DNA of 64,000 bases from Selaginella moellendorffii (Eukaryota > Plantae > Lycopodiophyta), in assembly GCF_000143415.4 (NCBI RefSeq), contig NW_003314267.1, positions 186,001 through 250,000 of the forward strand, given 5' to 3'. The position numbers were made by a program, and so were the translations under genes. Positions 1 through 64,000 of the stretch are shown here, one piece after another. The first letter of the stretch is position 1, and every line of letters starts with the position of its first letter. The notes below the pieces were generated by a model that was given only the letters and a program-made list of their open reading frames with translations, ran no database searches and was not told where the DNA came from.

Positions 1-1576
1 GATGGTTGTCACTCCAGTCTCTCTCGCGGCAGTGCTCGGCCTCTTGCTTCTAAAGAATAAAGAAAGAACTTACATCAACCAACCTTGGCCACCCCGGGAG
101 TCTTTTGAGAGCCTTTTAGCAGTGCATTCCATGCCAGTTACCTTGGAGGGATCGTCCCTGCCGTTCGTGCGTGGCAATGTCGAATTACAGCATTGACATG
201 GTAATCGTCGATGGATTGCCGTTGCCCGATCCAGCGGCAGTGCTCCTGCCCGCTCGCTGTCCATCCCCTCCCTCGCCGCCCTTGCTCAGACCTGGCCATA
301 AAAAAGGCATTGAAGCAGCTCTATGTGATCAACTGGTAAAAGATTGATCGATGAGAAAACAGCCAACATTGTCGAGGAGACTTTGAGTTCCGGTAACCAA
401 TCACACCATTCTCAAAGATATGTGGTTCTCGGCCCATCTCATATGACATCAACAGGTGATTGCTTACAGCAAAAGATGGTCAGTCAAATTCATTTTCACA
501 AAGCTTACTTCTGTGCTAGAAAGCACCATCTGCTTGATAATTGCTCTGAAACAGAACCATTAGTATTGATATAGCATTTAAAGAAAGAAAGAAGGAAAAA
601 CAAAAGCTTTAAGCTTATCTCAATTAATCCACCTGCCTATCTATTCCTATATAATAAGCACTCATGGTGTTATGGGGCATTGCAAATTGTCCCTGAAGGG
701 CAAAGTTTTTTGTAATGTATTGCTTTAGTTTTTGGGATTATGCTTTTATTTCTTGATTCTTTGTTCTTTAGATTTAGATTTCTTGTGTTTTTTGCCAGAT
801 TTAGGATTGTATCTATCAAATTTACTTTCCTTTAACCTTCTTTACATTATCTTTCATCTTTGATCAGGAGTGTATCATTGGAGGTTGCATATATTACTTT
901 GTTGTCTTCATTTGGCATTAATGAGCTTTTGGTGCTGTTAGACATGCAGTTAAGAGATGATTTTTTTTAAATTTTTATTATTATCTAAAATACTCCTACA
1001 AATGGAATTTGTTTTATATACCCGACTGATCTTCTAGCAAGACTATGGTATTCCTTTGGCAAACGCAGAAAGACAAAAGTAAAACAAAAGTAAATTAGGG
1101 TAATAGTAGTACATTAAATGCTAATAAAACGATTATTATCACAAATAGATAGAAAAAGAAATGATTATCCTTCTAAAAATGAGAATCTATTTGTTATTCA
1201 ATTTGATAGATTTCAAGTTCTATTAACTTTTCAACGAATGGAAGGTATGTTCATGAGGATATAATTCAAACTTATTAGTTAAAGAAGAATGGTTAAGTTT
1301 AGGATTAAGAAATATTTATAATTCATACCAAGAAGTTATGTTAAATTCAGGTCTACTAGTTGTAGAATTACAATATGTATATATATCAGTTTGAATATAT
1401 TATTATTATTCTAAGGCAGTATAATAGAGATTTAACTTCTTTTATTTATGCTATTAATAAATATAACTCAATTGAGTATTGTGAAACTAAATTAACTATG
1501 CTGGATTTAGAAATATTTTCTTACATCCTATTGTGAGTGCATGGAATATAGAAAGGGAATACAGAAATGTGCATAT

Positions 1577-3228
1577 TGTGAGACACAAAATCCCTAGGCC
1601 CCAAAGTGGAGCCGGAAGGGTGCCACATGGTAGTGGTTGAAGCGAAAGTTAAACGAGCATAACATGTTTGGACTAAAAGCTCTGACTCGAAAGGTCGAGA
1701 GTGGGAGTGGAACTCCCAACAAAGTGCTCGAGGAATAAGCACGAAGCGAGCAATAAGTGAGGCTCTAAAAAGGGACCCAAAAGGACCAACACATGACACG
1801 TGGAAGAGTCCGAGATGGAGTCCAAGGTGGAGTCCGAGGTGGAGTCCGAGATGGAGTCCGAGACGGAGTCCGAAGTGGAGTCCGAGATGGACCGAGATGG
1901 AGTCCGAGGTGGAGTCCGAGATGGAGTCCGAGATGGAGTCCGAAGTGGAGTCCGAGATGGACTGAGACAAAGTCTAAGATGGAATCCAAGATGGACCGAG
2001 ACGGAGTCCGAGATGGAGTCCAAGATGGACTGAGATGGAGTCCGAGATGGACCCGAGATGGAATCTGAGATGGAGTCCGAGAAGGACCTGAGATGGAGTC
2101 CGAGGTCGAGACCGAGATCGGGACCGAGACTGGGACCGAGATCGAGACCAAGACCGAGACCGGGACCGAGACCAAGACCGAGGCGGAGGCCGAGTCCGAG
2201 TCCGAGTCCGAGTCCGAGTCCAAGTCCGAGTCCGAGTCTGAGTTCGAGTCTGAGAGGGTGAAAGCCCAAAGCGTTCGTCTCCTAGACCCTGGGGGGTTTG
2301 GTGTGCTCCAAAAGTATAGTAAGGGGGAGGACTGCAGGCCAGTTTGGCCCAGGAAGGCCAGACCCAGTGTTGGGTGATGAATTGACCACTGGGAAGTCCA
2401 AGACTAGAGTGAATACGGACCGACAAGCGGGGTAGTTTGGTGAAGTGTTCAAGAGTCGGCTCTAGTTCCCTTGGGAAATCGATTGGCCAATGCTCCCAGT
2501 CCAAGTGTGGGTGGCACTACCTACTTGGATACCAGGCATGGCTCAATGGAACCTCGCTCTAAACCCATGGCTAGAGCACCCAAAGGCGGAAGGCAGGGAG
2601 AGTACTCAGGTGGCTCGCATAAGGCCACGGTGTTCCGAAGTGTTGTCCCCAAGTCCCAGACCGTGGAAAGGAAAAGGAGCAGTCCTTTGGTGTGGTGGCC
2701 AAGGATACAGTCACGTGGTGAGGAAGTCCCAGAGGACCATGGGACTTAGTGGTCAGGCCTATGGGCCTCGATCCAGTGGCAGTATTGGCAAATACGGCCA
2801 AAGGCAAAAAGGGACTTAGTGGGAATTGATAGAGGGATATTGGAGAAGGCTGTTCCCTTTGTTGGTGGGCATCCTAAGGATGCTAAGGAGTGGATCTAGG
2901 ATGACCACTCACGGATGGTTGGCCCAGTCTTGGAGAGACAAGACTATATTGCAAGTGGTATTGGACTACCAGTGCAGCAAAGGTGATTGGGCATGGCCTT
3001 AGCGTAACAGGCTGCTATGTCGGTGGTACATTTGAGTGTCGGTCAAGGGATCGGACACGTGGAGCACTTGGACCAGGTGCAAGGGTTGAGTGGCATGGAT
3101 GCCATTCTTGGGACTAGCAAGTCCCCAAGTCCAGAATAGGACTTATGGAGGTTGTGAGTGAGACTCCTCCAAGCGGTCGGAGGTGTGGTTAAGTGACTAA
3201 AGTAGAATAGAAAATTTAGTCGCTTACA
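1577..3228. mobile_element. 1652-bp solo LTR of a different retrotransposon family
   Basis: TGTGAG...CTTACA termini, perfect 5-bp TSD CATAT (1572-1576 / 3229-3233), no credible coding capacity. Homologous copies start at 60901 and 62727. Confidence 0.9.
1805..2252. repeat. Minisatellite (GATGGAGTCCGA)n grading into (GAGACC)n/(GAGTCC)n inside the solo LTR
   Basis: Directly visible 12-mer, 10-mer and 6-mer tandem units. Confidence 0.95.
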
Positions 3229-3395
3229 CATATCAATTAGCCCAAAAACCCTAACTTATATATAGGAGCGAGTGGTCCGGATTAAAACCAATCTGACGGC
3301 TACCAAAATCCCACTACACTAATATTAGTATATGGCATTGTAGCCGTACACTTGGCCCTCACATCATCCCCTCCTCTCAGAATAATGGAAGACCA

Positions 3396-4396
3396 TCAGG
3401 GTTCTCTTGTAGACGGGCCGGGATCTGGAGGAACATCAAGAGGAGGCATTGGTGGATCTATAGATGGTATTAACTGCTCTTGATCCCTTTGTATGAAGCA
3501 TTTCAACTGCTGCACATGCACAATCTCTAGAGGATCAGCCTGTTGGATGTCATGCTGAACTTCATAAACTTGTGGTCCAACTTGCCGTAACACCCGATAC
3601 GGTCCTTTCCACTATGCAAGGAGCCCTTTAGATAAACCACGTACCATAAGATGGGGAAAACAGACTAACACCAAATCATCCACTTTGTACTCTGCAGGTG
3701 GATGATGATGGGAGTTGTAGCGCCATTGTTGTCCCATTTGTATGCGGCCTAAGTGTTCGGCAGACTCCGCTCGGACAAGTGGAAGAATGCTTGTCAAATA
3801 TTGATCCCATGACCTAGCATCTGCAGCTCGTGGCAATTGCGAAGGTAAACCTAGCTTCATTGGTAATATTGGATCATGACCATATAGGAGTTTATATGGT
3901 GAAGCACCAACAGAACTCTGCACCCTAATGATATATGCATACCGAAGAGCTGGCAAATAACCATCCCAATCCGAATGCTGAAAGTTCACATACTTCGTAA
4001 TCATCCCCTTGAACATCCGAATGAGCCATTCCACCAGACTGTCTGATTGTGGATGATAAGCACTCATGAAAGTGTGGCAAGTCCCCAACCGAGATGTCAA
4101 AACATGAAATGCCTTAGCCATAAATGCGGGACCATTATCCGAAAGAATCCTCTCTGGACAAAAATGCTGGAACACTACTCGATTGAGGAGGAAGTATCCA
4201 ACAGTAGTTGCAGAGGCGCTAGCAAGAGCACCAACTTCCACCCAACAAGTCAAATAGTCAGAAGCAATAAAAACATACTCATTGCCAGCAGTCGACCGTG
4301 GAAAAGGTCCCATAAGATCAAATGCCACCAACTCAAACGGATGGGAAACTACAATTGACTCCAACCGTCCTTTTGTAGCTTGAGGGGGAGTATTAC
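3396..4396 (-). pseudogene. Integrase core and GPY/F tail of outer gypsy element
   Basis: PFELVAFDLMGPFP, ILSDNGPAF, SAYHPQSDSLVE; a premature stop precedes GPYRVLRQVG. Confidence 0.9.
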
Positions 4397-4783
4397 TGTC
4401 AAGACCCCCAACAAGATCAAGACTGGAAAATGCTAAAGACAAAGAGAAAAAGCTAGTGAAAACAAAGAAGAGGCCTTAGACTGGTGTTGATTCAGATTGT
4501 GGAGAAATGGAACAAGGCTAACCTATATATACTATAGGTTGATGAAGCTCCACCACTCTTGGATCGAGGACAGCCTAAATACAGCTGAGGTCAAGGAGGC
4601 GCCACATCATCATCAGGAATGTGGCTCGAGACTCAGGAATCGGGAAGTGTCTCGAGAGTCAGGAATAGGGAAGTGTCTCGAGAGTCAGGAATAGAGAAGT
4701 GTCTCGAGAGTCAGGAATGTGGTCTGCAGGTCAGGAATCCGGCGAGAGTCAGGAATGTGGCAAGAATTGGGGGATTCCTGATA
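4397..4783 (-). repeat. 3' LTR of chromovirus; U3 has 26-bp tandem repeats with TCAGGAAT core
   Basis: Near-identical to 9610-9996. Confidence 0.97.
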
Positions 4784-4794
4784 GCACCCCCTCC

Positions 4795-7700
4795 TCAAGA
4801 ACGAGTGGAACGAGGATGTGAACGAGAACGAAGAGGAGGATGAGATGAGCGGCGAGGGATGGGAGATGGAGAAAACGAATGAGGACTGGGACGAGAAGGA
4901 TAGCGGCGGTGGAAGTCCTGAACAAGGTCAGGAGAATGAATCAGGTTGTCCGCAGGTTCCCAAGTGCGTTCCTCATGTCCGTAACCCTTCCAGTCCACCA
5001 GATAGTAGAGTTTAGATCGTGAAATCTTGGAATCAAGGATGTCCTGAACCTCGTACTCAGACCCATCCTCGAGCTGCACTGGTGGAGGCGGAGGAATGAC
5101 CCGATTTGGAATAGGACTGGGAATATAAGGCTCAAGGAGAGAGGAGTGAAAAACGGGGTGAATTTGATATGAGGAGGGAAGTGCAAGGCGATAAGTGACA
5201 GGATTAATGATGGCAGTGATAGGGAAAGGACCAAGGCGTTTGAAATCGAGTTTTGGACAGGGCCTGGTGGTGGAGATATTTCGCCTGAGGAGCCAGACTT
5301 TATCCCCGATATTGTAAGGGGGACAATCTTGATGATGGACATTGGCAAATGTTTTATGAGATTCCTGAGCACGATGGAGGTGGAAGGAGATGGAGTTGTG
5401 GATTTCCTGAAGGTTGGAGAGAAATGATTCAGAGCGGGGATTTGAACGAGAGGATTCAGATGGAGAAGGAAGTGAGAGATTGAATCGGGGATTTCGGCCA
5501 GAGTTCGCAAAGAAGGGGGAAACTCGAAGAGAGGAGTGAACAGAGTTGTTATAGGAGAACTCAGCAAGGGGAAGGATATCGAACCAGTTATCCTGATGAT
5601 AGTTGATGAAGCACCTCAAGAATTGTTCCAACGTCTGAATCGTTCGCTCGGACTGCCCATCAGTTTGAGGATGATATGCCGAAGAGAGGTTGGCCTTCAC
5701 TCCAAGCAACTGCAAAAACCGTTGCCAGAAATGAGAGATGAACTGAGGCCCCTGATCCGAAACCACATCTGTAGGAATCCCATGAAGTCGGAAAATTTCC
5801 CTGAATACCAGTTTTGCCATGTCCTCGCCCGAAAACTCCTTGGTACATGGCAAGAAGTGCGCCATCTTTGTGAAGCGATCCACCACGACTAAAATGCTGT
5901 TGAAGCCTCCAGAACTCGGAAGATCACTCAAGAAATCCATGGAGATGGATTCCCAAGGACCTGAAGGGACTGGAAGGGAACGAAGCAAACCTGAAGGAAG
6001 GTGGCGAGGTACCTTATTCCGGGCACAAGTGTCACAGGAGGTAACAAAAGCTTTGATGTAGTCGTCCATGTGAGGCCACCAAAAGTCCCGTGCAACTAGC
6101 TCATAGGTTTTCGCAATGCCGAAGTGACCAGCAGTCGGGCTATCGTGGCACGCCATCAGGATCAACCTTCGAGCATCACCTTCAGGAACATAAAGCTGCT
6201 CCCCACGGTACAATAAGCCATCTAAGAACTCGAACTCGTCAAATCGCCGGCAGTCGGGAGTCACTGGGTGTCCAGCCTGAAGATGGGGAAAAATGTCGCT
6301 AGCAAGATCATCGGATTGAAGATCGTTTCTGATTGCATCCATCAAGGAGGAGTCCTGAGGGGCCAGGGAAATTGCCATAACTTGAAGCCGATCAGGACCG
6401 AGGATAACTTGATCCTGTTGATCGAAGGCAGGATTACCAGGCCTGAGACTGAGATAGGAGCGCCTTGAAAGAGCATCAGGAAGGCCTTGAAACTTTCCAG
6501 GTCTGTACTTGATAACAAAGTCAAACCGACTCAGGAATTGTGCCCACCTTGCTTGACGACGGCTTAAAACTCGGGAAGTGGCAAAGTACTCGAGATTTTT
6601 GTGATCCGTCCAGACTGTTGTTTGATGGCTCGCCCCCTCCAAGAAACGGCGCCACTCTCCAAAGGAATCCACGATGGCAAGAAGCTCCTTGTCGTGGATT
6701 TCGTAATTGATCTCCGCAGGCTGGAATTTCCGAGAATGGAAAGCGACCGGATGAAGTTCGTGATCCGCTCCGAGTTGAGATAGCACAGCACCAATGGCAA
6801 AGTCGGAGGCGTCAGCCTCGATGAAGAAAGGTTGTGAGGAATCAGCATGGATCAAGACAGGAGCAGAACTGAAGGCCGCCTTGAGTGTGTCGAAAGCCTG
6901 TTGGGCAGCAGCAGACCAAGAGAAGGGAACATCCTTGCGAGTGAGATGTGTGAGAGGAAGGACAATGTCAGAGTAGTGATCAATGAATTTGCGGTAGAAG
7001 TTGGCGAAGCCAAGGAAAACCTGAATGTCTGACATTGATTGTGGAGGCTCCCATTCGAGAATAGTCTTGACTTTTGCAGGATCCATCGTGATACCCTCAG
7101 GAGTGACAATGTACCCAAGGAACTCCACAGACTGCTGATCAAAGGAACATTTCTCAAGCTTCGCGTATAGGCCGTGTTCTCGCAGCGTCGCTAGCACCTT
7201 GCGAACATGTTCGTCATGCTCCTCCTGAGTTTTTGAGTAGATGAGGATGTCATCGAGGTAGATGATCACCATCTGATCAAGAAACTCCCGAAAAACGTCG
7301 TTTGCCATGTGTTGGAAAACCGCTGGAGCATTTGTCAAGCCAAATGGCATGACAGTGTACTCGAAGTGGCCATAGCGGGTTCGGAACGCAGTCTTCCATT
7401 CATCACCAGGCCGGATCCGGATCAGGTTGTATGCTCCATGGAGGTCGATCTTGGTGAAGAAGCGGGCACCGCCGAGGCGTTCCAACAGGTCCGAGATCAG
7501 GGGCAGTGGATAACGGTTCCGAATAGTCACCTTGTTCAAACCTCGGTAGTCGATGACTAGCCGCAAGCTCCCATCCTTCTTCTTGACAAAGAAGACAGGC
7601 GCTCCAGCCGGGGACTGCGAATGCTGAATGTAGCCCGAGGCAAGGTTCTCATCCACGTACTCTTTGAGGGCCTTAAGCTCGGACGGGGATAACCCGTAGA

Positions 7701-8568
7701 TAGGCCCCCACGGAGGTGACGCTCCTTCCTGTAAATCAATGGGACAATCATAAGGCCGATGAACAGGCAGTACACTAGCTTTTTTCTTGTCAAACACATC
7801 CCCAAAATCATGATACTTCTCAGGAAGACTGACAGGAGAAACATGCAAAGCAAAAAGAAAAAGAGGTTCTTCATGAAGGAGTTCTTTCATAGTGATTGTG
7901 GAGATAGGAGGAGGAGTACGACTAAATGGAATGATGAGACGAGGATACTGTCCAGTGTAATATGGAAGAGAGAAAAAAGAAGAGGATGAAAACTGCGTAG
8001 AGTCAGGAACAGAACCCCGACTTGAGTTTAGGGAACTTTTCCTGATTCGGACTCGATGAACACCAGGGGAAGCCGTGGGAGATGGTGATGTGGGAGAGAT
8101 GAGTTGTAAGTCCTTCCAACAAATCTGAGGCTGATGTAGTTGGAACCAAGGAAGACCGAGCACCACAGAGGAAGACTTGCTGTTGATGATGTTGAAGGCG
8201 ATATCGGTGACGGTGGACCCGATGTGTACTCGAACGGGCAACGTTTCCCTAAGTCCAGAAGATGGAGACACAAAATGCCCGCCGATGCCTTCAACCCTCA
8301 GATCCCGTATGGTAGGAGAAAGAGGAACGTGATGTCGGGCAGCAAAGTCCGTGTCCATGAAGCAGGAAGTTGCACCCGAGTCCAGTAGCGCCAAAGCCTT
8401 GAGTCCTGATTGTCCGGTGAAAGAAAGGAGACATGGGACGCGGAAGTTGCGGGAATTGGTGGTGGCTTTGATGAAAGGTGGTGAGGAGCTTGATAAGGAA
8501 GAAAAGTGATTTTTATTTGGGGAGTCCAAACAGACAGCTCCTACTCTGTTTGGACAGGGTTGTTTCCC
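4795..8568 (-). CDS. pol: Pol polyprotein (protease, RT, RNase H, integrase, chromodomain), expressed by -1 frameshift
   Basis: ALLDSGAT, YLDD, EADASD, HDSPTAGH..CDTC, ISMDF/SDQG/E, GPF, EYEVQDILDSK..YLVDWKGYG..TWEP. Confidence 0.96.
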   Translation of the reverse strand, partial: GKQPCPNRVGAVCLDSPNKNHFSSLSSSSPPFIKATTNSRNFRVPCLLSFTGQSGLKALALLDSGATSCFMDTDFAARHHVPLSPTIRDLRVEGIGGHFVSPSSGLRETLPVRVHIGSTVTDIAFNIINSKSSSVVLGLPWFQLHQPQICWKDLQLISPTSPSPTASPGVHRVRIRKSSLNSSRGSVPDSTQFSSSSFFSLPYYTGQYPRLIIPFSRTPPPISTITMKELLHEEPLFLFALHVSPVSLPEKYHDFGDVFDKKKASVLPVHRPYDCPIDLQEGASPPWGPIYGLSPSELKALKEYVDENLASGYIQHSQSPAGAPVFFVKKKDGSLRLVIDYRGLNKVTIRNRYPLPLISDLLERLGGARFFTKIDLHGAYNLIRIRPGDEWKTAFRTRYGHFEYTVMPFGLTNAPAVFQHMANDVFREFLDQMVIIYLDDILIYSKTQEEHDEHVRKVLATLREHGLYAKLEKCSFDQQSVEFLGYIVTPEGITMDPAKVKTILEWEPPQSMSDIQVFLGFANFYRKFIDHYSDIVLPLTHLTRKDVPFSWSAAAQQAFDTLKAAFSSAPVLIHADSSQPFFIEADASDFAIGAVLSQLGADHELHPVAFHSRKFQPAEINYEIHDKELLAIVDSFGEWRRFLEGASHQTTVWTDHKNLEYFATSRVLSRRQARWAQFLSRFDFVIKYRPGKFQGLPDALSRRSYLSLRPGNPAFDQQDQVILGPDRLQVMAISLAPQDSSLMDAIRNDLQSDDLASDIFPHLQAGHPVTPDCRRFDEFEFLDGLLYRGEQLYVPEGDARRLILMACHDSPTAGHFGIAKTYELVARDFWWPHMDDYIKAFVTSCDTCARNKVPRHLPSGLLRSLPVPSGPWESISMDFLSDLPSSGGFNSILVVVDRFTKMAHFLPCTKEFSGEDMAKLVFREIFRLHGIPTDVVSDQGPQFISHFWQRFLQLLGVKANLSSAYHPQTDGQSERTIQTLEQFLRCFINYHQDNWFDILPLAEFSYNNSVHSSLRVSPFFANSGRNPRFNLSLPSPSESSRSNPRSESFLSNLQEIHNSISFHLHRAQESHKTFANVHHQDCPPYNIGDKVWLLRRNISTTRPCPKLDFKRLGPFPITAIINPVTYRLALPSSYQIHPVFHSSLLEPYIPSPIPNRVIPPPPPVQLEDGSEYEVQDILDSKISRSKLYYLVDWKGYGHEERTWEPADNLIHSPDLVQDFHRRYPSRPSPHSFSPSPIPRRSSHPPLRSRSHPRSTRS
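8484..8568 (-). promoter_or_regulatory. Programmed -1 ribosomal frameshift signal (slippery G GGA AAC plus predicted H-type pseudoknot)
   Basis: GGGAAAC at 8568-8562 in the gag frame, 6-nt spacer, 11-bp stem (8555-8545 / 8534-8524), loop AGGAGCU complementary to downstream AGCUCCU (8490-8484). Confidence 0.85.
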
Positions 8569-9512
8569 GACTGCAACAGTGGTGGAATTTGAGGCAGAGT
8601 GAACTCGAGCAATCGGGGAGGCTTCCTGGGACACACAGCTGCTTTGTGATTAGGATCAGCACAGTAGAGGCAAAGATTATGAGATATTCGACGTTGCCTC
8701 TCAGCAGGACTCAACTTCCCTCTAATGAGTCGGGGAGTACCAGAAATATCCATCGGGACCGAAGCAGTAGGTTCAGGACTATGCCCCGAAGACTCAAGCT
8801 GGGATTCCTGAGTCTGGGACGGAAAAACAGCGGCGCGGCGACTTTCCTGACGACGTTCAAAGAGACGATTGTCACATCGAACAGCTTTGTTGATGGCGTC
8901 CGACAGGTCCTTGGGATCCTCCATGGTGAGCAACAAATCCTTGACACCGTTGTTGAGGCCGAAACGAAATTGGTCAATCAGGGCCCGCTCATCCCACTGA
9001 GTGTCCAAGGCAAGGAGTTGGAACTCTGCAGCGTAGATCGAGGCAGGACGAGACCCTTGAGAGAGACGTCTCATCTTTGTGGTAGCAGCCCGAACCCGAT
9101 CCGTCTCGCCAAAACATGCTTCGAGCTTCTCTTTGAACAATTGAAGATCCATCAGCTCCGGAACCACGACCCCTTTCATGCTCTTCTCCAGAAGAGGAGA
9201 AAACCATGACAAAGCTGCACCCTCGAGCAACGTCCCAATCGCGCCGATTTGAGACTCGGGAGTGGGGTACCGCCGATGTTGAAGTGCAAAGATCAGCTCC
9301 ATTTGATTCAAAAATCCACGAAGCTCCGAACGCTTGCCTGAAAATTTCGCCGGGAAACTCACCTTCGGTTCAGGAACTTTGCTGGATCCTTGAGCCGAAA
9401 GTGAAGCAAGCTCCTGCTGCATGCGAAGAAGGGTCGCCTTCAGCTCGGTATTCTCAGACTGGATTTTTGCAAGGACTTTGGCAAAGAAATCAGGATGGCT
9501 TGGAGACTCCAT
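8541..9512 (-). CDS. gag: Gag (Ty3/PEG10-like capsid with CCHC knuckle)
   Basis: PAKFSGKRSELRGFL, LSQGSRPASIYAAEF, CLYCADPNHKAAVC; ATG at 9512. Confidence 0.95.
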   Translation of the reverse strand: MESPSHPDFFAKVLAKIQSENTELKATLLRMQQELASLSAQGSSKVPEPKVSFPAKFSGKRSELRGFLNQMELIFALQHRRYPTPESQIGAIGTLLEGAALSWFSPLLEKSMKGVVVPELMDLQLFKEKLEACFGETDRVRAATTKMRRLSQGSRPASIYAAEFQLLALDTQWDERALIDQFRFGLNNGVKDLLLTMEDPKDLSDAINKAVRCDNRLFERRQESRRAAVFPSQTQESQLESSGHSPEPTASVPMDISGTPRLIRGKLSPAERQRRISHNLCLYCADPNHKAAVCPRKPPRLLEFTLPQIPPLLQSGNNPVQTE

Positions 9513-9592
9513 TGGCAAGAAGAAAGAAAAGAAAGGGGGGAAAAGACAAAGGCAATCAAATAATCAAAACAAGCTAAAAGAAAAGCAAAAAA

Positions 9593-9607
9593 CACAATCT
9601 GAATCAA
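9593..9607 (-). promoter_or_regulatory. Self-priming primer binding site
   Basis: There is no TGG tRNA PBS. TTGATTCAGATTGTG just inside the 5' LTR is the exact complement of LTR 9700-9714, ~25 nt downstream of TATATA (~9737-9744). Confidence 0.85.
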
Positions 9608-9609
9608 AC

Positions 9610-9996
9610 TGTCAAGACCCCCAACAAGATCAAGACTGGAAAATGCTAAAGATAAAGAGAAAAAGCTAGTGAAAACAAAGAAGAGGCCTTAGACTGGTGT
9701 TGATTCAGATTGTGGAGAAATGGAACAAGGCTAACCTATATATACTATAGGTTGATGAAGCTCCACCACTCTTGGATCGAGGACAGCCTAAATACAGCTG
9801 AGGTCGAGGAGGCGCCACATCATCATCAGGAATGTGGCTCGAGACTCAGGAATCGGGAAGTGTCTCGAGAGTCAGGAATAGGGAAGTGTCTCGAGAGTCA
9901 GGAATAGAGAAGTGTCTCGAGAGTCAGGAATGTGGTCTGCAGGTCAGGAATCCGGCGAGAGTCAGGAATGTGGCAAGAATTGGGGGATTCCTGACA
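9610..9996 (-). repeat. 5' LTR of chromovirus
   Basis: TGTCAAGAC...CCTGACA followed by TSD ATTAC. Confidence 0.97.
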
Positions 9997-10001
9997 ATTA
10001 C

Positions 10002-13000
10002 GAGCTTGGCACCAAACGCAGTTACGCACATACCAGATAATATCACGTCGCATCTCCGGCCAATAGAAAGAACTGCATAGCTTCTCAATTATACGATGAT
10101 GTCCTATATGCCCACCTAGAACAGGAGAATCATGGTAGGCATGGAGAAACTGCGGAATAAAGATGGAAGGCACCACCAGCCATAAATGATCATCAGGATC
10201 TGTCCCCACAAAATAAAGAAGGCCATCTTCAAGACGATATTAAGAATGTAAATGCCGGAAAGGCGTGTTATCAACAAGTGATGCAGGATTCTCAAACCCA
10301 TCTTGAAGCCTTCAAATCCAGGGCTCAATCTTTTGAGCCTCGCGAACCTCATCAAGTGAAGGTAGATTTTGCTCTACACCTTGTGGACACTGAACGTCAA
10401 GTACAGCAACCGCCGACGGCACAGAATCCTCGTCTAGAAAATCCACAAATGCTGGAAAGACAGGCTCGTTAGAAACATGAGAAGAGAGTGAAGAAGGAAG
10501 AGGGGCTCTAGAAAGAGCATCAGCATCAGCCATAGAATTCCCTGGGAGGTGAACAACATCAAAATCATATATCTGAAGCTTCAAAGCCCACCGAGCCATA
10601 TGACCAACCAGGTTCTTCCGCTTTAATAACGAAGTAACAGTAGCATGGTCACCTTCAAGTAATGTCTGAGAACCATGCAGATATCCATGAAGTTTCTCAA
10701 AACCCCAGACTGCTGCTAAACACTCCTTCTCTATCATGGAGTAGTTCATCTCCGCTGGTTGCAATATACGGCTTATATATGCAATGGGATGGCACTAACC
10801 AAGTACACTCGAGCTCTCTTGCATTAACACACCTCCAAGACTAATATCAGAAGCATCCATGAGCAAAATAAAAGGTCGAGTGTAGTCAGGATATGCCAAA
10901 ACCGGAGGACTTGTCAATAACTCTTTGAGATCCCCGAACGCCCGCTCACAATTCGGAGACCAAATGAAAGATGACATTGATGACTTCAACAACGCTCGCA
11001 ATGGTGCAGTGCGATCAGAAAGATGATCCACAAAACACCCGAGATACTGCACCTTGCCCAAGAAGCACTACACATCATTCACACTTCGGAGTAGGGAACT
11101 TTAGAACAGCCATAAGTTTGTTAGGATCAACTTGCAAACCCTCACGAGAAATATGGTACCCAAGATAAGTTGTGTCCTTGGATCCAAACACGCACTTCGA
11201 CCGCTTCATCTTTAAACCAACGTTGCGTAGCCGATCCAACACTTTACAAACATCATGAATATGCTCCTCCCGTGTCCCCTTCGAGTGGATCAAGACATCA
11301 TCAATGAAGTTAGTAGTCACCTCCGGCATATCGCAAAGAACCTTGTCCATCATCCGTTGAAAAGTTGCTAGAGCATTGTTCAAACCAAGAACTCATACAA
11401 ACCAAATGGTGTACGAAAAACAGTCTTAGGAATATCTTCTTCGGCCATCGGTACTTGCCAGTACCCAGAAGCAAGATCTAGCTTGGTGAACCAACGACTT
11501 CGCCCTAGACGATCTAAGAGATCAGCAGTGTGAGGAAGAGGGTACACATCTGGGATCGTTACGTCGTTTAACGGACGATAGTCGATGTAGAAATGAATAC
11601 TCCCATCAGGCTTCGTCACAAAATGAGGTTCACATGCCCAAGGACTCCGCGACTTCCAAATAACACCCTTCTCCAACATCTCTTTGACATTTACACGTAA
11701 AATCTTGATCTCCTTTGGTGACTGACAACGAACAGGAACCTTGATTGGACGAGTATCCCCAGTTGGAATCGGATGACGTGTGGCAATCTTGGCTCCAGAT
11801 GATAGGTCAAAGTCAAAGAGATCAGGATACTCCTTCATGAGCCGGTCAACTACTGCAACACAAAAATCGTCGGAGGGACCGGAAAAGGGAAAAGCAGAAC
11901 AAGATGGAAACACAGGAGGAAATAGTGGGGGAATAAAAGTAATGGAAGCAGAGGTAGAAGTAGAAGGACGAAAAGGTACGAAAGTGAGAGGAATGGATGA
12001 AACATAAGGAAGTATGAGACAAGGGGGAGAAGCCTCAAAATCACATTTGGCATGATTGTGCTGCAACCAATCCATACCAAGAATGAGGTCAAAAACTTAA
12101 GGCAGACCTGGTTATGCGTGTGGGCAATCTCGAGCTTGAGTTGCAATCATTGCGGGTGGTGCCGGAGGTGTACACCACCCGGCACATGCATGTGTACGGC
12201 CATTGCCATAAAGAATGAAAACTAGTTACGCTGCATGACGCAAGTGGAGATGATAACATGTGGCAATAGGTCGAGCAATAGAAGATAAACTCGAACCTGT
12301 ATCAACCAACACAGAGAGAATAATAGGAGACCTCTTGTTATAAAGAAAGTAAACACTAGATGAACTAGTGCCAAGTGAACTCCTTGATGATAATCTCGAA
12401 AGAAAGATGGAAGGGTCACTGACTTATTCGCGCAAGGTCCCTCCATTACTCGCGCAACTCCTCATTTCCCGGATGCATTTCGGTGTCCAAACCTTCCATT
12501 GCAGCAGCACCAATGGGAGGTTGCTGGCGCAAAGGTCTCCACCCAGGAAATGGAGGTCGCTAATCTGGAAAATGCCGATAACGCCGATAAGTATGACCAA
12601 CTTCATCACATGCCCAGCAGAGAACATCACGGCCACGACCACGTCCTCGCCCTTAACCTTGGACTCGAGCAGCAACAACATCAACCTCCATTGGAACAGG
12701 ACCATCACCCATAGGAAGTGGAGCTGAAGGATGTGTAGCGAGAAGTGGAAGAGGCGACGTCTCATAACGTTGTGCCAAGTGAAGAGCATCGTCAAGGGTG
12801 GCGAGAGCAAGTGCATGCACAAGTCCGACAAGATCTTGAAGAAGTGCTGGCCACAACATTCCTAGCTTGATCCGCTCCGACATATGTGGCTCCGCACGAA
12901 GCAAAAGACTTCGGAAACGAACACCAAATTGCATCACTGACTCAGATGGCCCTTGGCAAAGATGATGCAATTGTTGGAAAGCATCATCACAGTCATCGGC

Positions 13001-13387
13001 ATGTCCAAAGGCACGTTTGAAGACATCCGGAAGAACACTCCAATCCCTGCGAGTGGCTGCTCCCAAACCGTTGTACCACTGCAATGGCGTCCCTTGACAC
13101 GTGGGAAACTCATGCAAACGTCGAGCATCATCCTAAGAATGATATGTGGCAATCACCGTAAAGTGATCAAACTAATGGTACACATCATCCCCAAGATTCC
13201 CATGAAAGAACTCCGGCCGGACGTGAAGATTGGCACCAAGAGCAGGAGGAGTTGTACCACGTGCCGTGAACGCTGCCATCAACTGAGTTTGGTTGTTCAA
13301 TTGCAAGCGCATAGCATCAAGCAATTATACCAACTATTGCTTCAGAGTCAAAGGAGGAGATTGTTGATCTGCCATGGAGACAAATGA
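10002..13387 (-). pseudogene. gag-PR-RT-RNaseH-integrase Zn finger of outer gypsy element, fragmented
   Basis: Gag (LHHLCQGPSESVMQF, GPVPMEVD), RT (KLDLASGYWQ, NFIDD), RNase H (MDASDI, EKECLA, DADALSR), HHCC (HDSPVLGGH..CVWC); many stops and frameshifts. Confidence 0.9.
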
Positions 13388-13608
13388 AAAAGAAAGAGCA
13401 AAAGAAAAGAAATGACAAAAAGCTAGAAGGAAATGGTATATCTAGACAATGCAAAAAGCTAGATCTAAACCAAAATCCTGAAAGGAAAGAACAAAAAAAT
13501 GAAAATGGAAAAAGCTAGATCTAGACAATGCAAAAGCTAGATATAAACTGAAATCCCAAATCCAAGCACTCCCCAGGGACAATCAAAGGTGCCTCTCACT
13601 TCCACCAA

Positions 13609-13783
13609 TGTGAGTGCATGGAATATAGAAAGGGAATACAGAAATGTGCATATCAATTAGTCCAAAAACCCTAGCTTATATACAAGAGTGAGTGGTCCGG
13701 ATTAAAACCAATCCGACGGCTACCAAAATCCCACTACACTAATATTAGTATACGGCATTGTAGCCGTACACTTGGCCCTCACA
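13609..13783 (-). repeat. 5' LTR of outer gypsy element
   Basis: TG...CA, 175 bp, matches the split left LTR. Confidence 0.93.
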
Positions 13784-14200
13784 CTGTCAATTTATAAGCT
13801 CTCCAAATGGTAAATATATTTTATTGGTAAGTTCAAATTGCAAGCTTTCTCTTTATTCTGAAAAATATCTTTTATGGATTTCAGATAACAAAAATGAATT
13901 TTATGGTTTATGTATATTAATTCTACAAAATAATGACAATCTTGTATCAGAAAATAAAATAACAATTTGATCTATAAAAAAATATTGTGGTAGCAAATGA
14001 GATTTGGTTGCTCAAGCCATGATTTCTAGCAATTATAGAAACCGGGTTTAGAATGGCAGTCTGTGGCTGGGAAACGATCATCCTTATGCTCCCCCTCAAG
14101 CTAGTTCTCCTGTCAGATGGCAAGAAATCTACTGTAAGAAACTATAATCAATTTTTGAATGTCTTTGATCATTTATTAGAAAGAAAGGGAATACAACGTT

Positions 14201-15742
14201 TCAGTTGCAACTGTAACCCTCAGGTTTGTACCACTGTGAAAAATCTAAGCCTTGGTTGACCAAACTTTTTGTTGCAGGAGATATTCTGTCCAATAGCTGC
14301 AACCAAAAATTAATCAATAAACTAGAATATTTGCAACTACTCACTTTGGGATGTATTACACCGTTTGAAACTAACACTGAGCGATCAAAAACCGAAAACT
14401 CCCCACCATCCATTTTAGTTACTTTCCCTCCTGCTTCCTCAACCATCTGCAAACAATAAAGTTAAGCTATGGAGTTAATGCCAAGGCTAGAACTCCTCAC
14501 CAGGACCCCAGCTGCCATATCCCAAGGTTTCAGTCGGTATTCCCAATACGCTTCTACAATGCCGAGGGAAACATGGCACATATCAACTGCGGCAGCTCCC
14601 AGGCGACGAACACCCTGTGTACAGTATTAGTAAGACCAAAAAGAAAATTAGAAAAAGCATTACCCTGCTAACATCCGTGAAATCTTTGAAAAGCGAGATG
14701 TTTGTAGCCCATGCTTCGTCATGGTCGTATCCAAACCCGGTAACTAATAGCGACCTTTCCACCTGGTTCGAGAAGCTCTTGTAAGACACAAGAAAGGTGT
14801 CGCAGCCACACTCACTTGATCAGTGTTACTGACGGAAATGGGATTGCCTTCGCAAAAGGCTCCTCCCCCTGTAAGTTTAGCGTGACTTCAGCAAATGAAA
14901 TGATATCGCAGCTTTGCCTGAAGATGAGGTGAAAGTGCGTGTGACCCAGCAGAACGGTCCTCCCGCGAATTCCACCTACAGTCGGTCCAAATCACGCGAG
15001 TAAACATGGGAGAAAAAAAGAAAGTCGTAAGTGTTACATACCACTGTTGCAGCTGCTGGTCTTCCTTTGTAAAGGACTGCAACCGAAACAGCAAAACTGG
15101 GATATCCGTGAGCAAAATTCGTCGTTCCATCTACAAAAATTCAAGCTTTCAAGGAAAATCGAAGCGAACCATCCAACTTACCAAGAGGATCGACACACCA
15201 GAGGTAATCAGAGGATGAGTTTCCAATCACACCACCCTCTTCACCCAATATCAAGTGGTCAGGAAACCTTCGCTGGATTTCTTGAAGCACAGCAAGCTCG
15301 CATTTTTTGTCCGTGCTGGAATGAGCGTCAATCAAGGAAGAGAGAAAGAAAGACATCGAGTCGACATACTCGGTCACAAGATCCGTTGCTCCTTTGTAAT
15401 CGATTCTGCGCGGCTTGTCCAATGCATCGAGCACAACCTGGCCTCAAAAAGACAATCCATGGCTGAGAATGAGGACAATTCCCTACCGATCGACACCTGA
15501 GAGCCAAGCTTCGCTGCCGCCTCGGCACCGGCTAGAAGCTCCTCGAACGGCAGGGACCCCGATCTGGCAGCTCCAATGCGCGAATTCAAGACGCCAGTGC
15601 TGCGGCTGGCAGTGATGGCGCTGCAATGGCGCCGCGTTCCAGATCTCCCGGCGCCGCTCCTCTGCGCTGGGAGGCGCGAGGAGTGCTGCCTCGCAAAGCA
15701 TTCGCCAATGGCGCTAGCCCTAAATCGCAGAGGAGTGGCCAT
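14201..15742 (-). CDS. IMPL1: Chloroplast inositol monophosphatase-like 1 (multi-exon)
   Basis: Transit-peptide-like N-terminus; exons give YKGATDLVTE, ILGEEG, WCVDPLDGTTNFAHG, VRRLGAAAVDMC, KPWDMAAG; short GT-AG introns. Confidence 0.92.
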
Positions 15743-16235
15743 TGGACGATAGTAAAGAGCTCCTTCCCGCTGTCAAGAGAACACGTGTTATTTGCGCTAA
15801 TGGAGCAATTAGGTAGAGGGAGCGTTCAAACAATATTCCCAGGGTTTTGAGGTTTCCATTCTTCTAGATCTGGCCGGAGCAGCGAAGAGATCTCCCTAGA
15901 TCGATGGGAATCCGTCCGGCATTGAGTGAATCGTCGATCGCGAGCGGCTGAGGAGCTGATCTATCCGCCCGGCGATTCCTTCCAGGTTTTTGTCTGATCG
16001 TTTTTACGCTACATTTCGCGAGAGAGCGCTCGCTCGAGATGTTAGCGCGAATCGAAGGCATCAATTCTTCTGCTCGATGAGAAAACTTCCCGGGATTTCA
16101 AATCGGCTTGCGCGGCATAGCACTGATTCTCCAGGTTTGTGAGCTACTTCTAGAATTTCCCTCTCCTGACTAACTAGTGCCATGGCCAGACCGTAAGGAA
16201 ACTCTTACCGTGTGAGAGGAAAATCAACGATAGCA

Positions 16236-17813
16236 ATGAAGCACATCCACGTTTTTTCTCTGGAGATGATCCAGAGGATTGCCAGTAGCACCATTTCCAT
16301 GGCGGCGGTGGTCACTTTAGCGCTGCTCCTCACGCTTCTCGCCATTGGGTATCAACCACCGGATCCAGTGTTCCAGGCCTCGAAGGTGATGGACCAAGTT
16401 GTCTCCACGCTGAGAAACGCTACGTTTGAGAAGGAGGACACGGTTCTCGTCACAGGCGAAGACATCCTAGCTCCAGTTCCTTCTCAAGCACCGGCAGAAA
16501 TCCTTGGGCCAGCGCTGGAGAAGAACTTGAGCGTCAGCGTTGGAGTTTGTGATCCCGGGACGACGTTTATCAACTGCTCCGACCCAGATGTTTTGGTCGC
16601 GATCCAGTTGGCTAACAAGAAGAAGTTCCCCGACATGGGAGTGTTCCAGTATGGAGTTCCTGTTCGAGGCTCGAAGGATTCGGCGTGCGACATAGCCTGG
16701 AGGTTCAAACCCAGGCATGAGAAGTCTTTGCGGATGTACAGGGATTACAGGGAGTACAAGCTGCTCGTCAACACATCGTGCGACTACGTTGTCGAGAAGA
16801 TTGGCGGATGGCACTCGGGAAAAAATGCTTTCTTCCAGAGGGATTTCGTCAATGACTCGATATATAACAGGTCATTCAACACATTCTGGAGCAGCAAGTA
16901 TTTATACTACTCTCGGGGTGGCGACTACTGCAAGAGCATGAACCAGTATATGTGGAGCTTTTTGTGCGCTCTAGGCGAGGCTCGGTATCTCAACAGGACA
17001 CTCGTGGTGGATCTAGAGATGTGCCTCGAGGGCAGCTACAGTCCCGATCTCAAGCCGCAGGAAGGAAAAGATTTTCGGCTTTACTTCGACTACGAGCACT
17101 TGCAGAAGAAAGCTGCTGTAGTCGAGCAGAAGCAGTTCCTAAAAAGGTGGCTGAACTGGAACAAGAAGCATCCGCAGCACCCCCTGAGCTACAGGGTGGT
17201 GGAGGATTTTAACGTCACTCCGATGCACTTACGCAGCTTTGAGAACACTATACTCTGGAGAAAATTCGAGCAGCCCGAGCCAAACAACTACTGGTATCGA
17301 GTTTGTGAAGGGGAGCCAGAGAAAGTTATCCACAGGCCGTGGGATCTCCTGTGGAAATCCAAGCGGCTGATGAACATGGTCAACTCAATCTGCGGGGAAA
17401 TGGAATGGGACTTCGATGCTGTTCACGTTGTCAGAGGAAAAAAAGCCGAGGACAAGGAGCGGTGGCCGAACTTGGACAGGGATACAATGCCGGAGGCGAT
17501 AATGGAGAAGCTAGAAAAGGAAGTAGAGGAGGGCCGGACTTTGTATATAGCCACCAACGAGAGGCTCGAAGGCTACTTCGATAAGCTGCGGGCCAAGTAC
17601 CGAGTACACTTACTCAGCGATTTTAAGAGCCTTTGGGGTCCGCACAGCCTTTGGTACAACCAAACAATGCTTCTCACAAGGAACAAGCGAGTGGAGTTCG
17701 ATGGCTACATGAGAGCGGAGGTGGACTCGGAGGTTTTTCTACGTGCAAAGAAGCGCATTGAGACGTTTGGGCATTTGACGAGCGACTGCAAAGATGGTGT
17801 CAACACTTGTTAG
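16236..17813 (+). CDS. SUB1-like (SHORT UNDER BLUE LIGHT 1 family) membrane-anchored protein, putative O-fucosyltransferase-like; start uncertain
   Basis: N-terminal TM segment; KYLYYSRGGDYCKSMNQYMWSFLCALGEA..EGKDFRLYFDYEHL, WDFDAVHVVRG, LTSDCKDGVNTC; intronless ORF. Confidence 0.82.
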   Translation: MKHIHVFSLEMIQRIASSTISMAAVVTLALLLTLLAIGYQPPDPVFQASKVMDQVVSTLRNATFEKEDTVLVTGEDILAPVPSQAPAEILGPALEKNLSVSVGVCDPGTTFINCSDPDVLVAIQLANKKKFPDMGVFQYGVPVRGSKDSACDIAWRFKPRHEKSLRMYRDYREYKLLVNTSCDYVVEKIGGWHSGKNAFFQRDFVNDSIYNRSFNTFWSSKYLYYSRGGDYCKSMNQYMWSFLCALGEARYLNRTLVVDLEMCLEGSYSPDLKPQEGKDFRLYFDYEHLQKKAAVVEQKQFLKRWLNWNKKHPQHPLSYRVVEDFNVTPMHLRSFENTILWRKFEQPEPNNYWYRVCEGEPEKVIHRPWDLLWKSKRLMNMVNSICGEMEWDFDAVHVVRGKKAEDKERWPNLDRDTMPEAIMEKLEKEVEEGRTLYIATNERLEGYFDKLRAKYRVHLLSDFKSLWGPHSLWYNQTMLLTRNKRVEFDGYMRAEVDSEVFLRAKKRIETFGHLTSDCKDGVNTC

Positions 17814-18196
17814 GCTCCGCTACTAAGACTACTGCGAGGTACATACTTCCCTTCTGTATTTGCGTGTATGCTTGCAGCGTGTCTTCACGTTCTTCTGCAA
17901 TGCATGTCATTTCAAGCAGTCACGTCTTGTTCATGCTAGAAAATCGGTTCGGCGGTTTTAATTCTGGACGGATGTATCTATTAATATCTTGACATCCTTC
18001 GAGGATCACTGATTGTTTTGAGGAGGATAAAGAGTTCGGAGATTCGGTGATAGTCAGACTTTCTTTGTTACCGATGAGGCGACTTGGAAGTGCAGTGAGC
18101 TCTGCGTTGTCAAACTGGGTAAGTGATATATCCAAGTTTTCGTTTTCGAAGTTTGTATTGCAGGAAAGCATCTCGTCGCCAATCGCTCCCGACAGA

Positions 18197-20098
18197 ATGG
18201 CTATCATGGAAAGGTATAGAAGCAGGCGGACACCAGAGGAATGCGCATTGCAGACACCGTTCAACGAGAATGTTCGTCCTTTACTGGATGCTGTCGACAC
18301 GCTGAGGCAGCTCTCCGTCGCGGAGGAAGGTATCAAGCTTCCAACTATAGTTGTTGTCGGGGACCAGTCGAGTGGCAAGAGCAGCGTCCTGGAGTCACTC
18401 GCTCAGGTGGACTTACCTCGCGGCCAAGGCGTCGTGACGCGAGTGCCTCTAGTCCTGCGGCTTCAAAATACCTCCGGCACTGATCAGTCTCACCAGGTAG
18501 TTATTCAGTACGGTGGGAAGAAGCGGGTTATCGAGGAAGCTGAGATCTCTGCGGCAGTTGTGGAAGCTACTATCGAGCTTGCCGGAGACAAGCACATTGT
18601 CAACAAGCCGATATCGCTGCACATAACCAAGCCGGGTGCTCCTGACTTGACAATGATCGATCTTCCTGGCATCACCAGAGTTCCCGTCCATGGCCAACCC
18701 GAGGACATCCAGGAGCAGATAAAGAAGATCATACAGGAATACATTTCTCCGAAGGAAACAATTATCCTCAACGTCATCTGCTCGACGGTGGATTTCCCAA
18801 CTTGCGAATCGATTCTCATGTCAAGGCAGGTTGACAGGGAGGGTGAAAGGACTATGGCCGTCGTCACCAAAGTGGATATGTCGCCGAAGGATTTGAAGGA
18901 GAAGGTGATGGCGGACGTAGTCGGCATCGGCTTGGGATACATATGTGTCCGAAACAGGATAGGTGATGAAACTCATGAGGAAGGCAGAGACAAGGAAGCC
19001 GAGCTCTTTCGGACTGATCCTCATCTCAGAGACTTACCCGAGAGCATGCTGGGCATCCGTCAACTTGCGAAGCGGTTGACAGAGTTCCAAGCCGATAGCT
19101 TGCGGAAGAACTTACCGAAACTCGTGGGGAACATCCGGAGTGCACTGACCGCCGTGAGGAGAGACCTGGATGCTCTCCCTCAGCGCGTAGCAGACTCCGA
19201 GTCGGCGCTGCCTCTGGCCATGGACTGCTACCAGAGCATCCGGAGGTCACTCGAGAGGCTTCTCGCTGGTGATTCTCTACCCGAGTTTCCCGACGACAAG
19301 CAGATGAACTACGCTGCTCGGCTCCACGAGTATTTCGTCAAGCTCTCCAGCCAGATCCGTTCTAATGGAGACGAAGACTCTTCAAGCTCCGGGTCACAGG
19401 GAAAGCTGGAGGAGCTCCTTCACGAGGCCAAAGGCGTGACGCTGCCAAACATTCTCCAGTCATCGGTGCTCAAGCAAATGGTGGCCTACAACGTGAAGGA
19501 GTTCCATGAGCCGAGCATTGCCACGGTTGACGAGGTTCACAACTACGCAGCCCAGGTGGTGATGCCAGTGATCAGCAAGAAAACCGAGGGGTACCCGAAG
19601 CTCCAGGCACTGCTCAAGAAGAACATGCAAGGCGTGCTCGAAAAATCCCAGTCGGCGTGCAAGGAGTTCGTCCAGGACAAGCTCGAGAAGGAGACCACCA
19701 TCACCTTCACTCTCAATCCAAAGTACATGGAGCTGGTCGAGAAGAAGCAGCTCTTGGCGGTATCGGAGATGGATTCTTGCGAGTTGTCCAAGAACAGGAT
19801 GTACTCCAAATCCTCCAGCTCTACGATGAGGGAGATGAAGAACAGCTTGGATTCGTACATGGAGGTGATCAAGAACAGGATTTGCGACGAGGTTCCAATG
19901 CATCTGCGGTACTCGCTGGACAAGTCGCTGATCGAGGAGTTTGAGACGGTGGTGATGAAGAGCTTTGCGTCGCGGGACAAGTCGATGGAGCTCATGGCCG
20001 AGGACACGCATCTCCAGTACAAGCGAGAGAGGCTCCAGAAGAAGCTGGAAGTTCTCGAGGAGTCGAATCGCACAATCCTAGCAGCGACCACGATCTGA
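18197..20098 (+). CDS. DRP4C: Dynamin-related protein 4C-like (Mx-like GTPase), intronless; alternative upstream ATG at 18074
   Basis: GDQSSGKSS, TRVP, DLPG, TKVD GTPase motifs, followed by middle domain and GED. Confidence 0.9.
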   Translation: MAIMERYRSRRTPEECALQTPFNENVRPLLDAVDTLRQLSVAEEGIKLPTIVVVGDQSSGKSSVLESLAQVDLPRGQGVVTRVPLVLRLQNTSGTDQSHQVVIQYGGKKRVIEEAEISAAVVEATIELAGDKHIVNKPISLHITKPGAPDLTMIDLPGITRVPVHGQPEDIQEQIKKIIQEYISPKETIILNVICSTVDFPTCESILMSRQVDREGERTMAVVTKVDMSPKDLKEKVMADVVGIGLGYICVRNRIGDETHEEGRDKEAELFRTDPHLRDLPESMLGIRQLAKRLTEFQADSLRKNLPKLVGNIRSALTAVRRDLDALPQRVADSESALPLAMDCYQSIRRSLERLLAGDSLPEFPDDKQMNYAARLHEYFVKLSSQIRSNGDEDSSSSGSQGKLEELLHEAKGVTLPNILQSSVLKQMVAYNVKEFHEPSIATVDEVHNYAAQVVMPVISKKTEGYPKLQALLKKNMQGVLEKSQSACKEFVQDKLEKETTITFTLNPKYMELVEKKQLLAVSEMDSCELSKNRMYSKSSSSTMREMKNSLDSYMEVIKNRICDEVPMHLRYSLDKSLIEEFETVVMKSFASRDKSMELMAEDTHLQYKRERLQKKLEVLEESNRTILAATTI

Positions 20099-22753
20099 TT
20101 CGATCGCCACAGAGAAAGGAAACACGAATCTATGTGCTTTACTAAAGGGTTTTAAAACATGTAAGGGTTTAAAGAAGAAGGTCTAGGGTAAGCGTCTTGC
20201 GCCTTCGATCTCTAGGAGCTGCCGCGATGGACTCCGCTTGATCGCCAGCACCTGTCTGCAAGCGTAGCGATCAAACCAAGCGCATCGATCGAAGGAATCG
20301 CAGGAGAAATCGGGCAGAGCTTGGGGTAAGCGGCATTGTCTTGCTTGGCGTGTAATCGTAGCCGTGATTCCCAGCACTTCTAGACATCTAGGTCCTTAAG
20401 TGATTCTCACTGTGATCGAGTTCTTCGTTTCTAGATCAAACGATCGTCAGCTTCTCGTTATCGACGAAAACACTCATGTTTTCCTTGTTTGAGGTGTTCT
20501 TGTGCTTCATTTCGCGGTGGATCGGCCTATCATGTTTCGTCTTTGCTCTCTTCAGGAAAGCCGGGGCAAACCAAAAGGCAAGAAGCTCTTGTTTTTATGC
20601 TCTCGCTAACGTTTTGCTCACAGGTACCTTTGACTAGTGGCATGCCTTTCCAATAGCGAAGGTTGTTTCTACAGGGGTAGCGTTTTAAATCTTCTTAGAG
20701 CCGCCGTCTTCTCGGTCTTTACCTTGGAGCGCTATGCCGGTCTAAAACAAATCTGTCTTTTTCAACTTCTTGCTCAAGAGGTTTGCTTTTGTTTTGATCT
20801 CAGGTGGCAGCGATTCTCGGGGCATTGGAGACCATGGAATCGCATATTAGCAAATGAAACAGCCAAGCTTGTAAGACATCTGTTTTTTTATGACAGTTTG
20901 TTTCTCTCTTTTGGCTTACTTAACCGATAATGTTCCGAAAGCACTTCTTTTTCTGTCCAGTGCGCGCGATGACGTTCGAGTGCAGGGCCACCAATTCACT
21001 GGCGTTTGCAACGGTGAGACTTCTGTAGTCACTCGTTTTGTTTTTTTTTTCGTGGAGCTAAACGTTAGCTGTGCTTGTGAACAGTGCCAGTCAGGAGCGC
21101 TTGGTGGTAATGGTACCAAGTCACCTTATCTATTCAAGGGCGCTCAAGCTTTTGGTGGTTTGGTGGGCGCTACACGTCTGGATTAAAGGCGAGAGCGGTG
21201 GTCTTATATTCCAGGTGGATATCTTTTTCACTTAGCCCGTAGAGTCTACTGCTGGTCGGTGTACAGGATGGTCGGACTCCATTGGATTGGATTGGATCGG
21301 TTGGGTGTGGCTTTTGGCAGAGAGTGTCAAATGAGTTTCTCATGGATGGTAGCGGAACACGTAGATGGTTGTGAATCTTTTGTTCAACGTGTGGCTGTCC
21401 AGTGGCTTAGATTCTGTTGCTTGTTTTCTCGGCAAAGAGAGGAGTCCCTTTTACGGCGAGAGATTGTAACGTGCTTTTATGAGCTTTTTCTTTCCATTTC
21501 TCATCGTCTTCCTACCTTTTGCAGGGCCGATTGAGACCGCCATCTGTTACTAAGCAAGCAGTAAGTCGCTCCTCCCTGTTGAGACGCAAAGCGAGGGGGA
21601 GAGGCTAATTGTGTTTTCTCGCAGAGACGCGGACGTTGTTCCATCGGTTGCGGAGTTATGTACAAGGGCCAGTCCCCATGACAGCTGCAGGCAAGCTGCA
21701 GGCACGTATATTTCTTGGTTTGTAAGCTTGCGGTTTTTTGTGAAACGTGCTTTCTGTGCTGTGGGGGCAGGATGGTCAAGGGTGTAAATGCAATGTCTCC
21801 GTCGCTGTCCACGGGAGTACCAAATGCATATTCCAGCTTTGTGTAAATCTAGCTTTCGTGGTGAGATTTCACCGCTTCTGGTTGGTTTTCTTCTCATCTT
21901 TGTCCGTAATGTAGCAGCACGCAGACTGTTCCTTCTGTATTCCAGGAAAAGACAAAGACAAGCCTTCTGTTTGGGTAAGTTGTGCCTTTGTTCGTTGAAA
22001 GCTGGCATTTGTGATCACTGAAAATTCGCAGCGCTTGATACGTAACATCTGATATGATACAACTTGGCGAAGACAAGTCAAAAAACGAATGGTGGGTTTC
22101 CTCGTCTATGTTTAGAAAGAAAGCGGTGGCTTAACCTTTCCGTCACATACAGATGGATGGCTCATTGCAGCCAGTGAACTTGAGACGACATCTTTGCAAG
22201 GTGATCTTAGGAGAACAAAAAAAATCCGTACACTCCTCTTTCCTTTTTTTTTATTTACGGGGTTTTTGTGCTGTAGATTGCTTTGTAGATCTAAAAGGGA
22301 GGAGGGAGGAGGAAAAGAGCTCTTTTCCGGTAGCCTTCTATCCCCTCCGCCCAAAAGATGCCATTCTAGAGGCTATCAATTCAAGGGTCTACATCCACCA
22401 CAGAGAAGAGAGAGAGGGCTGGAAGAAAGAGAGATATCAAGGCCAGCAGCGTGGAATCAGGTGGGCAACAGCATTCTCCTCTTTTCGCCTCCACCGTATT
22501 CTCATGTGCCTGTGATCCGTGCCTCTTCTCCAGTTGTGCCGTGGTTCTTGGGTTTTCTGCATTGCTGATTGTTTTTCCGTCTTGTGACAGGAAAGCATTG
22601 CTATCGCTATGAGTAGCTTGTTATGAACAGCGAGTTGAGGCTCCAGCGGCGAGATCTTCTCTTTTATGGGTATGGCAGCCGCTCTTCATTTTCCCTCCCG
22701 CCTCGTTCTTCTCAGCAGAAGTCCTTGTAAAGAGGCTTCTCTTTCCGGCTCGA

Positions 22754-25592
22754 ATGGTGAAACGGAGTGAGAATATCACTCACAGGCTGTTCAATCGACA
22801 ACTAAGTTGCAAACCTTCTGGCTCTCAGGTATGATGCAAGGAAACAGGGATACTGTACTTCCTTCTATTCTTCTTCGCAGTTGCAAACGGTGAGGACTTT
22901 GTACGAGAATATTGTACCAAGTCATACTGTCTACGATGTGGAGTGTCCCGATCATACATTCCGCAAATTCACCAACGATGGCCAGTACTTGATAGCTTTC
23001 ACTCGAAGCTTCCAGCACCTGGTGGTTTATCGTTTCAACTGGTTGAATTTTTGCGTCAAAGGTGAAGCTGAAGATGCCGAGCTCCCTCCGAAAGCAGCAA
23101 AGTTCGAGAGCTTCTTCACAGAGCTTTATTGTGTTGCTTTGGCCACGGGAACCGAGACTATTTGTAAGGATTTTTTCTTGACGACGGAGAATGGAGTCTA
23201 TGGACTGTTCGCAACATCTACGGGCCCTGACGCTGATGCAGCTTCGGTTCAAGGAGCCGTTCCAGGCGTGCCATCGATTGAGAAAATAAAAATTCTGGCT
23301 GTGAGGTGAGCTTGCAAATGGAAACGTAAACGATGCAATTGATAACTTTTGTGTTGGTTTCTTTCCAGATTAGCGGATGGTATTATCACGGATGATCGTA
23401 TCTATCATGACGATTTCATCCACTTATCTCACAACATGGGGGTGTTCATGTATGAGGATCTTTTGGCGATTCTTTCGGTTCGATTCCAATGCGTTCACAT
23501 CCTGCAGATAAGAGATTCTGGCACTTTTGTAGATGTTCGAAGTGTTGGCGACTTTTGCCAGGAAGATGACGAGCTTCTCATCAGTTCTCAAACTCAAGTA
23601 AGTTAGCTAGGAGTCATCTGCTTTGTAAATCTTAAAACAAACAATGTGTTGCAGAAAGAAGCATGGTATCAGAGCACACAAGCTGTCCTACATAAAGAGG
23701 ACGAGACTACGGAGTCGAGAACCAGCTTGGAGAAGGATTCCAAGATCCTTCGCGACGACAGGAACTCAAGGAACTATAATGATCATGACTCCAGCCACAT
23801 TCCCGTCGGATCCGATTTCGAGTGCTATTTCAGGGGGCTGCTTGGTGCCTCTTCTTCTGGGGCTGGCACATCTTCTCAAGGCGTCACCGAGTTGCCAATG
23901 ACTTATACAGCTTATACACCTTTGATATTATCCTATGACATGACGGGTGCTCGTCACGGCGACCAGAACCAGCAGAGCAGCGTCAACAATGCAAACGCGC
24001 AGAGACGGACGGATTTCGTCCTGAGTAGCAGGACACCACACCAGCAAGATTTTGAAGCTAGAAGTGAGCTTGGTCATGTTGACGACTCATCTGGATTAAC
24101 TTTGGGAACAACGGGAGAAGCTGGCCAAAATGTGACTCCTGTCTCCTCGAGTGGAAGCAGGCACGTAAGTGGAGGTAGAAATATTTGGGAGCCGGCGTAT
24201 GCTCACTCACGGGATCATCATAGCAGCAGCATTGAAGCTACGACTACAAATGTTTCCACGCCTGTCACCAGCAGCAGGAATGACGTTGTTCACAGTTTGC
24301 CGAGAGCTGTTCCTAGAAGTCTAAGTGAAAGTAACGCAAGGTCTGGTCGAGAGCAATCCAATTCATCATCCGAAACAGGACCGCCGGTGCTGGGCGGTAT
24401 TAAACAGCGGCTCCTTTCTTTTATATTCCGAAGTATTCTTGAGCATGACGACGATCATGTCCAGGTATTTTTACTTGCTGAGATTTGGCTGAGTTTGAGT
24501 TGAAGGTGACTTTGCAGCGAGCGCAACGCTTGAAACGTTTTTACTACCACTTTCAGCATTACACGGAGCTGGTGATGTGGAAGGTAAAACACTGGCTGCC
24601 ATTATTTCCATTTTTTATCCCGTTTAGCAGGTGCAATTCTTGGACCGCTACCATTTGCTGATTAAGTTTGGCAGTGCGGATGGAGTGGTCCGTATCTTTT
24701 GCTCGTGTCATTAGAAGGAATGTGATGTGTTAGCTTGTTTCTTGTGCAGATTTCTCGGAGCTGTGATGTTTCTCAGCAGCTTGCATTTTTCGTGGTATAC
24801 AACTTTGAGACTACGGAGATTTTGGAGTTCCAACAGGTAGCTTAGATCGAGAGACCATTTTGTGCTGTTGATCTGAGGTCTTTTTCTTGCAGAACTCTTC
24901 CCAAGAATTGCTCCAGCTGTTTGAGAACTTCGCGGATCACTTTCGCTCCGCACAACGCTACCCCGTGTACATGAACTACGTGACATCGTTTTCAAACAAC
25001 GTGTTTGTGCGAGAGCAAAGCCGTGAGCAAAAAGTAGCCTGCATCAATACCAAAGCCAGCAACAAAGCGAACAGCTTCGCACACGTAAGCTACGTCTTTT
25101 TCTGTAAACCACTGCCTTTTCTCTCAGATTGCTAGGCGTACACTTGCATCGTTGCCAGTAAACTCTCAGTCCCAAAGCCCTTCTGTGTATTTCGACCATT
25201 CACTCTTCCATTTTGATGAGAAGGTAAGGGCTATTTTTCTTTTTTCGTGCTGCTTCTCCACTACACTCACACAGCCTTCATGGACAGCTTATCTCTGCTA
25301 CTGATCGACACAAGCCGTCCATGGAGCATCCTATCAAGTTCCTATCTCGAAGGAGACCACACATTCTGAAGTTCAAGATCAATCCAGGTACGCTATTTTC
25401 TCCAAGCAACGCAAGAAGTGAGTCATTCTAACGCTCGCAATAAAAAAACTTGCAGGTCCAGAGAATGGTGCCAACGAGACTCGGATCAAGCGAGTTGCTG
25501 CGTTCGTGTTCCATCCAATTTTTCCGTTTGCTATATCGATTCAGCAATCGTTCCTCCAAGCGTCGGTTGTTAACTTCCACTTCAGGAAATGA
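22754..25592 (+). CDS. DET1: De-etiolated 1 (multi-exon)
   Basis: MVKRSENITHRLFNRQ; LYENIVPSHTVYDVECPDHTFRKFT; GIKQRLLSFIF; C-terminal FVFHPIFPFAISIQQ..VVNFHFRK. Confidence 0.93.
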
Positions 25593-25873
25593 CCCTCCCT
25601 GTTGTGACTGTAAACATTTTCTAGCGTATAGTTCTCAGCCCTGGATTTTTCTTCTTTCTATGAGATTGTGATTTTTGGCTTTCACAAATATAACGTGTTA
25701 TCAATGTAATAATTTACTAGCGTTGTAATAGTTTTTTTCCTATAATTCACTGCTTGATTTCGATTTAAGCGAAGTCAATCTAAGTCAATAGAAGTCAACT
25801 TGGTCAACTCAAGCGTCTTAAAATTAGGTTATAATTCGGCGATGTGAGAGAGCGTGAATTCGTGGATTCGACG

Positions 25874-27935
25874 ATGGGGCAGCTCAATCCAAACAAGCAT
25901 TTGAAAGAAGAGTAAGCGCGCCTCGGTTTCCCTCGCCTTTGATCATTCCAAGCGTGATATCTTCCTCAGGTTTGTGAGCAACTTGCAAGGCTCTTCCAAG
26001 ATCGAGATTGCGGCACTCTCGGCGCTCATACCGGTACCTACATCTTTGTTTCTTCTGTTTCCTTGTGAGATGAAGCTCTGGTGGAAGAATGATTGCAGGC
26101 CCTTGTTATTCTCCGGAGCTTTGCAATCTTGCCACAAAAGGGTTTTTGGACATGCCTCGCTTTGGATTTTACTTTCATTGTTCTTCCTACCGTCTTGAGC
26201 CTCACGGTAAGATCCGTGGTTGTAGTGATCGTTTTCTCACGAGATCTTCTTTCTTAACAGGTGCTTGCGGACAAAGTTTATGGAATCGCGCTTCTCGTTT
26301 CCATTCTCTTGGGAATGAGTAGTTTCCTGCCATTTCTGGAGCGAGAAAAACTAAAGTCCTCTTCTATTCCATTCAAAAGGCCGTTCTTGACATACTATAG
26401 ATTTGTTATGGTACGTGTTTTGGCTCGTTTGACCGCAACTTATGCTCCTAAACTTGCAGATGCTGGTTACTTGCGTTACAATCCTGGCTGTGGACTTCAC
26501 TGCTTTTCCTCGCAGATATGCCAAGACCGAGACTTATGGCACTGGCTTGGTGAGTCGACGGATCTTCGTTTGATGGATAGTGAAAGTTTCCCAGATGGAT
26601 CTAGGCGTTGGATCGTTTGTTGCTGCGAATGCTATAGTCTCCAGACAAGCAAGAAGTCGAGAACTTCTGTACGTAACCTTTCTCGTTGTAGACGTCATGT
26701 AAAAACCTCCTTTTCTTTCTTTGTTTCCTGTTTCAGAAGGACTAGAACCGTGGACATTCTTAAAAGCGTGAGTCCATTGCTGGCTCTGGGTTTTGTGAGA
26801 CTTATAGCGACGAAAGGAGCAGATTATCAGGTTTTTCTTTGTGACTCAATTGCAAATGGTGAAACTTATTGGTTTGTTCAGGTTCACGTAGGGGAATATG
26901 GCGTACACTGGAACTTTTTCTTCACTTTGGCGGCTGTTTCTCTTCTTACTTCAGTAATTCGCATGCCTGTTTCGTATTGTGGATATCTTGGACTTGGCAT
27001 ACTGTCAGGTTGGTCGCTAGTTTTGGTGGAATGTGTCGTTTGTTTTAACACTCTTATGTCAGTGCATCAGTTCACCCTTCTCTGCGGTTTAAAAGATTAC
27101 ATTCTTTCCCCGCACAGGAGTTCCGGACTTGTTGATTTGAACAAAGAAGGCATTTTCAGCATCTTTGGTAAAGAACTCGCTTTCTGGAACTCTTCTGATG
27201 CTGCTGATATCAGGATACTGGAGCTTGTACTTCCTGTCTGTCCATCTTGGACAACACATATTTTTCAATCCGGGAGGCTTCTTGAAATGGATCGCTTCGT
27301 CCTCAAATGAAAACAGCCACTGGCTAAGCATAGCGGAGCTTTGGCTTCTTGATGGGGCTCTGTGGTGAAGTCTATCTTTGCTAATACCTCGCTAGTAACT
27401 CTTGTTTTTGTGCAGGCTTTTGGTTGTGGTGCTTGACTCAATCGTAGAGAACGTTTCACGCCGCACGGTATACTCCATGGTTTGCTAATGCATCTCAAAA
27501 TCCTTCTTTGTGGCCAGTGTAACATGGCGTACGTGATGTTTGTCCTCGCCCAAAACTTAGAGGTATCTTACCATTTCACCAATATATTTTTGCAGCATAT
27601 AGGCTCTAACGCATACATTGTTGACAGGTTATGGCCATCTTTGCCTCGGCAGAAGCGTTTCTCTCATCAAAACTCGTCCTTGTAGAGGCCGTCGACGACA
27701 ATATGTTATTGACATTCTTAGTGGTGAGCAGCAAGCAATACTTTCATACACCTCTCTCTCTCTCTCTCACTGTTCGTTACAGGCAAACGTACTCACTGGT
27801 CTGGTGAACCTGTCCATGGACACGATATTTGTTCTTCCAGGCCTTTCGGTTGTCATCGTGGTTGGCTACATGGCACTTCTTGTTGCCATAGTCGCTATGT
27901 TCAAAGTCTACAAAATTCGAGCGAAGTTTTGGTAG
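25874..27935 (+). CDS. PIGW: GPI inositol acyltransferase PIG-W/GWT1 (multi-exon)
   Basis: [71 protein letters not shown]. Confidence 0.9.
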
Positions 27936-28499
27936 TACAAGCAAATTTCAGCTGAGGTCAAGGTGACAAACGATTATCCGGTGGAGCAACCAGCTTTCCT
28001 GCCGCATCACAGACTTTTGACACGCTCTGCAGCTTACATGTAACCAAGTAAAGACATCCAGGTTTCGGAAGAAGGCTCTCCAGGCGTGCTTCACAGCGCC
28101 ATCCTGCTCTTCCGAGCAGATCAACCATTTGCGTGAAGAACATCAACCACGACATGGCCGCTCTGGTTTGTGATGCCATTGCGAGAGATCTGATATAGCA
28201 GTTAAATTAATGTTTTCTAGTTGGCAGCGATCGCTTGTACCATCCAATAGAGTAGAACAGTCGAACTCGTCCCCATAGCCTCCTCTGCTCTTGGGCCGCC
28301 TGTCTGGCAGGCGCCCAACTCGCATGAATTCCCTTTGCGGTTATCTGCAGGCCTCTGCGCCCAGCCACTCTCCACGCACTGGAAGAGCTCCAGAATAACT
28401 GTAGATCATAACGAATCTCATGGGGTTGATCCCCACGCACCCAGAAGCCACTGCCATAAAACTCTCCAAGAGAAACACGAGAGAACACGTTCACATTGA

Positions 28500-31400
28500 A
28501 GACGACAGTCCCATGGCCACTATGTTGCCACTAGCCGGCTGTGGGATGCTCTTACACAAGCTCATGGCCATGAGATTCTCTCTAGAGGACATTCCATGAT
28601 CTAAGTCTAAAGAATCATGGTAAATGCCTTGAAACATGGGATTCCCCAGAGGGGATGGGGTGGACCTTCTCGGTCTACTTTCTTTGCCTCTTACACCTAC
28701 TCCTCTCAATTGCATTACTTCCAGCATTTGCCATTCTGGAGATCTGCTGCCACCTTGAATTTGATCCCTTACAACATTGTTTTGGCTGGTTCTCCATGCC
28801 TCTGCGAGCACCCCAAGACCCACCTTGTAGAACTTAATAATGGACTTTAGATAGCATATACCATCCTAAAAAGCATATTGAACAAACTCTCACTCAAGCC
28901 AAGTGACATGGAATGTCAGCCCGGCAATGCTTCTTTGATCTCTTGCCTACACAGCTTGGTTTTTTTATTGCCAATGGTGAACTCACTACATGAAACAAAT
29001 ACACATACGTGACCCAACCTCATAACATACTGCAAATGCCAACACAAATCTCCCACTCATCCTGAAGTATTTAAGACATTGATAGAAACATTTGATGTTC
29101 ATAAAAAGAACCAATATCCAAGAACAAATACAAACACACTCCAATCCAGACCACACTCAAAATGCCCACAAAGTGCATGAACACAAAATTTTGAAAGCTT
29201 ATTCTAACCCTTACTCCCTGTTGCTTCCCACTCTTATTTTCCCAAATTTGACATTCTCAACCTTTACATGCACTGTAGCTCTACCACCTCACAAGCCCTT
29301 AGCTACCTTCTTTGATCAAAAGTTTGATCATTCACAAGTTTGTGTAGTATAGTTATATAGTCTTTGCCCCCAACTAGGATGCAAATTTAACTTGCATCCT
29401 CACAAATAAATGGATTCTCTTCTAGAATTTCTACTTACACACTTCTATTTTTCTCACAACAAGAGGATTCCTATCCAAAATCTTATGATCTAGTACTATC
29501 TTGTTGGCCACCACTTATCAACCACACCATATCTTTTTACTGCTCAAATACAATCCATCTCTATTACAGATCTCCCTCACTAGTGCCTCAAAGACTTACT
29601 TTCAGCACCACTAGAGCTATATCCTTTAATAGAATTCCCTTCTATAATCTAGACATTATATTTTCCTCCTAAATACAATATTTTGGAATCTTTATTATCA
29701 TACAGCCTTAACTAGCAATTGTTTAGACTCTTTCATTGGGATTTCTTCCACTATATTCTATCTCTAAAGTACAAGTGTTTACTTTAGTAGACACAACTTG
29801 GTTCTTGTTCATAGTTCTCCCATTCAAGGATACCTTGTTGGCATCCTCTTTGTCATTCGATAATGCATGGCACCTCACTGTAATGCACCACATTAAAGAA
29901 CACTTGCCCCCATTTAGCTAATTGCATCCTCACAAATAAGTAGATTCTCCTCTGGAATCTCTAACACCATATCTTAGTAGCCTCTACACAATCCCTCTTA
30001 AGAATCTCCATTGCAAAACTGTGTTATTACTTGTAAATGATCCCTTATTATCTCCACTATATTCTCATCTATACACCCTGGCTTCTAAATATTTACATTC
30101 TTAATAAGTTTTGAAGCTCTACCAATTTTCCTCATCTTTTCTCTCCCTTTTTTTTCTTTGGTCTTAAATGTTCTAATGATACTTGTTTAGATCTTTGTTA
30201 TCTAGTTCTAAAGATCCTTCAAATGAACCTCTTGTTGTGACAGTTAACTTTATAATACTTTCTTTGACATATATAGCATGATTTATAGCTAGATGCTGCT
30301 GGTTGGTTAGACAATCTTGAGCTTAATAGTCACAATCACACTTAAAGCACTCGTTGTATTGTCCACCACCACAAGCATGTCAATTCAAGACTCAAGAGAA
30401 CTATTTTGATGATATGATTAAGATTCCTAACAATGAATCTTCCAAGGAAAATAATGGAGCATTTAGGGAGTAGTTTGGAGGATGATATGCAGATTGACAT
30501 GAAGAATCTTACATTACTATTGACATAAGAGTTGAAGAGTTAGCTCACAAAGGTAGATCATCAACTTACATCTTTTAGAAGAAAATTAACTAACCAAGGT
30601 TGTATTGTATGACCAAAATTGGTGCAGCTAACGTTTGATCTGAAGATTATTTTTGAGGCCCTTGTAAAATACTATTATAGTTAGTAATTTGTCACTAGTG
30701 AATGTCCAAGTTATATTAAAAGTCAACTCAAAGCATAAGAATGTTGAAAATAAAGAGATAAAAAAAATTTATAAAAGACATTATTTCATGAATAAGCCTA
30801 TTGCAAATCCCTATAGATATGTAAGGAATTCTTCTTTATTAGAGTTCCACCAAACTCTAGTCAACCTTTGATCAGTGGTTAAAGTAAAGTGCCATAATTA
30901 GTCCATTTATTTACTTCTTTGGTTGTGAACACAATTTTAATTCTCATTAATAAGACCATCTCCCTTGAAAGCTAGAAGTTTAAACTTCTATGAGATGCTT
31001 GAATTTTTCTATTTTAAGTTAGGCATTCTCTAAAAGATTTGAATCTTTTAGGTGGGGAATTGTCAGAATATGAGGACCAAATATGTTGTTATAAGCTATG
31101 CAAGTCCTTGGCTTAATAGACACTAAAATACCTATTTAATATAGTCTTCCATCAACTTGACCACAACATTAGTTCCTCAATCATTGCATCAGGATAACCT
31201 TAAGGCATCTCCTCTTCTTTTGCATCAACATCAACTTATGTGATATTTCTAGTGCTCCAAAATTGCTACATATTGATCTTGGATGGTAGCCACCTTACTC
31301 TCCTTCACTTCTTGAACTTACCAAATCACTTTGTGGTGGGGATCGCAAAGATTCTCAACCCAACTATAGGAATCCACCAACACTCTTAGATTTTGCATGA

Positions 31401-33260
31401 GAGGATTTATTTTATCATCTAATAGTGCAACTAAAAGGAACCTCAGGCATGTTGAAAGTGCTATATTGACCTTGAACTCCTCCAAAGAATAACAAGGATC
31501 CTCTATGTCTGTGTAAGAAAAAAAATCCCCCTCAATACAAAGACATTAAGTCACTTTAAAAAGGTTGGTCACTACCACTTCACTACCCAAACCCTTGCCA
31601 TGCTCCTCTTTCAGAATCTCTTGTTCAATGAAAACTCGTTCCTTCCTTTTTCTTGATCTTGTTTGCCCTCATCACTCTTAAACTTTATGTATAATCACAC
31701 CACCCTCTTGAACATCTTTTCCCTTGGCATTGGCTAGAGATGCTACCAATAGTGTCTTTCCTTGTGGCACTCTCCTTTTCTTTAACAATGTCAGTCCAAC
31801 TTTGCTTCTTGGGCTTTATAGAAGATTCACTCTATCCTAAATCACCAGCCATCTTTTTATAAGAAAATGCCATAACAATATGAGGTTAGAGATCAACAAA
31901 GAAAACTTACACTCCAATTCTCTTTGGGGTTTTCAATTTTTCCTAATATATGCATCAATTAAAAAGAATATTCTACTACCGAATCATCACACAATCCCTT
32001 TAATACCAAGGAACAAACTCATCACTCAAGCCATAATAGTCACTCCAAGGTACTTGGAAACACATTTGTTGTTCAAAGAAAAAAACCCATACCCACAGAA
32101 TAGACATAAGCCCACTCTAATCCAAACCACACTCAAAATGCTCACAATGTGCCACTCCAGGAAATACCAGAACCCTAAGGGCCCAACCTAGATATTACTC
32201 CCATTACTTCCCACTTATTCTCTAACTCTAAGAAGATCTAGGAATCCCTTGCATGTGTTATAGCTCCACCACCTCTAATTTATATCACTGCCCTATCTAC
32301 CTCTTTGATCACGAGTTTGTGTATGTACTAAAGAAAGGGAAATGCCATTTAATCCATATGGCAGATGGTAGTATCAAGAGATTTAAGGAATCTTTGGGAT
32401 TGCAATAGGAGAATCATGAGTGAGGCAATTGGGGAGTTTGGATAAGTTCAGAAAGATTACTAATGAAACAAAGAAGTTTGAAACAATAATCCAAAATTCT
32501 AGGAGATGGCATAAACATTGCGAAAATCTTATCTATGAAGGATAAAAGGGTGAGAATGGAGTGATAAAAGCTAGCTGGAACTCACCTTTATGACAATCAC
32601 AACCCTTTAGTCATAGGAATAAGTTTATATCTTCTTTAGAAAGAAAAAAGTGTTATTTGAGAAGAATACTTTTGTAGCTTGTGAACAGCTGCAATCTAGT
32701 GGTGTTCATAACCTTGAAAGAAGTTATAATGGTGTGTTTAGAGAGAATTCTAACCTTGTCCCATTTTGGTAATGTTGTAAAGAGGGAAGCTTGGAGTTGT
32801 TTGTGATTGGTTGTAAAAACACAATGATGTTCAGTGTTTAGAAGTTATGAGAGAGTTCTCTAAGTTAGGGTAGCCAGAAGCAAGTCCTAGTGCAAGGAAG
32901 AGCTCGTCACTTTCTTGGGGGAACTGAGTTAGAGAATCTTGGTGTGTATTGAAAACAGCTGCAAACCAGTCCAAGCACGTTTGGGAATAGAGCAGTACGA
33001 GAGAGGGTTAGAAGCCACATCCGAGAAGTTAAAAGTAGGAAAGATTCACTGAAAAATTTGTGCATGGCCTTTCTTTGGTGTTATGAGTTGGTGGGCAGAA
33101 ATTTGACTGCAGGAAAGCCCCTAATTGGCAAGTTGGATGAGCTCAAGAGCAGCAAAAGTGAGAGGAAGGAGAATAGCCTAAGTTGGACATGTGAATCAAT
33201 TTTGTTGCACCAACTTGCTAGGTTGTACATGCTGTATAGACATAGCAATCTCTACTAATC
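28500..33260. mobile_element. Heavily degenerate AT-rich retroelement (probably L1-type LINE) remnants; boundaries approximate
   Basis: No long ORFs. Diverged direct repeat ~29100-29345 vs ~32070-32325. Faint ORF1 and endonuclease-like motifs on the minus strand. Confidence 0.35.
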
Positions 33261-33404
33261 TCAAAGCATGCTTCGAAAAGACACTTGCTAAATTGAAGAT
33301 GCTATGCCGCCACCTTTTTGCGAACGAAGTATCAGAAAAGTATTTACAAATATCACATAAAAAATGCTAAACGAAATAGGGCTAACTAAAAAATAATAGG
33401 GCTG

Positions 33405-35595
33405 ATGGAAGTAAGAATGGTGGGCGCCGCTATGGTGAGCGTGGAGACAACGATTTTGATCATCGGACTACTTGTCTTGGGTATGGCGCTGTGGTGGGGT
33501 CTTTTGTGGAGGCACGGCCGCAAATCCCGTGCGATTATGCCCCTAAACACGGGCACAGACAAGGGAGCCGTCATCTTGCTTGTGCGCGAGGAAGACGAGA
33601 GGATCGGAGGTGTTGCCGAGGTTGAGCACGAGGTGGATGTAAACAGCTTCTTTGGTCAGGCTTCTACTATCGAACAAGGTAATGTGATTCTGAATTTGAT
33701 TCAGTAACCATTCAATTGTTTTGCAGATGCCACGAGATTCAAGCCTGGCCATGAGATTCAGCCCGCTGGCAAGAATGGTGGTGACGTACTCGGAGCTGAG
33801 TTTATCGCTGGTTTAGAAGAAACCCTTGCTCGTCGGAGGCAATGGATTGATCGGTGCGCTCGCTCCCTCAACATCCATTTCAAGCTTCTTGAGGAAGGAG
33901 ACTCTGGCAACACAAATAGTGCTCTGGAAAAGTGCGGGGAGCAGGATGAGTCGGATCATGAAGAAGAAGAAACGCTCGTGACAAGTTCACACAGAGACTC
34001 ATTGGCAGATCTGGACGTTGCTGAGGTTAGCTTGAAGGCAACAGCTGTGGAGGAAGTTGAGAAGTCAAGTGAAGAATGCATCATCTTTATCGAAGGTATG
34101 ATCACTCTCTGCAGGGATATGTTAGAACTCACATGTCATTCGTTTACAGGTGACCAGATTGAGGGGGATCAACTTGTCAGGACTCCCAGGAATCTTGATA
34201 GTGACGATAGGATGGTGGTTCTTTCAGATGCAAAGGAGAGGAAATCTCAGCCTCTGGAAGTCGAGATGGTGGAGAGTGACCAAGTTCCTCGCAGCCAAAT
34301 CCTCGGCCTTCCACGCCGCCAAAAGAGAGACCATCTTGACTGGGAATCTGCTATGGAAGTGTCTCGACTCCGCAAGAGAGTGAAGTACCACGCTTATCAC
34401 ATCGACTACTACGACGCGCAGCTCAAGGAAAACTCGATCCAGGCTTGGAGGTCAGACTTTTCTTGGCTTGTTCACGAGCCTGCGATCATGGACGAGGATA
34501 AGATGAGAAGGAGAAGGGAGTCTCATATTGACTTCTTCAACGGCTACACCGCTGAGCTCGAGAATTATTACAAAGGTACGACAATCTAAAGTTTTCCATG
34601 ATAGAAAGCTTAGCTACGATTGTTCTGCAGGTGCGATTAATAGGGAATCCAAGATGGTGCTTGATTTCGAGCATGTTCCTGCGTCATTATGGGAGTGGAT
34701 CGAGCCGGACAAGCAAGATTGGAGAGATGGAGATCTCAAAGGAATGAGACATGGCTGTAACAGCTTTTCTGGTCACGCCTCTACTATCCAAGAAGGTAAC
34801 TTGATTCTGAATTTGATTCAGTAACTATTCAATTGTTTTGCAGATGCCACGAGATTCAAGCCTGGGCATGAGATTCAGCCCGCTAGCAAGAATGGTGGTG
34901 ACGTACTCGGAGCTGAGTTTATCGCTGGTTTAGAAGAAACACTCGCTCGTAGGAGGCAATGGATGGATTGGTGTGCTCGCTCCCTCGACATCCATTTCAA
35001 GCCTCTCGAGAAAGAAGATTCGGCTGGCAACACGGGGAATGCTCTGGAAAACTGGGAGGAGCAGGATGAAAAGCCCGTGACAAGTGGTGACTCAGAAATG
35101 ATCAAAGAAGTGGCAGATCTGGAGGTTACTGAATCGAGCTTGAAGGGAACAGCTGTGGAGGAAGCAGCTTCTTCCAGAATCAACGAGCTGGACGTTGTCA
35201 TAGCTGTGCGTGATCAAGCTCCAGCTTCCGCTGTGGAAGAAGTAGCGAACCATGATCAAGTGCCAGTTCCTTCCCAACACAACGAACAGGAGAATCTCGA
35301 CGTTGTCATAGCTGTGCAGGAAGAAGTGCCAATGTTTTTAAGTGGGGAGGAGGATCGTGATGGAGTTGAAAAGGCGAGTGGAGCCTTTCCTCCGGCTGCC
35401 GAGCAAGTGGATCTTCTTGGCCGTCTTGCAACATGGTTTGGTGGTAGAAGAAGAAAAGTGGACAGAGCAACTTCCGGGTTTCCATCTCGGGAGGATGGAC
35501 CAGTACACCTCTTTTACGATCATAAGGACGACAGTTACAAACAACTTGGGGAATTTTACGGCACAAGGAAGGTGTGTGTGGAGATCGTTCGGTGA
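33405..35595 (+). CDS. Lineage-specific multi-exon gene or gene pair of unknown function (N-terminal TM, acidic), internally duplicated
   Basis: TM segment TILIIGLLVLGMALWWGLLW; ORFs of 203 and 210 aa; GT-AG introns; direct duplication ~33641-34057 / ~34758-35164. Confidence 0.45.
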
Positions 35596-35921
35596 GCGTT
35601 GCCATGACGGAGAAGAGAGCGCAGCTCAAGGTTCTCAAAAGTTTCCACCACGAAAAAATTTCATCGGACGAGGAGCCGAGATTCTCACTGAGGAGCTCGC
35701 GGGGAGGTCCAACGACGATTAGCAAACTTAACTACTATATCATGACAAACATCATCTACGAGAGCGTTCGTCACGCAACAGCCACGGATGGTTTCTGCAG
35801 CAAGGTGATCTTCAGCAGCTTCGTCACTGACTGTGGAGTTGCAATATATATATTAAGAAACTACTTATTAATATATATATTAACTTTACTTTAAGAAACT
35901 ACTTATTAATATATTATTATG

Positions 35922-36145
35922 GCCAGAGGTTGAGTGTGTGCCAGACCATAAGAACCATCCCCAGTGCAAGATCCCGACGACATGATGGCCGGTTCTATCT
36001 TGTCGGGCAGCCTCGAGCGCGATCAAACAGGTAGCCTCCATCCAGCGCCAGCAGCGGCAAGATATTCAACTGCTAGATTCATGTTGAGCAGCGGGAACAG
36101 CCCCGCAACATTTGACCTCGCAACCTCAGCTCCCACCGCAACTCC
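35922..36145 (-). pseudogene. Degenerate copy of the 3' end of the ARASP/RseP gene
   Basis: Aligns by eye to ~37613-37875 with several small deletions. Confidence 0.85.
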
Positions 36146-36232
36146 GTGGTAAAGTCGATGACATCTCTATTAACTTTTGTTCTTGTGAAATTGCTCGACT
36201 CAATTGTAGAGAAATGTGTCACGTAGCACGAA

Positions 36233-36480
36233 CTAATGCATCCCAAAATCGTTCCTTGTGGCCATGAGCAGCAAGGCATTCATACACTTCTCTCACTGTT
36301 TACGTACCCACTGGTCTGGTCAAGCTGCCCATGGACACGATATTTGTTCTTCCAGGTTTATCGTGTTGGCTACATGGCACTTCTCATTGCCATAATCGCT
36401 ATGTTCAAAGCCTACAAAATTCGTGCAAAGTTTGATAGAAAATTTCAGTGACAAACGATTAACCAGCTTTCCTGCCACAT
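36233..36480 (+). pseudogene. Degenerate copy of the 3' end of PIG-W, including intron and downstream sequence
   Basis: Matches ~27485-27515 and ~27724-28007; encodes VGYMALLIAIIAMFKAYKIRAKF. Confidence 0.85.
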
Positions 36481-36739
36481 AGCCATTACAAGACTGGCAT
36501 TAGTCTGGCACAGACTGAGAGGCCATATAGTAGCAGGAGTCCACTCCATTCATGTTCATAAATGTTACTGGTTTGGTTGACATGGTTTATACCACTGATC
36601 AATATATAAGGCATCAATGAAAAGAGATATAAAATAGCTTTTATATATACTTTGAAGTTTCTAAAAAATAGTTTTAATATTAATTTTAAATTTCCCTTGT
36701 TCCATTTTATGTATTAATTAATTCACTTATATTCTACCA

Positions 36740-36980
36740 TTATTCATTTAGATTAATCTTGTATTTATAATATGCAAACATGTTTATAATTATAAACTTT
36801 CAATTTGATTAATACATAATACTAAACAAGGAATAACATTATTATTAAGAAAGAAATCTTATTGCATATCAACCATTAGATGATAGAATAAAAAAGAATA
36901 TACTAGAAAGGGTTTAAGAAAGTTTATAAATTATAAACATGTTTATAAATTATAAAGACAAGATTAATCTAAATGAATAA
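36740..36980. repeat. AT-rich inverted repeat (MITE/foldback-like)
   Basis: TTATTCATTTAGATTAATCTTGT (~36740) is the reverse complement of ACAAGATTAATCTAAATGAATAA (36958-36980); inner arms are also partly complementary. Confidence 0.55.
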
Positions 36981-37595
36981 CAACCGTTAGATGTTAGATG
37001 TAGAATATCCTAGAATTTCCAGGCATATTTACTAGCATTCAGTCCCCTACACGTTTACTTAAGCAAACCAAAACATAATCTTGTGTTTATAAATTACAAA
37101 CATGCTTATAATTATAAATTTTATTTGATCAATTGGATTAATAAGTAAGAATAACACTTATTATTTAGCAAACCAAACATTGTTATATGCAATGCATAGC
37201 AATTAACAATTAGCAATTAGCCATAGAAGAGATGAGATTAGTAGAAATCTTTTAAATTTAAAAATATCATTTAAACTGCTGAATTAAAAAACCACATATT
37301 TAACTAATAAAAAATAAATTATGTACTAAAAATAAATAATTTATTTATTTAATATATTAATTTTTATTATTATTTTAGACTGAACATCTAAAACATATTA
37401 TATAAATTTGTTTATGATACCTTTATGTTAATTCTTACATACCTGCATATTTGTTTAAAAAATTTGAAATATAAAGTGAAATTCACATATCAAAGTAACA
37501 TTTACGAAGACGAGTGAACTCAGTTGACTAGTGTAGACTACAGCGACTGCACTAGCCTCATATATATATATATAAACTTTGTTGGAAAGTGGAAC

Positions 37596-38933
37596 TCACA
37601 AGCCTTGGACGAGACCAAGGTTGAGCGTGTCACGGACCATAAGAACAATCCCCAGTGCGAGTATGAGCAAGATCCCCGACGACATGATCCCCTGTTCTAT
37701 CTTGTCGGGCAGCTTCTTCCCACCCCTCAGCGCCTCTAGCGCGATCAAAGCCAGATAGCCTCCGTCCAGCGCCGGGAGTGGCAAGATATTCACCACTGCC
37801 AGATTCAAGTTGAGCAGCGCTGCGAACTGGAACAGCCCTGCAACGTCCGACCTCGCAACCTCGGCCCCCACCGCAACAATGGCCACCGGGCCCGAGACTT
37901 TGTCCGCTGTTTGAGCGAAGTTCACCACCACCTGCGCCAATCCCTCCACGACTTTGCTGCCCAGCTTCCAAAACTCGCGGCTAGCTTGCACGGTGGCGTC
38001 CGCCAGATCTCTGGCCTTCACCCGGAAGGTCTGGATGTTTGGCGAGAGCTGGACGCCGATCCTTCCATACCCATCCTTGCTCCTGTCCGGGAAGATGTCC
38101 ACGGTCACTGCCTCTCCTCTGCGCTGGAGCAGCATCTGGATCTTCTTTCCCGGCCGCTGCTTGATCACGTCCACGATCTGCATTACCGAGCGCTCGTCAC
38201 TGCGGACTTCCTGGCCGTCGAGCGCGAGGATCACGTCGGCTGGCCGGACCCCGGCTCTAGCTGCGGCCGAGCTCGCGTAAACCTCCGGGACGACGACCCC
38301 CGGCAGGATCTTTTGCTGGAGGAGCCCCACCGTGAGCGTCTGGGTGAAGAGGAGCGTGTAGGCGAAGACGATGTTTGCGAAAACGCCCGCGGACATGACG
38401 AGAACTCTGTCCAGGATGGGCCTGTTCTTGAGCAAGTCGGGATCCTCGGGCGAGAACTCGCTGTCTGGATTGTCGTCCGGGAAGCCCACGTAGCCGCCCA
38501 GCGGAATCGCCCGGATCGAGTACTCCACCTCTTTTCTCTGGAAGGTGGCCAGCTTCGGCCCAAATCCAATAGAGAACTTGCTAACATGGATGTTTTGGAG
38601 CCTGGCCGCGAGGAAATGCCCGGCCTCGTGAACGAGGATGATCACTGTGAGAACTCCCACCGCCTGGAGGACCGATTCCGGGCCTTCTAGTCCTGTTCCC
38701 CCTAGCGCCGAGAAGGCTGGAGGAATTGCCAAGAGCTTCTTCCCGATTCTCCCATGCCGGGACGAAGAGGAATTGATAATTAGCTGCCGCCGCTGCGAAT
38801 CCCTGCGATCTTCTGTGGGATTGAGCCTCGCGACTAGAATCCTGGTGATCGTCCGGGTCTTTCTCGTGAGAATCGTTCTGGATTGCTGCCTGTGCGGGTG
38901 AAGGAAACTGCCTGTTCCATCTAGCAGCGCCAT
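37596..38933 (-). CDS. ARASP: Chloroplast M50 site-2 metalloprotease (ARASP/RseP) with PDZ domain
   Basis: HEAGH zinc motif, FSIGFGP, IPLGGYV, PDZ, NILPLPALDGG; transit-peptide-like N-terminus. Confidence 0.93.
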   Translation of the reverse strand: MALLDGTGSFLHPHRQQSRTILTRKTRTITRILVARLNPTEDRRDSQRRQLIINSSSSRHGRIGKKLLAIPPAFSALGGTGLEGPESVLQAVGVLTVIILVHEAGHFLAARLQNIHVSKFSIGFGPKLATFQRKEVEYSIRAIPLGGYVGFPDDNPDSEFSPEDPDLLKNRPILDRVLVMSAGVFANIVFAYTLLFTQTLTVGLLQQKILPGVVVPEVYASSAAARAGVRPADVILALDGQEVRSDERSVMQIVDVIKQRPGKKIQMLLQRRGEAVTVDIFPDRSKDGYGRIGVQLSPNIQTFRVKARDLADATVQASREFWKLGSKVVEGLAQVVVNFAQTADKVSGPVAIVAVGAEVARSDVAGLFQFAALLNLNLAVVNILPLPALDGGYLALIALEALRGGKKLPDKIEQGIMSSGILLILALGIVLMVRDTLNLGLVQGL

Positions 38934-39152
38934 CGCCAGCTCCAGCGCTCCGAGAACCGAGCAGCGCTTACCTAGAAATGCGCGAGTGGATCCATCCTCT
39001 TTCTCTCGCAGTGAAGAACCCTAGAACGATGCTGGCACAAGGGGGAATATGCGCGTGGAAGAACCACAGCCTCAGAAGAGGGATATTATTCACGCGAAAA
39101 TTCGAAAAAATGCGGGAATTTGTAGGTTAGGGTTTTAGTCCGCAAGAGAGCG

Positions 39153-41984
39153 ATGGCGCTGGAGGTCCCCTCCATCGCCGTCGCCTCCAGTAGCAGGAGC
39201 TCTCAATCCTTCGACAAGGCAGCGTTCGCGGCACAGATCCGGCAATGCGCTGCATCGCGATCGCTCCCCGACGCACGGCGCCTGCATTCCGCGATCGCCG
39301 AGGCCGGCGGCGACGATCGCGAGACCTTCCTGGGGAATCTCATCGTCCAGATGTATGGCAAGTGTGGGAGCTTGGAGGACGCGGCAATGGCGTTTGAGCG
39401 GCTGGAGAGGAGGAATGTGTTCTCGTGGAGTATTTTCATCCAAGCGCACGTCCACAATGGCGAGAACGATCGAGCTCTTCAGATCTTGAGGTACATGGAT
39501 TTGAGTGGCGTCAAGCCCGACACTGTGACTTTCATCAGCGTTCTTAGTGCTTGTACCAATGCTCGTTCCTTGTCGCAGGGCAAGGGAGCGCACGAGAGAA
39601 TGCGAGCTACGGGGCTGTGCTGCGGGGAATTCGTGGGTAATTCTCTCCTCAACATGTATGGGAAGTGTGGGGGTGTGGAGGAGGCCAGAGAGTTTTTCGA
39701 GAGCATGACGCACAGGAACGTTATCTCGTGGTCGACCATGGTTGCAGCATATGCCCAGAGAGGAGATCACGACCAAGCGCTGGTTTTGTTCCAGAAGATG
39801 GAGGAAGAAGGCGTAGAGCCAAACGAGGTAACTTTTCTCAGCGTTTTGGATGCGTGTGCTAACGCAGAGGCTGTAGAGCAAGGCGAGATGATCCACCGGC
39901 TGGCGGCAAGGAAGAAGCTGGACGTCGGCCTCATCGTTGGAACTGCGCTGGTGGGGATGTACGGGAAGTGTAGCCGGCTGATCGAAGCGAGACAGGTGTT
40001 TGACGGTATCGTGGAGAAAGACGTGGTGACTTGGAGCACCATGATCTCGGCCTATGCCCAACTTGGTCATGTCCGAGAAGCGATCCAACTCTTCGGGTAT
40101 ATGAACTTGGACGGTGTAAGGCCCAACGAGATCATCCTCATGAGCATTCTCGGGGCGTGCTCTAGCGCCGGTGCTCTAGCTGAAGGCAAGATGACACATG
40201 AACTCGTTGTCATCTGTGGATTTGGAGCAGACGTCTCCACTGGGAACACACTTATTAAGATGTACGGTAAGTGTGGAGACTTGGCATCTGCGAAGGCCGT
40301 GTTTGGAGGGATGGAGAGAAGGGACTTGATCTCCTGGTCGGCAATGCTGGCGGTCATTGCCGAGCACGGGCACTGCAAAGACGCTTTTGTTCACTTTCGG
40401 AGGATGGATCTAGAGGGTGTGAAGCCGGACTACGTGACTTTCGTCAGCTTGCTGGACGCCTGCTCTCTCTTGGGTGCCTTGGTCGAGGGGAACGTAATCC
40501 ACACACGGATAAGAGCCGAAGGTTTTCAGTCGGTGATGTATATCGAGAATTCCCTCATCGACATGTATGGGAAGTGCGGGAGTTTACAGGCTGCCAGAGG
40601 GATCTTCGACCGTATGAGTCACAGAAACGTGATTACCTGGACTACGATGATCACGGCGTGCGTCCAGCACGAGCAAGGGAAAGAAGCTCTTGAGTTATTT
40701 GAGGAGATGGAGAAGGCGGGTGTGGCTCCGAATGCAGTGACTTTGGTAGCCGCTTTAGATGCGTGCTGCATCTCTGGGGCTTTGGACGCGGGAAGGGAAA
40801 TCCATGCAAGGATATCTGCGAGTGGGATCGAAACAGACAGGATATTGACATCGCTCGTCGACATGTACGGGAAGTGTGGGAGTTTAGAGGATGCGAGGAC
40901 GGTTTTTGAGAAGATCAAGGGACGAAGGTGTGTTCCTGCCTGGAACGCGATTATCCGGGCTCATGCAGAGAACGGCCATGGTCAAGTCCTTCAACACTAT
41001 CGCCGCATGAACCTGGAAGGACTAACGCCAGATGACATCACTTTCACGACAGTTCTTACTTCCTGGTCAGACTTCGGCAATCTCAACGAAGTGAAAGAAG
41101 TCCATCATCAACTTCGAGCCGGTGGCTACGAGTCCGATCTCATACTCGCGACAGCGCTCGTCCACATTTACGGGAAACTCAAGAGTCTCGAAGATGCCAG
41201 GTTTTTGTTCGACCGAACGGCAAACAAAGACGTGGTTATCTGGAACGCAATGCTGGGTGCCTACGCGAGCCAGGGCCTCGGGAAGGACGCGCTGGAGCTC
41301 TACTCAGAGATGGATCTAGCACCAAACGACACCACCTTTATAAGCGTCCTGGAGGCGTGCGCCAGCACTGGCTCCATCCACAAGGGCCGCGCAGTCTACT
41401 CACGTATCACAGAAGCTGGATTCGACTCCAACGTCCAAGTCGCTACCTCACTGGTGTACATGTTTGGGAAGTGTGGGAAGCCAGAAGAAGCGAGGCTTGT
41501 CTTCGACAAGATGCGCGAGAAGACGGTGGTTTCATGGACGGCCATGGTCGCAGCCTACGCGCAGCAGGGCCACGGAGCGCAGGCACTGGAGCTGTTTCAA
41601 GAGATGGATCTGGAAGGAGTCCAGCCCGATCAAGTGGCCTTCTTGAGCATCATCCATTCGTGCAGCCACTCGGGCCTGGTGGAGGAGGGGCGGATTTACT
41701 TCCTCAAGATGGTGGAGGACCAAAGCTTTACGCCAGGGGTGGAGCACTTTGTGGGGATGCTCGACTTGCTTGGGAGATCTGGGAAGCTCAACGAGGCTGA
41801 GGAGCTGATGGAGTTCATGCCAGTGGAGCCGGGTGTTGTCGGCTGGAACACGCTGCTGTCGGCCTGTAAGACGCACAACGACACAGAACGAGCTGGTCGG
41901 GTTGCTGGTGGCATGCTTGTGCTCGGGCCGGGCCATGCGGGACCGTATGTATCATTCTCCAACATCCTTTCTGGTAAAGGTTAG
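39153..41984 (+). CDS. PLS-class pentatricopeptide repeat protein ending in an E-type domain, no DYW
   Basis: Repeated MYGKCG / SW(T/S)TM / PDxVTF triplets; ends EHFVGMLDLLGRSGKL..WNTLLSACKTH..GPYVSFSNI. Confidence 0.95.
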   Translation: MALEVPSIAVASSSRSSQSFDKAAFAAQIRQCAASRSLPDARRLHSAIAEAGGDDRETFLGNLIVQMYGKCGSLEDAAMAFERLERRNVFSWSIFIQAHVHNGENDRALQILRYMDLSGVKPDTVTFISVLSACTNARSLSQGKGAHERMRATGLCCGEFVGNSLLNMYGKCGGVEEAREFFESMTHRNVISWSTMVAAYAQRGDHDQALVLFQKMEEEGVEPNEVTFLSVLDACANAEAVEQGEMIHRLAARKKLDVGLIVGTALVGMYGKCSRLIEARQVFDGIVEKDVVTWSTMISAYAQLGHVREAIQLFGYMNLDGVRPNEIILMSILGACSSAGALAEGKMTHELVVICGFGADVSTGNTLIKMYGKCGDLASAKAVFGGMERRDLISWSAMLAVIAEHGHCKDAFVHFRRMDLEGVKPDYVTFVSLLDACSLLGALVEGNVIHTRIRAEGFQSVMYIENSLIDMYGKCGSLQAARGIFDRMSHRNVITWTTMITACVQHEQGKEALELFEEMEKAGVAPNAVTLVAALDACCISGALDAGREIHARISASGIETDRILTSLVDMYGKCGSLEDARTVFEKIKGRRCVPAWNAIIRAHAENGHGQVLQHYRRMNLEGLTPDDITFTTVLTSWSDFGNLNEVKEVHHQLRAGGYESDLILATALVHIYGKLKSLEDARFLFDRTANKDVVIWNAMLGAYASQGLGKDALELYSEMDLAPNDTTFISVLEACASTGSIHKGRAVYSRITEAGFDSNVQVATSLVYMFGKCGKPEEARLVFDKMREKTVVSWTAMVAAYAQQGHGAQALELFQEMDLEGVQPDQVAFLSIIHSCSHSGLVEEGRIYFLKMVEDQSFTPGVEHFVGMLDLLGRSGKLNEAEELMEFMPVEPGVVGWNTLLSACKTHNDTERAGRVAGGMLVLGPGHAGPYVSFSNILSGKG

Positions 41985-42344
41985 TTTAAAGGAAATGGAA
42001 AAGTGGTGTAATTGCAAATTTCAAGAAATTTCAAGAGGAGAAACGCTACAAGAGCCAAGTTTCAGATTGATCCTCTGCAAAGACAAAGTGAAACATCCAT
42101 TATTATTGTTGGATCTAGCATAGTGAAGGACAAGTTCGTCGCATGCTTCTGCCGTACCACCTCTGTCGTTAGCCGAAGGCACGGCACGGGGTCTGCGCAG
42201 TCGTTGGTCTTCGGTCTTGGGTCAGTTTAGACATTGGGCCATCAATTTCGAAATATTTTGACCTTGCATCTTGGTTATCTACGGTGCTAGCAATCTAGAA
42301 CGTATGCATGAGACATAAATAGCCGTAAGAAAAGAAAAGGAATC

Positions 42345-43969
42345 ATGGCTTGTTACATTTGTTCTTATGCTTGCTATCATGAATTTGTGCAGGAATCAGC
42401 CATGTTCAGAGCAACGATTTTATCATACTCTTAAAATGCAACAGGACCAAGCACTCTCTGATTGGAATGTATCAAACAGCCACAACTTTTGCCAATGGTT
42501 CCTCACAACAGTGTAATTTCCCTACCTCAATGGCACAGTTTCTCCTGCTCTGAGAAACCATGCTGCAGAAGTGCAAGCAGTCTACCTTCAGCGGAATCTG
42601 AGGCATCTCAGGCTCTCTCAGGTTCTCTCACAACAACTTCCAAGGCATCTTTGATTCATTTCTCACCTGCACTGGACTTGTCAACAATTTTTACTGGAAG
42701 AGTTTCACCTCAGGATGTGTATTTCAAACACCTCACCTGGAAAACAATCTTTCAGGAGGTAAGCATATTTGTTAAATGAATATGGTTTGTTAAACCCTTA
42801 ACTCAAGATTCTTGCTGCTCTATCCAAGTGCACAAAACTGCAGCATTTGGATTTCAGCCAACGAGCTACAGGACAGTCAGATCACACAATTGGGACCATT
42901 GCAGATTCCTTGATCTCAATAGCACTGGGATATCTGGAGCAGTGCCTGAACATCTGAATGCCTTCTGGCCAGAGCTAAGGATACAACTCTCCGGTAACAA
43001 GCTCTTAGGTGGCGTTCCTTCAAACTGGAGTTTTTCGACCAGCATCAAAAGGATTGACATCTCACTAATGGTCCCATTCCTACAAATTGGAGCAAGAGCC
43101 TCAGATGGCTGGACCTCTCTCACAATAACTTTGAAGGAACAATCCCAGATTTCTGCTCCAAGGGATCTGCTGCAGAACTTGAGTACGTATGTGAAATAAC
43201 TTGTCTGGCGAGATACCATCCATAGGCACGTGCCCTAAACTCCAGTCTTTGCAACTGTGCTACAACACCTTGCATGGCCACCTTCCTTTGGATCTTAATA
43301 ACTGCTTGGCCCTTCGAGAGCTCAAAACCGACCAGAACAACCTGGAAGGCGAGATATTCCGAAACTTCCCCAGATTTACGATATCCACGCAAATCCCTGC
43401 CAACTTATCATCCTCCAGATTATCGTCAACGTCACGCATTCCATAGGCAGTATGCAGCTGCTGGTCCTATCAATGGCATTCAACAACTTGCGCTGCATGG
43501 CCAACCTTGCAAACCTCCACATCCCCAATCTCTCAAACAACTATCTTACAGGTACATTGCATAATTTAACCAGATTCACCGATATGTTGTTGGTGGATCT
43601 TTCACACAATCGCTTGCATGTCTTATTCCTTCAAGCATTGCAGAGCTTCAACTGAGTAGCTTTAGTGTGGTGGACAACAACTTGAGTGGGAAAATTCCCA
43701 CAGCCAATGTCTTCAACACAAATTTTAAGCTAGTTTGAGGGAAATCCAGGGTTGCATAGATGCCTAAATTGTTTTTTGTTGGTGTGCAATCTAATCCAAA
43801 TGACCTTCAGAAGGATGCCAATGCAAGCAATAATAGTGATTGTTTCCTACTTTTAGCTTTTATTTGGCTGCTATGGTGGCATTTTGTACGACTCTTTGTG
43901 CCTTATTGGGACATCACTCATAAATTTCTTGGCTACATGCCCACCTTTTGCAAACTGGAAATGTGGTGA
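42345..43969 (+). pseudogene. LRR receptor-like protein pseudogene
   Basis: LRR fragments (LSGNKLLGGVP, LCYNTLHGHLP, LSNNYLTG, VDLSHNRL, EGNPGL) scattered across frames with stops. Confidence 0.8.
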
Positions 43970-44189
43970 CATTTGCTCAACTTCAATCCTAATAATTTAA
44001 TTAAATTTTTAGATATCACATTGTGCATAACTCTTATATCAATTATCACTCAAATTTGGTGTCCATGGATAAAACATATAAGGTGTATTAATGGATTAAT
44101 GCTAAGAAAAACTTAAAGAAAATAACTCACTTCCTTTTCCTTATGGCATTGCCAGTAAATTAGGGATCACAATATGATGCTCCAAGCAT

Positions 44190-44520
44190 TTTCTAACACT
44201 GGAAGCTGGAAGATACTAAAAGGATCTTCCACGCAATGCCCTAGTGAGACTGGTGATGGTGGACATATGCAATGCAGCCACCCACGTGCAGTACGGCAGA
44301 TTCTAGGGGAGATGCCTGAGTGGAATATTGTGTCATGGACAGCTATGATTCACAGGTATGTAATGTCCACCTGTGTTAGAATGATTCCATCTTGTGGAAC
44401 ACTATGATCCAATTGTGTGCATGGCCAATGGGAGACTGTACTAGAGCTCTCCCATTTGAGTCTGTACAAATGGGAGACAGACTGATGCATTGTACACGTG
44501 GTGGCATGTAGCGAGTGGAT
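44190..44520 (+). pseudogene. PPR gene fragment
   Basis: EMPEWNIVSWTAMI motif amid frameshifts. Confidence 0.5.
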
Positions 44521-44758
44521 CTGTGATACTATGTCATACTCTGGATTGACTTTGAATGGGCCCTTTGAGTCATTTCTTTTTTGTTTTCTTCACTAGACTC
44601 GTTGTTGACACGGCAATTGTTATATTTGACAGCAGAAATTTCTTGTGAATACTTTGAATATGCAGTAAAGATTGACTTCCTTCTGCTTTTTCTTTTTGAC
44701 TCACATATGGTGTAAGTGTTGTTTATAAGTCCGTGAAATATTGGAAAACACTGAAGTC

Positions 44759-46969
44759 ATGTTTGCCTTGATTTGTTTTCTCTGTTTTCTTACAGTTGTA
44801 GCGAATACAAAAGACACTGACACATTGTGGCGCTTCCAAAATGCTGTTGTTGATCATTCAAAAACTCTGAAGTCTTGGAATGGGAACCAAAGCACTCCTT
44901 GCAAGTGGGATGGTGTAACTTGTTCTGAGAAAGGTCGGGTGATTGAGCTTAGCCTCCAATCCTTAGAACTATCCAGTTCTCTTCTTGCGACCACAATCCA
45001 GGAGTTGGGATGTCTTCAGGAAATGCATTTATATCAGAGTCTTTTCACAGATACATTGGAAGGGATATCTTTGCAATCTTACTCTTTAAGAGTGCTCAAT
45101 ATCTCCAGAAATCAGCTCACTGGAAGTTTTCCAACTGAGCTCCTTGGCAATTGTCCACACTTGACTCGGCTTGATCTCTCGCATAACCAGCTCAATGGCA
45201 CAATTTCATCAGAGCTGAATTGCAAGAGTTTTGAGTATCTGGATCTTTCAAGCAATCAATTCACAGGAAGAATACCATCACAATTGATCAAAACTTGCAC
45301 CAATTTGCAAAATATTTCACTTTCTGATAACAAGTTCTCTGGCACATTTTCCCTTTATGATTCCAACAAAGTTCATACGCTCAACCTGGCAGGAAATAGA
45401 TTCTCCACATTTCAAATCCACTCAGATGAGGCATGCAAGAATCTAATTGAGCTGGATATTTCCTCCAACAACATCTCTGGAAAACTTTTCCATGGACAAG
45501 CTAAGTGTTCTTCACTCAGACTGCTTAAATTCTTTTCCAACTCATTCTCAGGGACATTCATAGAACTTCTAGGCAGTCCAAGCTTAAGCAAGAACTTCTT
45601 ACCATCTCTTGAGCTTCTGGATGCAAGCTATAATCGTATTTCTGGTGAAGTTTTGGGAATCCATGACAGACTTCTCTTTCTGAATCTCAGCTCCAATAAT
45701 CTCAATAACACTCAAAACAATGTGTGCTCTTTATCATCTCCTTCCAGACTCAAAAGCCTACTATTGCCAAACAATAAGCTTGTTGGTGGAATTCTTTACT
45801 CTGTACTGAGTTGCACTAGTCTGGAGATGCTGGATTTGAGTTTCAATACATTGAGTGGAAACATACCAGTGACACTCTGCAACAAGCTTCCACGCCTCCG
45901 CCACCTTCTTGCATGGGTGAACAAACTTCAAGACACCATTCCATCCAGTCTTGCAATGTGCTCCAACTTGACCACAATAATCTTAAGTTACAACATGCTC
46001 GAAGGAGTCATTCCTCCAGAGCTCTCACGGCTTCAGAATTTGAATTGGCTATCTCTCAGCAGCAACAGGCTTATCGGAAGCATTCCCTTGTCTTTCGAGG
46101 AGCTGAATCAAATCCAAACTCTGCAACTTAGCAATAACTCTTTACAAGGTGATATACCTTTGGGCTTGTCCAAGAACAAGAATCTGCTTATGGTGGACTT
46201 GAGTAACAACTATTTCTCTGGAAGAGTTCCTGCTCGTATTGGCCGAAACGTAACGAGAGAGCTAGTGTTTGGGAAGAATTTTGTTACTGATACCGATTTG
46301 GGGAACTGCAAATTGTTGGAGGTTCGACAATCTCATTGCAAGATGGATAATATGTTGGAGATGCAAGGAATTCTTTTAGAAGATTTGAAGAAGCGTTTAA
46401 ACACTCTGGTTCATCCAGAGTGCTCCTGGACGATATTGCTATATGGTAGTCATTTCAAGATGGAGGTTTCAAGCGCCATGGTGCTGGATTTGTCACACAA
46501 CAATCTAAGCGGCCAGATCCTGGCAAGCATTGGTGACATGCGCAGTCTACTCAAGATGGATCTTTCTCATAACTTCCTATCAGGCCCAATTCCAGAGTCC
46601 ATGGGAAATCTTGATAACATCCAGACCTTGGATATTTCTGAGAACTCATTGAGCGGAACGATTCCAGGCTCTCTTACTTTGCTGAACACTCTCTTCAGCC
46701 TGAATGTTTCCTACAACAATCTATCAGGCTTGATTCCTCAGGGAGGCCAGCTTACAACTTTTCAAAGCAGCAGCTATGAAGGCAATCCAGGATTGTATGG
46801 CTCTCCTCTTACTTACAATCACACGTCTTCAAGGAATTCCACCACAGCAGAGGAGAAGACCCAAGAGGTTGATGGAAGGGACGAGGAACTTCTAGCTGGA
46901 GCTTTGCTATTTGTCATATCTTTTGTAGTAGCTACAATCATAGTGACATTCAAACTAAAATTTAAATAA
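44759..46969 (+). CDS. LRR receptor-like protein with BRI1/BRL-like ectodomain and island domain, TM, no kinase
   Basis: Signal peptide, PCKWDGVTC cap, ~20 LRRs, ~75-aa island, terminal LRRs, IPQGGQLTTF..YEGNPGL, acidic juxtamembrane, TM, KLKFK stop. Confidence 0.9.
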   Translation: MFALICFLCFLTVVANTKDTDTLWRFQNAVVDHSKTLKSWNGNQSTPCKWDGVTCSEKGRVIELSLQSLELSSSLLATTIQELGCLQEMHLYQSLFTDTLEGISLQSYSLRVLNISRNQLTGSFPTELLGNCPHLTRLDLSHNQLNGTISSELNCKSFEYLDLSSNQFTGRIPSQLIKTCTNLQNISLSDNKFSGTFSLYDSNKVHTLNLAGNRFSTFQIHSDEACKNLIELDISSNNISGKLFHGQAKCSSLRLLKFFSNSFSGTFIELLGSPSLSKNFLPSLELLDASYNRISGEVLGIHDRLLFLNLSSNNLNNTQNNVCSLSSPSRLKSLLLPNNKLVGGILYSVLSCTSLEMLDLSFNTLSGNIPVTLCNKLPRLRHLLAWVNKLQDTIPSSLAMCSNLTTIILSYNMLEGVIPPELSRLQNLNWLSLSSNRLIGSIPLSFEELNQIQTLQLSNNSLQGDIPLGLSKNKNLLMVDLSNNYFSGRVPARIGRNVTRELVFGKNFVTDTDLGNCKLLEVRQSHCKMDNMLEMQGILLEDLKKRLNTLVHPECSWTILLYGSHFKMEVSSAMVLDLSHNNLSGQILASIGDMRSLLKMDLSHNFLSGPIPESMGNLDNIQTLDISENSLSGTIPGSLTLLNTLFSLNVSYNNLSGLIPQGGQLTTFQSSSYEGNPGLYGSPLTYNHTSSRNSTTAEEKTQEVDGRDEELLAGALLFVISFVVATIIVTFKLKFK

Positions 46970-46976
46970 TGCATGA

Positions 46977-47000
46977 AAGCTCTATTTCGTTAAAGTGGGA
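46977..47000 (+). repeat. Left TIR
   Basis: Exact reverse complement of 59544-59567. Confidence 0.95.
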
Positions 47001-47418
47001 ATTGTCATTATCCCACTTGTAAAATAAGGTTTCCAAACCTTTATATAGTATATAAATATAACAAAATTCAATTGCATTGAGGCACATGCCATTTTATTTT
47101 AAACAAGGAAATGTCTACTCAATCACTTCTCCTCCCCTTGCCACTGCTTCACCTCTCTCTTCTCCTTGTCATCGTCGTCCAATTTCTTTCCATCCTTTTA
47201 ATATTGGCTCAGTTGCTCCGAGTCTAGGTGGAGCCCAAGTCCCCATTCAATCTTTACTTTCCCCTTATTAATAAAACAACTTCGTAGACTTCCAATAACA
47301 TGTTGTAACACTTCTAGTATAATGCAAATCCTCTCAAAGAATTGTCTTTTAATATTAATACAATGGCATGGAACCCCATGCCATAATAAGTTACATTTTT
47401 AAATAAATACATGCCATC

Positions 47419-50400
47419 TCAGACTGTTATTTTTTGCCTCCAACGCCTATACAATAATCTTGGAATTTCATCACTCTCCACACTATCAGGATTTAAACCC
47501 AGTAGTAATGCCATCTCTTCTCTAATACGTCCACGCTCATGTTCAGTGGTCGAAGAACCCATCCGGTTGAGCAGATTATGGAGATGCGGATAGTGCTTGG
47601 CTAGACAATATACATGCCATAAATGATGACTGGTGTCTGTCTGATCAAATGGCTTCTGATATACCGTTCCATCTGCCATTTGGTTGATTTCTGCAGCCAC
47701 CTCCTGGACTGGCCGGTTCTCTATCACCATCGCTCCAAGCCGTTTTGCAAGGTCCCCCAGAACATACGGTTTCTTCTCCCTAGTTTCCATACTGCAAGAG
47801 ATGGGGTGCACTGCATATGTGTGCGTGTTCGCTGCAGTTTTAATCGGCGAGTCATCGATGATGAGGATTTCACTTGAGCTAGCAGTCCGGTTCATCACTA
47901 CAGCCTCTGGCTTGACGAAGATGGGCTTGCTACCCCTCACATGGACCATAGTCAAGCAATCCTCCTGTGTTAGGAGAAAGTCAAATGGTAATATTACTCG
48001 CGTCTGATCGTGCATCATCTGTAGCAACGTTAATGCATTGTGGCACATCATGGATGTCCAAACTCCCAATTGCAAATTGAACCCGGCCCTCTGTTTTAAG
48101 TGTCGCATGGTCATTATTAGATCCCGCAGTTTCTCCCGTGTGATTAATGTGAATCTGTCTCTTTTGACCAACTTGCGACCGCAGGCTTTGGAGGGTGCAA
48201 TGACATTCGAGGACGAGCCACGCTCATGGGAGAAAAGGACACCGTTCAGATCAAAAACGATACAGTACCTTCGCCGTGACTCTGAAATGAAATGTGTCAG
48301 CATAAAAAATGGTACAAGTCAATTTTACCATCTACAATATTAGCGAATGTTGCTCCCGATGGTCGTTGAGAGGGTTTTGGTCGAGGAAACGTGAAGGGCG
48401 GAAATACTCTCCTCTGCAATGTGGGGTCAATCGCATCTGATGGCGTGTGGGCACATGCCATTTCAGCTGTAGACTCTGGTACAACTGGCTCAACAGTGGC
48501 ATGGGGTGGTTCCGATGGCGTGTGATCACACGCCATTTCAGCTGGTGCCTCCGTTGGCAAAGTGGACATGACCGAACAGGCAGCAAGGGCGGTGTAGGGA
48601 GGTTCCAACGGCGCGTAGTCAGACGATTGGGCACACGTTGAGTCCGTTGGAAATGAGGATACGACCGGCTCGGCGGCTGGGGCGGCCTCATGTGGGTCCA
48701 ATGGCGCCTGGTCACCGTTAGTTGGATACGTGGACAAGATTGACTCAGTGGTATGGGCAGCATCAAGTGGAGCGTGGTCAGCTTGCTTGGCGTTGATATG
48801 GATAGTAGCCTCCACCAGCTCTGATGACTCTTGCAGCCAAGTAGAGTCCACTGGCGGATCCATATGCATGTCCAAATATCTCCCTTCGATTGAGATGGTA
48901 TCCTCCCGTGCTACTAAAAACAAACTCATTAGCACATTGTATCGACTATACTGTATTTACCATCAACTGCTATTGAGGAACTAGGACCGATATCACTTGG
49001 GCGCACTGCTGATTCTGAAGGATTGGACATACGTTTTGACCCTTGCTTGGCACTATCCTTCCTCGACACTAAAGGCTAGAGTTTGTAAATTCAACTGAAT
49101 AATCTCTACTTACCATTTGCTCTGCGACCTACATGGACAATGTTAGAAATGGTAAAAGGTTAGGAATGGATGTACTATTATTTACCTGATGGTTTGTCTT
49201 GTATGACCTTCCTCCGTTGCTCTTTGGCCACCTCAGGCTGGCCATCATCGTCATCATCGTCGTTGTCGTTATTGTGATCGTCACCATTGTGAGGACCATC
49301 CAAGTCCTCTTCGTCCTCCTCTTCTTCGTCCTCCTCTTCTTTGTCCTCCTCTTCGTCCTTCTGCTCTTCCTGCTCATTATCTTTCTCTGGCTCCTCATCC
49401 CCCTCCTGCATTTCTTCCATAGGCTGCTCAGGCTGGATGGCTTGTTCTTCCAGGACCATCTTGGGAAAATCATCTGGCCGAGTCTCCATCTCAAAATACA
49501 AGACATCCATAGCCTGTTTTAGTGCGTCACCTAGGACCGTATCCTCACCCGACTGTCTTAACATGGTTTCTGCACGTTCTTGCACCCTTCGAAGACGACG
49601 AGATGAGAAAAACGTGGCCCTGACTTGAAAAGCATCCCTCATCCATTGTACCTCTCCATTGAGATTGGGGAAGGGGAGTCCGCCATAGGAATCTGAGTCA
49701 TGAGGTGGTGACTGCCTGCTTTCACTCAGCCCTTGATCTGCAATGAATGGCATGAGCACACACGCCATAACCGCGAGGCATTACCTATCATCTTTTCGTT
49801 GCCCTTCTTCCTTTTCAAATCAAACGCCTCTGATCTCGACGACTGTCCAACGTGCTTTCGCTTTTTATGACCACTGTCAGTTTGAGCTTGGCTGGTGCTT
49901 GCCTGTTTTGCCTTTGAAGAAGTTTCTCCTGCAAGGAATGGCATGAGACCACACGCCATTGCAAATATAATTTGTACCTCCTTTTTTCCTATTGCTTGTC
50001 TGTTTGTCCTTCTTCGATGCGCCACCAGTGTGCTTTTCAGTCCTCGTGTCTGAATATTCACAACGATCTATAATCAAAATGGCATAAGGCCTCACGTGAC
50101 CTTACCTTGTGCAGGTTGTGAGCTCGGCCCAACATGGGTATCTTCAACATTAGCTGTTAACGCCGTTTCAGCATCTGGGGGTGGCCACGCTCCTGCATAC
50201 AGAGCTTGTGAGATAACATTTAAACTTAAAGTGTGTACTCACCAGGTTCACAGAGAAGATTTGTTTTTCTTTAGCAACTTTAATTATATGCTCCATTGAA
50301 GTCACCTCTTCAATGGAGTTTGTCACCGCAACACACGGGACACTCTTGAGTAGTGCGGCTCGAAAGAATAGTCCGCCGCAGTTGTACTCGACAACGCATT

Positions 50401-52811
50401 TGCCCGGAAGCAGGTGACCCACCCGCTATTGCGTTGAAGACCCAGCTGAGCATTTCCCATGCTGCACCTGGAGCTTTCTTTGGATTCGAAAGCTCCATAG
50501 CTGTCTTCAGTTCCTCAGGCATGGGTAAATTGACCTCCCTCAGATCAATTCGATTGGCCTTGTCGAACGAAGCTGGGAAGTCACTCCAGTCCCACTCTGT
50601 TGCAGGACCAATAACAAGGGCGAGTGTGAAGATGCGGACATTCGTCGGTATCTTCTTCTTAGCCATTATCCCATGGATCTCCCGCATCTCCTTGCCTTTC
50701 AACCGAGCCTTCACCTCGTTCAAGGCCTTCCAGAACTTGTGATAGGATTCGGAGTCGTAGATCATATAGTGGACTGAAGATTCCACCTCCGCAAGTCCCA
50801 CCATTAAGTCAATGATGGAGCTGACTTCGTCTGCATGAGTGATTTCCTCGTTTGTGAAGTCCATCACACAAAAGATGTTCTTGACCTGCTCATCTCCGCG
50901 GGAAACGATGCTCCTCCACCTTTGATCCTCATCCGAATTCAAGTATACCCGGTAAGGTTCTCGATAGGCCTCTGCTGCGGGGTCGAGCTGTTTCTGAAGC
51001 CGACGGTCGACATCAATCTTAATGAAATTTGGATACTGATCCAACTTCTCAGCTTTACTTTTCGTGGCATCCCGCAGCAGATCGATGAACTTGGGGGCCC
51101 CCTTCATGTACTCGTCGATGTCTTCATTTGACAACTCCAGCGCTTCCATCATCTCTTGCGTGGTGTCGGTGCTCACCCTCTCCACGGCCACTTGCTCGAA
51201 GATCCAATCCTTCAATAGCGCACGAGCTCTCAGAGTCGTGCACAAGTCCTCGTATGTCACAATATGGCCGGGAGTCATTTTGGTCTTGTTGAAGACTACC
51301 TCACCACGTAGAAGAGCATTAGCCACTGTCAGAAGGTCGTCGTCGTCTAGAGACCGCAAGAAACGCAAGGCATTGAGCTTCAAATCATTGGGCTTCCGGC
51401 CGTCCTCCACACCCATTGAGTTTGGCAACTCCCCGTCATGGTACCTCCTCAGCACATCTACCCATTTGTCAAAAACAACTTTTGTGGCGAGTAGAATGTT
51501 ATGGATGCTGAGTGTGTCATTGACCCCTAGTGTTTTCGAGAGAAGACTCGAGAATTCCTGCAATGGAAATGGCGTGAGGCCACATGCTATGCCACATGCA
51601 ACGAGGCTTACCTGCCAGGCGCTAGTTGCTAGTGCACGTCCTTGTCCTGGTTTTTGTGGCTTCTTCAGTTGAACCCAGAGCTTCCGTGTTCGTGCCAATG
51701 TCTCGTGCAGACCCGATTTGTAGCACGTTTCTTGCTTGACATTCTGCGCGTGGGAGATGTATATGATAGATCGGAGGGGCGAGTTGCCTTTTATCAGGCG
51801 GACAACTCTTGTCTTGAAGACTTTCTTCACCTCCTCGCCCACCATAATATCCACAACTATCTCTTGCATCGCCAAGCTAGAATGCTGCCCGGAGACGGCA
51901 TAGAACCGGATGTTCTAATCGTCCAACACCTTCCTATTGATCAAGTCTGGAAACCTCGTCTCGCCCTTCATTGTTCGGTAGTAGGGGATCACGTCTGCGA
52001 TGTCGGGTGTTACTGGACTTGCCAGCATCTTCTGCTTCAGTTTCTCCACCCACTCATCAGATACTAGCCTATGGTTGTATTTGCTTTGGATGTCGATACG
52101 GCTCACGTCGATTGTATATACTTTGTTGGAATAGTAACAAGTACTATTATCTGCAACGATTTTTGCTGCCTCTTCTTGCTCTTTCTGCTCTTTGCGGCTC
52201 TTCTTTTTGGTGGGTGTAGTGTTTGAACCCGAGGCAATGGCATCACTGAGTAGCTTCTTTTTTGGAGCAGGAGAGTCGGACGTCGGCTTGAGCTTGACCA
52301 CCCTTTTCTGCTTCGAGGTAGTTTCCAGATCGACCCCCTTCCCCTTTGCTTCGCGAACTGGAGTCACTCTCAACGGCTCAATATTGGAATATAGTTTTTG
52401 AACATCGCCGTAGGTGAGGTCCGTGGATTCCATGAGATCTTCATAGACCCGCAGCGTCTTTGAAATTGTGGGCCTCCTGGACAACCTCTCCCGAGCTCCC
52501 TCTAGGAATTCCTCATAGCCGCTACCCCCCTCCAGGAAGCCGCTAGGATGTGCAAGGTGGATCTTGAAGGCAGACGCTGTCTCTACCACAAGTGCCAGTC
52601 CATATTCTTGCATGGAACTGCATGGAGTGTCTGTCACTTGGATGAGGATCCCCATGCATTCTTTTCTCCCACCATCTGTGTTGTACAGCCTCAGATCCTC
52701 GCCTTCCATCCCGAAAGTCCAACTGGTGAGCTCCTCCCCCTTCTCTGCATCCACATTGACAGTGGCTGGAAGAAGAACGCAATTCCTCGCCTGTTCAGAA
52801 ATGCACAACAA
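47419..52811 (-). pseudogene. Transposon cargo gene (~1600 codons, ~9 short introns): ParB-like domain, helical region, degenerate MTase-like segment, acidic/low-complexity linker, C-terminal FCP1/NIF-type HAD domain
   Basis: ORFs join in frame over GT-AG introns (e.g. 51558-51611, 50050-50105, 49929-49977, 49738-49784, 48282-48328). In-frame TAG at 51915-51917 and frameshift near 50423. Motifs FYAVSGQHS, PGKCVVEYNCGG, IVFDLNGVL..VWTS..K..IIDDSP. Confidence 0.7.
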
Positions 52812-54285
52812 TTAGAGCTGACAGATGAAAAGCTAGTAGCTGGAAATAACGTGAGGCCACACGCCATTCACCACTGCATCAGATGTCTTGAGGCTGCATC
52901 CTAAGATGGCGTGAGGCTACACGCCATCTGTAACCGGACTGCACTCGAGAGCCCAATCGGTGCATGCCAATGTTGCTACTGAATGGCATGTGGCCTCATG
53001 CCATTTTCTACTTGGCCTAAAAGACTTACCATTTGAAGCCGAATGGAGGCGTGACAACCGGACTCGCTGGCGAATGTGCACTGTGTGTGCAGCGGATCGT
53101 AGCAGCAAGGCTACTCTGCCACTTACAGTTGGAGAGTGGCGCTGAAATCTCCCGGGACGCCAAGTGGGCTGCGTGTGGGTGGCGGAGTGGGCGGCGGAGT
53201 TGGCGGCGAAGTTACAAACTGGGTGTGTCTTGAAGTGGACGCCGATGCACACGAGCGCGATGCGAGCGCGAGTGTGATGCAAGCGCGAGTGGACGCCGAT
53301 GCACACGAGAAACCTGTAGAGAAGTGGGAGCGCGATGCGAGCGCGAGTGGGAGTGCAATGCGAGCGCGAGTGTGCGAGCGCGAGTACGAAGCAAAATGCA
53401 AAACCTAACCTCACACGCGCGAAATGTCACGACGGTTGGTAATCCCGCCACGTCATCATTTCTCGGACTTGGGCGCCACCATTAATTTCTGGATCGGCGC
53501 GCGCATGCGTGAAATCCAAAAGAAATCCGCAACGTCATCATTCCTCAGACTGCATGCACGCGAAATCCAAAAGAAAGATCATGATTGGGATATCATTTAA
53601 TACCCTCGCTATATTTATACCATGCATGATTGGATATTCCAAAGCATCTTGTATTTCCAAAAATGCCAGATGTTCAGCTAAATAAATTGTCAGAGGATTT
53701 GATGTGACGTTCAAGCATGTGGGCTCATGCAATTTTGATCCCAAAAAATGCACCAAAAAATGCTCGGCGTCATCTGGCGTTATCTCTTGAATGGCGTGGG
53801 GCCGCATGCCATTTTTAGGAGCACATAGGAGTATATTCCTAGAATATTCTGACACACGCGAGATTGTTTTGAGTTTCCTGGAGATCCAACCGTTAGATCG
53901 CAACCAGATTTTACAAAATGGTATACAATGTCCTTGTTGATGACCCTGCAAAGAAGCATCTAGATCGGACACCACATGAGACCACACGAGCCTTACAATG
54001 TTTCAGGGGCATTTGCCATAGATCCGACCGTTATTTTGCTCCAAGATTCTACAGTTTGGTGTGCATTGACCTTTCCATCGACACTGCAAAGGGACATCAC
54101 AATCAGATGCGGGATCACAAGAAACCAACTTCACTAACTCTGGTTTCACCAAGATCTACGTAAGGAATTATGAAATGAAAGGACCCTCTCTATTGAAATG
54201 TGTTTATGGTCCTAGGGGCATTGTGACATATCAAAGGATTTTGCATCAAGTTCTGTATTTGCATGTTTATCAAGCTACTGAATTG

Positions 54286-54318
54286 CTAAACCCTAAACCC
54301 TAAACCCTAACCCTAAAC
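54286..54318 (+). repeat. Short plant telomere-type repeat tract (CCCTAAA)~4
   Basis: CTAAACCCTAAACCCTAAACCCTAACCCTAAAC. Confidence 0.9.
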
Positions 54319-55438
54319 ATGTGGCAAATGCTGCGTGAAGAAAGATGCCCTTTCTGGGTAAATGCTGTAAGAGGCAGATGCCGAGCAGATGTATCTCAGG
54401 CTAGCGAAGGGGACAAACGAAAGCTAGCTATAAACATGACGGGATGCAAATAGATTACTAGGCTGGTCCTGCGAAAATCAAAAACCATAATTGAAAACAT
54501 TGAAAATGCAAAAAGAAAGGTTTATAATATTTTTGAATTTTAAGCAACCAAAGGAATGTAAGTAGGGCATCTGTTTGTAAGTTTAAAAATGCCTCAATCA
54601 CTTAAATTCCCAAGTAAATAAAGCTGTTTCTATTTTTGGTACAGGTAAACTTTATAGCGTGTGGGCTCATGCAATTTTGAACCCAAAAATGCACCAAAAA
54701 ATGCTCGACTAGCATTATTCTTTGAATGGCATGTGGCCTTATATTGCCATAAATGGACGTACACACACAGCATAATTATTCCTTTACACGGCAAATAATC
54801 TTGGTGCGGATCGCTGACATGGCATGGCAAAGTTCGAATCACTGACATGGCACAGCTGGATCGAGGCAAGGACATGATGTGACAAAGTTCAACCTCCGAC
54901 AGCAAAGTCTAGAAGCTACTCCGTTTGAAATTTGTCAGAGGAATCATAAGATCTGGTTTGTCAGAGGATTTGATGTGACGTTCAAGCGTGTGTTATTTTT
55001 GAATTCTCGAACTCATTCCTAGGTCTATCATTTTTGTGCGCCGTGTTCTTGGTTCCGCTGAGCGCAGTGAGCGCTGCTTGTGTAAGCGGCGTTGTGAGCT
55101 ATGGTTTATGCGTCTACAAGCGGTTGCGGCATTGCGAGCGCCATTGCGAGCGGCAGTTTATGCGAGTGGCAGTTTGTGCGAGCGGCACTACGAGCAGTTG
55201 CGGTGTTGCAAGCGGCGCTACGAGTAGTTGCGGTGTTGCGAGCGGCACTGTCTTTGGTGTGGCTACCGCTTCCTTTTGATATTCGGCACTTGTGCTTCCT
55301 GGTATGTTCACCATGGAATGGTTTAGGACCACATTTAGAAATGGCATGAGGCCACATGCCATCTTGGGCCCTTGCAATTTCATGGCTAGCGTATTGTCAT
55401 GTATGTTTTTACTTGCCTGCAACTGTGTGTATATCAAG

Positions 55439-55630
55439 ATGGCATGAGGCCTCATGCCATCTTTGGCCCCTACTAGCCTATTGCCATATTCCTTTTGCCT
55501 TGCTGCAACTGTATATATTTTTGTATGGGTGACTAGTCACACACACAAAAATATATACAGTTGCAGCAAGGCAAAAGGAATATAGCAACAGGCTAGCAGG
55601 GGCCAAAGATAGCGTGAGGTCTCATGCCAT
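55439..55630. repeat. 192-bp near-perfect loopless palindrome
   Basis: 96-bp arms centred on GTGACT|AGTCAC (55534/55535), each end capped by a 22-bp palindrome copy. Confidence 0.92.
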
Positions 55631-55809
55631 TAGTGGTACCACTAATGGCATGAGGGCTCATGCCAATTTTGTGAATGCGAAATTTCACGTGGGTGTCAAT
55701 AGCATGTTTGAATAATGGCATGTGGCCTCATGCTATTTGGTATGTTATGATTTAGGCCATTCTCCAATCATTTTTTGTATGGTCTTAACTTCTTTTCTGC
55801 ACTTTCAGA

Positions 55810-58800
55810 ATGGCCTTCAGGGTTGGGGAAAAGGTTTACATTTTGAATGGTGGGAAGAGAGTTGCAAAAGGGACCCTTGTGTCTATGGATCGGAACTTTG
55901 TTATACACTGTCAAAGGCTTGGGGAAGGCAATGCTGCTGTATCAGTAGAGACTGTCTTCGATGGGAATGTGGTCGCTATTGAACGAGGAGAGATGGTCGT
56001 CAGGGTAAATGTTGTTGTTGCCTTGAAAAATCTGCAGAAGAAAGCAGATGTTGGGGACAGCGCAAGTGCGACGCATGTTCCCTCCGTGGATCTTAAGAAC
56101 CGTGCTACATGGATTCAGGCAAAGGTGTTTCTAAACAACCCCGAGGGGGAGGTGGTAGCTGAGGGCTTAGCCACAGTTGTCGATCCAAGAGATGCGGTTG
56201 CTAATCAAGAATTGGGCTGGGATGATATTGGAGTTGCGATTTTAGAGGTTGTTGACACAGAAGAAAACAATCTGACTATTGGAAGCATTGTGCGGTGGAA
56301 ATTGAGGCATTTAGTGTTTGAGAATGTGAAGGATTCACAATCAAACACCACTACAACTAATGACAGAACATCTCTTCATGGGAAAAGAAAGTACACCTTC
56401 CTACAGCACAGCCAAAGGGATCTGAGCAACGAACCGAAAAGTCAGAAAATGGCGATGGAGGTTCGAATGGTCTCGACAGTTGCTTGTTGCAAGAGGAGGT
56501 GCTGTCAACATGCTGATTGGGATGCTATTGAAGAGGAGAGAGCAAGATACAAGACATTGTCCTGGAAGGCAGCTTGCAATTTTGTGTATGAGGCATTACG
56601 GTCATCTGTTGATGCTTCAGAACATCAGGTGGGGGGCATGGTCTTCCAGAGGGGTTTGGTCTGCATGAAGGCATGGAGAATTATTTATGGAGTCCCTCGA
56701 AGCACATTCTACAGAATCAAAACTGAGTTCGAGGAACAAAGGGTTCAACAGGCAGTCCATGGGAACGACGGTACGCACAAAACCAGGGGTCATGTTGTAT
56801 ATGGAGAGGCAATCTTCAAGAGGTTTGTCGAGACATGTAGCGAGTAGCAACCACATAAAACACGCCTCTTGGAAGATGGAACACGAGACACCCAACGAGT
56901 TCTCCCTTCCATGTATACCGAAGGGGCCATATTGGAAGATGTGAATCGGGAACTCCAGAGTAATGGCTACAGGAAGCTGAGTCAATCTAGATTTAGTAGA
57001 TTGTGGAGCAACAGGTTCAGGGATGTGAGTATAGGAAAGTACTCCAGCTTTTCAAAGTGTGACGAGTGCATTGCTATCAAAATGGCTTTGTCGAAGAATT
57101 CTTGCAGTGCTCAAGAGCGAGAGACGTTGGTTAGAAGGCGGCTCGACCACAACATCGAGCAGAGAAGCTGCAAGACTGCATATTGTCATAACAGGATTCT
57201 CTCCATGGAGAGACCTGACTCTTACCTCTGCATCATCCATGACAAAATGGACCAGAAAAAGACGTGCTTACCTCGACTCAATCCTGCCCCCAAGGCAATC
57301 TCTTCATCCATGCAGCTGCCTGTGTCTCTGTTTGGCATAATCGCTCATGGGCATGGTGCCCAGAACTATGGGAACTTCTTTGTACCTCTATGGGGTGGCG
57401 GGGGTGCAAACATGATGATTGCGTCCCTAGCAAAACACTTAAGGTCTCTGCAAAGTGCGCAGACTGAGCTGAACGGCCAACCCTTGCATAAGGCCCTTGT
57501 CGATCGAACCCCATACAGGGTTCAGCTGGAGGAGGAGCAAAGGCTTGCAGTATCGCGTGGGGCCCCATGCCATCCCAGTGAATATGTTGGCCGTCAGATT
57601 GTAGGGTTATCACGTGAGGCCTCATGCCATTCCGACGAGGCTGGTCGCCCGGTGAATGCACAGCCTCATCCAAACAAAGCAGAATCTCAAGGAAGTTCTT
57701 GCGGCCGATGTGGCCTTCCACCCCATCTTCTGCTCCAAACAGACAATGCTGGCAGTGAGAACAAAAACATGTACGTCTTCGCGTGCTTGGCGATGCTTGT
57801 TGCCAAAGGCATATTTGAAACGGTTACACTTGGCTTTCTCATGGTTGGGCACACTCATGAAGACGTCGATGCCATGTTCAGTCACCTGGCAGAGTCCCTC
57901 CGGCGATCCAATGTCCTCACCCTCCCACAACTCTACGATGAATTCCAAAATTGCATCAAAGGCACTGTTGAAGCTGCACTTGTGACAGAGGTTCCAGACT
58001 TTAAGGGGTTTGTAAAAGGCTACATCAGGGACGGATCCGAAACGCTGATTGGCCACTCCAAGCCTCTTCAGTTTCATTTCAGCATGCGTGACGGTGCTCC
58101 AGTGATGAGGTACAAGATGAGAGAATGGGACATAGTGTGGCTGCCAGTGGATGGCATTGAACTCTTCAAGAGAGATCCCATAACTGGGGAACCTATGATT
58201 CCTCAGGGTTCCCCACGGCCGATGCACCCGGATGGACTCAAAGACCAGGAAAGTATAGTGGCCGGGATTAGACAGCATATTGCCTTCTGGAAGAGGGGGT
58301 TGGTGTTTGGTGGAGAATCCTATTTTAAGAGGTGCAAGCCTTTGCTCGAATACTGGGAGAAGATTATATCTGCTATCCAAAATGGGCCGGTTGTATATGA
58401 AGAATTGGAAGAGTCCTTTTGGCCAGAACCCAGAGCACCAGATAGTAGCGGAACAATGTCCTCTGGAAATGCAGTGACAGATAACGATGTTGAGGATCAC
58501 TATTGTGGGCCGAGGAACAAGAAGCCGGATTCAGCATTCAATCCAGTACAGGTCTGCAAAGGAATGGTCGTGCTTGTCAGACCCAGTAATAAAAAACAAA
58601 TGATATGGGTGGGGCGCTGCATCACTGATGCAGAGGAGGACGCGGAAACTAACTCCTTCAATGTAACTGTGGAGTGGTTCAAGCCAAGTTCCGGATATAC
58701 GAAGGATTGCCTAGAAAAAAGATGGGTGCTGAATCCAAGGGATCCCAGCATGAGCATATCGGTGGATAATGTTGTGCATGGTTGGATGCGGAAGCAGAGT

Positions 58801-58951
58801 GCCACCATCACCTTGCCAGACCATGCAAGAGATGCAGCAAGAGCATTCATAACCCGGGTTCAAGGTGAGATTCATTAATATTCCTTTACTAAGTTTCTAA
58901 TGTATTTTATTTCAAGGTGAACAATCCGAATCTGAATCAGAGGAGGCATGA
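55810..58951 (+). pseudogene. Sola1-like DDD transposase (~1030 codons) with one in-frame TAG and a terminal intron
   Basis: ORFs 55810-56847 and 56869-58878 share a frame across TAG 56845-56847. Motifs FSKCDEC, IIHDKMD, LQTDNAGSENKN, FLMVGHTHEDVDAMFS. Intron 58865-58916 yields the terminus GEQSESESEEA*. Confidence 0.82.
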
Positions 58952-59543
58952 TGGCATGTGGCCCTTTGCACTAGTATATCTTAATACCGGTCTGAGAAAT
59001 AGAATGGCATGTGCCCTCAGGCCTTTTACTAAATCACCTTTGAAAGAAATGCAAACCTCTATGTCGTAAAAAAAAGGTACTAGAGAAATTCCTTAATAAT
59101 ATGAATGTTATTTAGTTTCATGAAAATACACTAAGGGTCAAATGAGTTAAATGACTTCTCCAGACTAGCAATGCCTCTTGCTACACCTTCACAATTAGAT
59201 TCGTTAGAAAAAGATAACATTGAATAATATCTAAATGTTCTCACCATTAAGTTATATGTCTGGCTAATAGGAATGACGTTCATCTTGGAAAGCTCACCAC
59301 ACGCTCAATGAACAAACAAATAGTGTGTGCGCGCATGCCATCGCTCTTCTTTAGCTTCAGATTCGGCTTGTTCACCTTGACAATGAGATTTATTATACAA
59401 CCAGATGGACTCAGTCTGGACACAAAGTCACCGCGCTAGTCACCATGCCCCAGATATGTCTAGCCCCTGGACAAAAAACATATAATTTCACGTCATTTTC
59501 AAATACTTGAAAATTTGTACTTAGTCCCATTTTACTGAATAAA

Positions 59544-59567
59544 TCCCACTTTAACGAAATAGAGCTT
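59544..59567 (-). repeat. Right TIR
   Basis: Followed by TSD ATGA. Confidence 0.95.
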
Positions 59568-59749
59568 ATGAGTTCTTTTTCTCTTTTATACTTGTGATTG
59601 TTTGTCACGGCTGTAAGTTTTGGTGGAAAGGCTCAATAGTTACTTCATTGCATTTGGGTGGTTTTATACATGAGTATGTGGCAACTCTCGGTGGTTTGAG
59701 GATGGGTGATGTGGACTTTTTTTGGTTTCTGTCACCTAGCTTGAGTGTT

Positions 59750-60480
59750 TTCATGAAGGCTTACTCAAGGTAGAGCCTTGGTCAGTACGTTTGTCAGCAT
59801 CTAGCTTGACTGTTTCAAGAAGACTCACTCACTTGGTCAGTACGTCTGCCAACATCATGTTAGTAGGTCACAATTCCAAGAGAATTTTGCCTTTTTGGAT
59901 CAGCTCCTATATGAAGTGGAAATGCAATTTTATGTGCTTTGTTCTTGAGTGGAATCATGAGTTCCTCATAAGAGCAATAGCAGACTGATTATCACACTAG
60001 AGCTATATGGGAGGCAGATCTTCAAGAAGCTTACTCAACCAGATCACCTCCTTTGCTATTGTTGCTGCTACTACATATTCTGATTTTATTAAAGACATAG
60101 CTGTGATAGCATGCTTCTTCAAGCACCAACTGCAAAATGTTCTTGCAATGGATTCTCCAAGTACTTTGCCATGCAGCTTATAAGGTAGGCTAAATCTGGC
60201 CTTGTAGAAATCACGGGATAGATCATGCTGCCGACCATCAACACAAGATATATCACTTTTCTCCTGCTCGGATGTTTGGATGTGGAAGCCTTGGAAAGCT
60301 TAAGGCTTGCTTGCATGGGAGTGGCCACAAGATTAAAAGTACCTTTGAAGTGCATGTTTTTCCTGAGAGAGCTCAAGAATCCATTGTCTCTAGTTCCTTC
60401 ATATTTGGATTCCAAGGTAGTAGTGCAACTCACCAAGATTTAATTTCCCAGAGAGTTGAGTCTTAATTTGGATATCATCC
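59750..60480 (-). mobile_element. Ty1/copia RT-RNase H remnant
   Basis: VGSMIY..STRPDLAY, DNQSAIAL, KHIKLHFHFI, PTNMMLADVLTK on the minus strand, with stops. Confidence 0.8.
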
Positions 60481-61452
60481 ACATAAAGCACTAGGAAGAT
60501 AAATCCTTGGCCTTTAAAGTAGATATATAGGTTATCATTGTAGTCTAAAAAACTATTAGTCTTGTTATACTGCTCATACCTAAGTTTCGATTTGGATTTT
60601 TTGGAAGGTCATCTGGCCTAAATACTGCCTTCTTCAATGATATCGCCCACTCGCTACAGCCTCTGGAGATATCTCCAGATGCATGGTCAATTGGTTCACT
60701 GGGGCAGGGATAGGTGTCGGGAGCACCTAGAAGAAAAGCTGGCAATCTCGGCTTTGGGGGTTTTGGTCGGTGTGAGCTGAGTGTCGTCCATGTGCTAGAC
60801 GGGTGGTCACGAATCACTCTCGAGTGAAATCCAATAATGCTTAAAACTAAGTATCCCAAAACTTTGGGATACTCTATATTTGAACCCTTATGGATCATCT
60901 TGTGAAACACAAATCCCTAAGCCCCAAAATGGAGCCAAAAGGGTGTTATATAATAATAGTCAAAGCTGAAGCTAAATGAGAGGAACATATTTGGTTTAAA
61001 GGCTTTTATTCAAAAAGTCAAGAGCAAAAGTGGAACTCCCAATGAAGTGCTTAAGGAATGAGTACGAAACAATTAATAAGTGAGTTTCTAGAAAAGGGAT
61101 ATAAAAGGACCAACACATGATATATAGAAGTGTTGGGACCAAATCTGAGATGGACTTGAGATGGAGTCCGAGATGGAACCAAGATGGAATCCGAGATGGA
61201 GTTTGAGAAGAAGTCCGAGATGGACCCAAGATGGAGTCTGAGATGGACTCGAGATGGAGTTTGAGATGGAGACTAAGACCAGATATGAGACTGAGACCGA
61301 GACTAGGTCAAAGATCAAGTTTGAGTCCAATGTAAGCAACTAAAGGGAACGACTCAAAAGACAGTCCATAGGGTTCAAATATAGAGGGAAAGGGCCCATG
61401 AATAAGAGTGCACCTCCTTTTTCAATCGGTTAAGGGTCTTGGGATATTTGGG

Positions 61453-61507
61453 GTTAAGCGTCCTTGGGTTTGAATAGTACTGGGCTGGGTGACCTCCTGG
61501 GAAATCC
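61453..61507 (+). promoter_or_regulatory. 5S rDNA-derived internal Pol III promoter segment (box A / IE / box C) in LTR1
   Basis: GTTAAGCGTCCTTGGGTTTGAATAGTACTGGGCTGGGTGACCTCCTGGGAAATCC resembles the plant 5S rRNA internal control region. Confidence 0.88.
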
Positions 61508-62215
61508 AAACTCAGGAGCGTTACATTTGGTATCGGAGCGGTCTCGGGTCCGACTCTGTTGGTTGCGGTCTCGGGTCCGACTCTGTTGGTTGGCTAAGGG
61601 AATCGCACCACATATTGATTGACATCTGGCTGGTCCAGTTTGCTCCCACTGGGCTCGACCCGAGGGGTAGGGTGTCAAAGAGAGCGGGGCTCTCAAGAGA
61701 GCTACGGCTCTCAGCTTCCGTTCACGAGGGCGTGAACTTGCAGGGAAGCGTGGTGGATGGGAACGACTCAAGAGACGGTCCATGGGTTCAAATATAGAGG
61801 GAAAGGGCCCATGAATAAGAGTGCACCTCCTTTTTCAATCGGTTAAGGGTCTTGGGATATTTGGGGGACCTCCCGGGAAGTCCAAACTCAGGAGCGTTAC
61901 ATTTGGTATCGGAGCGGTCTCGGGTCCGACTCTGTTGGTTGGCTAAGGGAATCACACCACATATTGATTGACATCTGGCTGGTCCAGTTTGCTCCCACTG
62001 GGCTCGACCCGAGGGGTAGGGTGTCAAAGAGAGCGGGGCTCTCAAGAGAGCTACGGCTCTCAGCTTCCGTTCACGAGGGCGTGAACTTGCAGGGAAGCGT
62101 GGTGGATGGGAACGACTCAAGAGACGGTCCATGGGGTTCAAATATAGAGGGAAAGGGCCCATGAATAAGAGTGCACCTCCTTTTTCAATCGGTTAAGGGT
62201 CTTGGGATATTTGGG

Positions 62216-62270
62216 GTTAAGCGTCCTTAGGTTTGAATAGTACTGGTTTGGGTGACCTCCCGGGAAGTCC
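62216..62270 (+). promoter_or_regulatory. 5S rDNA-derived segment in LTR3
   Basis: GTTAAGCGTCCTTAGGTTTGAATAGTACTGGTTTGGGTGACCTCCCGGGAAGTCC. Confidence 0.88.
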
Positions 62271-62726
62271 AAACTCAGGAGCATTACATCCAAGTCTGAG
62301 TCCAAGGGTGAAAGCTTAAAGCAATCGTCTTCAAGACCTTAGGGGGTTTGGTGAACTCCAAAAGTATAGTAGGGGGAAGAACTTTAGTGGAACTAGTTTG
62401 GCCAAGAAAAGTTAGTATGATCAAGGAAGGTTATACCCACGTAGTGGGTGATAATATAACCAATAAGAAGTCCAAGGCTAGAGTGAAAAGAAGAGGAGTA
62501 GTCCTTTCATTTAGTGACTAATGATATGGTCACATGGCAAGAAAGTCCTAAAAGATAATGGGACTTAGTGGTTAGGTCTTCAAGCCCTAACCTAGTAGCA
62601 ATGTTGGCGAGCATGGTTGTGGACGAAAAAGGACTTAGTGGGGATTGAAGAAGGGATATTGGGGAAGGGTATTCCCTATGTTTTTGTGAATCCCAAGGAT
62701 GGTAAAGTGTAGTCATAGGATGACCA

Positions 62727-64000
62727 TGTGAGACACAAAATCCCTAGGCCCCAAAGTGGAGCCGGAAGGGTGCCACGTGGTAGTGGCCGAAGCGAAAGCC
62801 AAACGAGCGTAACACGTTTGGACTAAAAGCTCTAACTTGAAAGGTCGAGAGTGGGAGTGGAACTCCCAACAAAGTGCTCGAGGAACAAGCACAAAGTGAG
62901 CAATAAGCGAGGCTCCAAAAAGGGACCCAAAAGGACTAACACATAACATGTGGAGGAGGAGTCCAAGGTGGAGTTTGAGGTGGAGTCCGAGATGGAGTCC
63001 GAGATGGAGTCCGAGATGGAGTCCGAGGTGGAGTCCAAGATGGACCAAGATGGAGTCTGAGATGGACCCGAGATGGAGTCCGAGATGGACCGAGATGGAG
63101 TCCGAGATGGACCCGAGATGGAGTCCGAGATGGACCCGAGATGGAATCCGAGATGGACCGAGATGGAGTCCGAGATGGACTCAAGATGGAGTCCGAGATG
63201 GACTCGAGATGGAGTCCGAGATGGACCGAGATGGACCTGAGATGGAGTCCGAGATGGACCGAGACGGAGTCTGAGATGGACCCGAGATGGAGTCCGAGAT
63301 GGACCTGACGTGGAGTCCGAGATGGACCCGAGATGGAGTCCGAAGTTGAGACCGAGACCTAGACCGAGACCAGGACTGAGACCGAGACCGGGATTGAGAC
63401 CGAGACCGGGACCGAGACCGAGACTGAGGTTGAGGCCGAGACCAAGCCCAAGTCCGAGTCTGAGTCCGAGTCCGAGTTCGAGTCCGAGTTCGAGTCTGAG
63501 AGGGTGAAAGCCCAAAGCGTTCGTCTCCCAGACCCTGGGGGGTTTGGTGAGCTCCAAAAGTATAGTAAGGGGGAGGACTGCAATGGAGCCAGTTTGGCCA
63601 GGAAAGGCCAGTTTGGCCCAAAAAGGCCAGACCCAATGTTGGGTGATGAACTGACCACTGGGAAGTCCAAGACTAGAGTGAATACAGACCGACAAGCGAG
63701 GTATCTTGGTGAAGTGTTCAAGAGCCGGCTCTAGTTCCCCCGGGAGATCGACTGGCTGATGCTCCCAGTCCAAGTGTGGGTGGCACTACCTACTTGGATA
63801 CCAGGCATGGCTCAACAGAACCTCGCTCTAAGCCCATGGCTAGAGCACCTAAAGGTGGAAGGTGGGGAGAGTACCCACGGGGCTCGTGTAGGCCCATGGT
63901 ATTCCGAAATGTTGTCCCGGAGTCCCAAATGGGGGGAAAGGAGGAGGAGCAGTCCTCTAGTGTAGTGACTAAGGATACAATCACATGGTGAGGAAGTCCC
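62727..64000. mobile_element. Young LTR of the 1577-3228 family (runs off the window) with expanded minisatellite
   Basis: Starts TGTGAGACACAAAATCCCTAGG and is highly similar to 1577-2731; longer GATGGAGTCCGA array at ~62960-63500. Confidence 0.92.

Follow-up and report, generated by a model that had tools for sequence, protein, structure and literature searches.

The DNA analyzed here is a window of 64 kb from the lycophyte Selaginella moellendorffii. It represents the second haplotype of scaffold GL377594.1, with which it shares 98.4% nucleotide identity and the flanking genes, so that the non-seed-plant host presumed in the preliminary description is correct. Positions 44759-46969 of the forward strand correspond to a single uninterrupted ORF of 736 amino acids. 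According to the ORF listing of the window, the open frame spans 44741..46969; reading the letters directly, the first ATG is at 44759, the start given in the preliminary description, and a TAA is at 46967-46969. In the haplotype alignment, the ATG, the frame and the stop of the reference haplotype (L001) were identical to those of the window copy, and the 2.2-kb ORF is unbroken in both. The allele is annotated by NCBI as "BRI1-like 3". An annotated protein of S. moellendorffii is 97% identical to that encoded in the window, whose resemblance to real proteins is far above chance. The features identified are collected in Table 1.

Table 1. Location of the gene and of the features of its product within the window (LRR, leucine-rich repeat).
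Feature	Position	Strand	Basis
Complete intronless CDS, 736 codons plus TAA	44759..46969	+	ORF list; ATG and stop read directly
Predicted signal peptide MFALICFLCFLTVVA, residues 1-15	44759..44803	+	Hydrophobic N-terminus abutting LRRNT_2; judged by eye from sequence
LRRNT_2 N-terminal cap, residues 18-56	44810..44926	+	Pfam PF08263, E=5e-9
About 18 plant-type pre-island LRRs, residues ~60-493	44936..46237	+	Pfam LRR_1/LRR_8/LRR_4; collinear with AtBRI1 367-586
Met478, at the AtBRI1 Trp564 position, LRR inner face	46190..46192	+	Gap-free alignment KNLLMVDL / RSLIWLDL
Island domain, ~79 amino acids, residues 494-572	46238..46474	+	Breaks the LRR register; place and approximate length of the BRI1 island
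Four C-terminal LRRs plus cap (C3 region), residues 573-684	46475..46810	+	Aligned with AtBRI1 656-767; Pfam LRR_8; pLDDT >90
QLTT, QxxT/S loop of the last LRR, residues 664-667	46748..46759	+	Aligned with AtBRI1 Q747-T750
Extracellular juxtamembrane stretch, acidic EVDGRDEE end, residues 685-710	46811..46888	+	Read from translation
Transmembrane helix LLAGALLFVISFVVATIIVTF, residues 711-731	46889..46951	+	Read from translation
Cytoplasmic tail KLKFK (5 residues) plus stop codon	46952..46969	+	Translation and stop read directly

All the peptides quoted previously for this protein (VCSLSSPSRLKSLLLPNNKLVG, LDLSFNTLSGNIP, LLAWVNKL, NLNWLSLSSNRLIGSIP, HCKMDNMLEMQGILLEDLKKRLNTLVHPECSWTILLYG, SAMVLDLSHN and GGQLTTF) are present in the translation, as is the ending in which a hydrophobic helix is followed by KLKFK and the stop. 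The LRRs preceding the island contain the BRI1-like motifs LLAWVN and NLNWLSLSSNRL. Within the island there are two cysteines (527 and 555), a MLEMQGILLEDL core and the sequence YGSH. The transmembrane helix has only one glycine and no canonical GxxxG.

A degenerate LRR remnant is found upstream of the gene. The 784-amino acid NCBI model (P0001) takes its added N-terminus from this remnant, joined to an acceptor within the signal-peptide codons, and was discarded; a direct ATG followed by a putative signal peptide is present in both haplotypes, contrary to the start of that model.

The claim that this receptor lacks a kinase was confirmed. The stop lies five residues past the transmembrane helix, and in the 736-amino acid protein Pfam detected LRRNT_2 together with numerous LRRs, but no kinase domain. 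Neither the window nor the reference locus contained kinase-coding DNA in tblastn searches with two BRI1/BRL kinase domains as queries, and in both haplotypes a hidden kinase exon was ruled out over the 10 kb downstream of the gene. In the window haplotype there is a 12.6-kb insertion 8 bp past the stop. Since it is missing from the reference allele, where the stop is identical, this transposon was not the cause of the kinase loss. The two haplotypes differ in the coding sequence by 16 nonsynonymous and 11 synonymous changes, giving a dN/dS of roughly 0.46 (hand count, n=27). The nonsynonymous share (16/27) is lower than the neutral expectation (about 20/27); a dN/dS near 0.5 obtained from just 27 differences is compatible with weak constraint too.

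Affinity of the ectodomain to BRI1/BRL receptors

HMMER, Foldseek and profile-profile comparison all gave BRI1/BRL as the nearest family, with collinearity maintained through the island. The AtBRI1 ectodomain was matched by phmmer at E=2e-100, and residues 284-688 align to AtBRI1 367-771 as one 232-bit stretch that crosses the island. By the same method BRI1 scored 341 bits in 3 pieces versus 266 bits in 7 for PSKR1. Among the best 120 database matches, 96 span the island at more than 100 bits, all of them BRI1/BRL-type proteins or Selaginella paralogs. The AlphaFold2 model (25-row alignment) was confident in the LRRs and had pLDDT values of 33-67 in the island, and Foldseek searches with it were used for ranking only. 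All the matches listed through rank 22 were BRI1, BRL3, BRL1 or BRL2 (E between 1.7e-28 and 4.8e-22), and below them came PSKR1 (7.7e-21) and RXEG1 (1.4e-17). PSKR1 has a similar plan: it depends on SERK, and in its LRR ectodomain four LRRs separate the island from the membrane. However, it fell below all the BRI1/BRL chains in phmmer as well as in Foldseek (TM 0.54, versus 0.83 for the best BRI1/BRL match), and it gave no match to the island profile in the PDB profile search. PSKR1 was the one receptor of the PSKR/PSY1R type compared.

Generic LRR-RLPs were also more distant. With hhalign, the family profile scored 726 against BRI1/BRL, collinear over 399 columns. Generic RLPs gave a score of 566, and their alignment required inserts longer than 100 residues. 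In raw identity the margin is modest, 38-43% for BRI1/BRL versus 33-37% for generic RLPs. The ectodomain is then nearer to BRI1/BRL than to PSKR1 or to generic LRR-RLPs, as had been proposed. This affinity is one of rankings, profile scores and percent identities: the gene might descend from BRI1/BRL or belong to a sister lineage that retained an ancestral island, and both readings fit.

The island domain and the pocket

The preliminary description considered the island to be of the BRI1/BRL type, and this part stood when profiles were compared. Using the island columns only, hhalign aligned 60 columns to the BRI1/BRL islands with a probability of 93.4% (P=2.5e-7), while the controls gave P=0.35 (ten RLP-type islands) and P=0.11 (reversed BRI1 islands). 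An HMM of the island matched about 100 BRI1/BRL proteins at the correct place, with up to 11.9 bits versus 4.7 for decoys. Against the PDB, the six best matches of the island profile were all AtBRI1 607-643, yet the E value against AtBRI1 was only 0.11. On the negative side, the Pfam model of the brassinosteroid-receptor island (PF20141) had no match up to E=10 in the window protein or in seven Selaginella paralog models, whereas four BRI1/BRL proteins with kinase gave 106, 74, 43 and 48 bits, and the island alone retrieved nothing from the PDB by phmmer at E up to 10. The motifs Yx8KG and Kx5Y of RLP islands are absent from it; KG...Y was seen in the ten RLP-type islands compared. At the level of sequence, the island scaffold (two cysteines plus a phi-phi-x-phi-QGI-x-LE(D/E) core) is shown to be of BRI1/BRL type, and the island as a whole is only remotely BRI1-like.

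The suggestion of a steroid-binding pocket fared worse. Relative to AtBRI1, Trp564 is replaced by Met, Tyr/Phe599 by Thr, Lys/Arg601 by Thr, Gly613 by Asp and Gly644 by Ser. The residues kept in the pocket area are a Phe at the Tyr597 position, Tyr642, Gly643, His645 and Met657; Y597F is functional in BRI1 (PMC9570414). At the position of Trp564 the paralogs have Met, Thr, Val or Met, and all six tabulated BRI1/BRL sequences with kinase have Trp. Trp564 is the residue most needed for brassinolide binding, which W564H reduces about 100-fold (bioRxiv 10.1101/2025.08.08.669299), and at position 599 of BRI1 all substitutions but Phe are harmful (PMC9570414). With both residues replaced, a steroid pocket must be regarded as doubtful from the sequence, in spite of the plasticity described for the brassinosteroid pocket (bioRxiv 10.1101/2025.08.08.669299). 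The loop that docks SERK is kept, Q664-T667 aligning with Q747-T750 of BRI1. BRI1, PSKR1 and RXEG1 use this QxxT/S loop to dock SERK (PMC10834447), and SERK/BAK1 homologs exist in Selaginella (PMC3862569; PMC9223546).

Related genes in Selaginella and known receptors

The gene belongs to a family of at least five loci. At least four dispersed paralogs without introns (P0002, P0003, P0004/P0007/P0027 and P0009), 36-52% identical to the window protein and all kinase-less, are located on other scaffolds or at distant loci, with no kinases adjoining. Their ORFs are full-length and share its domain order, and single uninterrupted ORFs were confirmed for P0002 (corrected model), P0003 and P0004. The island scaffold residues and the QxxT loop are kept at such low identities, which requires purifying selection over a long time. 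As a single-sequence query in a local search, the island alone found solely the allele and P0002 and did not link the islands of the other paralogs; for this domain, one sequence is not a sensitive enough query. When residues 284-700 were searched against representative sequences, the only close kin among the 150 matches listed were P0001 and P0002; this list had no outgroups and was dominated by gene models of very large size (1,250-7,800 amino acids) with multiple LRR arrays, which sum many stretches.

With BRI1, BRL1, BRL2 and BRL3 (LRR-RK subgroup Xb) the protein shares plant-type LRRs, an island of ~70-80 amino acids four LRRs before the membrane, ~400 collinear residues at 37-43% identity, two island cysteines with an xxEFQGI-like core (MLEMQGI in the Selaginella protein), the motifs LWxN and NLNWxSLSxNRL and the QxxT loop in the last LRR. 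It differs from them in being kinase-less with a 5-residue tail, in the missing PF20141 match, in the replaced pocket residues and in the juxtamembrane stretch, which is acidic and RLP-type. In its general plan the protein matches the island-plus-four-LRR RLP clade: no kinase, a signal peptide, one transmembrane helix, a short tail, an island followed by the last four LRRs, an acidic end, a SERK-docking C3 region and a QxxT/S loop. RLPs of this clade are typically acidic at the outer juxtamembrane end (PMC10834447). Unlike typical RLPs, the island has neither Yx8KG nor Kx5Y and the helix lacks GxxxG, the SOBIR1-binding motif.

RLP counterparts of BRI1/BRL, of unknown function, have been described before (Ngou et al., 2024; PMC10834447). 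The text of that work does not name Selaginella members, and the BRL-like RLPs it describes reportedly retain the brassinosteroid-binding residues, which the Selaginella family does not. The idea of a free-standing BRI1-like ectodomain holds insofar as the protein is kinase-less and BRI1/BRL are nearest; its architecture, however, is that of an ordinary LRR-RLP, and BRL-like LRR-RLPs were already reported (PMC10834447). AtRLP3 and PSY1R offer a parallel, as a kinase-less RLP whose ectodomain mirrors a hormone-type receptor kinase, but these two are more than 70% identical and reside in one genome (PMC10834447), whereas the nearest kinase relatives of the Selaginella protein are ~40% identical. 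No BRL kinase has been reported in the Selaginella genome (PMC3862569; PMC9223546). Surveys that required a kinase domain found no BRI1/BRL homolog in Selaginella and placed BRI1-type islands later (PMC3862569, PMC4926431, PMC9223546). The view of BRI1-family kinases as receptors of seed plants no longer holds, as BRL kinases are present in ferns and Sphagnum (PMC9223546; bioRxiv 10.1101/2024.10.09.617452). A literature search for SmBRL/SmBRI1 found nothing relevant.

Possible functions of the protein

The gene is intact and intronless and encodes a single-pass, kinase-less LRR-RLP with a BRI1/BRL-like ectodomain; in our opinion, it probably depends on a partner kinase and its ligand is probably not a brassinosteroid. 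An unlikely alternative is an immune-type LRR-RLP, which would present a fast-evolving surface to microbial or damage-derived molecules and signal through SERK and a SOBIR1-like adaptor, in the manner of Cf-9, RLP23 and RXEG1. The island-plus-four-LRR architecture including the acidic outer juxtamembrane end (PMC10834447), the several gene copies, two of them in tandem, with their strongly diverged islands, the relaxed constraint between haplotypes (hand count) and the GxxxG motifs in the helix of P0004 would agree with it. However, the island is unlike those of the RLP type (hhalign P=0.35) and has no KG / Kx5Y motifs, BRI1/BRL match the family profile better than RLPs do, the helix of the window copy has no GxxxG, and about five loci are few compared with the typical expanded clusters of immune RLPs. 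We consider it improbable that the gene is a relic of what was once a BRL receptor kinase, decaying or without function, its frame open by chance. The missing kinase and the lost pocket residues are what such a relic would show, and so are a dN/dS of ~0.46 over few differences, the insertion next to the stop and the degenerate LRR remnant upstream. Against it stand the ORF unbroken in both haplotypes, the full-length paralogs with the same domain order elsewhere (uninterrupted ORFs confirmed in three), the island scaffold and QxxT loop kept across paralogs of 36-52% identity, and a nonsynonymous fraction of 16/27 under the neutral ~20/27.

A true brassinosteroid binder could sense the steroid as one half of a split receptor that signals via a separate kinase, or act as a membrane decoy buffering the hormone or SERKs. 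Brassinolide makes Selaginella elongate although no BRI1/BRL kinase is found there (PMC3862569; PMC9223546), and a binder of this kind could explain the response. The BRI1/BRL-type island with matching position and length, the five pocket-area residues kept, the QxxT loop and the plasticity of the pocket (bioRxiv 10.1101/2025.08.08.669299) speak for it. Even so, it is hardly likely: Trp564 is Met here and never Trp in the paralogs, with the ~100-fold loss of binding known for W564H; position 599 is Thr, where Phe was the only substitution that did not impair BRI1 (PMC9570414); Lys601, Gly613 and Gly644 are changed to Thr, Asp and Ser; PF20141 does not match; and the paralog islands are too divergent for single-sequence searches, unlike a conserved hormone pocket. 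The proposal that the kinase-less BRI1/BRL-like family is the lycophyte sensor of brassinosteroids, or of other sterols or terpenoids, and forms a split receptor together with SERK and a separate kinase, we regard as very improbable; in that proposal the window copy would be the most BRI1-like member of the family. If it were true, steroid perception through a BRI1-type island would predate the fused kinase or could do without it. Any bearing of the gene on the origin of steroid perception is speculative.

What was already known is the automatic BRI1-like annotation of the gene and, in published form, the general idea of BRL-like RLPs. A BRI1/BRL-like ectodomain and a related island do exist in a lycophyte, only in kinase-less form, and this qualifies the published statements of no homolog. 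The family provides a test case for how receptor ectodomains and kinases evolve as modules (PMC10834447). Its members are candidates for the brassinosteroid response of Selaginella, but a classical steroid receptor is unlikely in view of the pocket residues.

For the partner-dependent LRR-RLP that we favor, the island and the inner face of the LRRs would bind an extracellular ligand, probably not a brassinosteroid, upon which the C-terminal LRRs would recruit a SERK co-receptor. The signal would be relayed by partner kinases, SERK and possibly a SOBIR1-like adaptor; we infer this because the cytoplasmic tail has just five residues. GxxxG is the motif by which RLPs bind SOBIR1, and its absence from the transmembrane helix of the window copy counts against this explanation. 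The helix of the paralog P0004 does carry GxxxG motifs.

The gene and its haplotypes

The kinase-less LRR receptor ORF reported in the preliminary description was confirmed, and all the peptides quoted there were found where it had placed them. A single ORF, unbroken from ATG to TAA, encodes 736 residues arranged as listed in the table. Pfam detected LRR families only and no kinase domain in the protein, and when two BRI1/BRL kinase domains were used as tblastn queries, neither the window (64 kb) nor the reference locus (23 kb) yielded kinase-coding DNA.

Features of the studied protein, of the window and of related S. moellendorffii loci
Feature	Location	Remarks
Signal peptide, hydrophobic	N-terminal	MFALICFLCFLTVVA
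LRRNT_2 cap	after signal peptide	Pfam E=5e-9
Plant-type LRRs, ~18	between LRRNT_2 cap and island	
Island, non-LRR, ~79 residues	residues 494-572	
Four further LRRs and C-terminal cap	after island	
Juxtamembrane stretch, acidic		ends EVDGRDEE
TM helix, one		LLAGALLFVISFVVATIIVTF
Tail KLKFK	after TM helix	end of protein
Peptidase_M50/PDZ gene	window 37596-38933 (-)	site-2 protease-like; syntenic with reference scaffold
PPR gene, 943 aa	window 39153-41984 (+)	syntenic with reference scaffold
Degenerate LRR-coding fragments	window 42828-43970	several frames; remnant of another LRR gene
606-bp segment of this remnant	window 43195-43800	absent from reference haplotype
Studied gene	window 44759-46969 (+)	
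12.6-kb insertion	window 46977-59567	not in reference haplotype
P0001 model, 784 aa	L001 10001-11140	NCBI model of the reference allele
P0002 ORF, 757 aa	L002 8001-10274	unbroken
Two island-coding copies	L004 5057-5272 and 9537-9752	93% identical, 4.5 kb apart
P0009 model, 940 aa	L005 8001-12412	two LRRNT caps
Second, fragmentary island of P0009	L005 9055-9167	

The best database match was P0001, a S. moellendorffii protein with 97% identity over the full length, annotated at NCBI as 'receptor-like protein kinase BRI1-like 3' despite the absence of a kinase. Its locus (L001, on scaffold GL377594.1) is 98.4% identical in nucleotides to the window over the gene and has the upstream Peptidase_M50 and PPR genes in common with it. 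The window is thus a second haplotype or assembly of that locus and the host a lycophyte, as the claim of a non-seed plant required. The two neighbour genes lie in a GC-rich stretch (0.54-0.58, vs ~0.40 in the receptor gene).

The insertion begins 8 bp past the stop codon, so the 3' UTR of the window allele is severed from its original downstream sequence, with which the window resumes at 59568 (L001 13306). As a cause of the missing kinase the insertion was ruled out, since ATG, frame and stop are identical in the reference allele. The first 50-odd residues of P0001 are drawn from the upstream LRR remnant, and its splice acceptor (ttacag) falls within signal-peptide codons. Because in both haplotypes an ATG leads directly into a canonical signal peptide, the annotated N-terminus of P0001 may be a mis-model.

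The ORF is unbroken in both haplotypes. Counted by hand on the two-row DNA alignment, they differ at 27 of 2,208 nt, 16 nonsynonymous and 11 synonymous, small numbers that give a dN/dS of roughly 0.46. The nonsynonymous share (16/27) is under the neutral ~20/27 but well over the level expected of a tightly constrained hormone receptor.

Affinity of the ectodomain and the island

Among PDB sequences, residues 284-688 aligned with AtBRI1 367-771 in one 232-bit stretch that included the island; PSKR1, RXEG1 and others matched in LRR pieces only. Of the best 120 database hits, 96 aligned across the island at >100 bits, all of them BRI1, BRL or SR160-type proteins or Selaginella paralogs; no RLP and no other LRR kinase among the 120 did so. 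When residues 284-700, modelled with AF2 (pLDDT 82), were used as Foldseek query, ranks 1-22 were occupied by BRI1, BRL3, BRL1 or BRL2 only (E 1.7e-28 to 4.8e-22, TM ~0.83), followed by PSKR1 (7.7e-21) and RXEG1 (1.4e-17). A four-member family profile was collinear with the BRI1/BRL profile (score 726, E=5e-95, 399 columns, 39% identity), while a generic island-bearing RLP profile reached 566 and required inserts of >100 residues. Raw identities separate modestly, 38-43% to BRI1/BRL vs 33-37% to RLPs. The BRI1/BRL-type ectodomain claimed before is borne out: on sequence and predicted fold it is closest to BRI1/BRL, a closeness shown by ranking and scores and not a placement inside the BRI1/BRL clade.

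The island evolves fast. Alone it had no match in the PDB, and a local search returned the allele and P0002 only. The Pfam profile PF20141 ('Brassinosteroid receptor island domain') hit neither the studied protein nor any Selaginella paralog, and scored 43-106 bits in four control kinase BRI1/BRL proteins, two of them divergent. Across the family the invariant positions (two Cys, Q-G, L) are those of the scaffold only, C…phi-phi-x-phi-QG(I/L)-x-LE(D/E)…C. The same pattern is found in BRI1 (C609…LLEFQGI…C635), whereas ten control RLP-type islands carry a KG…Y motif. For island-only profiles, with the Selaginella and BRI1/BRL sides aligned independently, hhalign gave a match of 60 columns (Prob 93.4%, P=2.5e-7); the RLP-type islands reached P=0.35 and the reversed BRI1 islands P=0.11. 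The Selaginella island HMM matched ~100 BRI1/BRL proteins exactly at the island position with up to 11.9 bits (best reversed decoy, 4.7 bits). When a profile of this kind was run on all PDB entries, six AtBRI1 chains (residues 607-643) ranked first, yet only with E=0.11. The hhalign match favours the BRI1-type island proposed earlier, while the lack of a PF20141 hit and the weak E-value of the PDB profile search weigh against it; in our reading the island is of true but remote BRI1/BRL type.

Two database hits from outside the window, P0094 and P0093 (one transcriptome, one Logan assembly), are divergent BRL-type receptor kinases, possibly from non-seed plants, with weak PF20141 islands (43-48 bits) in which Trp564 and Phe599 are retained.

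Steroid pocket and signalling

Pocket residues were read from a gap-free PDB alignment (chain 9s87_A, native BRI1 numbering) and a multiple alignment (A1). Tyr642, Gly643, His645 and Met657 of AtBRI1 are kept. The replacements are Trp564 to Met478, Tyr597 to Phe, Tyr599 to Thr, Lys601 to Thr, Gly613 to Asp, Leu615 to Met, Gly644 to Ser and Phe681 to Leu. The Trp564 position is occupied by Met, Thr, Val or Met in the paralogs and by Trp in the kinase BRI1/BRL sequences tabulated (6/6). In BRI1, W564H lowers brassinolide binding ~100-fold and G644D lowers it too (bioRxiv 10.1101/2025.08.08.669299), and BRI1/BRL1 function depends on Tyr or Phe at position 599 (PMC9570414). The studied copy is the most BRI1-like of the Selaginella family, yet without both most critical pocket positions, and steroid binding is unlikely. 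In the AF2 model the island, with pLDDT 33-67, is too uncertain to support any statement on pocket geometry.

In the last LRR the QxxT loop is retained: Q664-L-T-T667 aligns with Q747-T750 of BRI1. This loop docks SERK in BRI1, PSKR1 and RXEG1 (PMC10834447). The acidic juxtamembrane end is like that of island-plus-four-LRR RLPs, and SERK/BAK1 homologs exist in Selaginella (PMC3862569; PMC9223546). From these features we infer that signalling would depend on partner kinases. The TM helix has no GxxxG, a motif present in paralog P0004.

S. moellendorffii was described as lacking a BRI1/BRL homolog by Cheon 2013 (PMC3862569) and Zheng 2022 (PMC9223546); the 'closest' protein named there, Sm99902, is EMS1 (PMC6744412). 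Islands were considered confined to seed plants in the part of Peng 2016 (PMC4926431) that cites Wang & Mao 2014. BRL kinases are now known in ferns and Sphagnum (PMC9223546; bioRxiv 10.1101/2024.10.09.617452). Ngou 2024 (PMC10834447) found the island-plus-four-LRR module common to LRR-RLPs and Xb kinases and reported BRL-like RLPs, leaving their function unassigned, with S. moellendorffii in the data set and without discussion of it. In the literature we found no published description of the Selaginella family. The preliminary interpretation is partly supported: the protein is kinase-less, receptor-like and BRI1/BRL-like, its host is a lycophyte and its island is remotely of BRI1 type, while steroid binding is unlikely and the architecture is that of an already known class. 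A bearing on the origin of steroid perception is speculative.

The Selaginella paralogs

At least four further loci of S. moellendorffii hold paralogs, all of them kinase-less: P0002 (52% identity to the studied protein), P0003/P0006 (40%), P0004/P0007/P0027 (38%, a tandem pair among them) and P0009 (36%). They lie on other scaffolds or ~370 kb from the studied gene, and no kinase gene adjoins any paralog locus inspected. That the island scaffold and QxxT loop are kept at 36-52% identity argues for long-term function. P0002 (model corrected), P0003 and P0004 are single-ORF genes. The annotated P0002 intron, which removes part of the last LRRs, is spurious: the DNA reads as one ORF that codes for the whole four-LRR C-terminal block, followed by an acidic juxtamembrane stretch, a TM helix and a short cytoplasmic tail. 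The two L004 copies are the tandem pair P0007 and P0004, overlapping gene models ~370 kb away on the studied gene's scaffold. P0009 looks like a partial tandem duplication merged into one model.
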